From: an uncultured Myxococcales bacterium
Lineage (GTDB): Bacteria > Myxococcota_A > UBA9042 > CAIXZC01
Assembly: GCA_964593355.1 (NCBI GenBank)
Contig: CAZQHM010000021.1
Span: forward strand, 1,565 to 65,564
Direction of reading: 5' to 3'
DNA length: 64,000 nt
Shown: positions 1 to 64,000 of the stretch, in pieces
Layout of the letters: the number at the start of each line of letters is the position of its first letter
How positions within the stretch are numbered: position 1 is the first letter of the stretch
Position numbers and translations under genes: made by a program
The notes under the pieces: generated by a model
What the model was told of the DNA's origin: nothing
The model's input: the letters and a program-made list of their open reading frames with translations, nothing else
Databases searched by the model: none

Positions 1-1455
1 CAGTGTAAGGACAACAATGCTCTGACCTTGGATTTATGTGACGCGCCGACGTTGACATGCAAAAACGAGCCTATAGATACGAATTGTGTCGATGATGGCG
101 ACTGTGCAGACGGCTCGAAATGCATCAACTTCAATTGCGTCGCCGATGGCCTTCAGCCTCAGAAAGATTGCGACAACCAACTCGACTGCGTTGCTGCTTT
201 CGGCCCTTGCGGCGATCAGGATTTTGGAGCGATCTGCGTTGATGGCAAGTGTGACCTGTCTGCTGCCCACGGTTGCTGTGACAAAGGGCTCAGGATTGTG
301 CTGGCGGAGGAGACACTAAAACCGAAGTTGGACTGGCAGCTACAGAGGCTGGCTAACGACTGGCGCGCTGAGGGAGCCTGTGCTGCGGTGTTTTATGTCA
401 ACGAGGAGACTGCGCCGGCAACTATACAGAAACGGCTTCGGGCATACCTCGAGTATGCACGCAGCAAGCCGGGTTTGGTGGGAATTGCTGGACTGTTCTT
501 GGTGGGCAGGATTCGCCCGTTCGCCGTAGAAGTAACTAATGGCAGTGGTGAAACCAATTGGGCTATGACAGACCAAGTATATATGGCGCCTGAAGGTCCA
601 TGGAAAGAGGTTACTTCATCTAGAAGGAGTTGGACCCTTAGTTACTTGACTAAGGATGCAACAGATAAGTATCCATTGGCTGTTGGGCGCATATTGGTGC
701 CAAAGAACATTGGAGGGGAGATAGCTGTTCTGTCTCAATATTTTAGTAAATTACATGCATTTCGGTATGGTGGCAAGGCTGAGTGGAAAAGCGGAAATGG
801 TCGTGCAGTTCTGTTTTCGCCGTATGACTACGCGTATTGGCAAGATCAGCTAGCTGGTATGAAGGCCTTGTTTGGTATTACCACCGTCAATGATCAAGCG
901 GTCTGCTTCGGTACTGGGTCCATTGAGAATATAGATATTGTGCAGGCGCCTGCATCTACAAAGGCTAAACTATTTAACGTGCTGGCACAGCCCTATTATT
1001 GGATGACGGTGGAGAGCCACCTTAATGTTAAGGAATGGGATCTTGCAATTGGAACAGTGACGGCTGAGGAGGTCAAGAGCAGCGCACAGGTGGGTCCAAA
1101 CTTCTTCTGGCATCAGACCTGCCATTCTGGTGAAATTGCCAGGCTGAACCAGGAAGGATACTGGGAGTGGGAAGACGATGCCTATGCGCTGAGGCTTTTG
1201 GGGGTTGGAGCCAACAGGGGCCTTGCGGTTGTGGCAAGGGGTTCGACTGGCCGCGATAGTTGTCACCATGATGTGTTTTACAAGGCATTAGCGAATGGCA
1301 AATCAATCGGGGATGCTCTACGTGAGAAATTACATGTTACGGTAAGAAAGCTGCGTCTGAATGAATTTGACAAGTGTGATATATTTAAGTATTTCGGCTT
1401 TACGACGATTTTATTCGGGGATCCGTTCCTGGTCCCTGGTTCGGTGGAGGAATAA
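1..1455 (+). CDS. 5'-partial Cys-rich secreted protein with possible clan-CD (caspase/legumain/gingipain-like) cysteine-peptidase-like C-terminal domain
   Basis: Frame is open from nt 1, so the gene continues upstream of the window. The N-terminus has CTxDxC / CxDDGDC-type Cys-rich repeats like the N-terminal repeats of the giant gene. The C-terminal part has 'LFLVGRIRPF...TDQVYMA' (resembles C25 'LLVGDHKDIP...SDQVYG') and 'NFFWHQTCHSG' (hydrophobic strand-C-x-S-G, resembles the legumain/caspase catalytic Cys motif). The peptidase call rests on weak motif similarity only. Confidence 0.4.
   Translation, partial: QCKDNNALTLDLCDAPTLTCKNEPIDTNCVDDGDCADGSKCINFNCVADGLQPQKDCDNQLDCVAAFGPCGDQDFGAICVDGKCDLSAAHGCCDKGLRIVLAEETLKPKLDWQLQRLANDWRAEGACAAVFYVNEETAPATIQKRLRAYLEYARSKPGLVGIAGLFLVGRIRPFAVEVTNGSGETNWAMTDQVYMAPEGPWKEVTSSRRSWTLSYLTKDATDKYPLAVGRILVPKNIGGEIAVLSQYFSKLHAFRYGGKAEWKSGNGRAVLFSPYDYAYWQDQLAGMKALFGITTVNDQAVCFGTGSIENIDIVQAPASTKAKLFNVLAQPYYWMTVESHLNVKEWDLAIGTVTAEEVKSSAQVGPNFFWHQTCHSGEIARLNQEGYWEWEDDAYALRLLGVGANRGLAVVARGSTGRDSCHHDVFYKALANGKSIGDALREKLHVTVRKLRLNEFDKCDIFKYFGFTTILFGDPFLVPGSVEE
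1274..1371 (+). repeat. Direct repeat copy A (3' end of gene 1..1455); about 93% identical to 2859..2952
   Basis: 'ttttacaaggcattagcgaatggcaaatcaat.gg.gatgctct.cgtgagaaatt.catgttacggt.agaaagctgcgtctgaat' is shared. Copy A encodes 'VFYKALANGKSIGDALREKLHVTVRKLRL'. Confidence 0.75.
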
Positions 1456-1456
1456 C

Positions 1457-2791
1457 ATGGGAAGCAGGCAACAAGCTTGGTGTGTTTTCGCTGTGCTGGG
1501 CTCTGTGTTGTTCAGTGCTTCCTGCGGGAGTGCCGGCAATATCGTAGCTGCGGACGCTGTGGATCTTGTGAGCAAGGATGGGGTTGAGGTCACTCCGCCC
1601 GTTGATTCCCGGGATGAACACGACCTTGCAGACCCATGCAAGGGCCCGTGCGGAGACTTCGAGTGCGGTGCGGATCCGCTGGGATGTGGGGTCTCTTGTG
1701 GAGTTTGCGAGGTTGGGGAGTGCTCAAACGGGTACTGCACATGTACAGGTAGTTTTACTGTTTGTGGTGACAGTTGCTGTGCCCCAGGTGAAAAGTGCAT
1801 AAGCCAGGGGCATTGCTGCCGGCCTAACTGCTTGGGAAAGTCGTGCGGTGGTGATGGTTGCGGGGGAACCTGCGGCAGTTGTGACGGTCCCGGTACCTGC
1901 ACAGCCGCAGGCGTCTGCGATTCAGTCACATGCGGTGGTGTCGTCTGCCCGATGCACCCGCAGAAGGATTTTGTGGTGTTCTGTAACTCTCGGGACTACT
2001 GCGAGTACCTTTCGTTCTCTGGGGACGAGACTCAGAGTGAGATCTTCGTCCCACCAGGCAGCTTTGAAATGGGGCTCAGGGCTGGAGACTGCATGTTCGA
2101 AGAACTGGTTGACATCACCACGATTTGTACTTACGCACAGCCATCACATGTTGTTACGTTTGCCAAGGGGTATTTTGTTGGCAAATATGAGGTCACAATA
2201 GCGAGATACAGGCAATGCATTCTTGGCGGGTTATGCGCAGAGTTCGATGAATCGGGTTCGATTTGTTTTGATTCGTGGGACGATAATATGCAGCCAATCT
2301 ACATTTACGATGTTCTTCCGGCAGACGCCCCGGCAGTGTGCACCGGGCGGGAAGCGGCAGCGGACTTCTGTTTCTCAATCGGTGCCAGACTGCCGTCGGA
2401 GGCAGAGTGGGAGATGGCGCTCAGGGGTCCGGAGTACAACGCGTACTTTCCCGGGCTGGACTTGGAGCATCCATGCGGGCAGATAGCTTGCTGCGAATGC
2501 GGGGACGGGAGACTCCTGCCCGCTGGCGCAAGTCCGGGCGACGTCTCTGCAACCGGTGCCCGAGACATGATTGGGAATGCAACGGAGAGAGTTCTTGATT
2601 GTTGGCACGATGGGTACTCTGGAGCACCCTCGGATGGGACACCGTTCGACTGGGATTGTGAGAGCGGTTGGCTGGTCGGGCGGGGGGGGGCGGTTGTCAC
2701 TCCGGCGGACCGATTGTACCCGTTCATGCGTGGAGTAAGGTCCTCCTCCGCCCACGGTGGGGTGGGGTTTCGGTGTGTTCGCGAACTGTGA
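1457..2791 (+). CDS. Lipoprotein with Cys-rich N-terminal region and C-terminal formylglycine-generating-enzyme (FGE/SUMF1)-sulfatase-type domain
   Basis: ATG at 1457 lies 2 nt after the stop of the upstream gene, with GGAGG 9 nt upstream. The signal and lipobox are '...VLFSASC'. FGE-domain motifs present: 'GYFVGKYEVT', 'RLPSEAEWEMALRG', 'GNATERVLDCWHDGY', 'RGGAV', 'GVGFRCVREL'. The N-terminal region contains 'CLGKSCGGDGCGGTCGSCDGPGTC'. Confidence 0.75.
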   Translation: MGSRQQAWCVFAVLGSVLFSASCGSAGNIVAADAVDLVSKDGVEVTPPVDSRDEHDLADPCKGPCGDFECGADPLGCGVSCGVCEVGECSNGYCTCTGSFTVCGDSCCAPGEKCISQGHCCRPNCLGKSCGGDGCGGTCGSCDGPGTCTAAGVCDSVTCGGVVCPMHPQKDFVVFCNSRDYCEYLSFSGDETQSEIFVPPGSFEMGLRAGDCMFEELVDITTICTYAQPSHVVTFAKGYFVGKYEVTIARYRQCILGGLCAEFDESGSICFDSWDDNMQPIYIYDVLPADAPAVCTGREAAADFCFSIGARLPSEAEWEMALRGPEYNAYFPGLDLEHPCGQIACCECGDGRLLPAGASPGDVSATGARDMIGNATERVLDCWHDGYSGAPSDGTPFDWDCESGWLVGRGGAVVTPADRLYPFMRGVRSSSAHGGVGFRCVREL

Positions 2792-2823
2792 GAGGTTCCG
2801 GAGCCGGGGGAGCGTTTCGGGGA

Positions 2824-2952
2824 CATTCGGCGTGCAGGCACCCGCATCTACAGAGGTCTTTTACAAGGCATTAGCGAATGGCAAATCAATTGGTGATGCT
2901 CTGCGTGAGAAATTTCATGTTACGGTTAGAAAGCTGCGTCTGAATAGATCTG
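2824..2952 (+). pseudogene. Internally deleted remnant of a paralog of gene 1..1455 (direct repeat copy B)
   Basis: 2859-2952 matches 1274-1371 (~93% nt identity) and encodes 'VFYKALANGKSIGDALREKFHVTVRKLRL'. The preceding 2824-2848 ('gtgcaggcacccgcatctacagagg', VQAPAST) matches 940-964 of gene 1. About 330 nt of the gene-1 interior are missing between the two blocks. No plausible start or full-length frame exists. Confidence 0.5.
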
Positions 2953-3098
2953 ACATTTAGGGGAAGAAAACCTGGGGACGGAGGACGATGACTCATTTGA
3001 CAGATGATTGCTTGTCAGCCGTAACCAAGTCCCACTCGACCTGAGAGAACCGCCCCCATCGGCTTCACCTCTCACCAAAATGAGGCCACGGTTTTCGG

Positions 3099-3743
3099 CT
3101 ATATGGAGCTGACCGCAGTGAAGGTCTTCCCGCTGCCCGTCGCCATCTGAACCAAGGAACGGGGGTGCCCGGCCGCAAGCGACTGTTCAAGATTTGTGAT
3201 GGCCTCGAACTGGCAGTCACGCAGGTTGGACTTCTCAAGCGGAGGCAGGTGGGCAAGTCGGCCCCTCAGAGTCGCACCCTGCGCAAGCCAATCCCGCAAG
3301 GTCTCGGGTCGATGGAACGAGAAAACCCGCCGAGACCGAGGTTCCGGGTCACGTAGGTCTCGGAAGAAGGTCTCGATTCCGGTGCTCTCGTAGCAGAAAG
3401 GGAGAGGAAACTGGGCGTGGGGGATGTGGGAGGGCAGCCCCGTGACATACAGCCCCGATTGCTCGGCAACGCCGGAGAGAGTTGCCCCAACCTTCTTGGC
3501 CTCCACAACACCAACGGCGGCCCGGTCCACAAACAGCAGGTAGTCTGCAGTGCCTCCCTTGACCGGAAACTCTCGCACCGCTACTCCAAGGCTGGCCCCG
3601 AGGTTGACCGAAGCGTAGTCCTGGACAGCCCAGCCGGATAGCTGAAGCTGCCTGTCGATCTGGATGCGTGCTTCCTGCTCAGGAGTCATGCGTAATACTC
3701 CACGTAGATGTCGGACGGTAGCAGGGCATGGGCGGGAGTGCAA
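3099..3743 (-). pseudogene. hsdR: Truncated type I restriction enzyme R subunit (HsdR) N-terminal fragment, ending just after helicase motif I
   Basis: 'MTPEQEARIQIDRQLQLSGW' matches the HsdR N-terminal family. 'ADYLLFVDRAAVGVVEAKK' is the nuclease-like core. 'QMATGSGKTF' is the Walker A / motif I, followed immediately by a stop after 214 aa (full length is expected near 1000 aa). No continuation is found in other frames. Confidence 0.6.
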
Positions 3744-3769
3744 GGATGGAATGTGAAGTCCAGTTTGAC

Positions 3770-3815
3770 CCTACACGGCCGCTGGGTTGATCGAGATATC
3801 TGAGCGGCCGTGTAG
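3770..3815. repeat. Palindromic element copy 1: 13-bp inverted arms around a 19-nt loop containing GATCGAGATAT
   Basis: 'CTACACGGCCGCT gggttgatcgagatatctg AGCGGCCGTGTAG'; a second copy is at ~15614 with compensatory stem changes. Confidence 0.6.
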
Positions 3816-4485
3816 GAATGCAAAGGGGGCCGTCGCTGCATCGGACACGACGCTGTACCGTCTCTTGCTGACGCTGCTCCACACGAACTTCGCTAAGAAG
3901 AGGCTCGGGCCAAAGCGAGAGGTCTCATACACCGTCTTCGATGAGGCCAACCGGCACTTCGTCTCCAACCTCCCCCTCGACCCGCTTGTTTCCGCCTCCG
4001 CTGCGGACTCTCGGCCCCAAGGCCTTCCACACGGCCAACACGGCTTTCTGCCCCAACAAACCCCAAACCCACAATCTGCCCCCTCCTCAGGAGTTGGGCA
4101 AAGCCTAGCCCTAACACGGCGGGTCCCTGGTCCTTCCCCCCGCCCAAGACAGCCTGGAGCATACATCCCCGATATTGGAGTTAACTACCCTGGTGCTCCA
4201 GGAACCTATTGTTATAGATTCTATATTATGGTTAGCGTGTGTGATGTAAATGGAGGCAATTGCACGTCGGACTATGAGTATGGCTATTTTGTCATGGATT
4301 GGGTGGTGTAGGGCCGACGAAGCAGACACATCGGCTTGTCGCTCAACCACTGGGAATTCAGCCGACCGGGACATCGTCATTGGAGAAGGACCATGGGAAT
4401 CGATTTAAGAGCCTCGAACCGACTACTTGGGTTCTGCTCTTGCATTTCAGGTTCTAACTGCGTAGCATCGGTGTCGCCTTAGGCA

Positions 4486-7017
4486 GTGTTCGAGGTCATG
4501 GGGGCTGTTATGAAATGTCAATGCTCGACTAAGCCACGGACTATGTGTCGCATTTGTGGTGTTTGGCGATTCGGTTTACGTTGGCGACAGTTGATGGGGC
4601 TTCTTCCTCTGCTGCTCGGCTCGGCAACGTTGGAGGGTTGTCCCTCCTCCTCTGAGACCACGTCATGGGATGTTCTCGAAGCCAGGGGGCAAGGGGACCA
4701 ATGGGACGTTGGGCTTGATGGGACCTTAAGGGAATCCACAAGGGAATCCACCGTCGCTGACACCCTGGAGATGCTGAGCGAGCTTGACTCTCCCCCTGAT
4801 CTTCTCCCCGACCACCTTGACGACGTACCGGTGCCAGATGTCCAACCTCCTGTGGGAGAGTGCTGCATGTCCGACGGAGATTGCGGCGCCAAGGGCCGGT
4901 GTGTCGGCCCTTATCCCGGTGGCGCAGCGGCTCATGGAGTATGCGCCGAAGTGCCTGGTTCACCACGGTGCTATGCTGACTCCGATTGTCCCACCGGTGC
5001 TGCCTGCGAAGGTGCCAACTGGTGTCAGTGCGGCCAGCATTGCGATCCTCCGGCCCTGCCTGGCTGGTGCGTTTCGCCGGATGCGGGATGCTGCGGCTCA
5101 GACGACGATTGCATCGGGACTGGCGACTGCATTCTGGGCCACTGCCTGGGGGTGAGCTTTGTGGGTGGTGGATTCTGCTGGCACGATGCGAATTGCGAGA
5201 GCAACGAGGAGTGTGTTGGTGAGTTCGTGTGCCCCTGTGGATACAGCTGTCCGGTGGATTCAGCTTTGGGGACTTGTCATGCGTTGGGGCCTGACTGCTG
5301 TGAAACTGATGAAGACTGTGACGGCCAGATATGTCTCCGCAAGACCCCTGCCAGCCCCGGTGTCTGCGGTCCCGAACTTGCGCCGGGCTCGTGCTATTCA
5401 AGCCACGATTGTGCGCCAGGGAACGTATGCAACGGTGCTATGATATGTCAATGCTCCGACAACTGTGCGCCGGCCATGGGCTCTTGTGGCGCCTGTTGCA
5501 CGGACAACAGTTCGTGTGAGGAGGGGTATGTGTGCGTGTTGGGGTCGTGCCGGTTGGCCTCACAGGTGCCTCGGTGTTGGCAAGTGAGTGACTGTACACA
5601 CGATCCCAGTTGCAGTGGCGACGGATGTGCAACGCAGTTCGATTGCCAAGGGGAGGTAATCTGCCAGTGCGGTACCACCTGTGCTCACCAGGAAGTCATG
5701 GGCTGGTGCCTACCGCTTGACGTTCAGGGACCAAATTGCTGTGTGGCTGACAGCGACTGCTGGGAAGGAACGGTCTGCGTACAGGGCAAGTGCCTCATTT
5801 CGCCAGCGGGCGGAGCATGCTGGGAGTCCTCCGGCTGCACTGCGGGCGAAGAATGCATCGGTGCCGAAGTGGAACCCTGTGGTCAACACCTGTGGCCCGA
5901 TTTCCTCCCTAAGATTGGCTGGTGCGGCGGAGCAGCCAAATGCTGCGGCACAGATGCCGAGTGTCCAGCGCCATTGGTTTGTGCCGGCCTTGACTCGGGC
6001 GCCGGCCTGTTGGGCCAATGCAGAGCACCGACCGAAGCGACCAATGACTGCTGGACCGACTCCGAATGTGCACAAGGATTCGAGTGCGTCGGAGTGCTTG
6101 CTTGCGGTTGCGACCCACTGTGCGACAAGGAGCAGGTGGGCTTCTGCGAGAAGACCACCTTTGTGCCGTGCTGTGGTAGCGACGCCGGGTGCCAGGACGA
6201 AGAGCGCTGTGTTGGTAACTTGCCGAACAAGCAAAACGGCCGATGCGTGCCGACGCAGGTGGCAGGCCAGTGCTACGAGGACTCGGATTGCGGAAGTGGT
6301 CAATGTGTTGGGGAAACCACTTGCAGCTGTGAATTGGAATGCTCACCTGTGGCAGGTACGTGCACGGCGCAGCCGCAGTGCTGCGAAACCGACGAGGAGT
6401 GCGAAGACGCTGGCGACGTCTGCGCAGCGGGAAGATGTAAAGCGGTCCCACCATACGGAGCCTGCTGGAGTGACCAGGATTGCCCCGCCCCGGGGATTCT
6501 TGAGTGCCTTGGGGCCTTCGTTTGCCCCTGCAACGAATCCTGCAACCAAAACGATCATGCGGGCGTTTGCATGAGTTCCACAGAGACCTGCTGCGGGACA
6601 GCGGCCCAATGCGGTGAAGGTGATTTGTGTCTCCACACCGGGGCCCCCAATTTGCAGGGCCGTTGCTACAGGCCTGCGGAGTACCCAGAATGCTGGAGTT
6701 CCAGTGATTGCGAGGAGGGAGCAACGTGTTGGGATGCAAATGTGTGCGCTTGTGAAGAAGTCGGCTGTGTTCCGAACATGGGAATGTGCCTGACATTTGA
6801 AGCCTGCTGCGAAGGAGATCAGGATTGTCTGAACACCGAAGTCTGTGTGCATCCAGAAGGGCAACCAACGGCCGACGGCACCTGCAAGTCTCTGGTACAG
6901 CCGGGAAGCTGCTGGAATAGCCAGAGTTGCCCAGCAGGTCAAACTTGCCAAGGGGCCAAAGTGTGTCCGTGCGGCGCCCTCTGTCTGGTTGCCGACCAAC
7001 TCGGAACGTGCCAGTAG
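4486..7017 (+). CDS. Secreted Cys-rich repeat protein (~18 repeats of ~45 aa, 'CCxxDxDC...GxCxxGxC' type)
   Basis: An 843-aa ORF. The hydrophobic N-terminus 'LMGLLPLLLGSATLEGC' suggests a signal peptide, so the true start is probably one of the downstream Met codons (about 4543-4594). Repeats include 'CCGSDDDCIGTGDCILGHCL', 'CCVADSDCWEGTVCVQGKCL', 'CCETDEECEDAGDVCAAGRC', 'CCEGDQDCLNTEVCV'. No catalytic domain is recognised. Confidence 0.7.
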   Translation: MFEVMGAVMKCQCSTKPRTMCRICGVWRFGLRWRQLMGLLPLLLGSATLEGCPSSSETTSWDVLEARGQGDQWDVGLDGTLRESTRESTVADTLEMLSELDSPPDLLPDHLDDVPVPDVQPPVGECCMSDGDCGAKGRCVGPYPGGAAAHGVCAEVPGSPRCYADSDCPTGAACEGANWCQCGQHCDPPALPGWCVSPDAGCCGSDDDCIGTGDCILGHCLGVSFVGGGFCWHDANCESNEECVGEFVCPCGYSCPVDSALGTCHALGPDCCETDEDCDGQICLRKTPASPGVCGPELAPGSCYSSHDCAPGNVCNGAMICQCSDNCAPAMGSCGACCTDNSSCEEGYVCVLGSCRLASQVPRCWQVSDCTHDPSCSGDGCATQFDCQGEVICQCGTTCAHQEVMGWCLPLDVQGPNCCVADSDCWEGTVCVQGKCLISPAGGACWESSGCTAGEECIGAEVEPCGQHLWPDFLPKIGWCGGAAKCCGTDAECPAPLVCAGLDSGAGLLGQCRAPTEATNDCWTDSECAQGFECVGVLACGCDPLCDKEQVGFCEKTTFVPCCGSDAGCQDEERCVGNLPNKQNGRCVPTQVAGQCYEDSDCGSGQCVGETTCSCELECSPVAGTCTAQPQCCETDEECEDAGDVCAAGRCKAVPPYGACWSDQDCPAPGILECLGAFVCPCNESCNQNDHAGVCMSSTETCCGTAAQCGEGDLCLHTGAPNLQGRCYRPAEYPECWSSSDCEEGATCWDANVCACEEVGCVPNMGMCLTFEACCEGDQDCLNTEVCVHPEGQPTADGTCKSLVQPGSCWNSQSCPAGQTCQGAKVCPCGALCLVADQLGTCQ

Positions 7018-7026
7018 CGATCGGAA

Positions 7027-7311
7027 TTATCCAACCAGATGCGCTATGAAGCCCGTCTGCCCGCCGCTGCGCACCACCTCCATTCTCCTTGAGTGGCGGG
7101 CCACTATCTCGTCCACGATGGAGAGACCGAGGCCCGTGCCGTGGTCCTTCCTGGTGAAGAATGGTTCGAACAGCTTCGACACGTCATCTTGGGCAATTCC
7201 CGGGCCGTTGTCCCACACAGCCAGAAATGCCTCCCCAGGTCTGCTCTCCACGACCACCCGCACAAGGCCCCCGTGGGAACCCGTGCACATCCTGAATGCG
7301 GGCAGGAACAC
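7027..7311 (-). pseudogene. Histidine-kinase HATPase_c C-terminal fragment (94 aa)
   Basis: 'FLAVWDNGPGIAQDDVSKLFEPFFTRKDHGTGLGLSIVDEIVARH' covers the G1/G2 boxes of a histidine-kinase ATPase domain. No HisKA or sensor region exists upstream in any frame, so this is a remnant. Confidence 0.5.
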
Positions 7312-7397
7312 CGTCTCGTTTGACTTCCTTTAATGCGTTGACAAAACCACCTCCGGTTTTCACAATCCGCGGGCTTGGTCTGCGGGAGGCGTGGTCT

Positions 7398-8804
7398 ATG
7401 GAGTTGACCCTTGACTGGCTGTTGGACAAGAGAGTTCACCTGCTTGGTATCGGCGGCATCGGTGTGAGCGGCGTTGCTCGTCTGCTTGCCGCCCGAGGTG
7501 TGGCCGTCTCTGGGTGCGACGTGCGTGAGTCGTCCATCATCGATGCGCTTCGCTCCGAAGGTATCGATGTGGCAATAGGGCATCGCCCCGAGCATGTGGA
7601 CCAGAGCGATGTGCTGGTCTACTCCACGGCGGTTCCCGGAGTGAATCCGGAGCTTGCATACGCCCGGGAGAAGGGCCATCCACTCTATCACCGGTCGCAT
7701 CTCCTGGGGGCCCTCTCTCTGGCCCACCTGCGCTCGGTGGGCATCACGGGCACCAACGGAAAAGGGACGGTCTGTGCCATGCTCACCCATATTCTCAGGG
7801 TGGCAGGCCTCAACCCGTCGTTCTTCGTTGGAGCGTTGTGCCCCAACCTGGGTACCAATGCACTGGCTGGCTCTGGAGACCTCTTCGTGGCCGAACTCGA
7901 TGAGTCCGATGGTTCCCTGGTGAACATCCGGCCCGACTTCGCCCTGGTCAATAACCTGGAGCTGGACCATCTCAACTATTACCGGGACCTGGACCACACC
8001 ATAGAGACGCTGGTCACCTTCATCGACCAGATGCCGCAACAGGGCGTTCTCTTCCTCAATGGGGATGACCAGGGCACGTTGGCCCTGGCGGCCCGGCTCA
8101 AGGGGCGCAGTTGCGTCCTCTTCGGCACCGGAGAGAACTGCAGCGTTCGTTGTGTGCCAGTAGCGGTCAGTGACGCAGGGACGGATTTCTCCGTCACGCT
8201 CGCCCGCCCCAATGGCCCGCAAGACCTGGGCATCTTCAGGCTCAACGTCCCCGGGCTCTACAACCTCGAGAACGCAGCGGGCGCACTGGCAGTGGCCCTC
8301 CACCTTGGAGTGGACCCCGCCGCTGCCAAGGAAGCGCTGGCCAGCTTCAAAGGGCTGCTGAACCGATATACCCTGGTCGAAGCCGCAGGGCGGAAGCTGG
8401 TCAAGGATTATATGTCGCACCCTACGGGGATACGGAAAGTGCTCCAGACGGCTCGTGTTGGCACCTCCGGGCGCCTCATCGCAGTGTTCAAGCCATACAG
8501 ATACACCATGATCAACTACCATGCGGAGAATTACGCCGCTGCCTTCGCCAACGCTGACGAAGTGGTCATCACCCGCATGTGGGAGGCTGGAGAGGACCCC
8601 ATCCCAGGTGTGGATACCCCATGGCTTGCCGACCAGATAGCCAAGGCCGGCGTCAAGGTTACATACATAGATCAGATGGATTCTATCACGGACCATCTGC
8701 TTGCAACTCAGCAACCAGGCGACTGCGCCGTCTTCTTTGGCGGCAATGACATGTTCGAACTTGTGGACGAACTGGCATCCAGGTATCAGTCGCTGACACA
8801 ATAG
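7398..8804 (+). CDS. murC: UDP-N-acetylmuramate--L-alanine ligase (MurC; Mpl-type ligase not excluded)
   Basis: N-terminal Rossmann 'HLLGIGGIGVSGVARLLAARG'; Mur ligase P-loop 'GITGTNGKGT'; 469 aa. Confidence 0.85.
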   Translation: MELTLDWLLDKRVHLLGIGGIGVSGVARLLAARGVAVSGCDVRESSIIDALRSEGIDVAIGHRPEHVDQSDVLVYSTAVPGVNPELAYAREKGHPLYHRSHLLGALSLAHLRSVGITGTNGKGTVCAMLTHILRVAGLNPSFFVGALCPNLGTNALAGSGDLFVAELDESDGSLVNIRPDFALVNNLELDHLNYYRDLDHTIETLVTFIDQMPQQGVLFLNGDDQGTLALAARLKGRSCVLFGTGENCSVRCVPVAVSDAGTDFSVTLARPNGPQDLGIFRLNVPGLYNLENAAGALAVALHLGVDPAAAKEALASFKGLLNRYTLVEAAGRKLVKDYMSHPTGIRKVLQTARVGTSGRLIAVFKPYRYTMINYHAENYAAAFANADEVVITRMWEAGEDPIPGVDTPWLADQIAKAGVKVTYIDQMDSITDHLLATQQPGDCAVFFGGNDMFELVDELASRYQSLTQ

Positions 8805-8812
8805 GCAATCAT

Positions 8813-10159
8813 ATGTACTCAGTGGAAGGCAAGTCGTTCAGCGTGCTGGGTCTGGCCCGGTCGGGCCTGGCTGCGGCCAACTATCTGGCCCGAAACGGGG
8901 CCGATGTCTTCGTCAGCGACCGGGCTCCTGCCCAGAAGCTGCCCTTGGACAAGCTTGACCCTCGGGTGACCGTTTGCGCCGGCGAGGAGAAGGTGCGCCA
9001 GGGAGACGTGGTCGTCATCAGCCCAGGAATCAAGCCTGGAACCCCCGCTCACTCCATGGCACACGAGCTTGGTAGCGAGGTCATCTCGGATATTGAACTG
9101 TTCTATCGGCTCTCTCCGGCTCCCGTACTTGCGGTGACCGGGACCGATGGCAAGTCGACCACAACGGCCCTGCTTGGCGAGCTGTGCGCCGCTGCGGGAT
9201 TCCCGGTCTTTGTGGGAGGCAACATCGGTGTGGCCTGCATGGATGGCCTGAAGCAGCTTTCCAAAGAAGGCCTGGCGGTTCTGGAAGTGAGCTGCTTCCA
9301 GTTGACCCACTGCTACCAGCTGAGACCCAGGGTGGCCTTGGTGACAAACATAGCCGAAGACCACGTGGAGTATCACGGCAGCTTCGAAGAGTATGTTGAG
9401 GCGAAGCGGAGGATTTTCCAGAGCATGGGGGCCGGCGATACCCTGGTGCTCAACGGAGACGATGAACTGCTGGCAACCTGGCAAACCCCCGCCGGCTGCC
9501 GACGAAGAACCTTCGGATGGAGTCAGGGCGGCGAGGCCTGGTGCGACGGCCAGAGCATATTCTTGAAGCGCGATGGCGAGTACCGCCGGCTTGTGGATCT
9601 TGATCGGCTGAAGCTGGTTGGGCGACATAACGCCGAGAACGTCATGGCGGCGCTGCTCTGCATCGATGGCCTGTTTGCCGATGCTTTTGACCTGGTGGAA
9701 GCCATCAAGGCCTTTCCGGGTCTTGAACACCGCATGGAATTCGTTGCCAAGGTGAACGGGGTGGACTTCTACAACGACAGCAAGGCAACAAACCCCCACG
9801 CCGCCATGGCCGTGGTCAACTCGTTCCCCGGGAACTTCGTCGTGCTGGCCGGCGGGTACGAAAAAGGCAGCGATTTCGGCGAGTTGGGGCGCCTCATTGC
9901 CGTGAAGACAAGGGCAGCGGTTCTCTATGGTGCCACCCGTGAGCGGCTGGCAGCGGTGATTCCTCAGGGCCACCCGGTCTTCCTCGTGGAGACGCTGCAG
10001 CAGGCTATTGCCAAGAGCCTCGAGCTGGCGCTGCCCGGTGATAGCGTGGTGCTGGCCCCGGCCTGTGCCTCTTTTGACCAGTTTTCGGATTTTGAAGAGC
10101 GTGGAAGGAAATTCAAGGATTGGGTTCGCCAATTGAACAATGGCGGGGAGAACAAATAG
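8813..10159 (+). CDS. murD: UDP-N-acetylmuramoylalanine--D-glutamate ligase (MurD)
   Basis: 'VLGLARSGLAAANYLARNGADVFVSD' N-terminal fold; 'VTGTDGKSTTTALLGEL' P-loop; 448 aa. Confidence 0.85.
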   Translation: MYSVEGKSFSVLGLARSGLAAANYLARNGADVFVSDRAPAQKLPLDKLDPRVTVCAGEEKVRQGDVVVISPGIKPGTPAHSMAHELGSEVISDIELFYRLSPAPVLAVTGTDGKSTTTALLGELCAAAGFPVFVGGNIGVACMDGLKQLSKEGLAVLEVSCFQLTHCYQLRPRVALVTNIAEDHVEYHGSFEEYVEAKRRIFQSMGAGDTLVLNGDDELLATWQTPAGCRRRTFGWSQGGEAWCDGQSIFLKRDGEYRRLVDLDRLKLVGRHNAENVMAALLCIDGLFADAFDLVEAIKAFPGLEHRMEFVAKVNGVDFYNDSKATNPHAAMAVVNSFPGNFVVLAGGYEKGSDFGELGRLIAVKTRAAVLYGATRERLAAVIPQGHPVFLVETLQQAIAKSLELALPGDSVVLAPACASFDQFSDFEERGRKFKDWVRQLNNGGENK

Positions 10160-11182
10160 ATGAACGAAGTGATTGATGAACTCAGGGACAAAGCGGAACG
10201 TGAACTGGCGCTTGTCCACGATGAAGGGGCCCTGCGCCTGGTGGAGATAACATACCTGGGCAAGAAGGGCTCGGTGCAGGGGCTTATGACCCAGATGAAG
10301 GCCCTCTCCCCCGAGCAGAGGCCGGCCTTCGGCAAAGAGGTCAACGAGCTGAAAGACTTTCTTGAGGAGCGGGTTGATACCCTGCGAGCGCAAATGCGCG
10401 AGCGTGAACTTCTCAAGGAGGTGATGGACCCCTACCTCGACCCAACGCTGCCCGGCATAAAGCCCTCACTGGGTGGGCTTCACCCGGTGACGGTTATCCA
10501 GCGCAAGGTTGAGGCGGTGTTCAGGTCTATGGGATTCATCATCCCAGACTACCCCGAGGCGGAATCGGAGTACTTCAATTTCGAGGCCCTGAACATTCCG
10601 TCGGACCACCCGGCCCGAGACATGCAGGATACCTTCTGGCTGACCGACGGCCATCTGCTCAGGACTCACACATCTCCGGGGCAGGTGCGGGCCATTAGAA
10701 CCTTCAAGCCGCCAGTCAGGGTGCTGCTTCCCGGCAAGGTCTACCGTTACGAGGCCGTGGACGCCTCCCACGAGCACACCTTTCACCAGGTGGAGGGGCT
10801 GCTCATCGACCGGGATGTCTCGGTGGCTCATCTGATTCACTCCATGAAGACGCTGGTGAGGGAGGTCTTTGAAAGGGACGTTACAATCAGGCTGAGGCCC
10901 GGCTACTTCCCCTTCGTAGAGCCCGGCTTCGAACTGGACATGGTCTGTTCGGTTTGCGGGGGCAAGGGGTGTTCGGTGTGCAAAGGCAGCGGATGGGTGG
11001 AGGTTCTTCCTTGCGGTCTGGTGCACCCCAACGTGATCAGGGCCGGCGGACTGGATCCAAACGAGTGGCACGGGTGGGCCTTTGGCCTTGGCCTGAGCCG
11101 CCTGACCATGATGCGCTACAAGATCTCTGGCATCAGAAATCTTATGGCCGGAGACTTGAGATTCTTGGGTCAGTTCATCTAA
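10160..11182 (+). CDS. pheS: Phenylalanine--tRNA ligase alpha subunit
   Basis: 'FNFEALNIPSDHPARDMQDTFW', 'GLLIDRDVSVAHL', 'AFGLGLSRLTMMRY' are class II aaRS PheS motifs; 340 aa. Starts 1 nt after the murD stop. Confidence 0.95.
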   Translation: MNEVIDELRDKAERELALVHDEGALRLVEITYLGKKGSVQGLMTQMKALSPEQRPAFGKEVNELKDFLEERVDTLRAQMRERELLKEVMDPYLDPTLPGIKPSLGGLHPVTVIQRKVEAVFRSMGFIIPDYPEAESEYFNFEALNIPSDHPARDMQDTFWLTDGHLLRTHTSPGQVRAIRTFKPPVRVLLPGKVYRYEAVDASHEHTFHQVEGLLIDRDVSVAHLIHSMKTLVREVFERDVTIRLRPGYFPFVEPGFELDMVCSVCGGKGCSVCKGSGWVEVLPCGLVHPNVIRAGGLDPNEWHGWAFGLGLSRLTMMRYKISGIRNLMAGDLRFLGQFI

Positions 11183-11206
11183 TCTCGAATATGTGAGGCA
11201 TATGCC

Positions 11207-13603
11207 GTGAAGATATCTTGGAATTGGTTGAATAGACATGTGGATTTATCGGGTCTGGACCCTCACGAAATCGCTCATCGCTTCACCATGTCGGTGGCGG
11301 AGTTGGATGGGGTTGAGGAGTTTGGCCGAAGCTACAATGAGGCGGTGGTTGCCAGGGTGCTGGAGATCGACGTTCATCCTCACGCCAGCCAGGTTCGCAT
11401 AGTGAAGCTGGACACGGGGCGGGGCACGGTGTCGTTGGTCTCGGGGGCGCCAAACCTGAGGGTTGGTATGCATCTGCCCTACGCTCCTCCTGGCGTTCAG
11501 TTGGAGGGGCTTGACGGCAAGCCTTTGGTCTCAGTGGTGACAATCCGGGGTGTCGAGAGCCCCGGCGTGGTCTGTTCTGAGAGGGAGCTGGGCATCTCGG
11601 ACAATCACGATGGGGTGATGGATATTCCGGAGGGGGTGCCCGTTGGCACGCCTCTGGCCGAATGGGCGCCGCTGCACGACTTCGTCCTCGAGTTGGACAA
11701 TACGTCCATAACCCACAGGCCTGACCTGTGGGGTCACAGAGGCATAGCCCGGGAGATTGCTGCGCTTGTGGGTCGCACCCTGCGGCCCTTCTCCATGGAG
11801 ATACCCCAGGGGGTTCAGGACCCGCTGGTGGTGACGGTTGAGGATCCTGATCTCTGCCCCAGGTATACGGCTTTGGTGTTCGACAACATCAAGGTAGCGG
11901 AGAGCCCGGTCTGGCTCAAGTGCATGTTGAGCATGGTAGGCGTGCGGCCTATCAACAACGTGGTAGACCTGACCAACTTCGTGATGCTCGATGTGGCCAA
12001 TCCCACCCACGCCTTCGACGCTCGGTTCATTGCCGGCCCCAGCATCAACGTTCGCAGCGCGCAGCCGGGCGAGGAGTTGACCACGCTGGATGGTCAGGAG
12101 CGGACTCTGGTGCTCTCCGACGTGGTCATTGCCGATGCGGAGAAGGGCATTGGGCTTGGTGGGATAATGGGGGGCGAGAACAGCCAGATTCTGCCTGACA
12201 CCAGCAGGGTGGTGCTGGAATCGGCCTCGTTCAATCCCTCGGCAATCCGTCGCACCTCGTCCAGGTTGGGTCTGAGAACCGATGCTTCTGTGCGCTTCGA
12301 GAAGGCACTGGAGCGTGAGATGCCCTTGCAGGCCACGGCTCTGTTTGCCCGTCTGCTGCCCGAGCTGGCCCCCGGGGCAGTGGTGGCCAGCCGCCTCTAC
12401 GATGTGGCGGCGCCTGCCCCGGCGCCCGTGGTGCTGGACGTCAAGCCGTCCTGGATTCGCAGGAAGCTGGGCGTTGACCTTGACGATGGGACCATGGCCG
12501 GGATGCTCGAGAAGATCGAGTTTGTGGTTGAGCGTTCCCACGACCGCTTCTTGATTCACGTTCCGCCCTTCCGGGCCACGCGGGATGTAACAATTCCCGA
12601 GGATATAGTAGAAGAAATCGGCCGTCTCTATGGTTACGACAACATTGTGCCCGTGCCCATCCTGGCTCCTGTTGAGCCGCCACCTCGCATAGCGGCCAAC
12701 GAACTCTCACCCGTTGTGGCGGACACCCTTGTGGGCATCGGCTATCAGGAGATCCTGTCGTACAGCTTCGACTCGGCGCAGTTCGCTGCCACCATGGGTT
12801 ACGACCTGTCCGAGGCCCCAGAGCTTCGCAACCCCATCTCGGCGGATATGCCCGTCATGCGCCGCTCGTTGCTTCCCAACATGCTTCTTGCGGCAGGCCG
12901 AAACGCCTTGGAATGGGACCAGTTCCGGCTCTTCGAGATGGGGCGCGTCTTCTTCACTGATATGGAGGGCGAGATTCCGTACCAGGAGAGGCGCGTAGCA
13001 GGCGTTCTTTACGGGCGCCACGAAGACAACTTCGACATCTATCGGAAGCTTCGGGGGGATGTAGAGCTTCTGCTTGGCAGGCTACACCGGGGCGCCCCCA
13101 AGTTTGTCGTGCCCGATGCCATGGCCAACATGCCCTGGACCGTGCCAGACAAGGCCAGGTCCATCGAGGTGGCAGGCAAGCTGGTTGGCTACGTCTCGCT
13201 GCTCAACCCTCTGGTTAGAGACAAGATGAAGGTTCGTGGCGCCATGGCCCTCTTCGAACTCAACCTCGAGGAGTTGTTCGAACTGCCCGAGGTGGTCCCG
13301 GTCTTCCAGCCGCTTCCACGGTTCCCCTCCATCGAGCAGGACATCAGCGTCATCGTGGAGTGCGAGATGCCCTTCGATGAAGTTGAGAGGGCCATTACCC
13401 GGCGCGGGACCGAACTGCTCAACGGATGTGCCCTCGTGGCTGTCTTCAAGGGGGCGCCAATCCCCGATGGGAAGAAGAGCCTCTCGTTCAGACTTGAGTT
13501 CCGCAGCCCCGAACGCACCCTCACCGATGACGACGTACAGCCGGTAATGTCCGACATTCTCGCCGGGCTGAGGGCCGACGTGGGCGGCGACATCCGCAGT
13601 TGA
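11207..13603 (+). CDS. pheT: Phenylalanine--tRNA ligase beta subunit
   Basis: 798 aa. N-terminal tRNA-binding 'MKISWNWLNRHVDL'; B3/4 and B5 regions; C-terminal FDX-ACB 'EQDISVIVECEMPFDEV'. Confidence 0.95.
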   Translation: MKISWNWLNRHVDLSGLDPHEIAHRFTMSVAELDGVEEFGRSYNEAVVARVLEIDVHPHASQVRIVKLDTGRGTVSLVSGAPNLRVGMHLPYAPPGVQLEGLDGKPLVSVVTIRGVESPGVVCSERELGISDNHDGVMDIPEGVPVGTPLAEWAPLHDFVLELDNTSITHRPDLWGHRGIAREIAALVGRTLRPFSMEIPQGVQDPLVVTVEDPDLCPRYTALVFDNIKVAESPVWLKCMLSMVGVRPINNVVDLTNFVMLDVANPTHAFDARFIAGPSINVRSAQPGEELTTLDGQERTLVLSDVVIADAEKGIGLGGIMGGENSQILPDTSRVVLESASFNPSAIRRTSSRLGLRTDASVRFEKALEREMPLQATALFARLLPELAPGAVVASRLYDVAAPAPAPVVLDVKPSWIRRKLGVDLDDGTMAGMLEKIEFVVERSHDRFLIHVPPFRATRDVTIPEDIVEEIGRLYGYDNIVPVPILAPVEPPPRIAANELSPVVADTLVGIGYQEILSYSFDSAQFAATMGYDLSEAPELRNPISADMPVMRRSLLPNMLLAAGRNALEWDQFRLFEMGRVFFTDMEGEIPYQERRVAGVLYGRHEDNFDIYRKLRGDVELLLGRLHRGAPKFVVPDAMANMPWTVPDKARSIEVAGKLVGYVSLLNPLVRDKMKVRGAMALFELNLEELFELPEVVPVFQPLPRFPSIEQDISVIVECEMPFDEVERAITRRGTELLNGCALVAVFKGAPIPDGKKSLSFRLEFRSPERTLTDDDVQPVMSDILAGLRADVGGDIRS

Positions 13604-14841
13604 ACGACGCCGGCGCTCACTTGAGAGGCAGCATGAGGCAGTGGCCAGAAGCAGTACTCTTCATAAGTAAACCCATGGTCCCGCCCTGGAACGACAGCGG
13701 CAAGAACCTGGCCAGGGATCTGGCTGGGGCTTTGAAGTGGCAGAGAGTTCACGTCATGGGAGTGCAAGGGGAGGTTGGTGGCCCGGCAGTTCCAGGCACC
13801 CTTGGTGTGGCAGCGGCAAAGCAGGCCGAGCTTGGGCAGATGGGCCCCAACGTCGTGTATGAACCGGTCTACTCTGGAACCGGCAGTTTTGGTGCGGGAA
13901 TCAGACAGAATCTGGCTCCGCTCAGGCGCCTGCTAACCCCCGATGATATTCCTCTATACCACTTCTTTTTCGCTCCAAACCCCAGAACGTCGCTTGTTGC
14001 ACGCTCACTGCTAACCATCAAGCGCCGAGCGACGGTGCATACCATGCTCAGTGCACCGGCTTCGTATGAACGGGCCAGTCGACTCCTCTTCGCCGACCGG
14101 ACCGTGGCCCTGAGTCATCACACCAAGGCCATGCTGGAGCAGCAGGGAGTGCAAGGCGTCGTAGTCATTCCTCCGTGCGTACCAACCAGGCCCGCCGTTT
14201 CTCAGGAGCGGAAACTCGGGGTGATGCAGAGGTTGGGCTTGACCACGGGGCGACCCTTTGTTCTCTTTGCCGGCGACTACGAGTACTCCTCGGCAGCATC
14301 AACATGCTCGCAGGCCCTGGAATCCATAACCGGTGAGGGTGGGGCTGACTTCGTCTTCGCCTGTCGAATGAAGAAAGGGCATATTGGAAAGGCTCTGGAG
14401 ACCAGCATTAGAGAGGGAATCTGCAATAGCCGCTGCGCTGCCCGGGTCTTCTTCTTCAACGAAGTGGACGACATGGATGCACTCATCGCAGCGGCCACCG
14501 TGCAGGTGATGCCGGCAGACTCTCTCTATGCCAAGATGGACATCCCTCTGGTGCTGTTGGAGTCGCTGCGAGAGGGTGTACCTGTGGTGGTGGCGGACCA
14601 CGGCCCTCTTCCGGAGCTTCTGCGCCGCCCCGTGGGCAGTGTCGTGCCCGTGAAGGACCCGGGGGCTCTGGCGGCCGCCGTGAACAGGCTGCTGGGGGAC
14701 CCGGAGATGCGGGCTTCCATGGGGCGAGAGGGCCAGGCCCTGGTAGATGAGGAGTACTCACCTGCCGCTATGGCCTCCAAGTACAGAGAGTTATATAAGG
14801 AACTTCTTGATAGTAAGGGGATTAAGTATGAGAAAAGATAA
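13600..14841 (+). CDS. Glycosyltransferase, GT4/GT1-fold (Glycos_transf_1 C-terminal domain)
   Basis: 'LLESLREGVPVVVADHGPLPELL...GDPEMRASMGREGQALVDEEYS' is a typical GT-B C-terminal motif. The start is uncertain: a TTG at 13600 overlaps the pheT stop, and an ATG at 13633 is an alternative. Confidence 0.65.
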   Translation: MNDAGAHLRGSMRQWPEAVLFISKPMVPPWNDSGKNLARDLAGALKWQRVHVMGVQGEVGGPAVPGTLGVAAAKQAELGQMGPNVVYEPVYSGTGSFGAGIRQNLAPLRRLLTPDDIPLYHFFFAPNPRTSLVARSLLTIKRRATVHTMLSAPASYERASRLLFADRTVALSHHTKAMLEQQGVQGVVVIPPCVPTRPAVSQERKLGVMQRLGLTTGRPFVLFAGDYEYSSAASTCSQALESITGEGGADFVFACRMKKGHIGKALETSIREGICNSRCAARVFFFNEVDDMDALIAAATVQVMPADSLYAKMDIPLVLLESLREGVPVVVADHGPLPELLRRPVGSVVPVKDPGALAAAVNRLLGDPEMRASMGREGQALVDEEYSPAAMASKYRELYKELLDSKGIKYEKR

Positions 14842-15541
14842 TAAAACATACTACGATGAGTTTTCGCAGGGATATGAAAAAGAGCGTTTCAAGCGCTATC
14901 ATCGGTTCCTGGACGAGAGCGAGCTGAGCATTGCCAGGCCCTACTGCGAGGGCAAACGGGTGCTTGAGGTTGGCTGTGGCACCGGTCTGCTTCTAGCGCC
15001 GCTGGCCGAGGTCGCCGAGTCTGCCGTGGGTATCGATTTGAGCGAAGGAATGCTGGCGAAGGCCAAGGAGCGGGGGCTTACGGTGAAGCAGGCGTCGGCC
15101 ACGTCGTTGCCCTTCTCGGACAGCTCCTTCGACACGGTGGTCTCGTTCAAGGTGCTTGCCCACGTGGAGGAGATTCAGAAGGCCCTGCACGAGGCCGTGC
15201 GGGTCACGCGCCCCGGGGGCCATCTTGTGCTGGAGTTCTACAACAAGCACTCTGTTCGCTCTCTGGTCAAACTGCTGAAGCCGGCCCATTCCGTCGCCGA
15301 TTCCACCACCGATGAGCAGGTCTACACACGGTTCGATTCGTTGTCGGACATAGCCTCTTATCTTCCGTCGGGGGCACAGATAGTGAAGGTTGCAGGCATC
15401 CGCGTGCTGGCCCCCACCTATCATTTCTATAACGCTCCGCTGCTTGGCACAGCCACCGTTGCTCTGGAACGAAGGCTCCAGAACTCTGCCCTGGCCAGAC
15501 TTGGCGGATTCCTCGTTGTGGTTGTTCAGAAGGCAGGCTAG
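14828..15541 (+). CDS. Class I SAM-dependent methyltransferase
   Basis: 'VLEVGCGTGLLLAPLAE' is motif I; 'LPFSDSSFDTVVSFKVLAHV' and 'LHEAVRVTRPGGHLVLE' follow. ATG at 14828, overlapping the upstream gene by 14 nt. Confidence 0.8.
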   Translation: MRKDNKTYYDEFSQGYEKERFKRYHRFLDESELSIARPYCEGKRVLEVGCGTGLLLAPLAEVAESAVGIDLSEGMLAKAKERGLTVKQASATSLPFSDSSFDTVVSFKVLAHVEEIQKALHEAVRVTRPGGHLVLEFYNKHSVRSLVKLLKPAHSVADSTTDEQVYTRFDSLSDIASYLPSGAQIVKVAGIRVLAPTYHFYNAPLLGTATVALERRLQNSALARLGGFLVVVVQKAG

Positions 15542-15613
15542 GGCTTGGGCCGGAGGTAAACCACTGCTCGCCATTCTCGTCCCCCCTTCGACTCGTCCCT
15601 GGCCTCGCTCAGG

Positions 15614-15658
15614 GTACACGGCTGCTGGGGGGATCGAGATATGTGAGCAGCCGTGTAC
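15614..15658. repeat. Palindromic element copy 2
   Basis: 'GTACACGGCTGCT ggggggatcgagatatgtg AGCAGCCGTGTAC'. It has the same loop core as copy 1, and the stem differs by compensatory changes (c/g->g/c outer pair, c-g->t-a inner pair). Confidence 0.6.
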
Positions 15659-15808
15659 TTCTGCCCGTGAGGCGTGGTGGCACTCAGGGCTGCGTCGCTT
15701 GAGCCCTATAGGGCTGGACGCATCATCGGCGTCGGCGATTCCCTTGACTTCCACAGGCGTTTTTGGCTTCCTTGCATGGTTTGGGTCCCTTTGAGCTGGA
15801 GGTTGCTT

Positions 15809-18406
15809 ATGAGAATCAGTGTGCTGTTATTCCTGTCGATGGTGGTGGCATGGTCATGCGGAAGCGACTCCAAGCAGGAGGCCCCTGATACCGGCCTTGA
15901 CGTGGTCTCGGAGGTGCAGGTCGATTCTCAGCCGGAACTTGCGGCAGACCTGGAGCCCGAAGAGTTGCCGCCAGTGGAGGATATCGAGGACGTCGCCCCG
16001 GAAATTGAGGATGTCGTCGAGGTCGAGGAGCTGGTACCCGAGGTCGTGGAGGTTGTCGAGGAGGTTGACACCCTGACCTGGGACTACCCCGACCCCGCCA
16101 TTGTCAACAAGATGGAGGCCCAGCCCCTGGTTAGCGCTGCCAGCACCTTCGTGGCCGATGAAACGGTGCAGTATCGCTGCCCGGACCACCTCCCTGGAAC
16201 GGCGGCCAGGGCGGTGAAGTGGGTTTCGGGTACCCTTTGGGTTGGCACCGACGCCGGGCTGTTCAAGTATCTTCCGGAGACAGATGCTTTCGAGCTTGTA
16301 CCAATTACAGAAAATAAATCGATTGTTGATATTGCTGGTAACATGAGTACTAATGGGCTCTTCTTCGTTGCCGCAACCGACGCAATAATCTGGTTCCAGC
16401 CTGCCGGCGCCCTGACGGGCACCCTGCCACTGCCTGACGACGCTGTGGAGTTCACCAGCGTGGCAGTTCAGGGTACCGATGTGGTGGCCGGGACGAAGGG
16501 GCTGGGCCTCATTCGAGTAATTCTCAACACGCCGGCGGACTACCTGCCGGCAGGCAGCGCAGGAGGCCCACTTGCGCCTGCGGTGAGGGATGTGGCCTAT
16601 GGACCGTCGGGTACGATCTGGGTGGCAACGTCAGAAGGCATCCTGGTGTTGGCCGGCGACGAGATTTCCAGAAAGAACGCTGCCAACGGCGACCTGCCCG
16701 ACGACGATGTCCGTGCTCTCTTTGTGGACTCGGCCAACTTCATCTGGGCCATAACCCCAACCTCAGTGGTCAGAATCAAGGGAGCGGAAACCAAGATTCT
16801 TACTGCGGGCGTGGGGATGCTGCCCACGGAGGCTCATCTCAGCATTGCGGTGGGACAGGAGATGCTGGTGCTGGGTCACGAAGTTGGGGCAACGGTGGTT
16901 GAGGAGCCCTTGAAGGGCGATCTTCTGTTCAAGCGGTTTGACCACTACCACTCCAAGCGTTTCTTGCCGGGCAACAGCGTCTACGCCGTTGCCATTGATG
17001 GAGATGGCAACGTCTGGATGGCCACCTCCGGCGGTGTTGCCAAGAGGCAGCTGCTGCAAATGACCTATGAAGAAAAGGAGGCGTTCTTCCATGAGATGCT
17101 GGAGCGCCAGTTCTGGCGCATGGATGGCTTCGTCTCCTCCGACGCCATCCTGGAGCACCCGGACCAGTACTACCAGGACGTAGACTGGCTGCGCTGGGAC
17201 AAAGACAATGATGGGCTATGGACACAGATGCAGATTGGGGCCTTCTGCTATGCATACGCCGTAACAAAAGACGAGAAGTATTATGAGGCGGCCAGGAAGG
17301 CCATGAAAAATATGTTTATGCTCGTAGATCTCCCTGCAGTGACCTTCGGAAAACGGGGCTTCATTGCCAGATCAATCGTGAGGGATGATGAGGGGGAAGT
17401 TTTCAATACGAAGATGGAGAGGGATAATTGGCACGAGGTGGAATGGGAGGGGAAGACATACTATTGGAAAGATGATACATCATCAGATGAAATCGATGGT
17501 CATTTTTACGGCTTCCCGTTATATTATGATTTATGTGCCAAGACAGAGGAGGAGAAGCAGGAAGTAGCCAAATATGCATCAGAAGTGCTTGACTACATCC
17601 TGGATAATGGTTACCTCCTGATAGACCTTGACGGTGAGAAGACAACCCACGGCCATTGGGGCCCGGATACAATTGGTTCTGCAGGAATAGGGCTCAATGA
17701 GTGTATGGCAGCGGCTAAGGGGAAGCCGAATATGGTTGATTTGGTGGCATGGTGTGTGGATTCATACTATGGTGGCGGATGGCTGAATGGAAACGAAATA
17801 GTAGGTGCGCTGCTTGCTACATATCACATGACCGGAGACAAGAAGTATTATGATGCATATGAGATACTTATTCAGGTTCATGGATATGATAACTTGCTGG
17901 TTCCTCACCAGGACACGCTGACAGTCACTAATCCAAGCATAATGAACCACTCCGACCATGAGCTTGCGATGTTGGCTTATCAGACAGTGCTAAGATATGA
18001 GCCGAATCCTGAAAGAAGGCAGAAGTGGATAGATGGGTTTAAGTTTTTCTATGATTATGAAGTTGTAGAGCGAAATCCCCTCTGGGCAGCATATGCGGCC
18101 CTGGCTATGGAGACCGACCCAAATCAGGTAGCCGAGACCCTGGTCAGCCTCCAGGAGATTCCAAGGGACCTCAGAGAGTGGGCCATTGATCAATCCCATC
18201 GCAAGGACTCATTGCCCTGGCCCCTGGACCGCTTCGACAAGCCCCAGACCGAGAACGTCTACCCATACGACGAAATCAGGACCATCTGGTGGAACGGCAA
18301 CTTGCACGTTGTGACCAGCGGCGGCGATGGGCGAAACGTGAACGGGCCGCTGGCGTGGCTGCTTCCTTATTGGGCCTTCCGATATGCCGGCATAATCTCC
18401 GAATGA
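15809..18406 (+). CDS. Secreted/lipoprotein with acidic linker, Reg_prop-like beta-propeller repeats and a low-GC C-terminal domain of unknown function
   Basis: ATG at 15809 has GGAGG 7 nt upstream; the ORF track start at 15674 is probably too long. Signal 'MRISVLLFLSMVVAWSCGS'. Acidic tract 'EDIEDVAPEIEDVVEVEELVPEVVEVVEEV'. Propeller-like repeats 'GTLWVGTDAGLFKY', 'GTIWVATSEGILVL', 'NFIWAITPTSVVRI', 'GNVWMATSGGVAKR'. The C-terminal ~270 aa (17270-18070) has markedly lower GC. Confidence 0.55.
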   Translation: MRISVLLFLSMVVAWSCGSDSKQEAPDTGLDVVSEVQVDSQPELAADLEPEELPPVEDIEDVAPEIEDVVEVEELVPEVVEVVEEVDTLTWDYPDPAIVNKMEAQPLVSAASTFVADETVQYRCPDHLPGTAARAVKWVSGTLWVGTDAGLFKYLPETDAFELVPITENKSIVDIAGNMSTNGLFFVAATDAIIWFQPAGALTGTLPLPDDAVEFTSVAVQGTDVVAGTKGLGLIRVILNTPADYLPAGSAGGPLAPAVRDVAYGPSGTIWVATSEGILVLAGDEISRKNAANGDLPDDDVRALFVDSANFIWAITPTSVVRIKGAETKILTAGVGMLPTEAHLSIAVGQEMLVLGHEVGATVVEEPLKGDLLFKRFDHYHSKRFLPGNSVYAVAIDGDGNVWMATSGGVAKRQLLQMTYEEKEAFFHEMLERQFWRMDGFVSSDAILEHPDQYYQDVDWLRWDKDNDGLWTQMQIGAFCYAYAVTKDEKYYEAARKAMKNMFMLVDLPAVTFGKRGFIARSIVRDDEGEVFNTKMERDNWHEVEWEGKTYYWKDDTSSDEIDGHFYGFPLYYDLCAKTEEEKQEVAKYASEVLDYILDNGYLLIDLDGEKTTHGHWGPDTIGSAGIGLNECMAAAKGKPNMVDLVAWCVDSYYGGGWLNGNEIVGALLATYHMTGDKKYYDAYEILIQVHGYDNLLVPHQDTLTVTNPSIMNHSDHELAMLAYQTVLRYEPNPERRQKWIDGFKFFYDYEVVERNPLWAAYAALAMETDPNQVAETLVSLQEIPRDLREWAIDQSHRKDSLPWPLDRFDKPQTENVYPYDEIRTIWWNGNLHVVTSGGDGRNVNGPLAWLLPYWAFRYAGIISE

Positions 18407-18503
18407 GCTATCCGATGCTCCCCAGAGGCTAAGGTGATGGCAAGTGCGACGGCATCGTTCGACTATCGTTCATTGGACCGTTTCGTGACCATGGAGGCAG
18501 AGG

Positions 18504-19760
18504 TTGAGACTGCTGGTTAGAAACATAGGTCAGCTGTTGACCATGAGCGGGCCTGCGTGGGGAGAGGGCATCGAGCCGCTGGGGCTGGTGAGCCGGGCAG
18601 CGCTTGTGGCTGTGGAGGGGCGAGTGGTGTGGAGGGGGGCGGAACTGGATCTGCCAGCGGAGTACAGCGGGTTTCCCGCAATGGATGCCCAAGGTGCGGT
18701 GGTGATGCCGGGATTGGTAGAGTGTCACACCCATCTTCTCTTTGCTGGTGACCGCTCCCACGAATTTGAGCTGAGGTGCCTCGGGGCATCCTACGAGCGC
18801 ATCGCCGAGGCCGGGGGAGGGATTCTGAACACCATGAAGGCAACCCGCTCAGCTTCCAAAGCGGAGTTGGTTGGTTTAGGTGTTGAGAGGCTTGGCCGTT
18901 TCCTGGGCTATGGAGTCACCACGGTGGAGGCCAAGACCGGTTACGGTCTGGAGCGTGAGACTGAATTCAGGATGCTGGAGGCGGCCAGGGAGTTGAACAG
19001 TCACAGCGAATTCGAGGTGGTATCAACCTTCCTGGCTGCGCACACGGTGCCGCCGGAGTTCAAGGCGAACCGAGGGGAGTATGTTCGGCTTGTATGTCAA
19101 GAATGGATCCCAGAGGTGGCCCGCCTAGGGCTGGCAGAGTTCGTGGATGTCTTCAGCGAGGCGGGGGCTTTCACCCTGGCGGAGACCGAGCAGGTCTTCC
19201 AGTCCGCACGGGCTGCGGGGCTTCGGCTGAAGATTCACTCGGAGCAGTTGACCCACTCCGGAGCGACCAGGCTTGGTGCCAGTTATGGCTGCGTCAGTGC
19301 CGATCACCTGGAGTTCATTGATGAAGAGGACGCGCAGGCCCTTGCGGCAAGCAGCACGATAGCTGTGCTGCTTCCTGGTGCCACGGCCTTTCTGGGCAAG
19401 AAGAACTATGCACCGGCGCATCTGCTCAGGAAGCACGGGGTCACTGTGGCGGTCTCCACGGACTTCAACCCTGGCAGCAGCCACACCATGAACATGTGGC
19501 TCATGGGCACGCTGGGGTGCGCTTATTACGGTATGACACCGGCGCAGATGCTCAACGCTATGACCCGCGGTGCGGCCCTGGCACTCTGCCGAGAGGATCT
19601 TGGTACGCTGGATTCAGGAAGCCAGGCGGACTTTGTTTTGTTGCGTCATGGTGACTGGAACCGGGCCCTTTATGAGTTCGGAGAGAATCCTGTGGCCAGC
19701 GTCTTCAAGCGGGGCCGGCCGGTTGTGGTCGAGAATTCGCAGCAACCCTTGACACTTTGA
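18504..19760 (+). CDS. hutI: Imidazolonepropionase (HutI)
   Basis: 'MPGLVECHTHLLFAGDRSHEFELRCLGASYERIAEAGGGILNTMKATRSAS' aligns with the HutI metal-binding HxH and catalytic region; 418 aa amidohydrolase fold. Confidence 0.85.
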   Translation: MRLLVRNIGQLLTMSGPAWGEGIEPLGLVSRAALVAVEGRVVWRGAELDLPAEYSGFPAMDAQGAVVMPGLVECHTHLLFAGDRSHEFELRCLGASYERIAEAGGGILNTMKATRSASKAELVGLGVERLGRFLGYGVTTVEAKTGYGLERETEFRMLEAARELNSHSEFEVVSTFLAAHTVPPEFKANRGEYVRLVCQEWIPEVARLGLAEFVDVFSEAGAFTLAETEQVFQSARAAGLRLKIHSEQLTHSGATRLGASYGCVSADHLEFIDEEDAQALAASSTIAVLLPGATAFLGKKNYAPAHLLRKHGVTVAVSTDFNPGSSHTMNMWLMGTLGCAYYGMTPAQMLNAMTRGAALALCREDLGTLDSGSQADFVLLRHGDWNRALYEFGENPVASVFKRGRPVVVENSQQPLTL

Positions 19761-19800
19761 GCCGGTGGTCTACGCTACTAGCCGTCAATCCTCTTTCTGA

Positions 19801-22800
19801 GTGGCAGGCAAGATGGGGTTTTGGGAACTGCTGGTGCGCATAGATTACCTGATTTTCCTAGCCCTCATAGCTGTCGGCTTCATGCTCGTTCGTCTGCTTT
19901 TTCGCCGACGCATCGAGGAGTTCCGCTCTGAGTGCAAAAAATACGCTGGAACGATGCAGCGGCTATTCAGCCAGCTATATTGGACTGCCGTCGGCATCGT
20001 GCTGGTTGGCGGCTGGGCTGTGGTTGCTTGGCTGGGCCCACCTGATGTCGAGTTGTCACCCACCTCGTCCCAGGCCATCTTCATGGGGCTCCGGTTCATG
20101 GTCATGGGGGCAACGGCTCTCCTCATCCTTGCGCTTTCGGGCTTCTACCTGTGGCTCAGGAGGCTGACCCTCTACAAGGCCAAGGTGCGGGTCGTGGAGG
20201 GGCAGCTTGCTGGGCAGGTCGCCATGCGCGAGGCGCTGGTGAACGGGGGCAGCTATCTGATTATGGTGGTTGACGATCAGGGTCGCATCGAAATGATCAA
20301 CCGGGCGGCGCAGAGGGCCTTGGGCTACTCGGAACAAGAGGCCGTTGGGCGCCTGGAATTGCTCACTCTCCTGGACCATCAGCAGGTCGAAGGATACGCT
20401 GCCTTTGTGTCGGCCCAATTGGAGCGGACGGTAGACCCCGGTTTTGGGGCCATCAGAGAGTTGGTCGCATCGGGGACCGTGGTTGAGAGGGATTGGCTTG
20501 CCGTGGCCAAGGATGGCCGCCGCTTCTGGCTCAGTCTTGCCATCTCACCTATGAGGGCGGACCAGGATTCCAGGGGTTCCTATCTCGTCGTGGGCAGCGA
20601 TGTAAGCGGCAGAAAGGCCGTGGAGACAGCGGTTACATCCAGGGACCGGCTGCTCCAGGCCGTGGCCAAGAGCGCAGCGGGGATGCTGGGTCTAACCAGC
20701 GCCTCCAATGCCATGGAACGAACCATAAGGGAGTTGGGGCTGGGCGTTGGCGTTGACCGAGTGCAGGCTTTCGAAATAGTGGCTGCTTCAGATGGCACTG
20801 GCCCCGTAGCCGCCCGAAGAGCAGTGTGGGTGCGTTCGGGGGTCTCCCCGGCGGCTCACGCAGCGGGCAGCACCGGCACTACGGGCGATGAGTGGCCCGT
20901 TCACTGGTTCTCCCTCCTGCGAGAGGGTCGCCCCATACTCACCGGTGTGGATGGTGATATCCCCGGGCTTCATGCAGTGGTTGAGCAGAGAGAACTCAAG
21001 AGCCTGATGCTCATCCCGGTGCCAGCGGAGGAGTCGTTCTGGGGCTTCCTATCCTTCGAATGTGTGGACAAAGAGCGCTTCTTTGACGATGCGGAGGTGG
21101 CAATCCTCTGCTCTGCCGGTACTGCCCTCGGGGCCACGCTCCACAGGCTGGACGTGGAGCGTTCGTTGTTCGTTAGCGAGCAACGCTTTCGTGATGTCTC
21201 CCTTGCCCTGGCAGACTGGGTCTGGGAGAGCGACAGCGCTGGACGATATGTCTACTGCTCAGAGAGGGTCCAGGACTCACTTGGGTATCGGCCCGAGGAG
21301 TTTGTGGGGCGCCCCTTGCTGGAGTTCGTGCACCAGGAGGACCGGGCCCGTGTAGCGGGAGTGATAACCCGCATGATCTCCGAGGGTGCTCCTATCCAGA
21401 ATGTCATCTGGCGAGCCCACACAAGGGATGGACGCCTCATAGTGTTTTCCGTAAGCGCTGTGGCCGTCCGGGACGAACGTGGGAACTACCTGGGACACCG
21501 TGGTGTGCACCAGGATGTCACCGAGGCTCGGATGCAAGAGGAGGCCCTCAGGGCCAGTGAGTCGCAAGTTAGAACCCTCATTCTGGCGATGCCCGACTGG
21601 ATGCTGGTCACGGACCCCGAGCATCAGATTCTGGACTGCATCAACATGCCCGGCGATGCTCTCCCGCTCAACGCAGCGGCCATGATTGGTCGGCCCATAA
21701 GCAGTGTCTTCCCCGAGGAGTCCACTCTGCAACTCGTGAAGGCCCATAACCGGGTGCGAGACCTTGGGCAGACACAGACCACGGAGTTTGTGCTCTCTGT
21801 GAAGGGGGAGCAGCGCCACTTCGAGGCTCGCTGTACGCTTTTTGATGCAGATAGGGTGCTCACCATAACCCGCGATATTACCGACCGCCGGCTGGCAGAA
21901 GAGGAGATGCGAAGGGCTAGAGCCGCTGCCGAAGCAGCTAGCAGAGCAAAGAGTCAGTTCCTGGCCAACACCAGCCACGAGATAAGAACGCCAATGAACG
22001 GCATCATCGGCATGGCGGAGCTGGCGCTGGATACGGACCTGACTCAGGAGCAGCGCGGCTACCTCGAAACGGTGCGGCGTTCTGCCGAGACCCTCCTCTC
22101 TATCATTAACGATGTGCTGGACCTCTCGAAGATCGAGGCAAGGAAGCTGGAACTGGAGAGGATTCCGTTCCGGCTGTCCGAGACCCTTGAAGAATCCATC
22201 CGTAACAATGCCCCCCGAGCCTTCGGCAAGGGGCTCGATCTCCTTGTCGATATCGATGAGAATACTCAAGAAGAATTTTTGGGTGATCCGCTTCGATTGC
22301 GTCAGGTTATATCAAATCTTCTATCAAATGCCATAAAATTCACATCGGAGGGTCAGGTTCGGCTTGTTGTAAGTGCTGAGGAGACCTTTGGGCAGACGGT
22401 CAAAGTGCATTTTGAGGTTAGGGATACGGGCATAGGAATCGCGCCAGAACACACAGAACGGGTCTTCGAGGCGTTCGTCCAGGCTGATGGCGGTACCACC
22501 AGAAAATACGGAGGAACCGGGCTGGGCCTGGCCATTACGCGGCAGCTTGTGCAGCTGATGGGGGGTAGGATCTGGGTGGAGAGCGAACTGGGAGGAGGCA
22601 GCTCATTCCATGTGACGCTGCCTCTGGAGACAATCTCTGATGCAAAAGCAGGGGCGGGTCTGTTGGACATGCCGGCGCTGAGCGTTCTGGTGGCCCACAG
22701 CGAGAGCGAGGCCAGGGAGATTCTGCTGCGCGACCTTCGTTTCCTGGGGCTCTTCGCTTTTGGAGTCTCCACGGGCGATGAGGCTCTAGATGAGTTGCTG

Positions 22801-24024
22801 CAGGCCCAGAATGAAGGTCGTCCCTTTGAATTGGCCATCGTGGACTCCGATGTGCAGGGGTTGGGCTTCTACGATCTTGCGGCCCGGATGAACGAAGACC
22901 CAAGGAACCGCACGGTCATGATCCCAATGCTCTCTCCCGACAGCGTCGTCACGGATGCTGACAGGTGCCGGGCTTTGGGTGCGCCATCGTATCTTCTCAA
23001 GCCTGCGATGCGGTTCGCCATAAGACATGCGGTCCGGGTGGCTATTGGGCTGGAATCTGCGCAAACTCGTCGCAACGAGAGCAAGAGCCCGCAATCTGGA
23101 GGCCAGGTGGTACCAGCGCTGGTGAGGGGCGAGGGGCTCAAGGTGCTTGTGGCGGAGGACAACCCAACGAATCTGGCGCTTGCCTGGGCCATGCTGAATC
23201 GTGGCGGCTGCAACGTGGTAGTTGCCAACGATGGTCGTGAGGCTGTGGAGAAATGGAAAGCGGAGGCCTTCGACCTGGTCCTCATGGATGTCCAGATGCC
23301 CGAGATGGATGGTGTTGAGGCAACGAGGGCCATACGACAGCTTGAGTTGGGCACGCCTTATCATGTCCCCATTGTCGCGATGACAGCACACGCTATGAAG
23401 GGGGATCGTGAGCGCTTCTTGAGGTCCGGCATGGACGGGTATGTGGCCAAGCCCGTGCGGGCTGCGGATCTGTGGCAGGAGATTGGAGCTGTCCGAGGTA
23501 GGCTGGCCGGTACCCCCGCCCACGCTCACTATTCTCCCCTCATCGTCGATATGGATTCAAGACAGATACCCGTGGCTGCGCTTGCCGACACTGCGTGGGG
23601 TGGACCCGGGGGGCCGGGTTCTCTGGAAGTGCCGCCCCTGGCTTCTGAGTCCGATTTGGCCAATTCGCTCCCGGTGTTTGATCTAAGAGCCACTTGTGAG
23701 CAGTTGGGATTGGAGCGTAGCGTTGTAGTCAGGCTGCTCTCCTTCTACCTGACTGATCTGCCGCGACATGTTCAGGCCATTGAGCAGTCCATGGAGGCTG
23801 GCGACCACGAGCGAATTCGACGCCACGCTCACAGCCTTAAGGGCAGTTCAGCCAACCTGGGTGTTCGATCGATCAGTGCTATGGCACGGGAGATCGAAGA
23901 TAGCGCCATAAGTGGAGATCTTGAAGCGGCGGTGGATGTGGTTCGAGATCTTCCACTCGCGGCCAAAGCACTTAGAGAGGCTCTGCGGATGGAAGCGCCG
24001 GAAGCTTTGGAGGAGCAGCAATGA
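19801..24024 (+). CDS. Hybrid sensor histidine kinase: TM-PAS/GAF multi-sensor, HisKA-HATPase, pseudo-receiver, receiver, Hpt
   Basis: N-terminal TM segments are present. HisKA 'SHEIRTPMNGIIGMAELALDT'. HATPase 'GTGLGLAITRQLVQLMGGRIWVESELGGGSSFHVTLP'. The first REC-like segment lacks the acidic pocket. REC 'KVLVAEDNPTNLALAWAMLNRGGCNVVVANDG...LVLMDVQMPEMDGVEATRAIR'. Hpt 'HAHSLKGSSANLG'. Confidence 0.9.
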   Translation: MAGKMGFWELLVRIDYLIFLALIAVGFMLVRLLFRRRIEEFRSECKKYAGTMQRLFSQLYWTAVGIVLVGGWAVVAWLGPPDVELSPTSSQAIFMGLRFMVMGATALLILALSGFYLWLRRLTLYKAKVRVVEGQLAGQVAMREALVNGGSYLIMVVDDQGRIEMINRAAQRALGYSEQEAVGRLELLTLLDHQQVEGYAAFVSAQLERTVDPGFGAIRELVASGTVVERDWLAVAKDGRRFWLSLAISPMRADQDSRGSYLVVGSDVSGRKAVETAVTSRDRLLQAVAKSAAGMLGLTSASNAMERTIRELGLGVGVDRVQAFEIVAASDGTGPVAARRAVWVRSGVSPAAHAAGSTGTTGDEWPVHWFSLLREGRPILTGVDGDIPGLHAVVEQRELKSLMLIPVPAEESFWGFLSFECVDKERFFDDAEVAILCSAGTALGATLHRLDVERSLFVSEQRFRDVSLALADWVWESDSAGRYVYCSERVQDSLGYRPEEFVGRPLLEFVHQEDRARVAGVITRMISEGAPIQNVIWRAHTRDGRLIVFSVSAVAVRDERGNYLGHRGVHQDVTEARMQEEALRASESQVRTLILAMPDWMLVTDPEHQILDCINMPGDALPLNAAAMIGRPISSVFPEESTLQLVKAHNRVRDLGQTQTTEFVLSVKGEQRHFEARCTLFDADRVLTITRDITDRRLAEEEMRRARAAAEAASRAKSQFLANTSHEIRTPMNGIIGMAELALDTDLTQEQRGYLETVRRSAETLLSIINDVLDLSKIEARKLELERIPFRLSETLEESIRNNAPRAFGKGLDLLVDIDENTQEEFLGDPLRLRQVISNLLSNAIKFTSEGQVRLVVSAEETFGQTVKVHFEVRDTGIGIAPEHTERVFEAFVQADGGTTRKYGGTGLGLAITRQLVQLMGGRIWVESELGGGSSFHVTLPLETISDAKAGAGLLDMPALSVLVAHSESEAREILLRDLRFLGLFAFGVSTGDEALDELLQAQNEGRPFELAIVDSDVQGLGFYDLAARMNEDPRNRTVMIPMLSPDSVVTDADRCRALGAPSYLLKPAMRFAIRHAVRVAIGLESAQTRRNESKSPQSGGQVVPALVRGEGLKVLVAEDNPTNLALAWAMLNRGGCNVVVANDGREAVEKWKAEAFDLVLMDVQMPEMDGVEATRAIRQLELGTPYHVPIVAMTAHAMKGDRERFLRSGMDGYVAKPVRAADLWQEIGAVRGRLAGTPAHAHYSPLIVDMDSRQIPVAALADTAWGGPGGPGSLEVPPLASESDLANSLPVFDLRATCEQLGLERSVVVRLLSFYLTDLPRHVQAIEQSMEAGDHERIRRHAHSLKGSSANLGVRSISAMAREIEDSAISGDLEAAVDVVRDLPLAAKALREALRMEAPEALEEQQ

Positions 24025-24941
24025 GGATACTGCTGGCCGAAGACGACCCTGTCTCCCTGCAGATGCTGAGGCTCATGCTTGAGAAGTCGGGCCACGAGCT
24101 CACGTGCGTTTCCGATGGAGACGAAGCATGGCAAGTGCTCCAGCGGCCGGATGCGCCCCCGTTGGCCATTCTGGACTGGATGATGCCCGGTATCGACGGT
24201 CCTGACCTGTGCCGGCGGGTGCGGGCAATGAACAGGGTGAGCTATACTTATATGATTCTGCTCACCGCAAGATCCGCCGGAGGAGATCTCATTGAGGGGC
24301 TGAATTCTGGCGCCGACGACTTCGTTGCCAAACCATTCCGGCACGATGAGCTTCACGCAAGAATCAGAACCGCCGCAAGAATCCTGGACCTGCAGGAACA
24401 GTTGCTGGCCTCCAACAAAGAACTGGAGCGACGAGCAACCCACGACGGGCTGACCGGGGTCTACAACAGAACGGCGATTATCGAGTTTCTTGGCAAGGAA
24501 CTCACCAGATCCACTCGCCGTGGCAACTACTCGGTGGCGGCCATATTGCTGGACATTGACTTCTTCAAGAGGATCAACGACGGCTTTGGCCACCAGGTGG
24601 GCGATACGGTGCTCTGCGAGGTCACCAGGCGAATCATGGATGGCCTGAGGCCGTACGACGTCCTGGGCCGATATGGCGGTGAGGAGTTCCTGGTGGTCCT
24701 CTCTGATTGCGACGTGGACCAGGGGCTCACCGTGGCCGAGAGAATCAGGCTCTCATGCGGCTCAACTCCTATTGTTGTTGGCCCCCACTCGCTCTGGGTT
24801 ACTGTAAGTCTCGGTGTTGCAGTGGCCGACTCAACAGAAACCAGTGTCGATGAGCTAATCTTCCGTGCCGATATGGTGCTCTACAAAGCTAAAGCCGAGG
24901 GGCGTAACCAAGCCAAAGTGTGGGAAGCAGACAAAGCCTGA
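24021..24941 (+). CDS. Response regulator with GGDEF diguanylate cyclase domain (REC-GGDEF)
   Basis: REC 'MRILLAEDDPVSLQMLRLMLEKSGHELTCVSDG...LDWMMPGIDGPDLCRRVRA'. GGDEF 'RYGGEEFLVVL' plus 'DFFKRINDGFGHQVGD'. The start overlaps the kinase stop (ATGA), consistent with an operon. Confidence 0.9.
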   Translation: MRILLAEDDPVSLQMLRLMLEKSGHELTCVSDGDEAWQVLQRPDAPPLAILDWMMPGIDGPDLCRRVRAMNRVSYTYMILLTARSAGGDLIEGLNSGADDFVAKPFRHDELHARIRTAARILDLQEQLLASNKELERRATHDGLTGVYNRTAIIEFLGKELTRSTRRGNYSVAAILLDIDFFKRINDGFGHQVGDTVLCEVTRRIMDGLRPYDVLGRYGGEEFLVVLSDCDVDQGLTVAERIRLSCGSTPIVVGPHSLWVTVSLGVAVADSTETSVDELIFRADMVLYKAKAEGRNQAKVWEADKA

Positions 24942-25165
24942 GCCCAATATCCCCTGTATCCATTTAGGCATATGTAAATATCTCCCGATTACTTATGGAT
25001 TGTCCGGTTAGAGAGGCCGGGACAGCAGCGTGGGAGCCTTCATGGCCAAGGTCTCCGTCGATGCATTGAGGTGGGCTGCGATCCATGACCGCAAGTGGTT
25101 GGGTACCCTGCGCCGGAAGGGGCGGGCGGGGGGTGACACCGCTGTCTTGCCCCCCGTGACGATTT

Positions 25166-28100
25166 CTACGGGTTCTGGAACAGATAGATGTCCAGGATGT
25201 AGTTCGCCGTCGCTTCCGAGGGATGAACGGTGGAATAGGATCCGAAGTTCTGGTCAACGATGATGAAGTACCAGCCTGGCACCAGCCGCATTTTCTGGTA
25301 GGTGTCTGAGCCGGGAGTCCAGGAGTCCGGGTAGGCGCCGTAGTCGGCCACAAGCCCGTCACCGTCGGTGCAGACGTACTTGTCTGTGCCAACCTGGTCC
25401 ATAGCCGTGCCTGAGATCAGGTGCAGCCTTGGGCCTCGCCCGGAACTCCACGCGCCGCTCTTCTCCAGCCTGATCCAGACGTAAGATTCGTGCAGCAGCT
25501 GGAACGAGTAGAAGTGGTCCACACCGTCGGCATAGGTGGCTGACCCCACAGGCTTGTTGCACTCAACCGTGGTATAGCCGCTGGATGTCCTCCAGTCGTC
25601 GCGGGCACCACCAAGGTTGGTCCCCGTTCCCGACCAGGTCCCCATGACCGCCAAGTGGCACATGGTCCCCGACTCGCAGTTCTGGTGAGGATCCAGGACG
25701 CTGGCGTTTCCGGCGAAGTCTCTGGGGCTTCTGCAATCCACAGGGTTGGACCCTGCAGACTCGGTTGAGATCTGAGAAGCAGGCTGCATCCAGACCAGTC
25801 CGTCCACTACCTCCCCGTAGGCCGGTCCGCTGCACTGGCAGTCGCCGCACATGCGGTAGTAGGTCATGGAGAGGTTGAAGTCACCCTTGGTTCCGCTGGT
25901 TCCGTCAACTATCACGAAGTAGTTGCGATTCTTCTCGGCGAAGAAGCTCACGGTGCAGCCATCGGCGTCTCCGCAGTGGATGCTGGAGCCCACCACTGCA
26001 CCTCCACAACCATCCTGCCTGACTACCAGCGATGGGTACCACTGGATTGTCTGGTAGGTCAGTGTGGCATGGACCAGCGCCCCCTCGTCGGAGTTGACGT
26101 TGAAGCGGAAGACCCTCTCGGGCTCTGTCAAGCCGTAGGTGTTGCCGCCAGAGAGGAAGCTGTGTGTGCTGGCCGGCGCTCCGAAAGTTGAACCGGCGTA
26201 AGACCTCGTGACGCCACGGTCGGTGCCTACCTCAAGCTGGATTGGGTTGGTGCAAGCGCCACCACAGCACGGTGTTGCCCCCGGCGGGCACGGAGAGGTC
26301 GTCTCGCACCCCTGGCACGCTGTCCCGGCGGCCATGCAGATGTTCTCAGAACAGCAGTTCGAATCGCTGCCGCAGGAGGTTCTGCACAGGGCACCGTCAC
26401 AAACGTAGGGACAACAACTGTACTCCGCCTGAGCGATGCACGCCCCCAATCCGTTACAGATGTTGGGAGGTCTCACGGTGCTGCCCAGGCAAGCTTGGCT
26501 GGTGCACAGCGTGCCGTGAGCCCACAAAGCGCAAGAATAGCCGCTGCCCGAGCAGGAGCCGTTGGTGCCGCAGGTGCCCGGATCAGAAGTTGCACATTCG
26601 TCCATGTAGTCCTGATTGGCAGGAACAAGCATGCAGAGCCCTGAACCGTCACACATACCACATGTGCCACAGTTGTTGTCAGGATCTGTATTTATCACCG
26701 AGAATGAGCAGGTACCTTCCGCACCTACAAGGTTGCACTGCTGGCAATTGCCAGTGCATGCAGTATTGCAGCAGTACCCGTCCACACAGAAGTCCGAGAG
26801 GCACTGGTTGGCACCAGTACAGGTGCTGCCCGTAGGCTTCTTGGGCACGCAGGCGTTGCTGGAGCAGTAGTGCCCCGCTGCGCAGCCGGTGTCGTCAAGG
26901 CAACTGACAGCACAAGAGGCCCCGCTGCAAACATACGGAGAGCAGGTGGCAGTTCCCGAGTCAACGCAGTTTCCTGCCCCATCGCAGAGGTCGCTGGGGT
27001 GCAGCGTAGTACCAGAGCAGGTCTGGGTCACGCACACCGTCCCCGCCACGAAGTTCTGGCATGTGCTGGAACCGCTGCACGTTGCGCAGGAACCGCATTC
27101 GTTCTCGGGGTCGAACCCGGCCCCGATGGGGGTGCAGGTTCCATCGCCAGAGACGTTGCACACCTCGCAAGTGCCGTTGCATGCAGTGGAGCAGCAGACG
27201 CCGTCTACACAATTGCCCGAGAGGCACTGCCCGGCGCTTGTGCAGGTCTCGCCGCCTGCCCTCTTGTTCACGCACACAGAGCCGTTGCACCACGCCGTGG
27301 GGCAGCAGTCCGTGGCCTGAGTGGCCACGGTGCAACTGGTCCGGCAAGCGTTGGTGCCGCACATGTATGGGCAGCAGGAGGAGGTTCCGGCATCGGAACA
27401 TGACCCGGACCCGCTGCAGAAGTCCGCAGGATAGTACGTAGAGCCGCCTGCAGGGCAGCTGGCGGGAGCACACTGGGTTGTTGTGCTCCAGAAGCGGCAA
27501 GCGCCGGCCCCATCGCAGGAGCCGTCGGTTCCGCAGGGGGCCTGGGCGGCGCACTGCTCTTTGGGATCCTGGCCGTCGGTGGCGAACTTGCACGCTCCAG
27601 CACCGTCACAGACCGAGCAGAGCGGGCAGTCACCGTATGAATCTTCGTTGTTTGGCACGAAGTCGCAGGTGCCTTCTTTGCCTGCTACGTCGCAAGCTTT
27701 GCAGTTGCCCTCACAAGAGTTGTTACAGCATACACCGTCTACGCAGAACCCGGAGAGGCACTCGTTGGAGCCGCCGCAGGTTGCCCCGAGGCTCTTCTTG
27801 GCCACGCAGTTGGGGGTGTTGCACCAGAAGCCGCCGGCGCAGTGGGCGTCGTCGCTGCAGTTGGTGGCGCAGGCGCCACCCATGCAAACATAAGGCGAGC
27901 ACTCCACGGTACCCATGTCGACGCAGGTTCCGCCGCCGTCGCACTCATCGGGGACGTAGAGCGTGGAGCCACTGCACGAGGCAGTGGTGCACTCCGTTCC
28001 CGCTGTTGGCAGCCTGCACGCACCGCTCCCGTCGCAGAGCCCGTCGTTGAGGCAGCCGTCGGGCTCGCACTCAGACTCTGGGTCAGTGCCTGCGAGGGCA

Positions 28101-31100
28101 GGGGCGCAAGCGTGCGCAGCGTTGCAGAGCATACAGATGCCACACTCGTTGTCGGGGTCGCTGTCCGGGGCATGCTTGCTGCACGTACCCAGAAGTCCAG
28201 GCAGCGCACACGACTCGCAAGAGCCGTCGCAGGCCGTGGCGCAGCAGTAGCCGTCGACACAGTAGCCGGTGGCGCACTCCTCGTCAGCGGAACAGGTGGT
28301 CCCCGTGGGCTTGTCGTTGAGGCATGCACCGCTTTGGCAATAGGCGCTGGAGCAGCACTGCTCGTGTCCGGTGCAGGCGGTACCGCAGGCATCGCCACTG
28401 CACAGGTAGGGGCAGCAGCTCACGCTGCCTGCGTCAACGCAAGTACCAGCTCCGGAACAGCGTTGGGGGTCGAAGAGTGTGTCCGCCACGCAGCGTTGCG
28501 GACCGCACAGGACGTCTGCCGCCCAGAACTCGCAGGCGCCTGCCACGCACTCTCCAGTGGTGCCGCAGCTCTCTGGGGCCTCCACCGCGCAGTCATTGCC
28601 CGGGTCGGTGCCGTCGGGTGCCACAGTGCAGTAGCCAATGCCGTTGCACGCCTGGCAGAGCCCGCACTCGTTATACGGATCGGTTCCGGAGGCAAACGAG
28701 GTACAGGTTCCTTCACTGCCAGGCTCAGCGCAGCCACGGCATCCACCGGTGCACGACGAGTTGCAGCAGAACCCGTCCACGCAGAACCCCGAGGCACACT
28801 CGCCTGCCCCGGAGCAGGTAAGGCCGTCGGCCTTCTTGGGCACGCAGCTTCCTGACTGGCAGTAGTTGCCGGAGCAACAGTTGGAGTGTGCCGAGCAGGT
28901 AGTGCGGCAGGCGCCGCCGATGTCCGCACAGGTGTAAGGACAGCAACTGCTGTTCGTGCTGCAGCAGACAACCTGGGCCACGGAGGCCCTGGCGGTGCAC
29001 TGCAACGGTACGCTGCCCAAGTTATCCGGATTGGCAGGGCCGGTGTAGTAGCTATCCTCTCCGCACTCGGAGAGCGTCCAGACCCTCTGGGCGTCGATTC
29101 CGCATCCGGCTCCCTGGGCCTCTCGGTTGTTGACCTCGGCCCAGGTGCAGAGCCTTGCATTACGGCTCTCGCAGAGCGCCTTGGCTTCCGAGAAGGAGAT
29201 TGCCACGCCGCAGGGGTCGGCCTCGCTGCACGTTGCGTCGCTTCCTGCCCCGGCATCCCATCCAAGGGTTTCGCAAGAGCTGAGAGCGCCGACGCAGGTG
29301 CCGTCGCCGTCGCAGTACTTCGATGAGCTGAAGGTAGAGCCTGCGCACGAGGGAGAGGAGCAGGAGGTTCCACCGGCCCATAGTCGGCAGGCTCCCTTAC
29401 CGTTGCACTGGCCATCTCTTCCGCAGGTGGATGGAAGCTGTGCCCCGCACTGATTCTTGGGGTCACTTCCTTCGGCTGCGAAGGTGCAGGTGCCAGTTCC
29501 GTTGCAGACCTGGCAGGTGCCGCACTCGCCATCGGGGTCGGAGGTATTGGGAACGAAGGAGCAAGTGCCCAGTTGGCCCGCGAGGGCGCAGGTACGGCAG
29601 GTGCCGGTGCAGCCGCTGTCGCAGCAGACCCCGTCCACGCAGTATCCAGTCTGACACTGGTTAGCCGCCCCGCACGGTGTTCCCAAGGGTTCTTTGGGCA
29701 GGCAGACAGTCCCGGCGCAGTAGTTGCCTGTTGCGCAGTCCGAGTCCAGGGAGCAGGCGGTGAGGCATGCCAACCCTTCAGTGTTGCACCGGTAGGGTTG
29801 GCAAGTCTGAGTGCCGGAGTCGATGCACGAACCGGTTCCGTTGCACATGTCTGCGTTGTAGAGCAGGTCACCCACACACACTTCGGATACGCAGACAGTT
29901 CCGGCGGAGAAGAGCGAGCAAGCGCCTGCCCCATCGCATTCGCCCGAGAAGCCGCACGTTGCCGGGCCCTGCTGCACGCAGTCGTTGAGCGGGTCTGTGC
30001 CCGCGGCAACGGCTTGGCAAGCCCCCGCCCCGTCACAGGCCCGGCAGAGGCCGCACTCATTACCGGGGTCGCTGGCGGCCGGGATGGCGCTGCAAGTGCC
30101 AAGAGCACCGGCCACGGCGCAGGAGAGACAGGTTCCGGCGCAGGCTGAGTCGCAGCAGACGCCATCCACGCAGTAGCCGCTTTCGCACTCAGCCGAGGAG
30201 GAGCAGGTCTCGCCAAGGGCCGCAATGCGCAGGCACTTACCGGCCTCGCAGCGATAACCGTCGCAGCAGTCCGATGCCGAGGCACACATGGTCAAGCAGC
30301 CGCTTCCACCACACTTGTAGGGGCAGCAGCTATCGGCGAAGGCGCAGCATCGGGCATAAGCAAGCCCGGTATTGGCGGTGCACTGCAGGGGCACTGCTCC
30401 GGAGAAGGCAGTGGAGCCTGCCAGAGTGTAGTGGGAATCCTCGCCGCACTCGGAGAGGGCCCACACCCGCTTGTCGTCATAGCCGCACCCGCTGCCCGCT
30501 GCCTCGTTGGCCGAGAGTTCTCCCCAACTGCAGAGTCGAGCGTTCTGGGAAGCGCAGAAGGAGAGGGCTTGTTCAAAGGTGACGAGGCCCGAGCATGGGT
30601 CGGACTCGGAGCAGACCCAGAGGTACCCGGGGGTTCTTTGCCATGCCGAGGTCTCGCAGCCCAGGGTTTCAGCGATACAGGTGCCGTTGCCGTCGCAGTA
30701 GCGAGGCTCGCTGATGGTGTCGCCGGTGCAGGCGTAGCTGGAGCAGAGTGTGCCGGCAGGCCATTGGCGGCATGCGCCCTTGCCGTTGCAGACGCCATCC
30801 AGGCCGCAAGTCGAGGGGTGCTCCGGGGCGCAGTCATTCTTGGGATCCTGGCCCTCGGCGGCGTTGACGCAGGAGCCCATACCGTTGCAGGTTGCGCATG
30901 CGCCACACTCACCAGCGGGGTCAAGACCAGAGCCGATGTTGGTACAGGTTCCGGCACTGCCCGGCATGTTGCAGGCCCGGCACGAGCCCGCGCAGGCGCT
31001 GTTGCAGCAGTAGCCGTCGATGCAATTCCCCGAGACGCACTGCTGTGCCTCGGAACAGGTTGCCCCGTTGGTGAGTTTGGGGACGCAACTGCTGCCGGAG

Positions 31101-34100
31101 CAGAAATTGCCCGCCGAGCAGTGGCTGTGTTCAGAGCACGAGGTTAGGCAACTGGAAGCGCCGCATGAGTAGGGTGCGCAGCTTGCCGAGCCCGAATCGG
31201 TGCAGCTCCCCGAACCGTTGCAAATATCCGCCGGGTAGTAGGTAGAGCCAACGCACGACTCGGCCAGGCACACCGTTGTGGCGTTGAAATTGGCGCAGGC
31301 GCCAGCGCCGTCGCAGGTGCCGTCGAAGAGGCATGTGGCCGGCGCCATGGCGGTGCACTGGTTCTTCGGGTCGGTGCCGGCAGTAGCGGCTTTGCAAGAA
31401 CCGGCACCATTGCAGACTCGGCAGTGGCCGCACTCGTTGCCCGGATCACTGTTATTGGGCGTGAGTGAACAGGTTCCCTCAGAGCCCGATGCGTTGCACG
31501 ACTGGCAAAGCCCGTCGCAAGCCGTTGCGCAGCAGACGCCGTCGGCGCAGAAGCTGGATTGACACTCGAAACCCGCCACGCAGGGAGAGCCCAGTGTCCT
31601 TGGTGCTTCACAGATTCCCGAACCGTTGCAGAAGAAGCCGGGCAAGCAGTCGTCGTCACTGCCGCACACGGTCAGGCAGTCGTCGCCGGCGGCGTTGCAC
31701 TCGTATGGAGAGCACGAGGTGACTCCGCCGTCGGTGCAAACCCCGGGGGCCGTGCAAAGGTCCTGGAGGTAGAGGGTGCCGGCGGAGCAGATCCTGGGAG
31801 CACACTGCGTTCCCACCGAATAGTATCTGCAGGCTCCCGCCCCGTTGCACTCACCATCCAGGCCGCAAGAGGCGGCAGTGCCGGCGAGGCAATCGGCCTT
31901 GGGATCGGTTCCGTCGTCGGCAGCGACGCACAGTGGTCCAGAACCGCTGCAGGCCATACAAAGGCCGCAGTTGTTCTCAGGATCTGTTCCCGCGGGCGCG
32001 GGCGAGCAATTGCCAGGTACGGCGGAGCATGACTCGCACGGGCCGTCGCATGCACTATCGCAGCAGTAGCCGTCGACGCACAGGCCGGAAGCGCACTGTT
32101 GGCCCTCGATGCAGGTCTCGCCCAAGGCCTTTTTGGCAAGGCAGCTGCCCGACGAACAGTAGTTTCCGTCGCAACAATCGGCGCTGTTGGCGCAGTGGGT
32201 AGTACAAGCGCTTCCCGAGCCGTTGCATCGGTACGGGCAGCAGTCTTGCGTCCCGCCGTCGATGCAACTGCCGCTACCGTTACACTCATCGGCAAAGGTC
32301 ATGGTCGTGCCCGAGCACGACCCCGTGGCGCAAACCGTCTCTGAAGGCCAGTAGGCGCAGGCTCCCGAGCCGTTGCAAGAGCCGTTGAGGCCGCAGGAGA
32401 GCGGGTCCGCCTGAGCGCACTGGCTCTTGGGGTCGCTTCCTGCCGACGCTGCGATGCAGGTTCCAAAACCGCTGCAAATGCGACAGAGGCCGCATTCCGC
32501 CTGGGGATCGACGCCGGCGGGGAACGCTGTACAAGTGCCCTCGAAGCCGGGCAGGCCGCAGGAGCGGCAAGAACCGGTGCAGGCTTCGTTACAGCAATAG
32601 CCGTCGACACAGAAGCCCGTGGCGCAGTCCGAGTTCACCGAGCAGGTGGTTCCACCGCTCTGCTTGGCCACGCAGGCGTTGCCAAGACATGTGTAACCCG
32701 TGCAGCAGTCGGCCTCGACGTCGCAGTAGGTTCGGCAGCCCGAGGCGCCGCACTGGTAGGGGCAGCAGGAGCTGGCGTAAGCGCAGCACCGCACCATGGC
32801 CGTACCAGTGGAGGGGGTACAGGCCACGGGAATGGAGCCCAGATTGGCCGGGTCGCCGGCACCCGTGAAGAAAGAGTCCTCGCTGCACTCGGTGAGCGAC
32901 CAAACTCTCTCGTTTTCGTAGCCGCAGCCACTTCCCACGGTTTCGCCAAAGGCGATTTCGTCCCAGCTGCAGAGCCGCCCTCCCAAAGCAGAGCAAATCG
33001 CCACCGCCTCGGTATGGGTCACGGCGCCTGAGCAGGGCTCGGACTGGGCGCAGACCAACTGGCTTCCAGGGTTGACGTCCCAACCCAGCAGGGAGCAGTT
33101 CCCTGTTGGGGCAAGGCAGTTGCCCGAGCCATCGCACACATGTTTGCCCTGGAAATCACTGCCCGTGCAGGCAGCGGCCACGCACTCGGTGCCGCCCTCC
33201 CAGAGCCTGCAATCGCCCTTTCCGTTGCAGACGCCGTCGGGGCCGCAGGTGCTCTTGTCTTCTTGTTCGCACTGCGACTTGAGATCCTGGCCCTCCAACT
33301 GGGCGACGCAGGAGCCTGAGCCGTTGCATGTGTTGCACGTTCCGCACTCGTCGGCCGGGTCATTGTTGAGACCGTAGAAGGTGCAGGTGCCTTCGTACCC
33401 GGAGAGGTTGCAGGTCTGACAGGTGCCCGAGCAGGCGGTGTTGCAGCAGACCCCGTCGACGCACTGCCCGGAGAGGCAGTCGACGCCCACGAGACAGGCG
33501 GCCCCGTTCACCAGCTTGGGCACGCAAAGGTTGCTCAAGCAACGGTGTGATGGAGCACAGCCGCTGTTGTCCGTGCAGGAGGTAGCGCAATTGACCCCGT
33601 CGCCGTCACAGCTGTACGGAGCGCAGGATGTCACTGTTGGTGCGGAGCATACTCCGCTGCCGTCGCACATACGGGCGGAGTAGATGTTACCCGAGAGGCA
33701 GTAGGGTGACATGCACTGGGTCACGGTATCCCACAGTCTGCAGCCGCCGGTGCCGTCGCACTCGCCGTCGAGGCCGCAACTGGATTCCGGTGAAGGGATG
33801 CAGTCATTGGTGGGGTCAAGCCCATTGGGCACTGCCACGCAGGTGTAGTTGCCGTTGCAGACTCTGCAGTTTCCGCACTCGTTGAAGGGGTCGGTATTCA
33901 CCACAAGGGCGCTGCACGTTCCCGGATTCAAGCTGCACGAGGCGCAGGTCTGAGTGCAATCGGTGTTGCAGCAGAAGCCGTCCACGCAATAGCCCGACCA
34001 GCACTCACTGCCTTCGATGCATGTCTGCCCGTTGGGAAGCTTGGGCTGGCACTGCTGAGAGCGGCAGTAGTGGTCTGCAGCGCAGTCAGCATCGGTGTTG

Positions 34101-37100
34101 CAAGCGCCAAGACATCCCGTTCCGCTGCCGTTGCAGACGTAAGGAGAACAATCGATGGTGCCGCTGTCGCTGCAGGTTCCGCTGCCGTTGCAGAGATCTG
34201 GAGCCTCGAAGATCTGGCCGGTGCAAGAGCCCGCTGCACAGATGGTGGAGGGGCCCCAGTAACGGCAGGTTCCGGAACCATCGCAGGTGCCGTCTTGACC
34301 GCAGGTGCCGGGCATGCTCGAGGAGCACTCGAACTTCACGTCGCTACCGGCGCTCTGGGGAGCACATGAGCCAGCTCCATCGCAAGCATTGCACAGAGCG
34401 CATTCGCTCTCAGGATCGCTGTTGGCGGCATAAGGAGAGCACTGGCCCAACTTGCCCGTGAGCCTGCATGAGGAGCAGGTTCCGGCGCATTCGCTGTCGC
34501 AGCAGTAGCCGTCGACGCAGTAGCCCGAGGTGCACTGCTGAGCCGACGAGCAGGTCTGACCGTTGGCCCTCTTGGCCACGCAGCTGGAACCCCAGCAGAA
34601 GTAGCCGGTCACGCAGTGTGCCGAGTCAACGCAGGTGGTCCTGCAATCGAGACCGTCGGCCCTGCAAACGTACGGGTCGCAACTGGTGCTGCCGCCTTCC
34701 ACACACTCGCCCGAGCCGTCGCAGATGTCCGAATTGTTGCGTGTAGAGCCCACGCAACTCTGGGGGGCGCAGAGGCTGGTACTGCTCCAATAGCCACAAC
34801 CGCCCAGGCCGTTGCACTGGCCGTTGAGCCCGCAGGTGGACTCTGCCGACCAGGGGCACTCGTCCATGGGGTCTGTGCCTGCCGTGGCGGCCTTGCACGC
34901 ACCGGCGCCGTTGCACACTCGGCACAGCGAGCAGTCGTTCTCCGGATCCTGGTTGTTTGGCGTGAAGCGGCAGATGCCTTCATAGCCCGGCACGCCGCAC
35001 GAGCGGCACTCGCCAAGGCAGGCAGACTCGCAGCAAACGCCGTCGGCGCAAGCCCCGGTGGTGCACTCACCATCCAGCAGACATGGGGTTCCCGGCGCCT
35101 TGAGAGGCTGGCAAACGCCCAGGTTGCAGTAGTAGCCGCCAGCACACTGAGTGTTATCGATGCAGCTTGTGACGCAATCGGTGCCCACGGCGTTGCATGT
35201 GTAGGGCACGCACGAGACCGTTCCGCCATCCACGCAGGTGCCGAGGCCATCGCAGATATCGGTCTGGTAGCGCGTAGTTCCGGAGCAGTAAGAATTGTTG
35301 CAGGTGACGCCAACGGCGAACAGTCGGCAGTTCCCAGCCCCGTCACAGGCGCCGTCCTTGTTACAAGAGGTGACCGGATCAAGGTCGCAATTGCTCTTGG
35401 GGTCAAGGCCGTTGGCTATCATCTGGCAACCGCCCGCCCCGTTGCAGGCTTTGCAGTGGCCGCAGTTGTTCTCTGGGTCTGTGCCGGCAGGCCAGAAGTT
35501 GCACTGGCCGGGAACGGCGGAGCAGTTCTGGCAGCTGCCGCTGCAAGCTGTTACGCAGCAGTAGCCATCAACGCAGTAACCAGATGCACACTCGCCAGCA
35601 GTTGAGCATGTAGCGCCGTTCGGCTTCGTGGCGACGCAAACGTTGCCGACGCAGGAGAAGCCGGGGGCGCAGTGGGTGTTGGCCGTACAACCGGTTCTGC
35701 ACTCGACCCCTGCGGCATCGCAAGAGTATGGAGAGCAAGACGTGGAGCCCGAATCGGCGCACGAGCCCGACCCATCGCACTGGTCGGGATGGTACTTGGT
35801 GAAGCCGGAGCAAGTCTGAGGAATGCAGATGGTGCCCAAGGACCAGACCTCGCAGCCACCGGTGCCGTCGCATTCTCCCGTGCTGCCGCAAGTCGACGCA
35901 CTTTGGATGTCGCACTCGCTCTTGGGGTCGGTTCCGGCGGTAACGGGTGCGCAGGCCCCATCTTCGCAGACGAGGCAGGTTCCGCAGTCGGTTTCTGGGT
36001 CGGTTCCGTTGGGGAACTCAACGCAGAGACCCTTGCTAGCCGGCAGGCCGCAGGAGCGGCATGGGCCCGTGCAGGCGCTCTGGCAGCAGTAGCCGTCCAC
36101 GCAGAATCCGGACTGGCACTCAGCGCCCGCCATGCATGTTGAGCCGTCGGGCTTGGCGGCCACGCACTTGTTGGCGCTGTTGCAGTAGTTCCCTGTGGTG
36201 CAGTGGGCGTTGGTGGTGCAGAAGGTCCTGCAAAGGGTGCCCACGGTGTTGCAGACATAGGGGTCGCAGGCTACGGCGAAGCCGGTGATGCAGGTGCCCG
36301 AACCGTTGCACACCGACGCCATGGTGCGGGTGGAGTCGGTGCAGTTGGTGGGCACGCACACGGTGCCAGCGGTGTAGAGGCGGCAAGAACCGGCTCCGTT
36401 GCAGGTGCCGTCCTGGCCGCAGGTGGCCACGTCATCCTGCTGGCACTGGGCTTTGGGGTCCAGGCCGGCGGCAACGTTTGTGCACGAGCCTGCTCCGTTG
36501 CAGACCATGCAGTGGCCGCACTTGTTCTGAGGATCCTGGCCTGCGGGCGAGAGGATGCATGTGCCCTCGCTGCCTGGCTGGCCACACGAAGCGCACAGTC
36601 CGTCGCAGGGTGAGCTGCAGCAGAATCCTTCGACGCAGTAGGAGGACTCGCACTGTTCGGCCTCGCTGCACGGTGAGCCCACGGTTAGCTTCGGCTGGCA
36701 CTCACTAAGCGCATTGCAGAAGTGAGTGGAGACGCAGTCGGCGTGGGTATTGCAGGAGGCAAGGCAGCTATCGCCTGCCGGGTGGCAGACGTAGGGTTCG
36801 CAAGAGACCGAGCCGCTGACGACGCAACTGCCGCTACCGTCGCAGTAGTCGTCGAGGGTCAGCGTTGTTCCCGAGCATGTCCTGGCGTTGCAGACTGAAC
36901 CCGGAAGGTAGGTTCGACAAGCCCCGGTGCCGTCGCACGTGCCATCGAGGCCGCAGGTTGAGACCCCGGCATCTTCGCAATCGTCGGCTGGGTCAACTCC
37001 TGTGGGCACAAGCTGGCAACCGCCGGCCCCGTCGCAACCCCAACATGTGGGGCAGTCGTCTTCGGGATCCATGTTGATTGCTTCGGGGGTGCAGAGGCCC

Positions 37101-40100
37101 GGGGTTACGCCGCAAGATTGGCAGGGTCCGTCACAGGCCGATTCGCAGCAGTATCCATCGACGCAGTAGGTGGAGGCGCACTCGCCATTGGTCAGGCACG
37201 AGTCACCGTTGGCCTTCTTCGGCAGGCACTGGAATCCGCCACAGTAGTAGCCTATGGCGCAGTCGCCGTCGCTGCTGCAAGTGGTGGAGCAGTCGGTGCC
37301 GAGGCTGTTGCACATGTACGGGTCGCAGGAGGCGATACCCCCTTCGACGCAGGTGCCGGTGCCGTCGCACTCATAGGCTTCGAAGAGGGTTGTGCCGACG
37401 CAGAAGGCCGGCAGGCAGACGGTGCCGGGAATCCAGAGTCTGCAACCACCGTTTCCATCGCACTGTCCGTCGAAGCCGCAGGTAGTTTGCGGGTCGCTGG
37501 CGCAATCGAATTTCGGATCGCTTCCCGACGATGTGAAGCCGCAGCTTCCGGCTCCGTTGCAGGCCTGGCAGAATCCGCACTCAGCCTCGGGATCATTGTC
37601 CACGGGATATGGTGAGCAGGTTCCGGGATTGATGGCGCAGCTCTCGCAGGTGCCGTCGCATGCCGATTCGCAGCAGTATCCGTCAACGCAGTAGCCGCTG
37701 ATGCATTCGCTGGCAGCGGTACAGGCAAGGCCATTGGGGCGCCCTGCCTGGCACTCGCCGCTGTTGCACCACGAGTCGGGGGCGCACTGGTCGTCGGAGT
37801 TGCACACGGTGAAGCAGCCGAACGTCGAGTCGCAGAGATAGGGGTGGCAGGGTGAGAAGCCGTTGTCGATGCAGGTTCCCAAGCCGTCGCAGGTGTCGGC
37901 GTTGGTTTGGATTCCGGCGGCGCAAGACTGGTCTACGCACACGGTGCCGGAGATCCAGTATCGGCATTGTCCGGTTCCGTTACAGGTTCCGTCCAGACCG
38001 CAGCTGCTCTGGTCCGTGGCGCCGCATTCGTCGAGGGGGTCTTCGCCTGCGGTAACTGCCTTGCACGCTCCAAGACCGTTGCAAGTGTTGCACAGGGCGC
38101 ACTCGTCATCGGGGTCGCTGTTGTTGGCGAACGGGGTGCACGTGCCTACGCTTCCCGCTGCATCACAAGAGCGGCAGGCTCCGGAGCAGGCGGTGTTGCA
38201 GCATACGCCATCGGCGCAGAAGCCACTCTGGCATACGTCGCCGGTGGAGCAGGGCTGTCCGTTGGCCCGTTTGGGGATGCAGATTCCAAGCAGGCAGGCA
38301 TGGCCTGGGGCGCAGTGGGCACCCACGATGCACAGTACTCTGCAGGCGTCACCGTCGGCGTTGCATGCGTAGGGGGCGCAGGACTGTGCTGCCTCGGTCT
38401 CGCAGAGGCCACCGCCCGAGCAGAACCTCTCGGGGGTCAGCATATGGCCGACGCACACCGGTTCATGGCAGGAGGTAGAGTCGCTCCAGAGGCGGCAAGC
38501 GCCAGTTCCGTTGCATGTACCGTCCTGCTGGCAGCTATCCTGGGAGAAGGAGGCGCAGTCATCAAGCGGGTCATCGCCTGCCGGCACGTCTCCGCAGCCG
38601 TCGACGCCGTTGCACATGGCGCAAACGGGGCAATCGTCTTCGGGGTCGGTGGCGCCGGGGTACTGAGAGCAGGCACCAAGCAGTCCGGGCAGGGCGCAAG
38701 ATTCGCAGTCGCCATCGCAAGCCGAGTCGCAGCAGACCGAGTCGACGCACATATCCGAGAGGCAGTCCGATGTCTCATCACATGCCTCGCCGAGGGGCAG
38801 CTTGGGCAGGCAGACGTCGTCGCAGCGGGCCAGGGCGTCGCACTCCGAGTCAAGCACGCAAGAGATGGGGCACTGGGTCAGCGGTTGATTCTGAGTGCCG
38901 GTGCAGTAGATGTCTTTGTAGTCTCCGCACCCGTCAGAGAGCAAGTCGGGCGTGCAGGCCGAGTCGTCGGCCACTTCGGCGGAACCGCAGGAGAAGCTCT
39001 CACAGACGGCATCCACTCTTGAGCCCTGGCAAGAGCCTGGGGTGTGGCATACAGGGGATTCCCAGTGGTCCCATGGGCAATGTCCAGGGATGTTGCAGCA
39101 GTCGCCCGAGTCACAACAGAAGCTGTTCTGGCAGTGGCCCGAGAGGCAGTCTGTGGGCTCGTCGCACATGGCGCCGTTGGGGTAGTCCGCAACGCAAATC
39201 TCGTCTTCGCAGTGGGCATTAGCGTCGCAATCTGCATGGACGATGCAGCGTTCCAGGCACACGGGTTCACCCTGCTCTTCTGCGCCGTTACAGTACTGGT
39301 CCAGATAGAGGCCGCAGGGCTTCGCCAGGGTCGATTCGTCGCAGGCGCTGTCATCTTCTATGGCGATGCTATGGCAGATGTTGCCCAGACAGGCCGCTTC
39401 GCCCCTCTGTCCCTGGCACAGCTCCGTGAGGTCGCACTGAGGAGGCAGGGTGTAAGCGGCCAGGCAGGCCGACTCATTGTCGCAGCAGTCGCCGGAGTCG
39501 CAGCAGAAGCCGTTCTGGCAGTGGTCAGACTGGCAGTCGGAGTTTTCGTCGCAGGGATAACCGTTTTCGAGGTCCGGGATGCAGATGGTATCGCAGTGGT
39601 TTCCGTTGTCGCAGTGGTCGTCCAGGGTGCAGGTCTCGGGGCAGACAGGCGGTTCCTGGATCTCATCGCCATTGCATCGCACGGGTTTGAAGAACCCGCA
39701 CTCGTCGGCGATGGTGTCAAAGTTGCAGCCTGAGTCATCGGCGTAGGGCACGGAGCTGCACATGTTGTTCCAGCAGAGCGGGCCGGCACGATGTCCCTGG
39801 CAGGTGCCCGGGTTATCGCACACGGGCGGGAGCTGATACCCGGGGCCGCAGTCCGTGGGCACCAGGCAGCACTCGCCCAGATCACAGCAGATGCCGTCGT
39901 TGCAGTTGCCCGAGAGGCAGTCGTCGTCTTCAAGGCAGACTTCACCCGGTCCCAGGTCCTCAACGCAGACGCCATCTTCGCAGTGTGCCAGGGGGTCGCA
40001 CTGGGCGTCGCCGACGCACGAGGTCGGGCATGCGGGGGGAGACTGGTTGGAGGAACCGGTGCAGATGATGTCGGCGAAGGCGTCGCACTGGTCGGCTGTC

Positions 40101-43100
40101 TCGCCGGAGCAGCCCGAGTCGTCGTCCACCTCGATGGTGCCGCACTCGTTGTCCACGCAGGTAGCATCTCTACGGCGTCCCTGGCAGGTCTCGGGGTCGA
40201 AGCATCCCGACGGCGAGCTGAAGGCAGCGGGACAGTCTGACGCCACAGAACAGCAGGAACCGAAGGCACAGCAGTAGCCGTTGGAGCAGTAGTTGGAGAT
40301 GCAGACCAGGTCTGACTCGCACTCAGCGCCGTTGGGCTTCAGCTCAGTGAAAGTTGTGGTCAGCTTGTACCAGCCACCGGAGTTCTTCGCCCCATCGACC
40401 ACGAGGTAGTACGTGCCGGGCACCACCAACTTGTGATTGACCGATTCGTCGCACTCTCCGGCGAGGCACGAGTCGGCGCAGGCAACGGACCACGGTGCGC
40501 AGCCCGATGCGTCGGAGTTCTTCAAGTAGAGGATGCCGTCCCAGTCCGTGGATTCCAGTTGAGCCGAAACGGCCATGGGTTGGGTTGTTGTGAACTTGTA
40601 GATTCTGTCTCCGGCGAAGCCGCCGCCGCAAGAACCTGAGGCGTCGTTGCCAGCGCACCTGGTCTCGCCGAAGTACTCTGCCGTCCCTGCCGTGGAGGGA
40701 ATGTCGAAGGCTGTGGCGCAGGTCTCTCCGCCCTCGAAGGGGGTCTCAGTTCCTACGACGTAGATTCCCCACGAGAGCATGCGTCCGACGCCGAAGTCGC
40801 CGAGGTCGCAGACCCGAAGTGTCCAGACGCCGTTAGCATTCTCGCCTCTGAGCGAGCAGAGTTTACCGTTGTCGTAGAAGGAGGTGCTGAAGGTGTTCCG
40901 GAAGTTGTCGTTATCGCCGCCCTGGCGGTCCCACAGGTAGACCTGGGTGCCGTCGGGGGAGGTCAATCGGGCCCAGGTCTCACCCAGGTAGGCGTGATCG
41001 AACTCCATCTTCACATCGATGGTCGCAATATAGGTCTTGGCCGAGTCGATGGTGATTGTTCGGACGTAGCAGGAGGCCTTGTTCACGTCACCCTGTGACG
41101 GGTTGTGGACGTGGACGCAGTCCGGATGAGTGCAGAGGGGCACGCAGACGCCCTTGCCCGGGCCCCCGGTGCCGCCAACGCAGGCGTCATCGTAGCCACA
41201 GTCATCATCGCCAGCATCGAAGCTATGTGAGCCCCCGCAATTGTTCTCGCAGTGCTGCACCCTGGCGGAGAAGTCGCAGCCTCCCATGCCGTCGTCGAGT
41301 TCCCAGTTGCACTGGTCGATGGTGCATGGGTTGTTGTCGTCGCACTCGGGTACCTCGCCGGCCACGCATCCAACGTTGGCATCGCAGTAGGACGTACCGT
41401 TGCAGAACTGGCCATCTTCGCAGAGCTCATTTCTAGGCTCGTGCACCACGGCCTGAAGTACCTCGTCACAGTAATCCAGGGTGCAGTCCACGCCGTCGGA
41501 GAGGCCCATGGGGGCCGCCGAGATGCAGCCTAGCACCTCATCGCAGCGTTCGAATCCGTTGCAGAAGTAGCCGTCGTCGCAGAAGCCGTCCTGGGCAACG
41601 TGTATGACGCCAAGTTCCGGGTCGCACAGGTCGATGGTGCAGTCCAGAGAGTCGCCCACCACGGGTGGCTCGCCGGGCAGGCAGCCCTGGGTGGCATGGC
41701 AGTATTCTATGCCATCGCAAACGTTATCATTAGAGCAAACTGTATGATTTGGGACATGTTTAATAGTGTCGGTAAGCTCGTCACATAAATCTTGTGTGCA
41801 GGCCACACCGTCATCGGTGGAGGGTGAGGACCCGGCTCTACAGCCCACGACGGTATCGCAGACTTCCAGGCCATTGCACCACTTGCCGTCATTGCAGGCA
41901 GCGTGGTTGGGCACGTGGATCACTGCTCTGAGGGTTTCATCGCAGGAGTCAATGGTGCAGGCCAAGCCGTCGGAGATTGGCACTGCCGAGCCGCCAATGC
42001 AGCCGGCCAGGGCGTCACAGCTCTCTGTGCCGTTGCAGAAGATCCCGTCATCGCACAACAGGTCATTGATGGCGTGGACCACCTTGTCGGTGGTCTCATC
42101 ACAGTAGTCGATGGTACAGGGCACGCCGTCATCGACCAGGGGTGGGGTGCCGGGTGAGCAGGCTCCAGTGACGGGGTCGCACTGCTCTGCGCCGTTGCAG
42201 AAGAGTCCGTCATCGCAGGCCGATACGGTGCCGACGCACTGACCGGCGCCGGAGCAGCGGTCTTCGAAGGTGCAGACATTGGAGTCATCGCAGGCGACAC
42301 CGGCCAAAGCGTTCACCAGTTGGCACGCCCCGGTTGCTGCCTGACAGCGGAAGACCTTGCACTGGGTAGTGGAGGCGGGGCAGACCACGACGGTGTCGGG
42401 GTCCACGACGCATTGGCCGGCGACGCATATGAGGTTGCCGTTGCATAGGTTGCCATCATCGGGGCAGTGGGAGTCTTGTGTGCAGCCGTTGCATGCGGGG
42501 ATGGGGTTGACGCCGGCACCAACGCATACGCCATTGGAGCACGTATCGCCGATGGTACAGAGTTCACCGTCGGAGCATGGGCCCGGCATGGGTTCGTAGA
42601 CGCAGCCCGTTCCCGGGACGCACTTGTCGAGGGTGCAGACGTTGGAGTCGCTGCAGAGGTATCCTTGGGGGGTGTGGACCACGACGTCGTTGAGTTCGTC
42701 GCAGACGTCCGACGTGCAGGAGACGCCATCGGAGAGCAGCGGTGCGGCTCCAGGCTGGCAGTCGGCTGCTGGGTCACAGTACTCGGTGCCATTGCAGAAA
42801 AGGCCATCGTCGCAACCGGAGTCATCGGCGGTGCGGAGAATCTCTCGGGATGCCTCGATGCACACCTCAACGGTACAGTCCACGCCGTCGTCGAGGCCCG
42901 GCATGGGGACGGTGATGCAGCCCACGGAGAGATTACAGGCCTCGGGGCCGTTGCAGTAAACGCCATCGCTGCAGACCGAGTGGTCTGCGAGGTGGCGGAT
43001 GATGTCCAGCGCCTCATCGCAGGTGTCCTCAGTGCAATCCAGGCCGTCGTCGAGGGTTGGGATATTGCCGCTGGTGCAGCCAATGTTGTTATCGCACACC

Positions 43101-46100
43101 TCAAGGCCATTGCAGAAGAGTCCATCGTTGCAGAACTGGTGATCGGGGATATGTTCGACGACGTTGGAGACCTCATTACAGTTGTCTTTGGTGCAGGGGA
43201 TGCCGTCATCGAAGCTGGGGATATCGCCAGGCAGGCAGCCGTAGAAGGAGTCGCAGAACTCTTTGCCGTTGCAGTAGAACCCATCGTCGCAGAGTTCGTC
43301 GTCGGTGACGATGACCACTTGCCTGAGATCTTCGTTGCATAACTGAGTGGTGCAGTCGATTTCGTCATCCTGGACCTGTGGCGTTCCAGCTACGCAGCCA
43401 GCGGCGAAGTGGCACCATTCGAGGCCGTTGCACCAGTTACCGTCGTCGCAGAGGGCGTCCACGGGCTCATGAGAGATGAATCTGGTGGCCTCGTCGCACA
43501 TATCCACGGTGCAGGGGTTACCGTCGTCAAGTCCGGCAAGAGGGGTATTGATGCAGCCGACTCCTTCAGCGCAGGATTCCGAACCGTTGCAGTAGAGGCC
43601 GTCGGAGCAGTTCCGCGGCTTGCCGCCGGAGCAGCTTCCGGCCATACACTGGTCGTCCACGGTACAGAAGAGGCCGTCGTCGCAGTATTGTCCGTTAGGC
43701 ACGGGGGCCATGGCACAGAGGCCCGTGGAGGGGACGCAGGTGTTCTTCATGCACTGGGAGTCGCCTCCTGTGGGGCATGCCACCACTGAGCCGGCTTTGA
43801 TGACGCACTTTCCGCCAACGCACTGGAGGGTTCCGTTGCAGAGGTTGCCGTCATCGTCGCAGCCTGCATCGGAGACGCAGACGCACAAGGGATCCGGTCC
43901 ACCGCCCACGCAGACGCCTGCCACGCACTGGTCGTCCATGGTGCAGACTTCGCCGTCGTCGCAGGGCGCCGTGTTGAAGGCGTGCGTGCACCCTGTAGCG
44001 GTGCAGATGTCGTCGGTGCAGGGGTTGTTATCGCTGCAGACGTCGTTGATGGGCTGGTGCACCACCAAGTCGTGGGTCTCGTCGCACCAGTCGAGGGTGC
44101 ACAGGACGCTGTCCTCGGTCTGCGGGGGAACCCCAGGCATGCATCCCATGAGGGGGTGGCAGGTTTCGGCCCCATTGCAGAAGATGCCATCGTCACAGAA
44201 GGCGTGGTTCGGCGTGTGGGTTATCTGGCCCGTGAGGGGGTCGCACAGGTCCAGGGTGCAGGCCACGAAGTCGTCCAGGGGCAAGGGCTCGCCGGGCAGG
44301 CAACCATCACTGATGCTGCAGAGTTCGTAACCATTGCAGGCGTCTCCGTCCTGGCACTGCAAGGGGTTGGGAACGTGGCTGATGGTGTTGGAGATCTCGT
44401 CGCATATGTCCATAGTGCAGGGGTTGCCGTCGTCCAGCGCCTCCAGGGGTTGACTGACGCAGCCGCTGCCTACTACGCAGGCCTCTACGCCGTTGCAGAA
44501 CTGGCCGTCGTCGCACAGGGCGTTGCGGGGCATGTGGAGCACCGAGTCCATGACTTCGTCGCAGAAGTCCAGGGTGCAGGCGATGCCGTCGTCCAGGGAG
44601 GGAGGCACGCCGTCGGTGCAACCCACCATGATGTCGCACAGCTCTTCTCCGTTGCAGAACTCACCGTCAGTGCAGAACGAATGTATGGGATTGTTAAGAA
44701 CTGTATCGGTGTCTTCATCACATACATCAGCAGTACACGGTATTCCGTCGTCAACCAGGGGTGGTGTTCCCGGGAGACAGCCCAGGGTTGGAGAGCAGCT
44801 CTCGGTGCCGTTGCAGAAGAGGCCGTCGTCGCAGGCTCGTGGGGCCTCGACGCAAGTACCGGCGTTATCGCAGAGGCCGTTTACGGTGCAGAGGTTGCCG
44901 TCGTCGCAGGGGGTTCCAGCGGGTGCAGAAGAGTAGGCGCAGAGCCCCGTTGCGGGGTTGCAGGTGGAGAGGACGCAGCCTCCGTTGGCCTCCGGTGGAC
45001 AGACCACGGCTGTGGCCGGGTTCAGGGTGCACTTCCCGTCGACGCAGAGCCAACTGCCGTTGCAGAGGTTGTTGTCTTCGGGGCAGTCGGCAACGGTTGT
45101 GCATGCGCAGGTTGGAGAGAGGGGGCCCGGCACGCATTGACCGGCAGCGCAGATGTCGCCTACGGTGCAGACGTTGTCGTCGTCGCAGGGAAGCGCATTG
45201 GGGGAGTTAACGCAGCCGACTCCGGCCTGGCACACGTCATCGGTGCAGGGGTTGTCGTCGTCGCAGGCGCCGGGGATTAGCTGGTGGACAATCTGTCCCG
45301 TGGCCTCATCGCAGAAGTCCAGAGTGCAGTCTGCTCCGTCGGAGATAGTGGGCAGCAGTCCGGAGATGCAGCCCTTGTTGACATGACAATACTCCGGGCC
45401 GTTGCAGTAGAGCCCGTCATCACAGAGGGCGTCTTCGGGCATGTGCACGATGACTTTCTGGTCTTCATCGCAGAGTTCGACCGTGCAGTGGATGCCGTCG
45501 TCCAGCGTTGGCGGCGTGCCGGGGAGACAACCTGCTGTGTGGTCGCACATCTCGACGCCGTTGCAGAAGATGCCATCGGTGCAGTCGGCGTCCATGGCCA
45601 CGTGGACGACGTTTCTAATCTCTTCGTCGCAGATATCCAGGGTACAGTCGACGCCGTCATCAGTCTCAACGGGGAGGCCGTCGACGCAGCCCACTTCTGC
45701 CACGCAGCTCTCCTGGCCGTTGCAGTAGAACCAGTCGTTACAGGCTTCGTCCACGGGCGTGTGAACCATCATCTGGTTCGCTTCGTCGCAGTAGTCCGCC
45801 GTGCATGCGATGTAGTCGGTCACAACGGGGGGCAAGCCCTGGATGCAGCCAACGCCGCTGTCGCAAGTCTCTTCTCCGTTGCAGAAGAGACCGTCGTCAC
45901 AGACCAGGTCGGAGCGATAGCAGGCCCGTGCACCGCCCTGCACTTTGCAGATGTCGATGGTGCAAGCGTCGCCGTCCTCGCAGTCGGAGTCCGTCTCACA
46001 CTCGACCACGGTCAGGAAGAGAATCCACTTCAGGATTCGTCCCTGGTCGCCCACGCTTGTGTCTTGTACGTCAAGCTGCCACTTCCCGAAGGAGACAAGG

Positions 46101-49100
46101 CCGTCAAAGAGGCTCAACGAAGCCGGGGAGGCCGACGAATCGAAGTCATAGACCGCAAACAGGTCATCAATTGGGCCGCCGGTTCTGTCGTGGAGCAGCA
46201 CCTCTCTGCTGCCTTTGCTGAATCTCACAAGGAGGTCGCCCTTGGAGGGGTGGTCAATCATCAGCTTGACGTAGACGTCTTTCACTATTACTTGGCTTGT
46301 GATGTCGACGACGGAGGTGAGACCGAAGGACTCGCCGTCGGGGATCACGATGGGGAACTCGTCCGAGGTTAGGAAGGGGAGGCCTGGGACGGGCAGGCAG
46401 GTTCCTGAGACCGAGTCGCAGTAGTCGTACATCCCGCACTCTTTGTGTGAGGTGCAGGTGCCCGGGCAGTGCTCGGGATAGTCGTTGATGCATTCGCCCG
46501 TTACCGTGTCGCAGCTGTCAAGGGTGCAAAGGATGCCATCGTTGCAGTTCTTCTGAGCATATTGGCAACCTGTGACCGGATTGCATGTGTCAGTAGTGCA
46601 GAGGTTGGGCGCTCCATCTTCGTAGTCTGTGCAATCTCTTTCGCTGAACAGACACCAATTATAATAGCAAGTATCGACAGTGCATGCGTTTGCATCATTG
46701 CACTCAGCGTCAATTTCGCAATCCGAGGTTGATACGAATATGGCCCATTGCACCAGGGCACCGCCATCGAATCCGGGTTTGGTGTCTTCCACGGTGAGCA
46801 CCCAGTCGCCGGCCAGGGGCTGCCCGATTATGGAGTCCAGGGAGCCGGGGCCCGATGCAGCCAGGCCGAAGGTCCAGGTGTTCTCGACGTTGGTGGTTGT
46901 GTCGGCGGGAGATGGCTGTTTCAGGACGACGCTCTTGCCGGCGTGTTGGAGTGTAAGCCTGAGGTCGCCACGATAGGCGTGCTGGATCTCGACCTTAACG
47001 TGGAGGCTGAGCACTGTCCCGGGGTCGCTCAAGGTCAGGGTGCTGGTGATTGTGCTGTTTCCAGCGCCGGTGTCCACCAGCTTGGGGGTGTCGGTAGAGG
47101 GGTATCGGTCGCCGGGGATCAGTTTGCAGAACTCGTCGGCAACGACGCAGGCTTGATTGGTGCCGCAAGGTTCATCGTTCTCGCACTCGATGCAACCGGG
47201 AACGGGGGTATGGGTGCACTGCTCATCGACGCAGGCGTCGGTGGTGCAGATTCGGCTGTCGTTGCAGTAGTCATCGCCGGTGCAGATGGGGTAGCCGTTT
47301 GACAGGAAGTTGAGGTAACGGTCGAAGAGGGCGTCTCTGGAGGCGCCGGCTTCGAGGGCCGCCAGCGGGACCGATGCTGCCACGGTGCGGTAGAGCATGG
47401 TGGCGTCTTCATAGGCCACGGCCGTTGCCCAATTCTGAACATCACTGAAGCCCAGGGGAATGGCAGCACCGCGTCTCTTGAGGCCGTCGAGGAAGTTGTT
47501 GGCCATGTAGCTGCTGGAGATGGGCAGATTGAGGCCGTAGGCCAGATGGCGCCCGAATTGGCCGCCTGTGGTGGTCTGAGGACCGTCGGAGATGGGGGTC
47601 AATGAGAAGAAGGGATGAAGCATGGTCTGAGGGTCTTTGAACCAGGTGTCTCCGCCCTCCAAGTAGAGCCTGCCGCCGCCGCCGAGGTATTGGGCCAGCC
47701 GGGCCGCTTCCTGCGACGAGAGTTCATGCTTTCGTCCATAGACGCCCAGCAGCGCAACGACGCCCTCAAACTTACGAAGGTCTGGCACCGCCAGAATGTC
47801 CGTGGCCACCTGCGCTGCTCTTCCAGCGGCGGTGATGGCGTTCAGCACGGCGGTCTCATGGCTTAGGTGGACCTCGGATGGACGCCAGACAAGCCAGCCA
47901 CCATCCATGAAGACGATGCCCTTGACCGTGGCCCTGTCGATGAGGCAGCCGTCGGAGACTCTCACTACAACTTCGAAGGGGCCCGCATCCTGGGGGCCCT
48001 TGGGAGTGACTTTCAGGAGGGCGAAGTAGGCGCCCATGCCGTAAGAATATGCTTGAGAGCCCACGGTGACAAAGCTGGGACCCGACTCGATTGTGATGGT
48101 CAGGTCGTCCATTGAGTCGGCATCCACAGCCAGGAATCGTGGGCTTGGGCGCTCGGTCCAGTGGATGTTGATTTCCTCGGGAATCTCGGTGAACCGTGGA
48201 GGAACGCCGGGACAGACCCTGAAGTTGTCAACTTCAAACGAGGTAATGTTGTATGTTGACGAGGAGTTGACCCCAATACCAAACTTAACGCCTTCGTTCA
48301 GGAAGGCTGCGGGTACTGTGAAATCAAGAAGCTCACTTGTGAAGCCCGCATCGAAGGTGTCAACCCACATAGTAGTGGCCACTGAAAAATCATCCGTATT
48401 TGTAATTACGAGCGAGAGATCAGTTGTGGAATCATAAGGGGTGAAGTGCTGATCCATCTGGACGGTGACGGCAGCGTGGCCGCCCATGGAGAGCCATGGC
48501 GTTGCGAGGTAGCTGTTGACGCCGTCGGTTTCGGGTAGCCAGTGGAACTTCATGAAGCCGTCGGGGCCAAGCGACCCAGCGGTGGCGCAGCGCCAGTTTG
48601 AAGAGGCGGGGTTGCCCAGGTCAACCACGGACCAGCCCAGGGAGGTGGCGCCGGTGCAACTGGCGAAGTTCTGGTGATAGGGGATTGACTGGAAGCATGG
48701 AGAGATGGGCACGAATTTGCAGACACCGGCGATGCACTTCTCTTCGGTGCAGTCGTCGCCATCGCTTCCGCAGTCGGCGTCCACCTGGCAGCAGGTAGCT
48801 GGGAGCCCGGCGCTTGGGGGTGCCTGGTCGGCGGGGATATTACGGCAGATTCCGTAGACGCAGGTGTCCCAGGTGCACGGGTTGTTGTCGTTGCACAGTG
48901 TGGGGGCCGTAGCGGCGGTGCAGCAGTTGGCAATGTCGGTGTTGTAGCAGCGGTAGTCCAGGCAGATGTCGTTGGTGCAGGGCTTGCCGTCGTAGCAGTC
49001 CTGAACCGAGGAGCAGCAGACGGGGTTCAGGGTGTTCAGGTCGAATGTGCATTGGAAGGTTACCGTGTTGCAGCTGCCGATCCAGCACTCATTTCCCGTG

Positions 49101-51271
49101 GCGCAATCGTTGTCGTTCTCGCAGCAGCCCGAGATGGCCACATGACGGCACTGTTTGGCCACGCACATGTCGAGGGTGCAGGGGTCGCCGTCGGAGCAAT
49201 CGCCGTCAGCGGTGCAGCAGTCAGGAATCTCCGTGAAGACGCATGTTCTTGTGTTTGTATTACATTTATCATTTGTGCATTGCTCAGAATCGTTGCAGTC
49301 CGTATCTTTTATGCAGCATCCAGGGATTTTTGTGTGCATACATTTCCCGGTGCTGAGCTCGCACGTGTCTATGGTGCATAAGTTCTGATCATTGCATGAT
49401 GTATTATTGGCATCGCAGAATGTCGGGTCTTCTATGTGTTGACATGTGCATGATACGCATCGGTCGATTGTGTAGGCGTTGGTGTCGTCGCAGTCAAGGT
49501 CTGAGAAGCAGCACTCTTCGTTGAGGAGCACATGGAGGCATGTCTTGTCTTCCAGGCAGACGTCGTAGGTGCAGTCGCAGGTGTCGACGCACTCGGCGTC
49601 GCTGTTGCAGCAGTTGGGTTTCTTGGGGTCTGGGCCATAGCGGCAGGTGTGGTTGACGCAGACGTCAAGGTTGCAGAGGTCGCCGTCATCGCAATCCTTG
49701 TCCTCGTTGCAGCAGTCGGTTTTGGGGAAGAAGCTGCACGTGCCGGTGATCCCAGCCATGACGCAGAGGTTCTGGGTGCAGTAGTCGTCGTCCTGGCAGT
49801 CTTCCGAGGTAGTGCAGCAATTCTGGGTATTGAGGTGTTTGCAGGTGAACTCTTCACAGACATCCACGGTGCAGGGGTTTTCGTCGGGGAGGCATGGGAA
49901 GAGACCCGATTCGTCGCAGTAGTCGGGTCGCAGGAGGTGCTGGCACTGGAAGTTCTGGCACCAGTCCAGGGTGGCGGGGTTACCGTCTTCGCAGTCGGTG
50001 GCGATGAGGCAGCAGACGGGGTTGGATGTGTCGATGCCGTTGACGCACTGGTTGCCGAGGCACTGGTCGATGGTGCAGTCATTGCCGTCGAAGCACTGGG
50101 AGACGTCGTCACAGCAGTTGGGTACGGCGTAGTTGGGGGCGTAGCGGCACTCGTGGACGACGCAGACGTCTGTGGTGCAGAAGAGGCCGTCGTCACAAGC
50201 CGGGTCTCCCTCGCCTTCGCAGCAGAGGGGGTCAGCGCTGGGGACGTAGAAGCAGTAGTTGGTGGAGAGCGAGCACATGTCGGTAGTGCAGTATTTGCCG
50301 TCGTTGCAGTCCTCGTTGCTGATGCAGCATTCAGGCAGCTTGTCGTGGACGCAGAGGCCCTGGACGCAGCTGTCTATGGTGCAGAAGCTGCCATCGTCAC
50401 ACTCACCGTCGGTGGCGCATTGGGTGCACTGGCTGTTGGTGCAGGTCCAGCCCGGGGCGCACTCCCACGAGGAGACGCAGCAGCCGGTGTGGGCGAAGCT
50501 GGCGTACTGGCACTGGAACTGGCCGTTACCGATGAAGACGCAGGCCTGGATGGAGCAGGGGTTGCCGTCGTCGCACGATTCGTCGTCGTAGTTCACGCAG
50601 GACTTCTGCACCCTGAGTTCCAGAGTGGCTCTTGCCGAGGGATTATCCAGGGGCTCCAGTCCGGCGCCTTCGTTACGGTAGAGCACGATGGAGACTCGGT
50701 GTGCGCCAAAAGGAACGTCGTCAAGAGTGACCGTTGTTCCGGCAAAGATCTCCTTCTGGAACACCCCGTCGAGATATACACGAACGCTGTGATTGGGGTC
50801 GGGGAAGATGAAGTTTGTGACCGAGAACGTAACTACGACGGGCGTGACCGGGATGCCCAGGGGGATGTAATCGTAAGGGGTGGGGTCCAGAATCTTGACC
50901 GTGGGGTCCGTAGAGGCCGCAAGCCCGTCGCTGACGGCCAGGAAGTCCCCGAAATCCACCACGAGGTCAGTCCAACTGAAGTCGGCAGCGAGTTGGTCCT
51001 GCTGACGCTCCTCCACGGATGGGGTGCAGGAGGCCGCCATAAGGGCCAAAGAGAGCAGAGCCCCACTCCCCCACGCCGGCAACACGTTCCACCAAGGCCA
51101 GCGCCCTATCGTCCCACGATCTGTGCTGCAAAGCGTCGTTGTTCCGTTGCCGAAATGGTCGGTTCTCATATGAGCCTCCAAGAAGGAGAACAGGGCGTCG
51201 AATACAGCGGGACGCCATGTGGTTCTCTTCGCGTCTGCGAAAAAGGGTCGTCGCTTGCATGAGCGTAGCAC
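25166..51271 (-). CDS. Giant (8,701-aa ORF) Cys-rich modular surface lipoprotein; putative adhesin / extracellular-matrix protein
   Basis: A single uninterrupted 26,106-nt ORF. The likely true start is the ATG at ~51169 (Met35 of the ORF), with GGAGG 5 nt upstream. Signal '...GSGALLSLALMAASC' is followed by the module series itemised below. No peptidase S8, NRPS/PKS, heme CxxCH or toxin motifs are seen. Confidence 0.9.
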   Translation of the reverse strand: MLRSCKRRPFFADAKRTTWRPAVFDALFSFLEAHMRTDHFGNGTTTLCSTDRGTIGRWPWWNVLPAWGSGALLSLALMAASCTPSVEERQQDQLAADFSWTDLVVDFGDFLAVSDGLAASTDPTVKILDPTPYDYIPLGIPVTPVVVTFSVTNFIFPDPNHSVRVYLDGVFQKEIFAGTTVTLDDVPFGAHRVSIVLYRNEGAGLEPLDNPSARATLELRVQKSCVNYDDESCDDGNPCSIQACVFIGNGQFQCQYASFAHTGCCVSSWECAPGWTCTNSQCTQCATDGECDDGSFCTIDSCVQGLCVHDKLPECCISNEDCNDGKYCTTDMCSLSTNYCFYVPSADPLCCEGEGDPACDDGLFCTTDVCVVHECRYAPNYAVPNCCDDVSQCFDGNDCTIDQCLGNQCVNGIDTSNPVCCLIATDCEDGNPATLDWCQNFQCQHLLRPDYCDESGLFPCLPDENPCTVDVCEEFTCKHLNTQNCCTTSEDCQDDDYCTQNLCVMAGITGTCSFFPKTDCCNEDKDCDDGDLCNLDVCVNHTCRYGPDPKKPNCCNSDAECVDTCDCTYDVCLEDKTCLHVLLNEECCFSDLDCDDTNAYTIDRCVSCTCQHIEDPTFCDANNTSCNDQNLCTIDTCELSTGKCMHTKIPGCCIKDTDCNDSEQCTNDKCNTNTRTCVFTEIPDCCTADGDCSDGDPCTLDMCVAKQCRHVAISGCCENDNDCATGNECWIGSCNTVTFQCTFDLNTLNPVCCSSVQDCYDGKPCTNDICLDYRCYNTDIANCCTAATAPTLCNDNNPCTWDTCVYGICRNIPADQAPPSAGLPATCCQVDADCGSDGDDCTEEKCIAGVCKFVPISPCFQSIPYHQNFASCTGATSLGWSVVDLGNPASSNWRCATAGSLGPDGFMKFHWLPETDGVNSYLATPWLSMGGHAAVTVQMDQHFTPYDSTTDLSLVITNTDDFSVATTMWVDTFDAGFTSELLDFTVPAAFLNEGVKFGIGVNSSSTYNITSFEVDNFRVCPGVPPRFTEIPEEINIHWTERPSPRFLAVDADSMDDLTITIESGPSFVTVGSQAYSYGMGAYFALLKVTPKGPQDAGPFEVVVRVSDGCLIDRATVKGIVFMDGGWLVWRPSEVHLSHETAVLNAITAAGRAAQVATDILAVPDLRKFEGVVALLGVYGRKHELSSQEAARLAQYLGGGGRLYLEGGDTWFKDPQTMLHPFFSLTPISDGPQTTTGGQFGRHLAYGLNLPISSSYMANNFLDGLKRRGAAIPLGFSDVQNWATAVAYEDATMLYRTVAASVPLAALEAGASRDALFDRYLNFLSNGYPICTGDDYCNDSRICTTDACVDEQCTHTPVPGCIECENDEPCGTNQACVVADEFCKLIPGDRYPSTDTPKLVDTGAGNSTITSTLTLSDPGTVLSLHVKVEIQHAYRGDLRLTLQHAGKSVVLKQPSPADTTTNVENTWTFGLAASGPGSLDSIIGQPLAGDWVLTVEDTKPGFDGGALVQWAIFVSTSDCEIDAECNDANACTVDTCYYNWCLFSERDCTDYEDGAPNLCTTDTCNPVTGCQYAQKNCNDGILCTLDSCDTVTGECINDYPEHCPGTCTSHKECGMYDYCDSVSGTCLPVPGLPFLTSDEFPIVIPDGESFGLTSVVDITSQVIVKDVYVKLMIDHPSKGDLLVRFSKGSREVLLHDRTGGPIDDLFAVYDFDSSASPASLSLFDGLVSFGKWQLDVQDTSVGDQGRILKWILFLTVVECETDSDCEDGDACTIDICKVQGGARACYRSDLVCDDGLFCNGEETCDSGVGCIQGLPPVVTDYIACTADYCDEANQMMVHTPVDEACNDWFYCNGQESCVAEVGCVDGLPVETDDGVDCTLDICDEEIRNVVHVAMDADCTDGIFCNGVEMCDHTAGCLPGTPPTLDDGIHCTVELCDEDQKVIVHMPEDALCDDGLYCNGPEYCHVNKGCISGLLPTISDGADCTLDFCDEATGQIVHQLIPGACDDDNPCTDDVCQAGVGCVNSPNALPCDDDNVCTVGDICAAGQCVPGPLSPTCACTTVADCPEDNNLCNGSWLCVDGKCTLNPATAVVCPPEANGGCVLSTCNPATGLCAYSSAPAGTPCDDGNLCTVNGLCDNAGTCVEAPRACDDGLFCNGTESCSPTLGCLPGTPPLVDDGIPCTADVCDEDTDTVLNNPIHSFCTDGEFCNGEELCDIMVGCTDGVPPSLDDGIACTLDFCDEVMDSVLHMPRNALCDDGQFCNGVEACVVGSGCVSQPLEALDDGNPCTMDICDEISNTISHVPNPLQCQDGDACNGYELCSISDGCLPGEPLPLDDFVACTLDLCDPLTGQITHTPNHAFCDDGIFCNGAETCHPLMGCMPGVPPQTEDSVLCTLDWCDETHDLVVHQPINDVCSDNNPCTDDICTATGCTHAFNTAPCDDGEVCTMDDQCVAGVCVGGGPDPLCVCVSDAGCDDDGNLCNGTLQCVGGKCVIKAGSVVACPTGGDSQCMKNTCVPSTGLCAMAPVPNGQYCDDGLFCTVDDQCMAGSCSGGKPRNCSDGLYCNGSESCAEGVGCINTPLAGLDDGNPCTVDMCDEATRFISHEPVDALCDDGNWCNGLEWCHFAAGCVAGTPQVQDDEIDCTTQLCNEDLRQVVIVTDDELCDDGFYCNGKEFCDSFYGCLPGDIPSFDDGIPCTKDNCNEVSNVVEHIPDHQFCNDGLFCNGLEVCDNNIGCTSGNIPTLDDGLDCTEDTCDEALDIIRHLADHSVCSDGVYCNGPEACNLSVGCITVPMPGLDDGVDCTVEVCIEASREILRTADDSGCDDGLFCNGTEYCDPAADCQPGAAPLLSDGVSCTSDVCDELNDVVVHTPQGYLCSDSNVCTLDKCVPGTGCVYEPMPGPCSDGELCTIGDTCSNGVCVGAGVNPIPACNGCTQDSHCPDDGNLCNGNLICVAGQCVVDPDTVVVCPASTTQCKVFRCQAATGACQLVNALAGVACDDSNVCTFEDRCSGAGQCVGTVSACDDGLFCNGAEQCDPVTGACSPGTPPLVDDGVPCTIDYCDETTDKVVHAINDLLCDDGIFCNGTESCDALAGCIGGSAVPISDGLACTIDSCDETLRAVIHVPNHAACNDGKWCNGLEVCDTVVGCRAGSSPSTDDGVACTQDLCDELTDTIKHVPNHTVCSNDNVCDGIEYCHATQGCLPGEPPVVGDSLDCTIDLCDPELGVIHVAQDGFCDDGYFCNGFERCDEVLGCISAAPMGLSDGVDCTLDYCDEVLQAVVHEPRNELCEDGQFCNGTSYCDANVGCVAGEVPECDDNNPCTIDQCNWELDDGMGGCDFSARVQHCENNCGGSHSFDAGDDDCGYDDACVGGTGGPGKGVCVPLCTHPDCVHVHNPSQGDVNKASCYVRTITIDSAKTYIATIDVKMEFDHAYLGETWARLTSPDGTQVYLWDRQGGDNDNFRNTFSTSFYDNGKLCSLRGENANGVWTLRVCDLGDFGVGRMLSWGIYVVGTETPFEGGETCATAFDIPSTAGTAEYFGETRCAGNDASGSCGGGFAGDRIYKFTTTQPMAVSAQLESTDWDGILYLKNSDASGCAPWSVACADSCLAGECDESVNHKLVVPGTYYLVVDGAKNSGGWYKLTTTFTELKPNGAECESDLVCISNYCSNGYCCAFGSCCSVASDCPAAFSSPSGCFDPETCQGRRRDATCVDNECGTIEVDDDSGCSGETADQCDAFADIICTGSSNQSPPACPTSCVGDAQCDPLAHCEDGVCVEDLGPGEVCLEDDDCLSGNCNDGICCDLGECCLVPTDCGPGYQLPPVCDNPGTCQGHRAGPLCWNNMCSSVPYADDSGCNFDTIADECGFFKPVRCNGDEIQEPPVCPETCTLDDHCDNGNHCDTICIPDLENGYPCDENSDCQSDHCQNGFCCDSGDCCDNESACLAAYTLPPQCDLTELCQGQRGEAACLGNICHSIAIEDDSACDESTLAKPCGLYLDQYCNGAEEQGEPVCLERCIVHADCDANAHCEDEICVADYPNGAMCDEPTDCLSGHCQNSFCCDSGDCCNIPGHCPWDHWESPVCHTPGSCQGSRVDAVCESFSCGSAEVADDSACTPDLLSDGCGDYKDIYCTGTQNQPLTQCPISCVLDSECDALARCDDVCLPKLPLGEACDETSDCLSDMCVDSVCCDSACDGDCESCALPGLLGACSQYPGATDPEDDCPVCAMCNGVDGCGDVPAGDDPLDDCASFSQDSCQQDGTCNGTGACRLWSDSTSCHEPVCVGHMLTPERFCSGGGLCETEAAQSCAPYACNADGDACRVLCIVGAHCAPGHACLLGICIPKRANGQPCSTGDVCQSGFCADGVCCNTACSGACRSCDAAGSVGTCTPFANNSDPDDECALCNTCNGLGACKAVTAGEDPLDECGATDQSSCGLDGTCNGTGQCRYWISGTVCVDQSCAAGIQTNADTCDGLGTCIDNGFSPCHPYLCDSTFGCFTVCNSDDQCAPDSWCNSGECQAGRPNGLACTAASECISGYCVDGYCCESACDGTCESCAINPGTCSPYPVDNDPEAECGFCQACNGAGSCGFTSSGSDPKFDCASDPQTTCGFDGQCDGNGGCRLWIPGTVCLPAFCVGTTLFEAYECDGTGTCVEGGIASCDPYMCNSLGTDCSTTCSSDGDCAIGYYCGGFQCLPKKANGDSCLTNGECASTYCVDGYCCESACDGPCQSCGVTPGLCTPEAINMDPEDDCPTCWGCDGAGGCQLVPTGVDPADDCEDAGVSTCGLDGTCDGTGACRTYLPGSVCNARTCSGTTLTLDDYCDGSGSCVVSGSVSCEPYVCHPAGDSCLASCNTHADCVSTHFCNALSECQPKLTVGSPCSEAEQCESSYCVEGFCCSSPCDGLCASCGQPGSEGTCILSPAGQDPQNKCGHCMVCNGAGSCTNVAAGLDPKAQCQQDDVATCGQDGTCNGAGSCRLYTAGTVCVPTNCTDSTRTMASVCNGSGTCITGFAVACDPYVCNTVGTLCRTFCTTNAHCTTGNYCNSANKCVAAKPDGSTCMAGAECQSGFCVDGYCCQSACTGPCRSCGLPASKGLCVEFPNGTDPETDCGTCLVCEDGACAPVTAGTDPKSECDIQSASTCGSTGECDGTGGCEVWSLGTICIPQTCSGFTKYHPDQCDGSGSCADSGSTSCSPYSCDAAGVECRTGCTANTHCAPGFSCVGNVCVATKPNGATCSTAGECASGYCVDGYCCVTACSGSCQNCSAVPGQCNFWPAGTDPENNCGHCKACNGAGGCQMIANGLDPKSNCDLDPVTSCNKDGACDGAGNCRLFAVGVTCNNSYCSGTTRYQTDICDGLGTCVDGGTVSCVPYTCNAVGTDCVTSCIDNTQCAGGYYCNLGVCQPLKAPGTPCLLDGECTTGACADGVCCESACLGECRSCGVPGYEGICRFTPNNQDPENDCSLCRVCNGAGACKAATAGTDPMDECPWSAESTCGLNGQCNGLGGCGYWSSTSLCAPQSCVGSTRNNSDICDGSGECVEGGSTSCDPYVCRADGLDCRTTCVDSAHCVTGYFCWGSSCVAKRANGQTCSSAQQCTSGYCVDGYCCDSECAGTCSSCRLTGKLGQCSPYAANSDPESECALCNACDGAGSCAPQSAGSDVKFECSSSMPGTCGQDGTCDGSGTCRYWGPSTICAAGSCTGQIFEAPDLCNGSGTCSDSGTIDCSPYVCNGSGTGCLGACNTDADCAADHYCRSQQCQPKLPNGQTCIEGSECWSGYCVDGFCCNTDCTQTCASCSLNPGTCSALVVNTDPFNECGNCRVCNGNYTCVAVPNGLDPTNDCIPSPESSCGLDGECDGTGGCRLWDTVTQCMSPYCLSGNIYSARMCDGSGVCSAPTVTSCAPYSCDGDGVNCATSCTDNSGCAPSHRCLSNLCVPKLVNGAACLVGVDCLSGQCVDGVCCNTACSGTCQTCNLSGYEGTCTFYGLNNDPADECGTCNTCNGSGSCVAQLEGQDLKSQCEQEDKSTCGPDGVCNGKGDCRLWEGGTECVAAACTGSDFQGKHVCDGSGNCLAPTGNCSLLGWDVNPGSQLVCAQSEPCSGAVTHTEAVAICSALGGRLCSWDEIAFGETVGSGCGYENERVWSLTECSEDSFFTGAGDPANLGSIPVACTPSTGTAMVRCCAYASSCCPYQCGASGCRTYCDVEADCCTGYTCLGNACVAKQSGGTTCSVNSDCATGFCVDGYCCNEACTGSCRSCGLPGFEGTCTAFPAGVDPQAECGLCRICSGFGTCIAASAGSDPKSQCAQADPLSCGLNGSCNGSGACAYWPSETVCATGSCSGTTMTFADECNGSGSCIDGGTQDCCPYRCNGSGSACTTHCANSADCCDGNYCSSGSCLAKKALGETCIEGQQCASGLCVDGYCCDSACDGPCESCSAVPGNCSPAPAGTDPENNCGLCMACSGSGPLCVAADDGTDPKADCLAGTAASCGLDGECNGAGACRYYSVGTQCAPRICSAGTLYLQDLCTAPGVCTDGGVTSCSPYECNAAGDDCLTVCGSDDDCLPGFFCNGSGICEAPRTLGSPCVAGFECQSSFCADGVCCATACDGLCQSCNASGSEGTCSLTPNNSDPGNECGHCRVCNGAGSCKAATAGTDPKNQCTAMAPATCLFDGTCDGAGACANFNATTVCLAESCVGSTYYPADICNGSGSCTDSGSASCAPYSCGASSCLTSCSEHSHCSAGNFCSGSSCVPKLTNGATCSEAQQCVSGNCIDGYCCNSACAGSCRACNMPGSAGTCTNIGSGLDPAGECGACATCNGMGSCVNAAEGQDPKNDCAPEHPSTCGLDGVCNGKGACRQWPAGTLCSSYACTGDTISEPRYCDGNGTCIAETLGCETSAWQRTPGYLWVCSESDPCSGLVTFEQALSFCASQNARLCSWGELSANEAAGSGCGYDDKRVWALSECGEDSHYTLAGSTAFSGAVPLQCTANTGLAYARCCAFADSCCPYKCGGSGCLTMCASASDCCDGYRCEAGKCLRIAALGETCSSSAECESGYCVDGVCCDSACAGTCLSCAVAGALGTCSAIPAASDPGNECGLCRACDGAGACQAVAAGTDPLNDCVQQGPATCGFSGECDGAGACSLFSAGTVCVSEVCVGDLLYNADMCNGTGSCIDSGTQTCQPYRCNTEGLACLTACSLDSDCATGNYCAGTVCLPKEPLGTPCGAANQCQTGYCVDGVCCDSGCTGTCRTCALAGQLGTCSFVPNTSDPDGECGTCQVCNGTGTCTFAAEGSDPKNQCGAQLPSTCGRDGQCNGKGACRLWAGGTSCSSPSCAGSTFSSSKYCDGDGTCVGALSSCETLGWDAGAGSDATCSEADPCGVAISFSEAKALCESRNARLCTWAEVNNREAQGAGCGIDAQRVWTLSECGEDSYYTGPANPDNLGSVPLQCTARASVAQVVCCSTNSSCCPYTCADIGGACRTTCSAHSNCCSGNYCQSGSCVPKKADGLTCSGAGECASGFCVDGFCCNSSCTGGCRGCAEPGSEGTCTSFASGTDPYNECGLCQACNGIGYCTVAPDGTDPGNDCAVEAPESCGTTGECVAGACEFWAADVLCGPQRCVADTLFDPQRCSGAGTCVDAGSVSCCPYLCSGDACGTACTGHEQCCSSAYCQSGACLNDKPTGTTCSADEECATGYCVDGYCCATACDGSCESCALPGLLGTCSKHAPDSDPDNECGICMLCNAAHACAPALAGTDPESECEPDGCLNDGLCDGSGACRLPTAGTECTTASCSGSTLYVPDECDGGGTCVDMGTVECSPYVCMGGACATNCSDDAHCAGGFWCNTPNCVAKKSLGATCGGSNECLSGFCVDGVCCNNSCEGNCKACDVAGKEGTCDFVPNNEDSYGDCPLCSVCDGAGACKFATDGQDPKEQCAAQAPCGTDGSCDGAGACRFWSTTTQCAPASCPAGGSTYYPADFCSGSGSCSDAGTSSCCPYMCGTNACRTSCTVATQATDCCPTAWCNGSVCVNKRAGGETCTSAGQCLSGNCVDGVCCSTACNGTCEVCNVSGDGTCTPIGAGFDPENECGSCATCSGSSTCQNFVAGTVCVTQTCSGTTLHPSDLCDGAGNCVDSGTATCSPYVCSGASCAVSCLDDTGCAAGHYCSSNACVPKKPTGSTCTGANQCLSDFCVDGYCCNTACTGNCQQCNLVGAEGTCSFSVINTDPDNNCGTCGMCDGSGLCMLVPANQDYMDECATSDPGTCGTNGSCSGSGYSCALWAHGTLCTSQACLGSTVRPPNICNGLGACIAQAEYSCCPYVCDGALCRTSCGSDSNCCSENICMAAGTACQGCETTSPCPPGATPCCGGACTNPIQLEVGTDRGVTRSYAGSTFGAPASTHSFLSGGNTYGLTEPERVFRFNVNSDEGALVHATLTYQTIQWYPSLVVRQDGCGGAVVGSSIHCGDADGCTVSFFAEKNRNYFVIVDGTSGTKGDFNLSMTYYRMCGDCQCSGPAYGEVVDGLVWMQPASQISTESAGSNPVDCRSPRDFAGNASVLDPHQNCESGTMCHLAVMGTWSGTGTNLGGARDDWRTSSGYTTVECNKPVGSATYADGVDHFYSFQLLHESYVWIRLEKSGAWSSGRGPRLHLISGTAMDQVGTDKYVCTDGDGLVADYGAYPDSWTPGSDTYQKMRLVPGWYFIIVDQNFGSYSTVHPSEATANYILDIYLFQNP
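25169..26200 (-). other. Giant gene: two C-terminal PPC-like beta-sandwich domains
   Basis: 'RVFRFNVNSDEGALVHATLTYQTIQWYPSLVV...NRNYFVIVDGTSGTKGDFNLSMTY' and 'GVDHFYSFQLLHESYVWIRLEKSG...GWYFIIVDQNFGS...YILDIYLFQNP'. Confidence 0.5.
28990..29330 (-). other. Giant gene: embedded C-type-lectin/FGE-like module 3
   Basis: 'LGWDAGAGSDATCSEADPCGVAISFSEAKALCESRNARLCTWAEVNNREAQGAGCGIDAQRVWTLSECGEDSYY'. Confidence 0.45.
30330..30680 (-). other. Giant gene: embedded C-type-lectin/FGE-like module 2
   Basis: 'SAWQRTPGYLWVCSESDPCSGLVTFEQALSFCASQNARLCSWGELSANEAAGSGCGYDDKRVWALSECGEDSHY'. Confidence 0.45.
32750..33100 (-). other. Giant gene: embedded C-type-lectin/FGE-like module 1
   Basis: 'LLGWDVNPGSQLVCAQSEPCSGAVTHTEAVAICSALGGRLCSWDEIAFGETVGSGCGYENERVWSLTECSEDSFF'. 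The 'A..C...G.RLCxWxE' core resembles the CTLD / FGE 'RLPTEAEWE' region. Confidence 0.45.
38770..40330 (-). repeat. Giant gene: 4 x ~130-aa repeats with 'CxxGxCCDxGxCC' signature
   Basis: 'CISNYCSNGYCCAFGSCCSV', 'CLSGNCNDGICCDLGECCLV', 'CQSDHCQNGFCCDSGDCCDN', 'CLSGHCQNSFCCDSGDCCNI', each followed by 'C.G.R....C....C....DDS.C'. Confidence 0.65.
40340..40740 (-). other. Giant gene: PPC (pre-peptidase C-terminal)-like beta-sandwich domain
   Basis: 'DRIYKFTTTQPMAVSAQLESTDWDGILYLKNSDASG...GTYYLVVDGAKNSGGWYKLTTTF' follows the PPC pattern (DxYxFxxxxxxxxxxL...DLxLxLxxxxG...GxYYxxVxG). Confidence 0.55.
40760..41080 (-). other. Giant gene: P-domain 3
   Basis: 'IDVKMEFDHAYLGETWARLTSPDGTQVYLWDRQGG...ANGVWTLRVCDLGDFGVGRMLSWGIYV'. 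Confidence 0.6.
41290..45960 (-). repeat. Giant gene: about 22 x ~45-aa 'DDGxxCTxDxCDE...CDDGxFCNGxExC' repeats in 3-4 super-repeats separated by ~190-aa interludes
   Basis: Examples: 'CDDGLFCNGEETC', 'CTDGIFCNGVEMC', 'CDDGQFCNGVEAC', 'CDDGFYCNGKEFC'. The interlude 'CDDDNPCTDDVC...CPEDNNLCNGSWLCVDGKCTL...CDDGNLCTVNGLC' recurs three times. This is reminiscent of, but not identical to, the Myxococcus cysteine-rich repeat. Confidence 0.7.
46010..46300 (-). other. Giant gene: P-domain 2
   Basis: 'VKLMIDHPSKGDLLVRFSKGSREVLLHDRTGG...GKWQLDVQDTSVGDQGRILKWILFL'. Confidence 0.6.
46720..47040 (-). other. Giant gene: P-domain 1 (proprotein convertase P-domain-like)
   Basis: 'VKVEIQHAYRGDLRLTLQHAGKSVVLKQP...GDWVLTVEDTKPGFDGGALVQWAIFV' matches the P-domain core pattern (xHxxxGDLxIxLxSPxGTxxxL ... 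W.L.V.D....G.L..W.L). Confidence 0.6.
48690..50620 (-). repeat. Giant gene: about 18 N-terminal ~35-aa repeats 'CCxxxxDCxDGxxCTxDxCxxxxC'
   Basis: Examples: 'CCISNEDCNDGKYCTTDMCSLSTNYC', 'CCNEDKDCDDGDLCNLDVCVNHTC', 'CCTADGDCSDGDPCTLDMCVAKQC'. This is the same repeat class as in genes 1..1455 and 4486..7017. Confidence 0.7.
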
Positions 51272-51509
51272 GCGCCGCGTACGCGCTCAAACTTTAAAGG
51301 CGCTGGCCCCCGGATAGGGCCACCATCACCGTCCGAACCAGACAAGCTGGCTGGAGCTGTCGGTAAACAGAATGGCCCGGGGAGCGCAAGCAAACTCCGT
51401 GCCGCAGGCACTATGGCCCATATTCAGGTCAAGGCGGCTTTGCCACTCTCTCGAATCCGGGCAGGTCAAGCCGCATGGCCAGAGCGTAATCGAACGAAAT
51501 CCTTGAAAT

Positions 51510-51536
51510 AACTCCCGCTTGTGGCAGCGGGGAGTT
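51510..51536. terminator. Imperfect hairpin between marR stop and giant-gene start (candidate terminator/attenuator)
   Basis: 'AACTCCCGC ttgtggca GCGGGGAGTT': a 9-bp stem with one bulge. The minus-strand RNA is followed by 'auuucaagg'. It lies ~95 nt after the marR stop and ~240 nt before the giant-gene start. Confidence 0.3.
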
Positions 51537-51631
51537 CTCCCGTCTTTCAGCAGAATCTGCCTGACGCTACGTGGCAATGCGTGGAGCAGCTCAGAAATTT
51601 TTTCGTAATGCGAAATGTCGGACGGAAAATA

Positions 51632-52120
51632 TCAGTTGTTGGAATGGTACCCAGGGTCGCTCTCGCCTCCCGCCACAGCGCCAGGTCGCCTCAAAGCCTG
51701 GGCCAGATGCCCAAGGCTCTCAACCAGACGCACCATGGACTCGTCGGAGTAGCTCGCTAAGCGGCTGCTCAGGGCCCTGGCACGCACCTGATTGAATTCA
51801 GCCAAGGCCCTTGCCCCATCAGGCGTAAGCTTGAAGTTGGATTTTCGCCGGTCCCTGTGCGGCTCCCTTGTTATCAGACCTCGCTGCACAAGTCGGTCGG
51901 TCAACTCGCTCACCGAGCTCTGTACCCGTCCCAGAAGCACACACAACTGGCTGTTGCTAAGGAGAACTTTCCCAGACAAGCACTCAAGCAGCTGTCTCTG
52001 GGTCTCCGTGAGCCCCACCAGGGCCCCGGCCCTCTCGTCGATCTCGTGGAAACCAACGTGCAGCAGGGGCAAAACGTCTGCCAACTGCTCAAGGGGCGGC
52101 CCATTGCCGGTGCTGGTCAT
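51632..52120 (-). CDS. MarR-family transcriptional regulator
   Basis: The winged-HTH core 'LTETQRQLLECLSGKVLLSNSQLCVLLGRVQSSVSELTDRLVQRGLITREPHRDRRKSNFKLTPDGARAL' is typical MarR. The ATG at 52120 has GGGGGAGAAAG upstream. It is co-directional with, and immediately upstream of, the giant gene. Confidence 0.8.
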   Translation of the reverse strand: MTSTGNGPPLEQLADVLPLLHVGFHEIDERAGALVGLTETQRQLLECLSGKVLLSNSQLCVLLGRVQSSVSELTDRLVQRGLITREPHRDRRKSNFKLTPDGARALAEFNQVRARALSSRLASYSDESMVRLVESLGHLAQALRRPGAVAGGESDPGYHSNN

Positions 52121-52128
52121 CTTTCTCC

Positions 52129-52154
52129 CCCCCACAGAAGAAGTGGACGTGGGG
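52129..52154. promoter_or_regulatory. Palindrome CCCCAC-N13-GTGGGG between efp stop and marR start (efp terminator hairpin or MarR operator candidate)
   Basis: 'ccccacagaagaagtggacgtgggg' lies directly 5' of the marR start and overlaps its ribosome-binding region. Confidence 0.25.
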
Positions 52155-52192
52155 ATTTTAGGCCAAGGCGAGGGATGAGCAAAAAATGGAGC

Positions 52193-52768
52193 CTACTTGC
52201 CCACCTTCACACGCTCAACATATCGCCCTTCGCTGGTGTCGACCCGAACAGTATCGCCCACTGAAATGAAGAGAGGAACCTGTATCTGAAGACCACTCTC
52301 AGTAGTGGCCTGTTTTGTTACATTATTGACAGTATCGCCCTTAACGCCCATCTCACATTCTGCGATTACCATATCCATTGCCTTGGGTAATTCTATGGAT
52401 ACGGGTCTACCATTAAAGAACATCAGCCGAATCTGCATCTCCTCAACGAGATAGTCCGACGTCCCTGCCAGTGCCTCATTGTCCAGAGTGAACTGTTCAA
52501 AGGACTCAACGTCCATGAAATTGAAGTTCTCTCCGTCATTATATAAATACTGGACTTTCTTAAAATCTATATCTGGATCCTCAAGCCTTTCCCCTGCCTT
52601 GAACACGAAAGACTTGAGCTGCCCGCTCAGAAGGTCCCGAGCCTTGGCCTTCACCAGGGTAGCCCCACCTCGGGCCGATGGTGACTGAAATGTGACGTCA
52701 TAAACCTGGTATGGGACTCCCTCATCCAGAAACCGTACGCCTCTCTTCAAATCTGAAGTACTGGGCAT
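52193..52768 (-). CDS. efp: Elongation factor P
   Basis: 192 aa; 'RGVRFLDEGVPYQVYDVTFQSPSARGGATLVKAKARDLLSGQ' is the KOW-like domain I. The loop tip carries Arg ('SPSARGGA') rather than the E. coli K34 context. The C-terminal OB domains are 'GDTVNNVTKQATTESGLQIQVPLFISVGDTVRVDTSEGRYVERV'. Confidence 0.9.
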   Translation of the reverse strand: MPSTSDLKRGVRFLDEGVPYQVYDVTFQSPSARGGATLVKAKARDLLSGQLKSFVFKAGERLEDPDIDFKKVQYLYNDGENFNFMDVESFEQFTLDNEALAGTSDYLVEEMQIRLMFFNGRPVSIELPKAMDMVIAECEMGVKGDTVNNVTKQATTESGLQIQVPLFISVGDTVRVDTSEGRYVERVKVGK

Positions 52769-52896
52769 CGTAACCTCCCGTAACTGCCTGCAACATATCT
52801 CGATGCCCCTCGGTCTCCGCAGGAGCATCGGGGCAGCGCAGACGACTGAACTGCAATATCGACACAGTCCCTCGAACCGGCCTGCTGAGGGCTTCC

Positions 52897-55383
52897 GTGG
52901 AAGGCGGCGAACACCGCTTCAACAGAGTTCGAGACGCATCGGGCGCCGTGTACCACGAAACACCCTCTCTGATCAAGCTGGGCGTTCGCTTTGAGCCCAA
53001 AGAGGCCACTTTGGGTTTGGTCCGCAAAATCTCCTTGCGGCTAAACGCCCCAGGCCATAGGATGCGGGGGTTCCCATTGCAGGAGTCTCCATTGCATCCC
53101 TCGTCAAGTGGGCCCTCTGGACCCCACATGAATGCAGTAACAACACACAGCGCGGTTTCCAGCGTGCTCGAAATATCCAGCGAACCGGCCTTCACTTGCG
53201 ATGTAACCGGATGCGTTCTGTGCGCCAACGGGCCCGCCGTGGCACTGCTCGCGCGATCCGGGGGAAGCATCGTTGGTCATCCAATCAGGGATCTTCTGGG
53301 CCAGGAGGCCCACGAAGCGGTTCTTCGTGCGCTCGCCCAGAGCCTCGATGGACCACTCACTGTAACGCTTCCTCCGTTACGGTCCGACGTTGCAACATCC
53401 CCTTTGACGCTTGCCGTAAGGGGCCTGGGCGACATGGCCGCCTGCTTCTTGAGGCATACCAGGGCCGGGGAATCCCACAACGAGGCCTACGAGCGGCTCT
53501 CGCTGTTGGCAGAACTGGCCGACAACCTGGTCTCCGGGATGGTCTATCAGATAGTACGCTACCCCGAGGGTCGCAGAAGGTTTACTTACCTCGGTGCAGC
53601 AGTCTCCAGACTCTATGGCATTACCCCTGAACAGGGCATGGCAGACTCCTCCCTGGTCTATGGCAGAGTACACCGGGACGACAGCGACCGACTTGTGGCT
53701 GAGGAAGAGGCCGCACTGGAGACCATGTCGGTGTTCAGATGCGAAGCCAGGGTCTTCAACCCCGACGGCTCTCTACGCTGGTCAAGTTGGGTCAGTGTCC
53801 CCACTCTCCTGTGTGACGGCTCCGTGAGGTGGGATGGTGTAGAATTCGATGTCACCGAACGACGTAGGCTTATTGACGAACTGTCCCAATACAAAAGTAT
53901 GTTAGATTTGTCGCCTTCTGGTGCCGCAATATTCGATCGGGCTGGATATATTGTCTATGCCAACGAGGCCTTTGCATCGGCGCATGGATATATTATTGAT
54001 GATTTGACCGGAAAGCACTTCTCGATTTTGCATGCCCCAGAGCAGCTGGCCGAGGTGCAGCGGCTCACGGCGAAGCTCCTCCAGGATGGCGTCCTTGGCA
54101 TTACTGAGGTGGCCCATGTTCGTCGGGACGGTAAGCCCTTCACCATGCTCACTGTGGGAAATGTCATTTCGGATCCGTCAGGGCGTCCGAGGTGGGTGAC
54201 GTGCACTGCCATGGATGTCAGTGATCGCAAGGCACTGGAGATGCAGCTTCACAGAGCGCGGAGGCTTGAGTCTGTGGGACGCCTGGCCGGGGGCCTTGCC
54301 CACGACTTCAACAACGTTGTAAGCGTTGTCATGGGCCAGGCTGAGCTGGCTTCCGGTCTTGCCGACGACCCCGATGCAGTGAAGGAGGCCATGGCCGAGA
54401 TCATGGTCGTGGCCGAAAAGGCAGCTTCGCTTACGAGGCAATTGTTGACCTTCGCCAGCCGGACCCCCTCTTCCCCGGAACCCGTGGACCTGAACCGGGT
54501 TGTGGAAGGAATGCTCTCTATTCTCAAACGCCTCATTGGCGAGCAGGTTAGCCTCGACTGGCTTCCGGGCGCGGGGCCTTCCCTGGCAGCGGTTGACCCG
54601 GGTCAGGTGGACCAGATACTGGCGAACCTCTGCCTTAATGCCAGAGACTCCATCGCAGGCGCCGGCCGGATCACAATCGAGACTGGAGAGGCTGTGTTCG
54701 ATGAGGCTTGGTGCTCTACCCATTCTGGATTCCGAACGGGAGAGTACGTTTGGATCTCAGTATCCGACAACGGCAGCGGCATGGACGCCGACACTCAGGC
54801 GCAGATCTTCGAGCCTTTCTTCACCACCAAGGAGGCCGGCAAGGGCACCGGCCTTGGTCTCTCCACGGTGCATGGTATCGTAAGTCAACACGGCGGTTTC
54901 GTGAAGGTCTACAGTGAGTTGGGCATGGGCACTGCCTTCAAGATATTCTTCCCAAGGTACGGTGCCCCAGTCTCCCTTGCAGAGGCCGTTGAAGCCGAAA
55001 TGGCTCCTCTTCACGCTGCCTCGGTGCTGCTTGTGGAGGATGAGCCGGCCATCCTTACCATGGCGCGCACCATGCTGGAGAATGCCGGATTCATGGTTGC
55101 TGCAGCGCAATCGCCATCGGAGGCACTGGGTCTGGCTGCGGAGTTGGCTTTCTGCCCCGATGTTGTGGTCTCGGACCTCGTCATGCCGGGGCTGAATGGC
55201 TCAGAGCTGGCCTGGGAGCTTAGACGGTTGTTCCCGGCCCTTAAGGTCGTCTTCATCTCGGGCTATTCACCCGGTGCGGCTGCCCAGCATGTCCATGTCG
55301 ATTTTTCAGACGCCGTGTTTCTCCAGAAGCCGTTCTATGCCAAGGATTTGGTGGCAGCGGTGCACAAGGCATTGAGGGGCTGA
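52897..55383 (+). CDS. Hybrid sensor histidine kinase (PAS x2-3, HisKA, HATPase, C-terminal receiver)
   Basis: HisKA 'RLESVGRLAGGLAHDFNNVVSVVMGQAELA'. HATPase 'GTGLGLSTVHGIVSQHGGFVKVYSELGMGTAFKIFFP'. REC 'SVLLVEDEPAILTMARTMLENAGFMVAAAQSP...VVVSDLVMPGLNGSELAWELRRLFPALKVVFISGY'. The ORF-track start is a GTG at 52897; ATGs at 53062 or 53128 are more likely. Confidence 0.85.
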   Translation: MEGGEHRFNRVRDASGAVYHETPSLIKLGVRFEPKEATLGLVRKISLRLNAPGHRMRGFPLQESPLHPSSSGPSGPHMNAVTTHSAVSSVLEISSEPAFTCDVTGCVLCANGPAVALLARSGGSIVGHPIRDLLGQEAHEAVLRALAQSLDGPLTVTLPPLRSDVATSPLTLAVRGLGDMAACFLRHTRAGESHNEAYERLSLLAELADNLVSGMVYQIVRYPEGRRRFTYLGAAVSRLYGITPEQGMADSSLVYGRVHRDDSDRLVAEEEAALETMSVFRCEARVFNPDGSLRWSSWVSVPTLLCDGSVRWDGVEFDVTERRRLIDELSQYKSMLDLSPSGAAIFDRAGYIVYANEAFASAHGYIIDDLTGKHFSILHAPEQLAEVQRLTAKLLQDGVLGITEVAHVRRDGKPFTMLTVGNVISDPSGRPRWVTCTAMDVSDRKALEMQLHRARRLESVGRLAGGLAHDFNNVVSVVMGQAELASGLADDPDAVKEAMAEIMVVAEKAASLTRQLLTFASRTPSSPEPVDLNRVVEGMLSILKRLIGEQVSLDWLPGAGPSLAAVDPGQVDQILANLCLNARDSIAGAGRITIETGEAVFDEAWCSTHSGFRTGEYVWISVSDNGSGMDADTQAQIFEPFFTTKEAGKGTGLGLSTVHGIVSQHGGFVKVYSELGMGTAFKIFFPRYGAPVSLAEAVEAEMAPLHAASVLLVEDEPAILTMARTMLENAGFMVAAAQSPSEALGLAAELAFCPDVVVSDLVMPGLNGSELAWELRRLFPALKVVFISGYSPGAAAQHVHVDFSDAVFLQKPFYAKDLVAAVHKALRG

Positions 55384-55508
55384 CAGGCCATCCCAACCCG
55401 TTTCTTGTGCCCCAACAGGGCCGCCGAAACCAGCGCCCTCGATGCACCACAGCAGATTGACAAGGGCGATGCCCTGAATCATTGTTTGTGCGTTGTAAGG
55501 AGGCTGGA

Positions 55509-57158
55509 ATGAAAGGAACACGCTTCGGGCTGATCACTCTTTTGCTGGCAAGCCACCTGGTGGCCTGCGGCGCCCTCGACAAGGTTTTGGACTTGGACAT
55601 CGCTGCCGACGCCGATGGGACATCGGCAGACCTGTGGCAGGTAGCCGACGGCACGACGGAGGGCATGGGTTCTGATATTGCACAGGAGGACTGGGCCAGC
55701 CCTGGCGATGGAATCGAGCATGATGCCCTGCCCGAGGACCTCCTCTCGGAGATCGAAGAGATCATTCCTGTTGATGCACCGGGGCCGGACCAGGCCGACG
55801 TGGTCCAAGTCGCCGAGGTGTCAATCACCGTAGCCCAACAGTGGCAGCGAGGCCCCGTGAGCGTGATGCTCTCGTTGGATGGTGTGCCAGAAGGTGCCGA
55901 GGTTGCCCTGTTCTGGGGGCAGGCAGAGCCAACGGCCCCCGCAACATCGCTGCAGGGATATGGCTCAGAACCGGGAGTTCTCGGCGACGGCACATACAGG
56001 ATGGTCTGGGACTCCATGGCAGACTCTCAGGCCGATTCGGCAGTGACGCTGGCCGCCAGGGTCTCCCTGGGGGGCAACCTGATTGCTGCTTCCGAACCGG
56101 TCACGCTGGAACTGAGAAACGACCCCGAACGAGATAGAGCGGCCCTGGTCACTAACGGCATCAACGGAGCAAACAGGGTTCGCCCGTTGAAATACTCACT
56201 GACCCAGGGATTCTCCTACGATGGCACAGTATTTGAGGTTGGCAACCGGCCAATATCCGCAGTCTTCCACCCGGGTGGTATCTCGGCGGTGACTTCGGAC
56301 ATCGATTCCGACCAGCTCACGTTCTACAGAGTGAGTGCCGATGGTCGCATAGAGGTCGCCCAGACCGTTGCTACCGACGGCCTCTATTTCGAGGATTTGG
56401 CCTGGTCACAGGACGGAGCGACGCTCTTCCTGCTGAACTACAACCCCACCCCCGAGGGGGGCGTCTACGCCCTTGACCTGGACCCCTTCACAGGCCTGCC
56501 ACCCGAAGAGTCGCAGTTCGTGTTCCTCTCGCACCACTACGCCGGTTCCAGGATGGCCCTCCTGCCCGCCAATGCGGGTTATGTGGTGCTGGAAGGGGTG
56601 GAGGCTGACCCAGGCAGCGGTCTTACGGTGACGCTGGCAGATGTGAATGGGTCGATCCTGAACCAGTACCCGGTTCCCGGGGATGGAAGCATAGCGTCGG
56701 CTGTTGCGGTTTCGCCCGACGGCACCAGAATGCTTGCTTCTTATTATAATCTATTTGGAGCTGGCGACAAGGTTATGCTGTTTGATGTTGGCGCAGGTGG
56801 TACACTGGAGTATGCTGCCGATGTGGACGTCTACGATCCGGCCGACCTGCAGTGGAGTGAGAACGGTGCCTTCGCACTGGCTCTGGAGGCCGAGGGCAAC
56901 AAGGCTCGGCTGTTGAAGGTATCACCCCAGGATCTGAGCATAGCGGGAACGGGATCCACGGGCCTGCCATTGGAAATCGCCTCGATGAAATGGGGCTCCA
57001 TGGCCGACCTCTTCATCGTAACCACAGTCTCGGCCTCCACAGGTGTATCGGGCCTGCGAATGTACATCGAGGATGCCGGGCAGCTCAAGGAGCACTCCTT
57101 CTTCGGGATGGGCGACGGCCTGGATGTGCTGATCGACTCTGTGGCCATCCAGCCCTGA
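55509..57158 (+). CDS. Lipoprotein with acidic linker and probable lactonase-like beta-propeller
   Basis: ATG at 55509 has AGGAGG 6 nt upstream. Signal and lipobox 'LITLLLASHLVAC'. The acidic low-complexity N-terminus is 'DLDIAADADGTSADLW...EDLLSEIEEIIPVD'. Repeated strand motifs 'TFYRVSADGRIE', 'LYFEDLAWSQDGATLFLLNYN', 'GGVYALDLDPFTG' suggest a 7-bladed propeller. Confidence 0.5.
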   Translation: MKGTRFGLITLLLASHLVACGALDKVLDLDIAADADGTSADLWQVADGTTEGMGSDIAQEDWASPGDGIEHDALPEDLLSEIEEIIPVDAPGPDQADVVQVAEVSITVAQQWQRGPVSVMLSLDGVPEGAEVALFWGQAEPTAPATSLQGYGSEPGVLGDGTYRMVWDSMADSQADSAVTLAARVSLGGNLIAASEPVTLELRNDPERDRAALVTNGINGANRVRPLKYSLTQGFSYDGTVFEVGNRPISAVFHPGGISAVTSDIDSDQLTFYRVSADGRIEVAQTVATDGLYFEDLAWSQDGATLFLLNYNPTPEGGVYALDLDPFTGLPPEESQFVFLSHHYAGSRMALLPANAGYVVLEGVEADPGSGLTVTLADVNGSILNQYPVPGDGSIASAVAVSPDGTRMLASYYNLFGAGDKVMLFDVGAGGTLEYAADVDVYDPADLQWSENGAFALALEAEGNKARLLKVSPQDLSIAGTGSTGLPLEIASMKWGSMADLFIVTTVSASTGVSGLRMYIEDAGQLKEHSFFGMGDGLDVLIDSVAIQP

Positions 57159-57280
57159 TACCCCCGGTCCTCAATGTACACCACTGTGGTATACTCAACG
57201 CATACGTTGATACAGGGCAACGACTTATTGAACACTCACTGCGTGTGGTTGTAAAGCAAGAGGTGGCGGGAAGGAGATGA

Positions 57281-60049
57281 CTATCTGCCGAACCAGGCGG
57301 GCATCTTGCTCCTGCCGTCGGTGGTCAGCACCTTGAGCTTCTTCTCGTTTACATTTACCGATGCCAGATTGGGACCCTTGGCCCCCTGAACCGTAACAAC
57401 AATGTGGGTTGCGTCCAGCGACCAGTCGAACTGGTCCGGAATCAGGCCCGAGAGGTTCCCTGGGGTGGCGTCCAGAGTTGCAATTTCACCTTCGGCATCG
57501 GCCCCCAGCAGCACAATCTTGTCACCTTGAAGGGACGCCAGGAAGTAGAGCGGCGAGACCGCAATCTTAGAAGTCTCGGTCTGGCCCTCCCAGATGAACT
57601 CCTTCTGGGTCTTGTCCAGCCTGTTGATGCTGTATACGCCCACCAACTGCGGTGCGGACTTGTACGAGGCCACCAACTCTTCCCCGGAAGGCAAGAAGCC
57701 CAGGGCACCGACGGCATCTTCGTCGGAATCAAACACCGGCGTCACCTCGCCGGTGTTCATTTGGGCTGAGTAGGTTCTGACCAGAGTCTCCTTCAAGAAG
57801 AAGATGGCGTTGGAACCAGCCGGGGCCCAGTGAATGGGACCAATCTCCGGCGTCCCTTCGGATTTGCCAACCACACCGGTGAGAGTCACCACATCACCCT
57901 TGGCTCCATCGTAATCGGCCGTGGCGACAACGGAGAGACCGTTGGCAGTGCCGCGAAAGATGAGCCTGCCTGTACCCGCCGGTGCCTCGATGGTGAACTC
58001 TCCACCTTGGCCGGTCTGAGCCGTCAGCATAGTGCCCTCAACGGCCACCGTGGCGTTGGCAACAGGGGCCGCTATGGCGCCCTGGCCGAAGCGGAAGCTG
58101 CCTTGAACCGTAAGCGTGTCAGCGGTGGTCTTGATGCGTTTGCTGTCTATGTCCGGCGTTACCTGGTAGCATTTGGAACCATCAGAGGAAACAACAAAGA
58201 TGTTGTAGCGGGCCTCATTGAAGGCCAGCCGATAATCGGAGGCGAAGGCAATGTAGTCTCTCTCTGGCGACCAGGTGGGATAGTAGACATTGACCGCTGG
58301 GTCCTCGAAGCGGGTCAGTGGTCTCTGGTCCGAGCCATCGGGGGCCATGGTGTAGAGGTCGCTTCCTCCGGTCTCCGACTCTCGCACGAACACTATTCGG
58401 TTATTGGAGTTAGCCTTTCTCTGGCCTGAACCGGTGAAGTTGGCCGGCTGCTCGCCTTCCAGAAGGAGGCATCGGAACTCTTCGGGCTGTATGGTGCTAT
58501 CTTCTTCAGTGCCGGAGGTGTCTTTCTCCGGGGCGGGGGCCACCTCTTCGCAGACCGTTTGGGTCGTCTCACTTCCGCAAGCGACGGTCCCCAGTGAGAC
58601 CAGGGCAAGGGCAAGAAATGCCGTGCGCCTGGCTCGACGCAGGGCAACCAGGATGAGCAACGCACCGGTCAGCATCAGCGCTGCGGCGGGTCGGCCATGG
58701 GTTGTGGAACTGCAGCCTTCGCTCTTCTTGACCTCTTTGCAGTTGGCACCACCGGTGTCTTCGTCACCGGGAATGATCCCGCCCCAGACGTCGGTTTCGC
58801 CGGGGGCCGAGTTCTCGCCAACGGGTTTGTCGTCGCCAAAGGTTCCAAACATGTGTCCCCAGGTCCAGACGTCGCTTACGATATCCTCGCCGCCGCCCTC
58901 GGGGTTTCCATCGGGGTTGGTGATGCTGCCTGCGCAGCCGCCACCGTTGGAGTACTTCACAATCAGACCCCAATCACCCACAACCCACCCGGCATTTTCG
59001 CAGGGGAAGACTATGTCGAAGTAGCCGCCCTGCTGCTCGGCTTCGGGCACGAACTCCCAGGTTACGCCGCCATCGAAGGACTCGATGACCACGGCCTTGT
59101 TACCGTATCCGCCGTCGGGGTTTCCCACAGAGCCTGCGGCGATGGCGTGGATTGGGGTGAGCATGAGGGCACGCGTCAGGAAGACCCACTCACCGGCAGG
59201 GTGGGTTGGCAGAGTGATGTCGCTCCAGCTTTTGCCTCCGTCCGTGGTTCGCTTGATGAAATACTTTTTGTTGTTGTTACCCGCAGCCGCAAGACCTACA
59301 TTGGCGTCGAACATATGAATGGAGCGGAAGATATCCGGGCTGTTTATAAGCCTCGGCTCAAAGGTGCGGCCACCGTCGGAGCTGTACATGACTATTCCTT
59401 CGGGTTTGATATCGTACCCGACGACCTTCTCCTGGCCAGGTGAGTATGGGTCCTCTTCGGTTATCTCTTCCTGGCGGCCGCCCACAGCCCAGCCCCGCAG
59501 GTTGTCGACGAAGAAGATGGCCTGCAACTCCTGCCCAATAGCCAAGTCCGTCGTGGACCAGTTCAATCCCCCATTCCCCGTGTATATAACCTTGCTGCCT
59601 GATATTGCATATATGTAGTTGGTGTTTACGGCATGGACATCCATCAGTTGGTCGAATCCACCGACGCCCGGCACAGCGAGGGCGTTCCATGACTTTCCGC
59701 CATCCTTGGACTGGTACATCCCGAGTCCCACGCCGTAGGCCGTGAGTGTGTCTGCGAAGCTAAGTTGAAACATGAAGGGTGGTATAATACCACCACCAGT
59801 GCCCGTAATGCTTCCGGCGGTCCACATGTCGCCGCCGTTTGCGGTCCACCAGGCCGCTCCCTTGTCTCCCTGGCCCGAGTTGGACTTCCCGACGGCAGCG
59901 GCGGTGGTATCGTCGAAGGCGCCAACGCCGTAGGCACCGTTGCCGTCGCCGGCCAGGGAGAACTGCTTGACCCACTCGGCCTGGGCCGTTGAGGTGAAGA
60001 GAAGAGCCAAAACCAGAGAGAGGCGGCCAATCGTTCCAGAAGAGAGCAT
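57281..60049 (-). CDS. Secreted BNR/Asp-box (Ycf48/sialidase-like) propeller fused in frame to a TolB-like PD40 propeller, with an internal MYXO-CTERM-like sorting-tag segment
   Basis: ATG at ~60049 has GGAGG 5 nt upstream; signal 'MLSSGTIGRLSLVLALLFTSTAQA'. BNR motifs 'SKDGGKSWNAL', 'NGGLNWST', 'SDGGRTFEP', 'TDGGKSWSD', 'FDGGVTWEF'. At aa ~456-486 'EGCSSTTHGRPAAALMLTGALLILVALRRARR' (Cys, hydrophobic helix, basic cluster) resembles a C-terminal MYXO-CTERM/PEP-CTERM-type anchor. It is followed immediately by 'TAFLALALVSLGTVACGSE', a second lipoprotein-signal-like segment, then PD40 repeats 'RIVFVRESETGGSDLYTMAPDGSDQRPLT', 'PTWSPERDYIAFASDY'. Confidence 0.6.
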   Translation of the reverse strand: MLSSGTIGRLSLVLALLFTSTAQAEWVKQFSLAGDGNGAYGVGAFDDTTAAAVGKSNSGQGDKGAAWWTANGGDMWTAGSITGTGGGIIPPFMFQLSFADTLTAYGVGLGMYQSKDGGKSWNALAVPGVGGFDQLMDVHAVNTNYIYAISGSKVIYTGNGGLNWSTTDLAIGQELQAIFFVDNLRGWAVGGRQEEITEEDPYSPGQEKVVGYDIKPEGIVMYSSDGGRTFEPRLINSPDIFRSIHMFDANVGLAAAGNNNKKYFIKRTTDGGKSWSDITLPTHPAGEWVFLTRALMLTPIHAIAAGSVGNPDGGYGNKAVVIESFDGGVTWEFVPEAEQQGGYFDIVFPCENAGWVVGDWGLIVKYSNGGGCAGSITNPDGNPEGGGEDIVSDVWTWGHMFGTFGDDKPVGENSAPGETDVWGGIIPGDEDTGGANCKEVKKSEGCSSTTHGRPAAALMLTGALLILVALRRARRTAFLALALVSLGTVACGSETTQTVCEEVAPAPEKDTSGTEEDSTIQPEEFRCLLLEGEQPANFTGSGQRKANSNNRIVFVRESETGGSDLYTMAPDGSDQRPLTRFEDPAVNVYYPTWSPERDYIAFASDYRLAFNEARYNIFVVSSDGSKCYQVTPDIDSKRIKTTADTLTVQGSFRFGQGAIAAPVANATVAVEGTMLTAQTGQGGEFTIEAPAGTGRLIFRGTANGLSVVATADYDGAKGDVVTLTGVVGKSEGTPEIGPIHWAPAGSNAIFFLKETLVRTYSAQMNTGEVTPVFDSDEDAVGALGFLPSGEELVASYKSAPQLVGVYSINRLDKTQKEFIWEGQTETSKIAVSPLYFLASLQGDKIVLLGADAEGEIATLDATPGNLSGLIPDQFDWSLDATHIVVTVQGAKGPNLASVNVNEKKLKVLTTDGRSKMPAWFGR

Positions 60050-60208
60050 GATTACCTCCAAACCAGAGCCCCGTGGGGCCACAATGTGGCGGATTCTGCC
60101 TCATTGGGTTGGCCAAATCAAGGCTGGGGGAGGGGGTTCGCCGTAATCACTTGAATTCCGCGGGGGACTCTGAAAATATCATGTAATCTTGTGGCCTTGG
60201 AGGTCTTC

Positions 60209-61288
60209 ATGGGGCGACTCCTCTCTCTGGTCCTCCCCGTAGTAATGGTTGCGCTGGCAGCGTGCGGTGAGACGGTTATCATCAAGTCGGGCAAAAGCAA
60301 GTGCGAGGCTGACTGTGCCGGGAAGCAATGCGGCAACGACGGTTGCGGTGGCACCTGCGGCAGTTGCGGCATTGGCCTCTACTGCTTGAACTGGCAGTGC
60401 ATCGTGGGCACGGGGCCGGAAGACCTCCATGGGCTCTTGCCTCTTGGCGATACTACGGCCCCCGACGACGACATCTCTCCCATAGCCGACCTCGGGACCG
60501 ACGAATCGCTGCCCGATACCTCGGTGGCGCCGGACACGAGCAAGCCCGAGGATGTGGAGCAGGACAAGGGGCCGTCAGTGCCGGGCAAGTGCTTCTTTGT
60601 GTACGATGATGCCGACGACGACGGCTTCGGGGCTCTGGCGACGAAGGAGGAGTTTTGCGGTTATGATTACGTGCCTGCGGGAAAGTCGCTGAAATACGGC
60701 GACTGCAACGACTCGGACAGTCTGGTGAATCCCGGAATTCCAGAGTCGTGCGACGACCGTGACAACGACTGCGATGGGGTGGTTGACAACGGATGCGATG
60801 TGGATGGTGATGGCTACTGCACCGACAAACTCCCCATATTCGGGGTGCCGGCGGTCTGTACGAAGGGGCTCAACGACTGCAACGATTTCTCGGCTTCCGT
60901 CTTCCCCGGCAACTTCGAACTGCCCGGTGATGGTCTGGACAACGACTGCGACGGCGAGGTGGACGAAACGGTGCAGTGCCCAGGAACGTGCACGGGCCAG
61001 ACCGTGGATGCCTTCCTGTGCGCCATAGAGATTTGCTCGGGCCAATACCAGAATGCCAGTTTCTCGTCTCCCACCGGTGACAACATCTCCTCGGCATGGG
61101 CAGCGGTGAACCACTTCGGCAGCGTCAATAACGACCTGGCACCGCTGGCTCCGCCCTCATACTCACTCTTTGCCACGGGGCCAGCGCAGGGCACCAGCCA
61201 CTCAACAGATCTTTCAGGGGAGGAACGGCCACGGACAGCTTCTCCGGAGACACGATGTACGATGCCGTGGAGTTCGTCGTCACTCTGA
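60209..61288 (+). CDS. Lipoprotein with MopE-like putative metal-binding Cys/Asp repeats (N-terminal part of a frameshifted gene)
   Basis: ATG at 60209 has GGAGG 6 nt upstream. Lipobox 'VVMVALAAC'. 'CAGKQCGNDGCGGTCGSC'. MopE-type motifs 'CDDRDNDCDGVVDNGCDVDGDGYC' and 'CNDFSASVFPGNFELPGDGLDNDCDGEVDE'. The reading frame degenerates after ~61215. Confidence 0.6.
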   Translation: MGRLLSLVLPVVMVALAACGETVIIKSGKSKCEADCAGKQCGNDGCGGTCGSCGIGLYCLNWQCIVGTGPEDLHGLLPLGDTTAPDDDISPIADLGTDESLPDTSVAPDTSKPEDVEQDKGPSVPGKCFFVYDDADDDGFGALATKEEFCGYDYVPAGKSLKYGDCNDSDSLVNPGIPESCDDRDNDCDGVVDNGCDVDGDGYCTDKLPIFGVPAVCTKGLNDCNDFSASVFPGNFELPGDGLDNDCDGEVDETVQCPGTCTGQTVDAFLCAIEICSGQYQNASFSSPTGDNISSAWAAVNHFGSVNNDLAPLAPPSYSLFATGPAQGTSHSTDLSGEERPRTASPETRCTMPWSSSSL

Positions 61289-61779
61289 CGGCCCCCGCTG
61301 CGGCAACGGGCTTCTCGTTGGACTATGTGTTTATGTCGGAAGAGTACGAAGAATTTATTGGGACGCAGTTTAATGACAAGTTTTATATACTGCTGAAGGC
61401 TCCGCAGACCACTCAAAACAAGTGGACTATTATTAATTACACGGATTGCAGAGACCCGTCAGATTACCATGATTTTATTGACCCTGTTACTCAAAAGAAG
61501 CAGTGCTATCTGGCCATCAACACGGCCCTTAGCGAGCCGTGTAGTAACGTCAAGACAAACATATCTGGTACGGGATTTGAGTGCGGCTTCGGCGGAGCTG
61601 CCAATGGCTCATCGACTGGGTGGCTATACACGAACTGGTCGATAAACGGTGGCGAGACATTCCAGATCAAGTTCCATATACACGATACATCCGACGGTAT
61701 CTACGACTCTCTGGTAATACTGGACAACTTTCACTGGCTTACGGGCGAGTTTACGCAGGGAACGGCCTCACACAACTGA
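61216..61779 (+). CDS. C-terminal continuation of 60209 gene in the +1-shifted frame (low-GC domain, unknown function)
   Basis: The frame is open from ~61141 ('...GGTATDSFSGDTMYDAVEFVVTLTAPAAATGFSLDYVFMSEEYEEFIGTQFNDKFYILL...'). The switch point coincides with a GGGG run at 61217-61220. This part has ~47% GC against ~65% for the 5' part. Confidence 0.5.
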   Translation, partial: RGGTATDSFSGDTMYDAVEFVVTLTAPAAATGFSLDYVFMSEEYEEFIGTQFNDKFYILLKAPQTTQNKWTIINYTDCRDPSDYHDFIDPVTQKKQCYLAINTALSEPCSNVKTNISGTGFECGFGGAANGSSTGWLYTNWSINGGETFQIKFHIHDTSDGIYDSLVILDNFHWLTGEFTQGTASHN

Positions 61780-61796
61780 ACCAGACAACGGTCTGT

Positions 61797-63563
61797 TTAC
61801 GTCAGCTTAAGGCCCACTTCGGTCAACTGTGCGGGGTCTACGGAGGATGGACATCCAGACATCAGGCAGGAGCCGCTGGTGGTTTTCGGGAAGGCGATGA
61901 CGTCCCTGATGGAGGAGCAGCCCGTGAGCAGCATCACGATTCTATCCAGGCCCAGGGCCAGGCCGCCGTGGGGCGGGGCACCGTACTTGAGGGCATCCAG
62001 GAGGAAGCCGAACTTCTCCTTGGCACTCTCTTCGCCGATTTTGAGGGCGTTGAAGACTCTCTGTTGAAGCTCGGGGGTGTGTATTCGAATGGAGCCGCCG
62101 CCCAACTCTGTGCCGTTCATCACCACGTCGTAAGCACGGGCCCTCATCTTGGTGGGCTCTGTCTCCAGCAGGTGTGCGTCGCCGGGATGAGGCTGCGTGA
62201 AGGGGTGGTGCATGGCCACGGGGCGCTGAGCCTCCTCGTCCCAGTCGAACATGGGGAAGTCCACAACCCACAGCAGGGCAAAGTCTTTCATTCTCTCGGG
62301 GAAGACCTCTGGTCCAAGGATGAGCCGAAGCTGACCCAAGACGTGGAGCACCACCTTGGCGGGGCCGGCAACCATGAGGATTAGGTCTCCCACCTTGGCG
62401 TCCATCTGGTTCACGATGCGGTCGCCTTCCCAGTCCTTCAGATACTTCGCAACGGGGCCGCTGATGCCCTCGGCTTCAACCTTAGTCCAACTGAGCCCCT
62501 TGGCGCCGAACCCCTTGGCCTTCTCGTTTAGCTCGTCAAGCTCCTTGCGGGATTTCTTGGCCCCCAGGGGGACTCTGATTGCTCTCACAGTGCCGCCGCC
62601 CGCTATAATCTCACGATAGACGCCAAACTCGGCCCCCGAGAAGATCGCCGAGAGGTCTGTGATGGGCATCTCGAAGCGAAGGTCGGGCTTGTCCGACCCG
62701 TAGAGGCTCATGGCCCGTTCGTAAGGAAGCCGTGGGAAGGGGCGAACGGGCTCAACGCCGATCAATTCCTTCATTATTGCCGCCAACAGACCCTCGACCA
62801 TGTCCATGACGTCCTGCTCACATACGAATGACATCTCCATGTCTATCTGAGTAAACTCAGGTTGCCTGTCGGCACGCAGGTCTTCGTCACGGAAACACTT
62901 GGCAATTTGATAGTAGCGGTCATATCCGGCCACCATGGTGATCTGTTTGAAGAGCTGGGGCGACTGCGGAAGCGCGTAGAAACCACCCTTCTGCAGCCTT
63001 GATGGGACCAGGAAGTCTCTGGCCCCCTCGGGTGTACTCTTCATAAATATCGGGGTCTCAATCTCCACGAACCCCTGGCCATCCAAATAGCGATGCGTCA
63101 CCGCAGAAGCCGCTGCCCGCTTCAACAGCCTCTCCTGCATTATTGGCCTGCGCAGGTCCAGATATCGGTATCGAAGCCGCAGATCCTCGTGGGCATCCAC
63201 ATCGTCACGAATGGAGAAAGGCACAGTCTCCGCTCGGTTCAGAACCTCGAGCTTCTCCACCACAATCTCCACCTCGCCCGTGGGCATAGAAGAGTTGATG
63301 TTGCCCTCGCCACGCCCGGCAACCACACCCAATGCCCCCACAACCCACTCGGTCCTGAGAGAGGCCGCAACCTCGTACAGCGGCGAGTCCTTGGCGACGA
63401 AGAGCTGGGTGATGCCGGTGCGGTCTCTCAAAGCCAGGAATATCTGTCCCCCCAGGTTCCTCACCTGGTGCACCCAACCCATGAGCACCACCCGCTTGCC
63501 GATGTCCCCACCGCGCAAGGCACCACACATATGTGTTCTTCTGATTTGTTCTACAAACTCCAT
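61797..63563 (-). CDS. aspS: Aspartate--tRNA ligase
   Basis: '[50 protein letters not shown]' is the N-terminal anticodon-binding OB. Class II motifs '[23 protein letters not shown]' and 'GGGSIRIH...[12 protein letters not shown]' are present. The start is revised to the ATG at 63563; the ORF track extends further upstream. Confidence 0.9.
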
Positions 63564-63786
63564 GGAAGCCCCCAGATGATGCGTAACGTGCCCAACGCAC
63601 GAAGCTGGCCCATTGAATGAAAACCCGCCGCCGAAGGCCACAAAGCGCCCGGAGGCGGGCCAGAAAGTAGCGCACTTCGCTCCATATTTCAACATTCATG
63701 CAGAGCGATGAGCGTCGCAGGGGATTCTCTGGGCCCGGTCCAGCCCCTATGGCAATCGCTTAGTGCTTATGTGAGTAGGGCGCCGA

Positions 63787-63984
63787 TCAGGTAAACGGAC
63801 TGAGCCCACCCTCTCGCTTCACTCCCAGGAAGGTTGCAGCAATGTCGCCAAGTCGCTTCCTCTGGTCGGGGGCACCCGTTCGTTTCTCGTAGTCCAGCTC
63901 AATGGCCGACAGGATGGTGTTGAGTGTCTCGATGTCCAGCAGCAGGCCCGCTGGAAGCTCACTGAGCATGCCCTCCAGGTTCAT
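63787..63984 (-). CDS. Small hypothetical protein (65 aa) upstream of aspS
   Basis: An ORF only, with no recognisable motif. It is co-directional with aspS. Confidence 0.2.
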   Translation of the reverse strand: MNLEGMLSELPAGLLLDIETLNTILSAIELDYEKRTGAPDQRKRLGDIAATFLGVKREGGLSPFT

Positions 63985-64000
63985 AGGGCAGCAGTCGCGC

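Follow-up and report, generated by a model that had tools for sequence, protein, structure and literature searches.

Four gene remnants interleaved with genes for Cys-rich secreted proteins upstream of murC in an uncultured Myxococcota-like bacterium

Introduction

A 6-kb zone upstream of murC in an uncultured Myxococcota-like bacterium holds four gene remnants interleaved with intact genes for Cys-rich secreted proteins. The locus raises the question of what such broken pieces represent: leftovers of past gene gain and loss, short genes with functions of their own, parts of a device that rearranges or diversifies DNA, or an artefact of assembly. The contig comes from a MEGAHIT metagenome assembly, and we use "the window" for the whole 64,000-nucleotide stretch that was analysed. 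A preliminary description of this DNA had counted three remnants; a fourth, at 4168-4311, had been missed.

Results

Gene 1, gene 2 and the gene-1' remnant

The left part of the zone contains the following features.

1 to 1455, plus strand: gene 1, its 3' 484 codons (the full ORF is read on contig L001).
940 to 964, plus strand: block A1 (VQAPASTK, family D7) in gene 1, the counterpart of remnant block 2832-2856.
1270 to 1372, plus strand: direct-repeat copy A, inside gene 1 at aa 881-914 of 941.
1457 to 2791, plus strand: gene 2, encoding a secreted protein or lipoprotein of 444 aa, Cys-rich in its N-terminal part and carrying an FGE-sulfatase domain.
2832 to 2962, plus strand: gene-1' remnant, left by a second, diverged copy of gene 1 and truncated at either end; between its two in-frame blocks 103 codons are missing, the catalytic-Cys region among them.

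The start of gene 1 lies 1371 nt to the left of the window, and the complete gene encodes 941 aa. Its N-terminal half is Cys-rich, and its C-terminal domain of ~385 aa, for which no Pfam or NCBIfam model matched, has a predicted gingipain/caspase-like fold: the AlphaFold model (pLDDT 66) finds gingipain R (1cvr) as its top PDB fold match (probability 0.96, E 2e-3), followed by caspases. The family is tiny, with 12 proteins among 1.84 billion representatives in an exhaustive HMMER search, and it has an invariant Cys (C..SG; gene 1 nt 1120-1122) and a strand that contains a His (ESH). On the strength of the model, we tentatively place the C-terminal domain in the clan CD peptidases (gingipain C25/caspase fold). 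In gene 2, the FGE-sulfatase domain (Pfam PF03781, E 1.6e-26) covers residues 192-442. A single nucleotide separates the two genes, the gene 2 Shine-Dalgarno sequence lies within the last codons of gene 1, and a gene-1-like gene is adjacent to an FGE-like gene in two other lineages (L010-L012 and L013-L014), in unrelated neighbourhoods, one of which adjoins a phage-type integrase gene. Gene 1 and gene 2 are a conserved and, judging by this layout, translationally coupled pair. Gene 2 had previously been proposed to be an insertion between the two copies of a direct repeat, an idea that we abandon because the pair is conserved in those two other lineages. As a rare gene pair with a conserved FGE-like partner, it may merit a study of its own.

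The direct repeat is essentially as first described (1274-1371 and 2859-2952, ~93% identity): positions 1270-1372 and 2853-2955 agree at 93 of 103 nucleotides (blastn E 3.8e-35), and the longest perfect run is 32 nt (1276-1307 / 2859-2890). A second, shorter block of homology is real, collinear and in frame, although it lies at 2832-2856 and not at 2824-2848, where it had been placed 8 nt off. It matches 940-964 at 22 of 25 positions, against a chance expectation, by our own estimate, of ~3e-5 matches in this pair of regions. Codon analysis shows that both blocks keep gene 1's reading frame, and within gene 1 they are separated by exactly 309 nt (103 codons). The preliminary description had taken copy B and the second block together for an internally deleted remnant of a gene-1 paralogue, and this stands, with the frame kept and those 309 nt missing between the blocks. 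What survives covers only aa 761-768 and 881-914 of 941; the invariant Cys lies in the absent 309 nt, and the C-terminal GDPF tail is gone as well. A candidate upstream extension of the remnant (RSRGSVSGTFG against ARGSTGRDS / GSIENIDI, tblastn) has ~37% nucleotide identity and was treated as chance.

The ten mismatches of the repeat are T/G, G/C, C/T, G/T, A/G, A/T, A/T, G/A, A/G and T/C. Between copies A and B, 7 changes are synonymous and 2-3 non-synonymous (pS 0.24, pN 0.03), a split that has P ~0.004 under neutrality by our binomial estimate. Copy B comes from a second gene-1 homologue; by this codon pattern, purifying selection acted while that homologue diverged, before it was cut down. 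The 103-nt repeat is a by-product and not a device: it exists because the gene-1/gene-2 pair was once followed by a diverged second gene-1 copy. No gene-1' remnant was found in the other module loci (L010-L012, L013-L014).

The remaining remnants

To the right lie three further remnants, a palindrome and the border of the zone.

3099 to 3689, minus strand: hsdR', the first 196 codons of a gene for the R subunit of a type I restriction enzyme, with the PD-(D/E)xK region and helicase motif I; the rest is gone.
3770 to 3816, no strand: REP-like palindromic element whose 19-nt loop is closed by a perfect 14-bp stem.
4168 to 4311, plus strand: remnant of a gene for a secreted protein of ~250 aa, its last 48 codons through the stop, with homology to P0133 and L023.
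4510 to 7017, plus strand: intact gene for an 835-aa Cys-rich lipoprotein-like protein, repeat families D2-D4.
7027 to 7311, minus strand: HK', what is left of a histidine-kinase gene at its 3' end; of HATPase_c it keeps only the part with the G1 and G2 boxes.
7398 to 8804, plus strand: murC, which opens the conserved core (murC-murD-pheS-pheT) and bounds the zone on the right.

Counted from its native Met, hsdR' encodes 196 aa, which match positions 11-195 of 768 in the EcoAI-family HsdR model and 233-452 of 1123 in PRK11448. Its nuclease region matches HSDR_N, with ADYLL...VVEAK aligning to PDB 3h1t, and of the SF2 motor (motifs I-VI, Helicase_C) it holds motif I alone, with no EcoEI_R_C. 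The fragment ends in ...GSGKTFTAVSSI and a TAG stop, where homologues read on as ...TAVSFIYRLIKFANAKRVLFLVDR; the stop sits at the Tyr of the homologues' FIY, midway through the first RecA-like domain and six codons past GSGKT, much as expected from the original reading of an hsdR N-terminal fragment stopping just after motif I. Downstream of the stop there is no hsdR homology in any of the three frames. The hsdM, hsdS and hsdR remainder that had been noted as missing are absent from the 64-kb window, in which tblastn gave no match to the HsdR C-terminal part or to hsdS and hsdM (L028 queries). Should the left block be an insertion and not a deletion scar, the remainder might be located past the left end of the contig; the 412 nt visible at that end hold no hsdR sequence. 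Many HsdR matches elsewhere are also ~200 aa long, and we considered a common truncation hotspot after motif I. This was rejected: the examined cases were a lineage-specific frameshift with the gene remainder present (L028-31) or a decayed locus (L032). Where short HsdR matches occur elsewhere, they are cut by a contig end or come from frameshifted genes whose remainder is still present, and their excess probably stems from the way candidates are picked.

The fourth remnant matches the 249-aa protein P0133 (E 1.4e-18), L023 2154-2297 (79% nucleotide identity over 145 nt) and, more weakly, a 253-aa protein of L007. Upstream of 4168 the homology ends abruptly; the preceding ORF sequence is unrelated, and the signal peptide and the full ~250-aa body are missing. 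The intact gene that follows encodes ten modules of 66-81 aa with ~12 Cys each (15% Cys overall), and its protein has no Pfam or NCBIfam match.

HK' is, as first supposed, a bare HATPase_c fragment of a histidine kinase, matching only profile positions 23-106 of 111. G1 (DNGPGI) and G2 (GTGLGL) are present, while the HisKA/H-box domain, the N box and a well-spaced Shine-Dalgarno sequence are absent, and there is an in-frame stop upstream. A search upstream of 7311 for the kinase N box in another frame gave no Pfam signal in the frame tested. The truncated end of HK' faces murC and not a Cys-rich gene. Its other end and the stop of the 835-aa gene, which looks foreign, are 9 nt apart. This is oddly tidy for a junction between native and acquired DNA, so HK' may have arrived together with the 835-aa-gene block.

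Traces of mobile elements are sparse. The REP-like palindrome recurs at 15613-15660 and again where the contig begins; its RNA fold has -30 kcal/mol (z -5.7), and a compensated change distinguishes the stems of the copies. A DDE_Tnp_IS66_C match at L001 71-142 spans 24 residues only (E 2.7e-4, below the gathering score), and the contig ends there. We found no integrase or clear IS element in the window part of the zone, no tRNA genes or Rfam families in 1-9000, and nothing informative in a promoter/terminator scan of 2700-4600.

Base composition

GC3 is 0.50 in gene 1, 0.60 in gene 2, 0.44 in the remnant of the 250-aa gene and 0.62 in the 835-aa gene, against 0.72-0.77 in core genes; hsdR' (0.71) and HK' (0.76) are close to the latter, though GC3 is noisy for fragments as short as 94 and 48 codons. 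Cys content is not the cause of the low values, because the N-terminus of the giant ORF, which is native and also Cys-rich, reaches 0.78. The gene-1/gene-2 pair is also lower in GC3 than its neighbours in L010 and L013. By composition, then, the intact Cys-rich genes look foreign and hsdR' and HK' look native, a pattern that fits the arrival of foreign DNA and an accompanying loss of native genes.

Relatives and independent assemblies

In a relative with 80% MurC identity, ddl and cspA lie upstream of murC instead, and neither is found anywhere in the window. Relatives at ~55% MurC identity (L005, L007) have a different Cys-rich gene upstream of murC; a reconstruction of the ancestor from their synteny was set aside as too distant. 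The closest relatives compared that have a long flank are at 80% MurC identity or less, so the ancestral arrangement and the order of events given below are inferred and not observed.

The arrangement itself recurs in other assemblies. L020 spans 2206-3067, L022 spans 2861-5865 and L002 spans 1278-2888, the aligned contigs being 99.9-100% identical, and in a second assembly L027 has an identical HK' ORF between the 5' part of murC and the 3' part of the Cys-rich gene. Each junction checked is spanned by at least one contig from another assembly. An excised form, with a deletion junction between the repeats, is absent from all recovered assemblies that cover the repeats.

Discussion

The zone is ordinary insertion-and-deletion scarring of a variable chromosome region and involves no new mechanism; the truncations are real, and the remnants are not short conserved genes. 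We consider it likely that the stretch from the contig start to murC is a mosaic, in which foreign DNA with genes for secreted Cys-rich proteins was acquired and several illegitimate deletions followed, leaving non-functional debris. The history might have begun with a native region upstream of murC that carried a histidine kinase gene and hsdR, the latter probably accompanied by hsdS and hsdM. A gene-1/gene-2 module would then have arrived twice, or once with a tandem duplication afterwards, and a second block with the 250-aa gene and the 835-aa Cys-rich gene would have arrived as well. Illegitimate deletions (non-homologous or at microhomology) would afterwards have eliminated the greater part of the second module and, from its 3' side, at least three-quarters of hsdR. 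The 250-aa gene would have lost its 5' four-fifths in this way, and the kinase gene its 5' part. The preliminary description had likewise suggested insertion of Cys-rich genes with collateral deletion; the foreign GC3 of these genes and the native look of hsdR' and HK' agree with it, but the HK' end that faces murC does not. PMC2916853 describes how bacterial pseudogenes are rapidly removed.

A more elaborate account, which we hold to be unlikely, is that the zone records turnover of a rare, horizontally moving gene-1/gene-2 module that once had two diverged, selected copies here. If the FGE-like lipoprotein, which has the fold of a Cys-modifying enzyme, matures or regulates the peptidase-like protein, the pair would be an undescribed secreted protease-maturase system, and the REP-like palindromes bracketing the block could then mark its capture.

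The repeats could instead be an active RecA-dependent substrate, with a 1583-bp unit containing gene 2 being excised or amplified and giving on/off or copy-number variation in the population. Some 32 nt is about the minimum length for efficient homologous recombination, so the perfect run common to both copies makes excision physically possible, and Logan k=31 contigs break exactly at this run (L002 ends at 2888, L022 starts at 2861). However, a de Bruijn assembler breaks at any shared 31-mer, and every recovered contig has the full arrangement. Moreover, a recombinant would cut gene 1 before its invariant GDPF motif and lose gene 2, and would therefore be a loss-of-function product and not a switch. 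We regard such activity as improbable.

There is a slight chance, smaller again, that the fragments are functional mini-proteins, hsdR' a stand-alone PD-(D/E)xK nuclease and HK' a small HATPase_c-like protein. Gene callers list both as ORFs, and hsdR', having kept its own start codon and a complete nuclease motif (D...EAK), might conceivably be expressed as a 196-aa product. But hsdR' breaks off inside its first RecA-like domain, HK' is missing the N box on which ATP binding depends, and for neither did we find a diverged homologue that is equally short and in the same setting. Conserved mini-ORFs in relatives, which the preliminary description had named as evidence against decay, were not found in any relative; the only other contigs with the remnants are, along the lengths they cover, 99.9-100% identical to the window.

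It is very improbable that the gene-1' remnant is a silent donor cassette that varies the C-terminal region of gene 1 by gene conversion, in the manner of pilS, vls or msp2 pseudogenes. The remnant is promoterless, partial, in the same orientation as a nearby expressed gene and in frame in both blocks, and functional pseudogene donors are known in Anaplasma (PMC2789410). Silent-cassette systems, however, have several donors that vary non-synonymously, and mosaic expressed copies; here there is one partial copy, of a kind that the other two module lineages lack. Since the differences are mostly synonymous (7 vs 2-3), conversion would barely alter the gene 1 protein, and over the segment covered by the independent contig L002 gene 1 shows no difference. 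Mis-assembly, a strain chimera joined at the repeats, deserves equally little credence: the MEGAHIT contig does contain repeats in this region and ends inside a repeated palindrome, but the checked junctions are spanned by contigs from other assemblies or assemblers, which largely refutes it.

Deletion scarring after acquisition of foreign DNA has a practical consequence for annotation: four of the called ORFs are debris, to be annotated as pseudogene fragments, namely the 61-67-aa ORF at 2757-2960, the 196-aa "ResIII", the 94-aa "HATPase_c" and the 174-aa ORF at 3787-4311. The zone does not bear on any long-standing question. It is a small example of secreted Cys-rich gene modules entering, and being pruned from, a Myxococcota-like chromosome.

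Several known systems invite comparison. As in a diversity-generating retroelement, an imperfect direct repeat of ~100 nt lies beside an FGE-sulfatase-domain gene, but the repeat sits in gene 1 and not in the FGE domain, and the 3' end of gene 2 has no repeat partner. This candidate was rejected: the mismatches are not adenine-specific on either strand or in either direction. They are also mostly synonymous. The large ORFs scanned contain no reverse transcriptase. Some clan CD cysteine peptidases are fused or linked to FGE-sulfatase domains. The model of the gene 1 C-terminal domain resembles clan CD in its best matches, gingipain R and caspases, and in the presence of the invariant Cys and the His strand, but differs in matching no domain model and in its modest pLDDT and fold E value. 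In intact type I restriction-modification loci, L028 for example, hsdR, hsdS and hsdM are clustered, and one small extra gene separates hsdS from hsdM. The nuclease region and Walker A of hsdR' are 60-73% identical to EcoAI/type IB-like HsdR proteins of many phyla over ~90% of the fragment, whereas hsdR' encodes about a fifth to a quarter of HsdR and has no hsdS or hsdM within 64 kb. In overall layout the zone resembles the clusters of pseudogenes or gene remnants seen in variable chromosomal regions, which include genomic-island scars and traces of the deletional bias of bacterial genomes. Although the window part of the zone has no integrase, tRNA gene or clear IS, and only a weak IS66_C-like trace and the REP-like palindrome, it shares with such clusters several abruptly truncated genes interleaved with compositionally atypical intact genes, a position bordering a housekeeping block, and absence from relatives.

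Fragments and intact genes upstream of murC

Upstream of murC the window carries a genuine, though ordinary, zone of gene decay and rearrangement, in which remnants of four genes lie among intact Cys-rich genes. The window itself is part of a 65,871-nt MEGAHIT contig (ENA ERZ27257504 k141_80660; contig position 1784 is window position 1).

Features of the window
1-1455, + strand: gene 1, Cys-rich
1457-2791, + strand: gene 2, FGE-like
2832-2962: gene-1', remnant that includes repeat copy B
3099-3689, - strand: hsdR', type I restriction subunit R fragment, 196 aa, beginning where the family usually does (MTPEQEARIQID...)
3770-3816: 47-nt palindrome, ~80 nt upstream of the hsdR' start, 14-bp perfect stem, 19-nt loop
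4168-4311: remnant of a 250-aa gene
4510-7017, + strand: 835-aa gene, 15% cysteine, ten 66-81-aa modules after a lipoprotein-like signal
7027-7311, - strand: HK', histidine-kinase tail, HATPase_c profile positions 23-106/111 only
7398-8804: murC, right of the zone
15613-15660: second palindrome copy, loop nearly identical, stem differing by a compensated change

The repeat finder, profile matches and frame checks confirmed what the preliminary description had observed, namely the repeat, a second block, and the hsdR and kinase fragments. hsdR' matches the NCBIfam EcoAI-type HsdR (11-195/768) and PRK11448 (233-452/1123), and its nuclease motif ADYLL...VVEAK was aligned to PDB 3h1t. It ends in ...GSGKTFTAVSSI* where homologues read ...TAVSFIYRLIKFANAKRVLFLVDR, a TAG occupying the place of their Tyr codon, and no frame of the 136 nt before the next feature continues the hsdR homology. 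HK' has in-frame stops upstream and lacks both N box and HisKA domain. In other metagenomes, hsdR homologues are often broken just after motif I (contigs L028-L031, e.g. L028 5426-8174; L032): in L028-L031 a frameshift yields a 212-aa ORF overlapping a second one for the remainder of hsdR (723 aa in L028; in L029-L031, 603 aa or further divided), followed by hsdS and hsdM, and L032 carries a more decayed locus.

The remaining remnant came from ORF 3787-4311, which looked spurious apart from some 50 residues at its end. Searched against a database, it returned one protein, P0133 (249 aa, signal peptide), whose C-terminus ...PDIGITYPGAPGTYCYRFYVMVSVCNADGSSCTSDYEYGYFTMNWVV* matches the window's ...PDIGVNYPGAPGTYCYRFYIMVSVCDVNGGNCTSDYEYGYFVMDWVV*. 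Positions 4168-4311 are 79% identical in nucleotides to 2154-2297 of contig L023, over 145 nt up to the stop codon, and nothing upstream of 4168 matches. The stretch is thus the last fifth of a gene that has lost the four-fifths at its 5' end. A weaker relative (253 aa) in contig L007 adjoins a Cys-rich gene and a kinase gene. Downstream of the L023 gene comes a small gene for a Cys-rich lipoprotein, and downstream of the window remnant the 835-aa Cys-rich gene, whose product has modules that each open with CC and hold ~12 Cys, and no Pfam or NCBIfam match. In L023 701-2808 the ~250-aa secreted-protein family is represented by paralogues of 302 and 249 aa in tandem, with the 147-aa Cys-rich lipoprotein gene after them, which echoes the remnant and then Cys-rich gene of the window.

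By GC3, which is noisy for short fragments, the zone alternates foreign-looking intact genes with native-looking fragments.

GC3 of core genes and of the zone
Core (murC, murD, pheS, pheT, aspS): 0.72-0.76
hsdR', native-looking: 0.71
HK', native-looking: 0.76
Gene 1, foreign-looking: 0.50
Gene 2, foreign-looking: 0.60
250-aa remnant, foreign-looking: 0.44
835-aa Cys-rich gene, foreign-looking: 0.62

Cysteine richness is not the cause of the low values, because a native-like GC3 of 0.78 is found in the Cys-rich N-terminus of a single 8701-aa ORF (25166-51271, - strand), whose first ~900 residues are Cys-rich repeats resembling gene 1's N-terminal half at 25-29% identity.

Gene 1 and gene 2 as a conserved pair

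Gene 2 had been proposed as a unit framed by the direct repeats, an idea that fails, as gene 1 and gene 2 are a conserved pair. Full-length gene 1 encodes 941 aa and continues 1371 nt upstream of the window (module at window 1-2791; gene 1 as a whole at 413-3238 of contig L001). Ahead of a ~385-aa C-domain that matches nothing in Pfam or NCBIfam come a signal or membrane anchor and ~550 aa of Cys-rich repeats. Among 1.84 billion representatives, an exhaustive HMMER search recovered just 12 proteins of this C-domain family, two of which keep gene 1's architecture (P0122, 946 aa, 42% identity; P0123, 917 aa, 29%). Both of these lineages have a gene for an FGE-sulfatase-domain protein right after it, 2 and 40 nt away; the gap in the window is 1 nt, with GGAGGA inside gene 1's last codons. 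The pair (L010 6459-10756; L013 151-4303) is kept while the neighbourhoods otherwise differ, a phage-type integrase and small unknown genes in L010 and an HU gene in L013, and it is thus a conserved module in unrelated contexts. It joins a ~940-aa Cys-rich secreted protein to an FGE-sulfatase-domain lipoprotein. GC3 of the pair is lower than its neighbours' in all three lineages, L010 and L013 included.

For an AlphaFold model of the C-domain (9-sequence alignment; pLDDT 66, pTM 0.69), the closest folds in the PDB are those of gingipain R (1cvr, probability 0.96, E 2e-3), RgpB and numerous caspases. We tentatively assign a gingipain/caspase-like fold from this model, which agrees with the invariant Cys in ...CxSG... 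and with the ...ESH... strand.

A second gene-1 homologue and the direct repeat

The repeat finder gave two separate pairs, 1270-1372 (copy A, inside gene 1) versus 2853-2955 (copy B; 93/103 identical, longest perfect run 32 nt, blastn E = 3.8e-35), and 940-964 versus 2832-2856 (22/25 identical); the blocks first described are real, but the second had been placed 8 nt too far left. Both are collinear and keep to the frame of gene 1, and the sequence lost between them amounts to exactly 309 nt (103 codons). Across 39 aligned codons, copy B and gene 1 show 7 synonymous and 2-3 non-synonymous differences (pS 0.24, pN 0.03), a split with binomial P ~0.004 under neutrality by our own calculation, with ~1/4 of sites synonymous. 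Copy B is therefore no recent copy of present gene 1 that drifted; it derives from a second gene-1 homologue shaped by purifying selection, whether an old-duplication paralogue or a second acquisition. That homologue has lost all sequence before codon ~761, a stretch of 103 internal codons with the invariant Cys (nt 1120-1122 in gene 1), and its last ~27 codons including the invariant GDPF motif. The other two lineages with the module hold no gene-1' remnant, and the idea that gene-1' serves as a silent gene-conversion cassette finds no positive support.

The junctions of the zone are covered by contigs from other assemblies.

Independent contigs
L020, ERZ27257508: window 2206-3067, 1 mismatch
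L002, Logan SRR8476232: window 1278-2888, 100%
L022, Logan SRR8476232: window 2861-5865, 100%
L027, ERZ27257508: murC 5' - HK' - Cys-rich 3', identical 94-aa HK' ORF

The Logan contigs end exactly in a 31-mer common to both repeat copies, which is expected de Bruijn-graph behaviour and no evidence of excision, and neither deletion nor amplification is seen in any contig. Mis-assembly of the zone has no positive support, and nor does active recombination of the two repeat copies.

Chromosomal setting and mobile-element traces

To the right lie murC, murD, pheS and pheT, then ordinary chromosomal genes; the order murC-murD-pheS-pheT (window 7398-13603) is unusual. There are no tRNA genes within the window and no Rfam families in window 1-9000. 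MurC is 53-61% identical to that of MAGs labelled uncultured Myxococcales or Proteobacteria, and reaches 80% across its N-terminal 106 residues in one short metagenome contig (L016). That relative has the order ddl, cspA (opposite strand), murC, neither ddl nor cspA being present in the window. In relatives at ~55% (L005, L007) the gene immediately before murC encodes a Cys-rich secreted protein of ~1000 aa. The site thus varies within the group and repeatedly holds Cys-rich genes, making it a recurrent site of variation; since none of these relatives is close enough, the ancestral state of the window's lineage is not readable from them.

The palindrome at 3770-3816 folds as RNA at -30 kcal/mol (z = -5.7), and its core pattern has 4 matches in the window against 0.18 expected. 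The element (~47 nt, 13-14-bp stem, conserved 19-nt loop GGGNNGATCGAGATATNTG) is REP-like, has no Rfam match and occurs in at least three copies on the contig, which starts inside the third (L001 1-72, reverse complement of 15558-15629, 96%). Two of the copies thus lie on either side of the block gene 1 - gene 2 - gene-1' - hsdR'. Close to the start of the contig, 270 nt before gene 1 begins and 1.6 kb to the left of the window, L001 71-142 weakly matches the C-terminal domain of the IS66 transposase (E 2.7e-4, under the gathering score). This may be another remnant or one end of an insertion sequence.

A probable history of acquisition and loss

We infer that the native region upstream of murC held a type I R-M locus together with a gene for a histidine kinase, and that foreign DNA with genes for secreted Cys-rich proteins was acquired at least twice. 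One acquired part would be the gene-1/gene-2 module, in two diverged copies, and the other the block of the 250-aa and 835-aa genes. Several illegitimate deletions would then have trimmed the second module copy, removed at least the 3' three-quarters of hsdR along with any hsdS and hsdM, and cut away the 5' parts of both the 250-aa gene and the kinase gene. All four fragments (gene-1', hsdR', the 250-aa remnant and HK') are best regarded as non-functional, and their reading as functional mini-proteins has no positive support; nor does a DGR.

ALTERNATIVES

Acquisition with collateral loss, the core of the preliminary description, thus stands in outline without gene 2 as a repeat-framed unit. 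The most interesting by-products are the REP-like palindrome and a very rare gingipain-like/FGE-like gene pair.

Follow-up and report, generated by a model that had tools for sequence, protein, structure and literature searches.

A conserved gene pair for a predicted peptidase of gingipain fold and a predicted lipoprotein with an FGE-fold domain among putative extracellular Cys-rich mosaic proteins

The first 7017 positions of the window (the whole stretch of 64,000 nucleotides analysed here) contain three genes for Cys-rich proteins with different C-terminal ends, and raise the question of whether these derive from one scaffold which has been fitted with alternative cargo, or from separate modules. 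The sequence-only reading of this DNA had proposed the former. All three open reading frames are present on the forward strand (G1, 1..1455; G2, 1457..2791; G3, 4486..7017), the first extending beyond the start of the window, and all encode Cys-rich proteins as described, Cys accounting for 3.9% of residues in the window part of G1, 9.5% in G2 and 14.8% in G3. The differing ends were also confirmed: G1 closes with a clan-CD fold (AF2 model, Foldseek match to 1cvr), G2 with an FGE-sulfatase domain (PF03781), and in G3 the repeats run to the last residue with no other domain.

As far as sequence comparison indicates, the three genes are drawn from three distinct families of small Cys-rich modules and not from one scaffold. 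A Dicty_CTDC-like repeat is found in G1 and in a giant gene of the same window, an eight-Cys knot in G2 and in a MopE-like lipoprotein, and a 12-Cys repeat of about 70 aa in G3. The modular arrangement proposed earlier stands in that small, presumably disulfide-bonded modules are joined to different domains; it falls in that they do not form a single family on a common scaffold. On balance, the region 1..7017 probably encodes disulfide-stabilised mosaic proteins of the cell envelope or the extracellular space, with G1 and G2 as a conserved cassette and G3 as an independent gene. The whole would be ordinary extracellular mosaic-protein biology, to which a moderately interesting conserved pairing of a protease with an FGE-fold protein and an uncatalogued module are added.

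The giant gene, a Cys-rich ORF of 8701 aa on the reverse strand (25166..51271), starts with repeats of about 33 aa of the form CCxxDxDCxDGxxCTxDxC, passes the cutoff of the Dictyostelium CTDC repeat (Dicty_CTDC, PF00526; 48.8 bits, cutoff 27) and carries three P_proprotein stretches, two in its first 3000-aa piece and one in the second. An HMM of its repeats scored 26.1 bits on the N-terminal region of G1, against a shuffle maximum of 8.1, and the two sets of N-terminal repeats clearly appear to be of one family. The repeats of G1 and its orthologues are of the PF00526 type, but the bacterial units open with a CC-x5-C extension which lies outside the 24-residue Pfam model, and G1 itself remains under the cutoff (23.6 bits at full length, 18.8 bits for residues 2-25 of the window part). 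On G3 the same HMM reached 8.2 bits against a shuffle maximum of 9.5, and hhalign aligned G3 with the giant repeats over 15 columns only (CCxxDxDCxxGxxC, 59-67% probability). The HMM found nothing on G2 or on the knot of the MopE-like lipoprotein (z-scores below 2), and hhalign gave the knot a probability of only 3-4% against G3-type or giant-type repeats. One scaffold family uniting G1, G2, G3 and the giant gene was thus not recovered: of the Cys repeats once thought common to all of them, the link between G1 and the giant gene holds, that between G3 and the giant gene is reduced to the 15-residue opening, and G2 drops out.

That the four genes are nonetheless paralogues on a common Cys-rich scaffold, with C-terminal cargo domains swapped within the genome, is in our judgement unlikely. 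Besides the matching repeats of G1 and the giant gene and the motif with which those of G3 begin, this reading can draw on weak gapped BLASTP matches of G3 to G1 (30 bits, E 6e-4) and to the G1 relative P0009 (34 bits, E 3e-5), and on the C25-like domains of other lineages, which carry CARDB, CarboxypepD_reg or a T9SS tail as accessory modules. It is largely refuted for G2, whose Cys region is a different module by both HMM and hhalign; moreover, the likeness of G3 to the giant gene is confined to 15 residues, G1 and G2 are inherited together instead of replacing one another, and the knots are not a recent copy within the genome.

The knots bear on this last point. G2 has two of them on the forward strand (1637..1738, followed by a CC-rich spacer, and 1817..1918), while the MopE-motif lipoprotein (60191..61288, forward; PF11617, E 1.6e-21) has a single copy (60302..60400, forward) and a lipobox, LAAC, read by eye (60209..60265, forward). 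The near-identity noticed between the two proteins is real, CLGKSCGGDGCGGTCGSC in G2 and CAGKQCGNDGCGGTCGSC in the lipoprotein agreeing at 15 of 18 positions, and a search for the DNA pattern of the knot gave exactly two hits in the window and none in 100 shuffles. At the DNA level the two cores are about 79% identical, as counted on the alignment, with differences at third positions, and the resemblance comes from both knots lying near the strongly conserved consensus of their family, not from a recent intragenomic copy. The knot, C-x-P-x-C-x-G-[KR]-x-C-G-x-D-G-C-G-G-[ST]-C-G-x-C, was counted at least 264 times across 119 genome loci, most of them of Myxococcota; in other genomes, 58 complete ORFs with a knot join it to 36 different Pfam families, and no Pfam or NCBIfam model matches it. 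The knot is a widespread and promiscuous module.

Only the 3' part of G1, the last 484 of its 941 codons, lies in the window (1..1455, forward). The full-length protein of 941 aa (P0007) is identical to it over the C-domain (100%), is encoded directly upstream of G2 on the source contig and has a hydrophobic, signal-like segment at its N-terminus. The window opens on the end of the Cys-rich region (4..279), which consists of a Dicty_CTDC-like unit (4..75) and a further Cys-rich unit (85..279) closing with a conserved CC at the domain border. The remainder (268..1452) is a predicted gingipain-fold, C25-like domain of clan CD. Its AF2 model (pLDDT 83.7, pTM 0.89) matched gingipain R (1cvr) best in Foldseek (E 9.2e-10, TM 0.63), followed by Csx29 and separase, and a profile search of the PDB also ranked gingipain R first (E 0.03). 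In Pfam, G1 matched no family at E<=0.1, Peptidase_C25 (PF01364, cutoff 23 bits) included; this family was passed by relatives retrieved with G1 as the query (P0014, 44 bits; P0018, 41.2; P0020, 33.1; P0016, 31.4; P0023, 26.5).

Comparison with the gingipain RgpB of Porphyromonas gingivalis (1cvr), the best structural match, shows a His-then-Cys dyad, each residue preceded by a hydrophobic strand, and a terminal GDPxL motif, seen in G1 as GDPF; export, predicted for G1, would be a further common trait. The putative catalytic His is encoded at 1018..1020 (in SHL) and the putative catalytic Cys at 1120..1122 (in QTCHSG). The differences are considerable: sequence identity is about 14%, PF01364 does not detect G1, HG has become HL, the Ig-like and haemagglutinin domains and the T9SS C-terminal domain are absent, and the host is Myxococcota-like instead of belonging to Bacteroidota. 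G1 would leave the cell by means of its N-terminal signal, bearing a stalk of about 500 aa made of Dicty_CTDC-like disulfide repeats, which gingipain lacks, and a divergent cysteine peptidase domain with the dyad kept. The residue after the catalytic His is Leu in G1 and Gly in most relatives, and the activity is therefore uncertain. This substitution, together with the replacement of the catalytic His by Glu in the relative P0014 and the position of G1 below Pfam detection, would suit a pseudo-peptidase, that is, a gingipain-fold domain for binding without catalysis in a set of purely structural or adhesive surface proteins. Such a reading strikes us as quite unlikely, as both dyad residues are kept in G1 and invariant across its four closest relatives, and gingipain-like conservation extends to the hydrophobic strands before them and to the terminal GDPF motif.

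G2 would be a membrane-anchored lipoprotein in which two eight-Cys knots hold out a domain of the FGE-sulfatase/C-type-lectin fold. A lipoprotein-type signal ending at Cys23, followed by an acidic linker, was read by eye (1457..1525, forward); its end, VLFSAS-C, contains a non-canonical SASC lipobox, which we take to be compatible with the PROSITE pattern, and the orthologues in lineages L120 and L124 have, also by eye, canonical LAA-C lipoboxes. The FGE-fold domain (2030..2782, forward) covers PF03781 from profile position 2 to 255 of 255 (E 1.6e-26, 94 bits, cutoff 23.3). Its best solved relative is PvdO (5hha, E 6.5e-9), a protein which acts in an oxidative maturation pathway. PvdO and PorK/GldK are periplasmic proteins or lipoproteins devoid of the catalytic cysteines of FGE, and G2 resembles them in this respect: the Cys336/Cys341 pair of human FGE is absent, the 2aft stretch GGSYM[S/C]HRSYCYRY aligning with the Cys-free GGAVVTPADRLYPF, and a clear C-x4-C is also missing at that site in the G2 orthologues compared. 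It differs from them in its two N-terminal knots, in its genomic partner and in its weak NCBIfam hits, whose scores are far under the equivalog cutoffs (41.5 against 500 for PvdO, 15.7 against 350 for GldK). Since the copper-binding catalytic cysteines are lacking, the domain most likely serves for binding and not for generating formylglycine.

Some observations would fit a working enzyme, formylglycine-generating or otherwise oxidising, which modifies G1 or another exported substrate and makes the pair one of enzyme and maturase: the strong FGE-sulfatase match, the conserved position close beside the gene of a cysteine-dependent enzyme and the pathway of PvdO. For fusions of metacaspases with FGE-sulfatase domains, it has been speculated that proteolysis and formylglycine modification may both be needed (PMC3501461). 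With both copper-binding cysteines gone from G2, no clear C-x4-C in the orthologues and no sulfatase gene found in the neighbourhood, this explanation is quite improbable.

At the junction of G1 and G2 (1447..1459, forward), a Shine-Dalgarno-like GGAGGA lies within the end of G1, the TAA stop occupies 1453..1455, and after one base the ATG of G2 follows at 1457; since G2 starts one base past the stop and behind this site, the two genes are probably translationally coupled. Beyond this contig, the two genes also stay side by side in three other lineages, all divergent (42–27% identity), which makes four lineages in all. Spacing is 2 nt in L120 and 40 nt in L124, and in L129 the start overlaps the stop by one base. 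P0008, 42% identical to the G1 C-domain, is followed after 2 nt by a 484-aa protein which matches G2 at 45% identity, the alignment taking in the two knots as well as the FGE domain; P0009 (28-29%) has, 40 nt downstream, a lipoprotein which combines an FGE domain with two knots, and P0010 (27%) is directly followed by a protein of the same two-knot FGE architecture. The genes which flank the pair vary between loci (P0008, P0009 and the source contig). No FGE neighbour was found beside the more distant C25-like relatives P0011 and P0014, and the coupling is therefore confined to one subclade; one metagenome scan for further lineages found none. In these comparisons G1 and G2 behave as a conserved adjacent gene pair, not as alternative versions of one design.

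Adjacency is the sole link between G1 and G2. G2 would serve as a surface-tethered partner of the secreted G1 peptidase, for recognition or docking, or for its regulation. A recurrent coupling of the same kind is known from the metacaspases (C14, clan CD), 33 of 671 bacterial members of which are fused to FGE-sulfatase domains (Asplund-Samuelsson et al. 2012, PMC3501461); here, by contrast, the peptidase is C25-like, the two partners are adjacent genes rather than a fusion, both products are apparently exported, and the FGE-fold protein is a predicted Cys-knot lipoprotein. We advance only tentatively, as a joint proposal, that the G1–G2 cassette is a dedicated extracellular system of proteolysis made of two proteins, with the non-catalytic FGE-fold lipoprotein as an obligate receptor or activator of the G1 peptidase, and that the eight-Cys knot is an ancient, uncatalogued family of disulfide domains. 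Were the first part true, the coupling of clan-CD peptidases with FGE-sulfatase domains, so far known from metacaspase fusions alone, would be a general functional partnership which reaches C25-like enzymes; were the second true, the knot family would be common to Myxococcota and other bacteria, to archaea and to giant viruses.

G3 (4486..7017, forward) is an independent lipoprotein-like protein outside the G1–G2 cassette. The h-region of its signal peptide, read by eye and ending in LEGC (4594..4641, forward), is followed by an acidic linker (4642..4860, forward; 18 D/E against 3 K/R) and by ten 12-Cys repeats of about 70 aa (4861..7014, forward), for which a self-HMM gave a z-score of 79 against shuffles. 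Its lipobox, TLEG-C, is non-canonical, whereas those of the homologues P0003 (VAG-C) and P0005 (LVA-C) are canonical by eye; all of these homologous proteins are lipoproteins, in which 6-10 repeats occur, and their genes sit in a different context. Dickkopf_N (PF04706) and DUF7107 (PF23416) are the only families touched by the repeats, and G3 stays below threshold in both (16.4 bits against a cutoff of 24.6 for the former, 16.1 against 25 for the latter; 22.4 and 18.9 bits with a two-repeat piece), although the homologues P0004 (Dickkopf_N, 34.4 bits) and P0003 (DUF7107, 25.0 bits) pass; the 12-Cys unit of about 70 aa sets G3 apart from these families. An AF2 model of the repeat (pLDDT 84) had no significant match among PDB folds (best E 4.8). 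G3 would probably form a rigid surface stalk or an adhesive filament. Between G2 and G3, and outside the system, lies a truncated restriction/helicase gene fragment on the reverse strand (3099..3743), with HSDR_N and the first 42 of 164 ResIII positions, where the source contig annotates a 196-aa ResIII gene.

Taken as a whole, the region encodes disulfide-rich mosaic envelope proteins of a Myxococcota-like organism, a designation taken from how related proteins and loci are labelled, and as such it is ordinary and typical of the group. Two of its elements are modestly new: a conserved gene pair, coding for a C25-like peptidase and an FGE-fold lipoprotein, and a widespread cysteine knot module for which neither Pfam nor NCBIfam has a model. 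Beyond these there is no sign in the region of a new kind of system. The window has a G+C content of ~60% and contains chromosomal housekeeping genes, including Mur ligases, PheT, AspRS and hybrid histidine kinases.

The three Cys-rich open reading frames claimed by the sequence-only reading, here called G1, G2 and G3, were all found on the forward strand. G1 (1..1455) has its start outside the window; its 484 codons there correspond, with 100% identity, to the C-terminal end of P0007, a protein of 941 aa whose N-terminus carries a hydrophobic signal-like segment. The ATG of G2 lies at 1457, one base past the TAA of G1, and is preceded by a GGAGGA sequence on the same strand (1447..1452). G3 occupies 4486..7017. 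Between G2 and G3, on the reverse strand, is a fragment coding for the N-terminal 214 aa of a restriction/helicase protein (3099-3743; HSDR_N and the start of ResIII), and directly beyond G3, also in reverse, a 94-aa C-terminal HATPase_c fragment (7027-7311). The two flanking gene fragments hint at a past rearrangement or insertion around G3.

The C-terminal ~390 aa of G1 have no Pfam match of their own, a PDB sequence search with them gave only noise, and a word-indexed search returned no homologues. When 1.84 billion representatives were searched exhaustively, 17 relatives were recovered; several of them pass Peptidase_C25, and gingipain R ranks first in the PDB with the profile of the family, but with an E-value of only 0.03. 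In a structural search with the AlphaFold model of the domain (pLDDT 83.7, pTM 0.89), gingipain R (1cvr) stands clearly first (E 9.2e-10, TM 0.63), followed by Csx29 and separase, both members of clan CD, and the C-terminus of the family carries a gingipain-like GDPF/L motif. This agrees with the clan-CD peptidase-like domain previously proposed for G1. The glycine which follows the catalytic His in the relatives is replaced by Leu in G1, and because of this HG-to-HL change it is possible that G1 is a pseudo-peptidase; against this, its His/Cys dyad is intact, and both columns are invariant across its four closest relatives. A metagenome scan for further relatives with the pattern L[AK][NHQ]D[WY][RVA]AEG produced 89 raw matches, 0 of which were confirmed, and the broader alignment of G1 relatives was without a usable conserved stretch.

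In G2 (1457..2791), the match to PF03781 spans the whole profile with an E-value of 1.6e-26, in agreement with the FGE-sulfatase C-terminal domain that had been assigned to it. PvdO is the best solved relative (E 6.5e-9), and G2 scores far under the cutoffs of the PvdO, GldK and EgtB equivalog models. The stretch of human FGE containing Cys336 and Cys341 aligns with a Cys-free stretch of G2, which is accordingly an FGE-fold protein, but most likely not a formylglycine-generating enzyme; despite the fold, a role as catalytic FGE or maturase is disfavoured by the missing catalytic cysteines.

G1 and G2 constitute a conserved pair, present in the same arrangement in three other lineages. P0008, 42% identical to the G1 C-terminal domain and sharing the Dicty_CTDC plus C25-like architecture of G1, is followed after 2 nt by a 484-aa protein that shares 45% identity with G2 across 406 residues and has both knots with their spacer, the FGE-fold domain and a canonical LAAC lipobox. 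P0009 (28-29% identical) is separated by 40 nt from an LAAC lipoprotein of 452 aa, in which two knots are combined with an FGE-sulfatase match of E 7e-46, and P0010 (27% identical) has a partner of this architecture directly downstream. In the locus of the latter (L129:87-1709), Dicty_CTDC-like Cys repeats extend in frame upstream of the called start, so that this start is placed too far downstream and the protein has the architecture of G1. Across the three loci the two partners diverge in parallel, the peptidase domain with identities of 42/28/27% and the FGE domain with 45/35/34%, and the genes flanking the pair vary from locus to locus. An FGE-fold partner gene is absent beside the more distant C25-like relatives P0011 and P0014, and no fusion of a C25-like with an FGE-sulfatase domain was found among the remaining relatives of G1.

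The domain identities, the conserved linkage of G1 and G2 and the absence of the FGE cysteines from G2 are shown by the comparisons above. In the mechanism proposed here, both proteins would be exported, G1 by its N-terminal hydrophobic signal and G2 by its lipoprotein-type signal, with their abundant cysteines probably forming disulfides outside the cytoplasm. G1 would then act as a secreted or surface gingipain-like peptidase carried on a long disulfide-rich stalk. The lipid of G2 could serve as a membrane tether and its knots as a rigid spacer, with the FGE/C-type-lectin-fold domain possibly binding a ligand or the peptidase itself. The closest precedent for this pairing is represented by the fusions of metacaspases (C14, clan CD) with FGE-sulfatase domains, which account for 33 of 671 bacterial sequences and whose function is unexplained (PMC3501461). 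In those proteins the domains are fused, whereas G1 and G2 are separate and apparently exported. The role of FGE-sulfatase-fold domains on clan-CD peptidases has been mostly ignored since that 2012 count among metacaspases, and the G1-G2 pair, being separate, apparently exported and encoded in a conserved putative operon, would offer a cleaner system than the fusions for asking if the FGE-fold part serves to bind, position or regulate the peptidase.

A single Cys-rich scaffold had also been suggested for G1, G2, G3 and a giant gene on the reverse strand (25166..51271), but comparison of the repeats indicates three module types and not one family. The giant gene encodes 8701 aa, with N-terminal units of ~33 aa (CCxxDxDCxDGxxCTxDxCxxxxC) whose Pfam Dicty_CTDC score of 48.8 bits exceeds the cutoff of 27. 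An HMM of these units scores 26.1 bits on the N-terminal region of G1, compared with a maximum of 8.1 in 300 composition-preserving shuffles, and G1 gives sub-threshold Dicty_CTDC scores in Pfam; on these scores, G1 and the giant gene share one repeat family. For G3 the same HMM reaches only 8.2 bits (shuffle maximum 9.5). With the G3 HMM, the giant repeats reach 12.4 bits (shuffle maximum 7.1) and G1 reaches 7.2 (shuffle maximum 5.7), hhalign aligns only the first 15 columns of the G3 and giant repeats (CCxxDxDCxxGxxC, probability 59-67%), and pairwise BLASTP of G3 finds weak gapped matches of 30-34 bits with G1 and with P0009, an orthologue of G1. G3 may descend distantly from this broad class of repeats. 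The Cys region of G2 consists of two 8-Cys knots with a CC-rich spacer between them, and the knot has no relation to the other two module types, with HMM z-scores <2 and hhalign probabilities that stay at 0.4-4% even for a knot profile of 50 sequences. That the four genes are paralogues built on one scaffold is consequently contradicted for G2 and only weakly supported for G3, and the sequence-only reading is partly confirmed as an observation and partly supported as an interpretation. The giant ORF itself contains 12.8% Cys, a lipoprotein-like N-terminus, the Dicty_CTDC-type repeats and three proprotein-convertase P-domains, past which runs an extended array of Cys-rich repeats, each of ~170 aa (a visual estimate), interspersed with other modules.

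G3 starts with a signal-like segment, followed by an acidic linker of 73 residues (18 D/E vs 3 K/R), after which ten units of ~70 aa, with 12 cysteines each and strong self-similarity (z = 79), continue up to the final residue. They fill the rest of the protein and leave no extra C-terminal domain, as had been claimed. Only DUF7107 and Dickkopf_N among Pfam families touch G3, both below threshold, and the repeat profile has no significant match among PDB sequences. A single repeat was modelled confidently (pLDDT 84) and its PDB fold search gave no match, the best E-value being 4.8; Draxin, a protein with a Dickkopf-like domain, was among these hits. Homologues of G3 feature canonical lipoboxes, acidic linkers and 6-10 repeats. 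The closest (60% identical) lies in an unrelated gene context, hence G3 is outside the G1-G2 cassette, and would most simply be a surface stalk or adhesive lipoprotein. Near this homologue, a separate 526-aa protein (L123:5011-6591, reverse strand) has a clear Dicty_CTDC match (60.9 bits), so both Cys-repeat types recur together, unfused, in related genomes.

The near-identical knot noted in G2 (CLGKSCGGDGCGGTCGSC) and in the MopE-motif lipoprotein at 60191..61288 on the forward strand (CAGKQCGNDGCGGTCGSC) was recovered, with 15/18 residues identical; two occurrences of the back-translated pattern are present in the window, against none in 100 shuffles. The two copies are alike because each is near the family consensus, C-x-P-x-C-x-G-[KR]-x-C-G-x-D-G-C-G-G-[ST]-C-G-x-C-x2-G-x2-C, with the final Cys at a variable position a few residues further on. 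A recent duplication was rejected, since the core DNA is ~79% identical (manual count) with differences at third positions. In a scan of one genome per GTDB species, the pattern was present in at least 119 loci and at least 264 copies, all in frame within long ORFs, with tandem arrays of up to 11 among the matches listed. Labels of Myxococcota, Myxococcales, their families, Deltaproteobacteria or Bradymonadales apply to 63 of the 80 loci listed, and the remainder include Patescibacteria, Woesearchaeota, Acidobacteria and others. The 58 complete knot ORFs from the matches listed contain 36 different Pfam families, among them GH43, GH32, CAP, protein kinase, PAD_porph, subtilase, PPC, TIG and FGE-sulfatase. 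In proteins carrying as many as 11 knots, Pfam has no match on the knots and NCBIfam none at all at E<=1, and a literature search on the "DGCGG" motif retrieved nothing relevant. From this census, the diversity of partners and the absence of a database model, the knot is a widespread, promiscuous and apparently uncatalogued module. For the knot, the proposed arrangement of scaffold plus cargo is correct, as a feature of the phylum more than of this genome. The knot is abundant in predatory or social Myxococcota, and its definition would improve the annotation of many large "hypothetical" surface proteins.

In knot proteins of other genomes (L051:1521-4688; L115:1701-3584), a Porphyromonas-type peptidyl-arginine deiminase domain is joined to eight knots, and a MYXO-CTERM sorting signal comes after six, associations which point to a probable cell-surface location. 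The only PDB match of the knot profile is weak and spans 16 residues (E 0.004 to 0.6). It pairs the N-terminal disulfide hairpin of C-type lectin-like domains of the NKG2D type with the C-terminal half of the knot, CGxCxxGxxCxxGxC (columns 18-35 of the knot alignment, A11). The match is curious given that the FGE fold is described as C-type-lectin-like, but it is probably generic and was set aside. Among viral sequences, 18 IMG/VR contigs (L130-L147), including giant-virus MAGs and a 504-kb contig, contain the pattern CG.DGCGG.CG.C as well, in up to 5 tandem copies. Together with its presence in Patescibacteria and Woesearchaeota MAGs (L005, L021, L061, L070), this suggests a module that may be very broad or horizontally spread.

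Follow-up and report, generated by a model that had tools for sequence, protein, structure and literature searches.

Two 45-bp palindromes at positions 3771-3815 and 15614-15658 of the window (the whole 64,000-nucleotide stretch analysed here, from an uncultured Myxococcales bacterium) are best explained as the hairpin module of small MITE/REP-like repeats, a non-coding and probably mobile family dispersed in the DNA of an uncultured Myxococcota lineage, a reading to which we assign a probability of roughly 0.8. The first-pass annotation had located both palindromes correctly, between genes and on the same strand; their loops are indeed oriented alike, and there are no other copies in the window. 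The stem pattern that it derived matches exactly these two sites and none in 100 shuffled sequences, and a covariance-model search of the window with filters off, one of the checks it suggested, returned only two strong matches, at 72 and 68 bits. Another, a search for further copies elsewhere, yielded about 60 with the same 19-nt loop in public metagenomes, beyond the window pair.

Modular architecture and ends of the repeat

The repeat is non-coding and built of modules, the hairpin being the one at the 3' end; at about 100-145 nt overall, it comes in two forms, a short one of about 100 nt and a long one of about 145 nt with an added internal module. A full element can be written as C-TA-[AACCACTGCTC... 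C-run, small GC hairpin, G-run ... hairpin ...CCGTG]-TA-G. Copies are found in both orientations, share a one-sided stretch of about 60-100 nt, and have sharp boundaries at either end. Five hairpins stand alone, as units of about 43 nt flanked by C-TA...TA-G, and the first window copy is such a unit; 43 bp is very short for a cut-and-paste synaptic complex, which weighs against the preferred reading. The features in the window are as follows.

3771..3815, + strand: copy 1, stand-alone hairpin unit, C-TA-CACGGCCGCT-GGGTTGATCGAGATATCTG-AGCGGCCGTG-TA-G (C3771; TA 3772-3773; 5' arm CACGGCCGCT 3774-3783; 19-nt loop 3784-3802; 3' arm AGCGGCCGTG 3803-3812; TA 3813-3814; G3815)
15557..15658, + strand: copy 2, complete short-form element (nhmmer full-element match 15557-15657, E 4.6e-31), from TA 15557-15558 through the body AACC...CCGTG to TA 15656-15657, with flanking bases G15556 and C15658
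15557..15587, + strand: left module (A) of copy 2, TAAACCACTGCTCGCCATTCTCGTCCCCCC(T)
15584..15614, + strand: middle module (B) of copy 2, from the RNAalifold consensus on alignment A1
15614..15658, + strand: terminal hairpin module of copy 2, G-TA-CACGGCTGCT-GGGGGGATCGAGATATGTG-AGCAGCCGTG-TA-C (72.4 bits; stem 15615-15626 with 15646-15657; loop 15627-15645)
61517..61546, no strand assigned: possible degenerate relic, AACACGGC-CCTTAGCGA-GCCGTGTAG

Copy 1 scores 67.9 bits with the covariance model and gains a 14th pair from C3770 and G3816; modules A and B were sought upstream of it, and neither is there. An identical copy occupies the same site in a JGI contig (L066) that is 98.6% identical over 1.9 kb. 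Copy 2 aligns with 32 other copies in alignment A1. In its module B, a predicted helix joins the C-run 15584-15587 to AGGG 15611-15614 and encloses TCGACTCGTCCCTGGCCTCGCTC; one pair of this helix (columns 37-40/64-67 of A1) is CG in 18 copies and UA in 13. The segment at 61517-61546 retains the outer 7 bp of the family stem and the terminal TAG, without the inner stem or the family loop, and gives a weak covariance-model match (61518-61544, 14.5 bits, rough E ~0.04); it is possibly a degenerate relic of the hairpin family, although this assignment is marginal and the match could be due to chance.

A 13-14-nt end motif occurs three times in the full element, namely, at the left end and in both arms of the terminal hairpin. 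Because the motif forms both arms, the hairpin amounts to the end sequence and its inverted copy, separated by a conserved 19-nt spacer, and in the stand-alone unit these are perfect 13-bp inverted repeats. Compared by eye in the family consensus, the first 14 nt of module A (CTAAACCACTGCTC) and the right end, reverse-complemented (CTACACGGCTGCTC), are identical at 11 of 14 positions and thus look like terminal inverted repeats. The left and right ends of copy 2 itself agree at 10 of 14 positions, the first base being the flanking G15556; a second left-end subfamily (CTAAACCAGTGACC) matches the right end at 8 of 14, more poorly than the main subfamily.

Of 45 copies, 34 carry TA at both ends as a direct repeat, and no direct repeat longer than TA was found at the element ends of these 45. 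The flanking bases are correlated: most copies show C...G, and G-TA on the left with TA-C on the right occurs in only two, which come from different subfamilies. The TA at the ends may be part of the element instead of a target duplication; the C-TA...TA-G end is self-complementary in either case.

Genomic distribution and regulatory readings

A stem-pattern scan of JGI metagenomes, in which the loop was left free and 9 of 10 stem positions were forced to pair, returned 90 loci, with 59 matches sharing the common loop GGGKGGATCGAGATATSTG; the remaining matches, about 35, have unrelated loops and served as an internal control. Since most copies were found by this pairing-forcing pattern, their stem conservation is not independent evidence. 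The 63 unique copies come from 46 contigs of one metagenome and from other samples, nearly all the metagenome copies belonging to a few samples that contain this uncultured Myxococcota organism or a close relative of it. A sequence-only HMM recovered 15 further copies in 430 kb, about one per 29 kb, in agreement with the two copies in the 64 kb of the window. No match to the hairpin or element was found in Rfam, in a loop-pattern search of GTDB representative genomes, or in the plasmids and phages searched. One Logan contig ends exactly where the left arm ends, as expected for a multi-copy sequence.

The role that had been proposed for the palindromes, as a 5'-UTR element, small RNA or operator serving the downstream secreted-protein genes, does not fit this distribution: the sampled repeat copies, about 60, follow no gene-orientation rule. 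The copies are largely intergenic (54 of 63) and lie in tandem, divergent and convergent regions, nine of them in the last, at distances from genes of 0 to >2000 nt. Neighbouring genes run in the same and the opposite direction in 28 and 32 copies on the left and in 28 and 27 on the right, without bias, and they are unrelated to one another, including housekeeping genes such as recA, chorismate synthase and queC.

An RNA function for the hairpin, be it as a terminator, as a small RNA or as a structure for cis-regulation or processing within the 5' UTR of the secreted-protein genes downstream, seems to us improbable, even though the hairpin is stable (-33 and -31 kcal/mol with flanks for the two window copies, z-scores -5.4 and -2.9) and its pairing is maintained, G.U-only wobbles on the strand with the GGGG... 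loop would suit RNA, and copy 2 sits in a terminator-like place, 73 nt past the stop of the upstream operon's last gene. Over the 63 copies there is no rule of orientation or position with respect to genes, a scan of the two window copies detected neither a U-tract nor any site resembling a terminator or promoter, and Rfam offers no match. Copy 2, moreover, lies upstream of the promoter-like box of the downstream gene (TTGACTT...GGCTT), which is conserved before the orthologous gene in two relatives, whereas the orthologous loci have a copy elsewhere or none. For copy 1, the gene at 4486 is 670 nt away. As candidate classes, an intrinsic terminator was rejected (the hairpin is followed by TAG and variable sequence, and the upstream gene is co-oriented in 28 of 60 copies), as was a riboswitch-like cis-regulatory 5'-UTR RNA (the right neighbour is co-oriented in 28 of 55, and the neighbours are unrelated). 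A side effect on host RNA, for example, mRNA 3' protection or RNase III processing, is conceivable.

Still more improbable, in our estimate, is that the arms are half-sites of a symmetric operator for a dimeric transcription factor controlling adjacent genes. The arms are perfect inverted repeats and both window copies are intergenic, as such a reading would have it, but one dimer does not usually bind 13-bp half-sites that are 19 bp apart, about 60 copies lie by unrelated housekeeping genes in all types of intergenic region, promoterless convergent ones included, and the conserved flanking modules and sharp ends are left unexplained. Arm variants in one genome also differ in both halves at once, a pattern that would not be favoured under one fixed regulator. 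The operator class was rejected on the nine convergent-region copies and on conservation that extends through the 19-nt spacer and 60-100 nt to one side.

Stem pairing and possible single-stranded forms

The first-pass annotation had deduced selection on pairing from two compensatory differences between the window copies, and the family bears out the deduction. In a set of 32 distinct hairpins, pairing holds in 89.7% of cells and five pairs change on both sides, and none of 500 shuffles reached the observed value for compensated cells or for the covariation score; these figures support the conclusion that arm pairing is kept beyond the shared ancestry of the columns. Both of the original differences are present, and only the inner one is a real family polymorphism: stem position 10, C-G vs T-A in the window, is UA in 21 of the 32, UG in 6, CG in 4 and other in 1. 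The outermost pair, C-G vs G-C, reflects the element boundary at which it lies and is unpaired in 26 of 32; in copy 2, its 5' G is part of the larger element's G-run and its 3' C is flanking DNA, so that G15614-C15658 is an incidental extra pair.

Across sequence variants, compensatory changes occur at four internal stem positions; the variants with these changes were found by the sequence-only HMM, which does not require pairing, and v1, v1b, v2 and v3 occur together in one metagenome. The 19-nt loop is conserved to the same degree as the arms, a feature that a plain terminal-repeat model does not require and that is, to this extent, at odds with the preferred reading. Single-sided changes at position 10 comprise T.G in six copies and C.A in one, and two G.U pairs but not a single A.C occur in the L009 copy. 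Alone, the asymmetry is not significant (7 events, one-sided p ~0.06), and subfamily copies are not independent; together, the position-10 wobbles and the G.U pairs hint at a strand-specific single-stranded form, another point that the preferred reading does not accommodate easily.

PATEs are non-coding elements derived from IS200/IS605. The repeats described here resemble them in the asymmetric ends, the hairpin at or near the 3' end, the lack of a long target duplication and the hint of strand-specific pairing, and differ in that the left and right hairpins are not alike, there is no left-only conserved 4-5-nt target, no TnpA/TnpB gene is seen, and there is no clear replication-strand bias.

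The hairpin is a short extragenic high-copy palindrome with compensatory stem variation, as REPs are by definition. Like REP/BIME elements, it is GC-rich, occurs as single units and in mosaics with other repeats, shows compensatory stem changes with G.T tolerated and is lineage- or species-restricted; its stem of 12-13 bp is at the top of the reported 6-13 bp range. REP/BIME elements are RAYT-associated (PMC2817692), and in the REPs of the GTAG-tagged palindromic repeat superfamily, GTAG precedes the stem-loop (PMC3733652). Here, in contrast, GTAG is 3' and CTAC is 5', both being parts of the stem, the conserved loop has 19 nt as opposed to 2-4 nt in most REP families, most copies sit at the 3' end of a longer directional element, and no RAYT gene was found in the window or, among the families listed, near the copies. 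Membership in the GTAG/CGTC-tagged REPs, defined by a 5' tag (PMC3733652), was rejected: the stem has 5'-CTAC...GTAG-3', and full elements read 5'-GTAC.

These observations bear on a rival to the preferred reading, a possible although clearly less probable one, in which the repeat is a REP-like single-stranded DNA element whose hairpin is bound and cut by an HUH tyrosine transposase (RAYT or IS200/IS605-type TnpA), with the loop and terminal TAG as recognition or cleavage determinants and the larger element as a BIME- or PATE-like composite. It would account for pairing kept by compensatory changes across the four co-existing variants, for wobbles on one strand (6 T.G vs 1 C.A, and the two G.U in L009), for strong loop conservation, for asymmetric ends with the hairpin exactly at the 3' terminus, and for stand-alone units of about 43 nt, a typical REP size; in addition, where skew is strong, the element top strand tends weakly to be the G-rich one (22/32, p = 0.05). 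Against it stand the reversed polarity of the tetranucleotide (GTAG 3' of the stem and CTAC 5', where REPs have GTAG 5' of the stem-loop; PMC3733652), the wobble asymmetry, which is not significant by itself (7 events, one-sided p ~0.06), the lack of an overall replication-strand bias (28 vs 25) and of a Y1 transposase near the copies among the neighbour families listed, and the TA...TA ends with C...G or G...C flanks, which are the signature of TA-duplicating DDE elements. A more specific version, which we regard as rather doubtful, would make the hairpin the single-stranded substrate of a putative transposition or processing enzyme of this poorly sampled lineage, in a REP-like class with a reversed CTAC...GTAG tag inside the stem, the 19-nt loop as recognition or cleavage site, strand-specific pairing with G.U tolerated only on the G-rich-loop strand, and longer elements as composites around the hairpin unit.

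Probable mobility and proposed kinship with TA-inserting elements

Several loci speak for movement of the repeat. In L047, an IS66 transposase has its conserved DGRLP/IDNN-AEN motif interrupted by a composite repeat insertion of about 170 nt, within which an element copy lies (10565-10667). A diverged copy is present in a relative (L009; 65% protein identity), upstream of the gene orthologous to that following copy 2; there it points the opposite way and lies across the conserved promoter-like box from the position in the window. No copy is present at the orthologous locus of a second relative (L010).

IS630/Tc1-type elements and their MITEs are mobilised in trans through an end motif and insert at TA, usually in CTAG; IS630 itself inserts at CTAG and duplicates TA. 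By analogy, under the preferred MITE/REP-like reading, a candidate transposase acting in trans would have recognised the end motif and spread the copies, with insertion at TA, usually within CTAG, and elements would survive between genes only. Pairing of the arms would be kept because both must remain copies of one recognised motif; alternatively, or in addition, the palindrome would have to fold in single-stranded DNA or RNA during propagation. Among the 25 top families listed for 149 proteins near copies, the only transposases are IS66, and no lone end motifs bounding a transposase gene were found; the lack of an autonomous partner among those 25 families is a point against the preferred reading.

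MITEs are small (less than about 300 bp), non-coding and dispersed in many copies, and the repeats, at 100-145 nt, conform to this. Correia/NEMIS of Neisseria and RUP of Streptococcus pneumoniae are TA-duplicating bacterial MITEs, RUP being attributed to IS630-Spn1. The present family is like them in its size of about 100-150 nt, its lack of coding capacity, its many dispersed intergenic copies in both orientations, its ends that look like imperfect inverted repeats (11/14 in the main subfamily), the TA at either end, preceded by C on the left and followed by G on the right, short and long forms that differ by an internal block, and a whole element that can fold. Unlike in those systems, neither an empty site nor a parent insertion sequence was found, and the TA duplication is only putative; the right end motif is present twice, inverted, to give a 12-13-bp hairpin with a conserved 19-nt loop, and, unlike in known MITEs, this hairpin also occurs alone, at about 43 bp far shorter than they are. 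BOX of S. pneumoniae (Streptococcus pneumoniae) and ERIC/IRU of enterobacteria are modular intergenic elements, comparable in their optional internal blocks and high degree of structure and, to our knowledge, also without a known mobilising enzyme; their sequences are unrelated, and here there are sharp ends with a TA signature and a hairpin module that also stands alone.

The repeat family by itself opens no long-standing question. A full-text literature search found no modular repeat family described for the phylum Myxococcota, to which, as far as the literature searched goes, a well-defined family of this kind is new. In annotation, these hairpins are to be masked as repeats and not scored as regulatory RNAs or operators; in assembly, they break contigs, as the Logan contig ending in a left arm illustrates. 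With its clear ends, co-existing stem variants and stand-alone hairpins, the family makes a good case for distinguishing double-strand (TA-duplicating) from single-strand (HUH) movement.

The two palindromes and the pairing of their stems

The two palindromes that the first-pass annotation had reported are genuine: its pattern matches these two places only and finds no match in any of 100 shuffles, and a covariance model of the hairpin, a type of check that it had proposed, applied unfiltered to the entire window, scores the copies at 72 and 68 bits, the next-best match reaching 14.5 bits (61518-61544).

Palindromes in the window (arm, loop and arm, with the bounding TA and the base outside it)
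3771-3815: copy 1, C-TA-CACGGCCGCT-GGGTTGATCGAGATATCTG-AGCGGCCGTG-TA-G
15614-15658: hairpin of copy 2, G-TA-CACGGCTGCT-GGGGGGATCGAGATATGTG-AGCAGCCGTG-TA-C

Folding predicts a strong hairpin for both copies on either strand, and half-site and loop-core searches of the window with mismatches yielded nothing convincing beyond the two. At 61517-61546 lies a mini-hairpin, AACACGGC-CCTTAGCGA-GCCGTGTAG, whose stem has the outermost 7 bp found in the family and which ends in the same TAG, but without the family loop; this may be either a relic copy with an internal deletion or a chance match (covariance model E ~0.04).

Searching all retrieved DNA with an HMM based on sequence only recovered diverged copies missed by the stem pattern. 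The stem variant v2 (arms TAAACGGCTGG and CCAGCCGTTTA) differs from the main type, v1, by C-G to A-T at stem position 4 and C-G to G-C at position 12, and the copy at L009, a locus from a relative (arms TAGGTGGCTGG and CCAGCCGCTTA), has one further compensated pair together with two G.U pairs. One chimeric copy joins a v1 5' arm to a v2 3' arm, with its pairing broken, and several other HMM-found copies are decayed. Across 32 distinct hairpins, 89.7% of cells are paired and 5 of the 13 pairs change on both sides, figures to be read bearing in mind that the pattern behind the selection of most copies fixed 9/10 stem bases. The observed number of compensated cells, or the observed covariation score, was reached by none of 500 shuffles of these hairpins, and pairing falls to 21-57% once the partner columns are shifted by 1-3 positions.

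Only one of the two differences between the window copies that had been read as compensatory stands as such in the family. Stem position 10 varies and still pairs (UA in 21 of the 32 hairpins, UG in 6, CG in 4, other in 1), and 26 of the 32 have no pairing at the outermost position, so that the first of the two differences reflects the flanking bases of the unit. Overall, the palindrome is a non-random structure with maintained pairing; template switching or repair can, nonetheless, keep the arms of a palindrome alike, with no need for selection.

A modular repeat restricted to one lineage

The palindrome is part of an interspersed, MITE/REP-like repeat that is restricted to one lineage. JGI metagenomes, scanned for the stem alone with the loop left free, returned 90 loci; the loop was GGGKGGATCGAGATATSTG in 59 matches, in either orientation, and the remaining ~35 matches had unrelated loops and are chance hairpins. 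Because the pattern left the loop free and the other matches have unrelated loops, loop identity is independent evidence of homology, and further copies, which the first-pass annotation had suggested seeking, were found. Metagenome Ga0302238 is the source of nearly all true copies, with a few from Ga0116144 and Ga0209605; one Ga0116144 contig, L066, is the copy-1 locus of the window itself, at 98.6% identity. In GTDB representative genomes, a loop-based pattern found only 3 matches, all within coding sequence and without stems, hence attributable to chance; the lack of a self-match implies that the species of the window is not among the representatives. The 6 loop-core matches in viral contigs likewise lack stems and are chance, plasmid and phage searches gave no match to the element, and literature searches turned up no relevant account of a MITE or REP in Myxococcota.

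When the copies are oriented by the loop, common sequence extends on the 5' side only, with abrupt ends on both sides.

Forms and ends of the element
Short form, ~100 nt: C-TA-AACCACTGCTCGCCATTCTCG-YCCCCCCC-(T)TCGACTCGGCC..GGCC..GCTC-RGGG-TA-CACGGCTGCT-loop-AGCAGCCGTG-TA-G
Long form, ~145 nt: an extra ~42-nt block before the G-run
Ends, bounded by TA: left CTAAACCACTGCTC, right GAGCAGCCGTGTAG

Still longer forms also exist. Copy 2 represents the short form in full (15557-15658; nhmmer E 4.6e-31), five copies, copy 1 of the window included, consist of the hairpin only, and one, at locus L024, has the left and middle modules and no hairpin. Of 14 positions, 11 agree between the left end, CTAAACCACTGCTC, and the reverse-complemented right end, CTACACGGCTGCTC, so that the hairpin amounts to two inverted copies of the end motif. 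For 33 full copies, RNAalifold predicts, in addition to the hairpin, a helix between the C-run and the G-run that would enclose the middle module; one pair of this helix is CG in 18 copies and UA in 13. An outward-facing ribosome-binding site with a start codon, prompted by an ATG in the reversed left module (GGGGACGAGAATGG...), was considered and rejected because divergent genes lie anywhere from -7 to over 2000 nt away.

Settings of the copies among genes

With genes called by a simple codon-likelihood finder trained on the clear genes of the window, 54 of 63 copies are intergenic, and the neighbours follow no orientation rule: left neighbours are co-oriented with 28 copies and opposed to 32, right neighbours co-oriented with 28 and opposed to 27, and the settings are tandem (31), divergent (12) or convergent (9). 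The genes next to the copies are ordinary chromosomal genes, among the Pfam matches listed for 149 proteins. A gene-specific regulatory role, which the first-pass annotation had entertained for an element upstream of secreted-protein genes, is not supported by this distribution or by the identity of the palindrome as a unit of an interspersed repeat. Excluding the copy that recruited each locus, there are 15 extra copies in 430 kb, ~1 per 29 kb, compared with 2 copies in 64 kb for the window. GC skew around the copies (28 to 25) indicates no overall replication-strand bias; in the strong-skew loci only, the split is 22 to 10 (p = 0.05), at best a weak trend.

Features beside the window copies
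3099-3692, minus strand: restriction-helicase N-terminal fragment, covering HSDR_N and ResIII profile positions 2-42 only
15744-15776 in the window, about 3269-3304 in L009, about 9592-9627 in L010: TTGACTT...GGCTTSCT box

The window covers nearly the whole of ENA metagenome contig ERZ27257504 k141_80660 (65.9 kb), which derives from an uncultured member of Myxococcota; the organism is present in samples ERZ27257504, SRR8476232, JGI Ga0302238 and Ga0116144. The hairpin of copy 2 lies 73 nt past the stop of a methyltransferase gene (14828-15541), the last in a run of Mur ligase, murD, pheS, pheT, glycosyltransferase and methyltransferase genes, and ~150 nt beyond the copy starts a lipoprotein gene (15809-18406) encoding an 865-aa protein, whose named homologues are Myxococcota MAG proteins, the closest 65% identical. 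Before the orthologous lipoprotein gene in the window and in the relatives' loci L009 and L010, a box, TTGACTT-N14-GGCTTSCT (S = G/C), is kept, as judged by eye; shared by three genomes with only 65% protein identity, it is likely a promoter. In the window, the box sits downstream of the copy 2 hairpin, which, if the box is indeed the promoter, places the hairpin outside the 5' UTR of the lipoprotein gene.

Copy 1 lies 80 nt upstream of the truncated restriction-helicase fragment, which stops just past the Walker A motif, and 670 nt from the gene of a Cys-rich protein at 4486. The intervening 670 nt (3816-4485) hold C-rich and AT-rich patches and a 174-aa ORF without a Pfam match, and this region next to copy 1 looks decayed or rearranged. 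The possibility that both copies lie upstream of paralogous minus-strand genes was rejected: the ORF at copy 2 is spurious, being antisense to the clear methyltransferase gene, and the one at copy 1 is the truncated restriction-helicase fragment. Scans found no promoter-like or terminator-like sites at either copy; Rfam gave no match in the whole window at gathering thresholds and, for copy 2 with the E cutoff relaxed to 10, nothing but spurious microRNA and lncRNA matches. Elsewhere, the window encodes a single 8,701-aa ORF with dozens of Cys-rich repeats of periods ~159 and 525-531 nt (25166-51271, minus strand), a second Cys-rich secreted protein (4486-7017) and a MopE-motif protein (60191-61288).

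Element ends and possible routes of mobility

TA is repeated at both ends in 34 of 45 copies, and none of the 45 has a longer duplication. Most copies have C just outside the left TA and G just outside the right TA; the only two with G on the left, copy 2 of the window and the copy at locus L041, both have C on the right and belong to different subfamilies. The end pattern of the repeat fits insertion at NTAN palindromes, in most cases CTAG, and duplication of the TA, a behaviour known from IS630; it would also be compatible with a closing helix between the two ends. Mobilisation by an IS66-type enzyme, suggested by a likeness to GTAAGCG... ends, was rejected: the 8-bp duplications of IS66 were sought and none was found.

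Several loci bear on mobility. In L047, a ~170-nt composite insertion, holding one element nested among other short repeats, splits an IS66 transposase gene inside the conserved DGRLP/IDNN-AEN motif; the interrupting sequence at this site (10450-10935) consists of the element and tandem copies of a ~24-nt repeat containing GTCGAGGGGCC, and the reading frame remains open across it. At the lipoprotein locus, L010 has no copy, L009 carries a diverged copy in the opposite orientation between the promoter-like box and the gene start, and copy 2 of the window lies upstream of the box. An independent assembly of the window locus from another sample, Logan contig SRR8476232_277780 (L002, 1350-1372), ends exactly at the last base of the left arm, which fits an assembly-breaking repeat.

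A second repeat module, GGTGCCAAGACCCGCCGGCAGCCTCCGGGGAGGTGGACCCCT, with its own palindrome, CCTCCGGGGAGG, directly adjoins the hairpin on its 3' side in three loci.

Positions of the second repeat module
L025: about 4800-4856
L068: about 1123-1180
L042: about 7365-7420

These genomes, therefore, carry mosaics of several short repeat families. An empty versus filled site comparison of the three loci was rejected, their right flank being common through this module. Two contigs of 99% identity, taken from different metagenomes, differ by an 84-nt segment, which is present in L016 (408-491) and absent from L095 (13156); it is bounded by a short ACCA direct repeat and bears no relation to the element.

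No transposase tied to the element was found in the fetched loci or the window, which itself contains none; among the Pfam matches listed for the 149 neighbouring proteins, IS66 is the only transposase. In the sampled DNA, no lone end motifs bound a gene, no empty site turned up, and the only multi-copy segments are duplicate contigs. Genes between paired copies are unrelated: a toxin-antitoxin pair with an IS66 remnant, a PEP-utilising enzyme, an ATPase and HNH pair, and Cys-rich proteins. The paired AAA-ATPase and HNH-like protein genes (L078, 11363-13376, minus strand) look like a two-gene defence system and are bracketed by two copies with left ends inward (11043-11147 and 13316-13504).

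The main alternative for the spread of the repeat is a REP-like mechanism of the single-strand, HUH type. It accounts better than the TA-duplicating route for the 43-bp units that stand alone, for the conservation of the loop and for the wobbles on one strand; it fails the GTAG-REP polarity test (PMC3733652). We favour mobilisation in trans, whereby a TA-duplicating transposase would recognise the thrice-repeated end motif and move the element, a scenario that carries about half of our confidence in the mobile-repeat reading.
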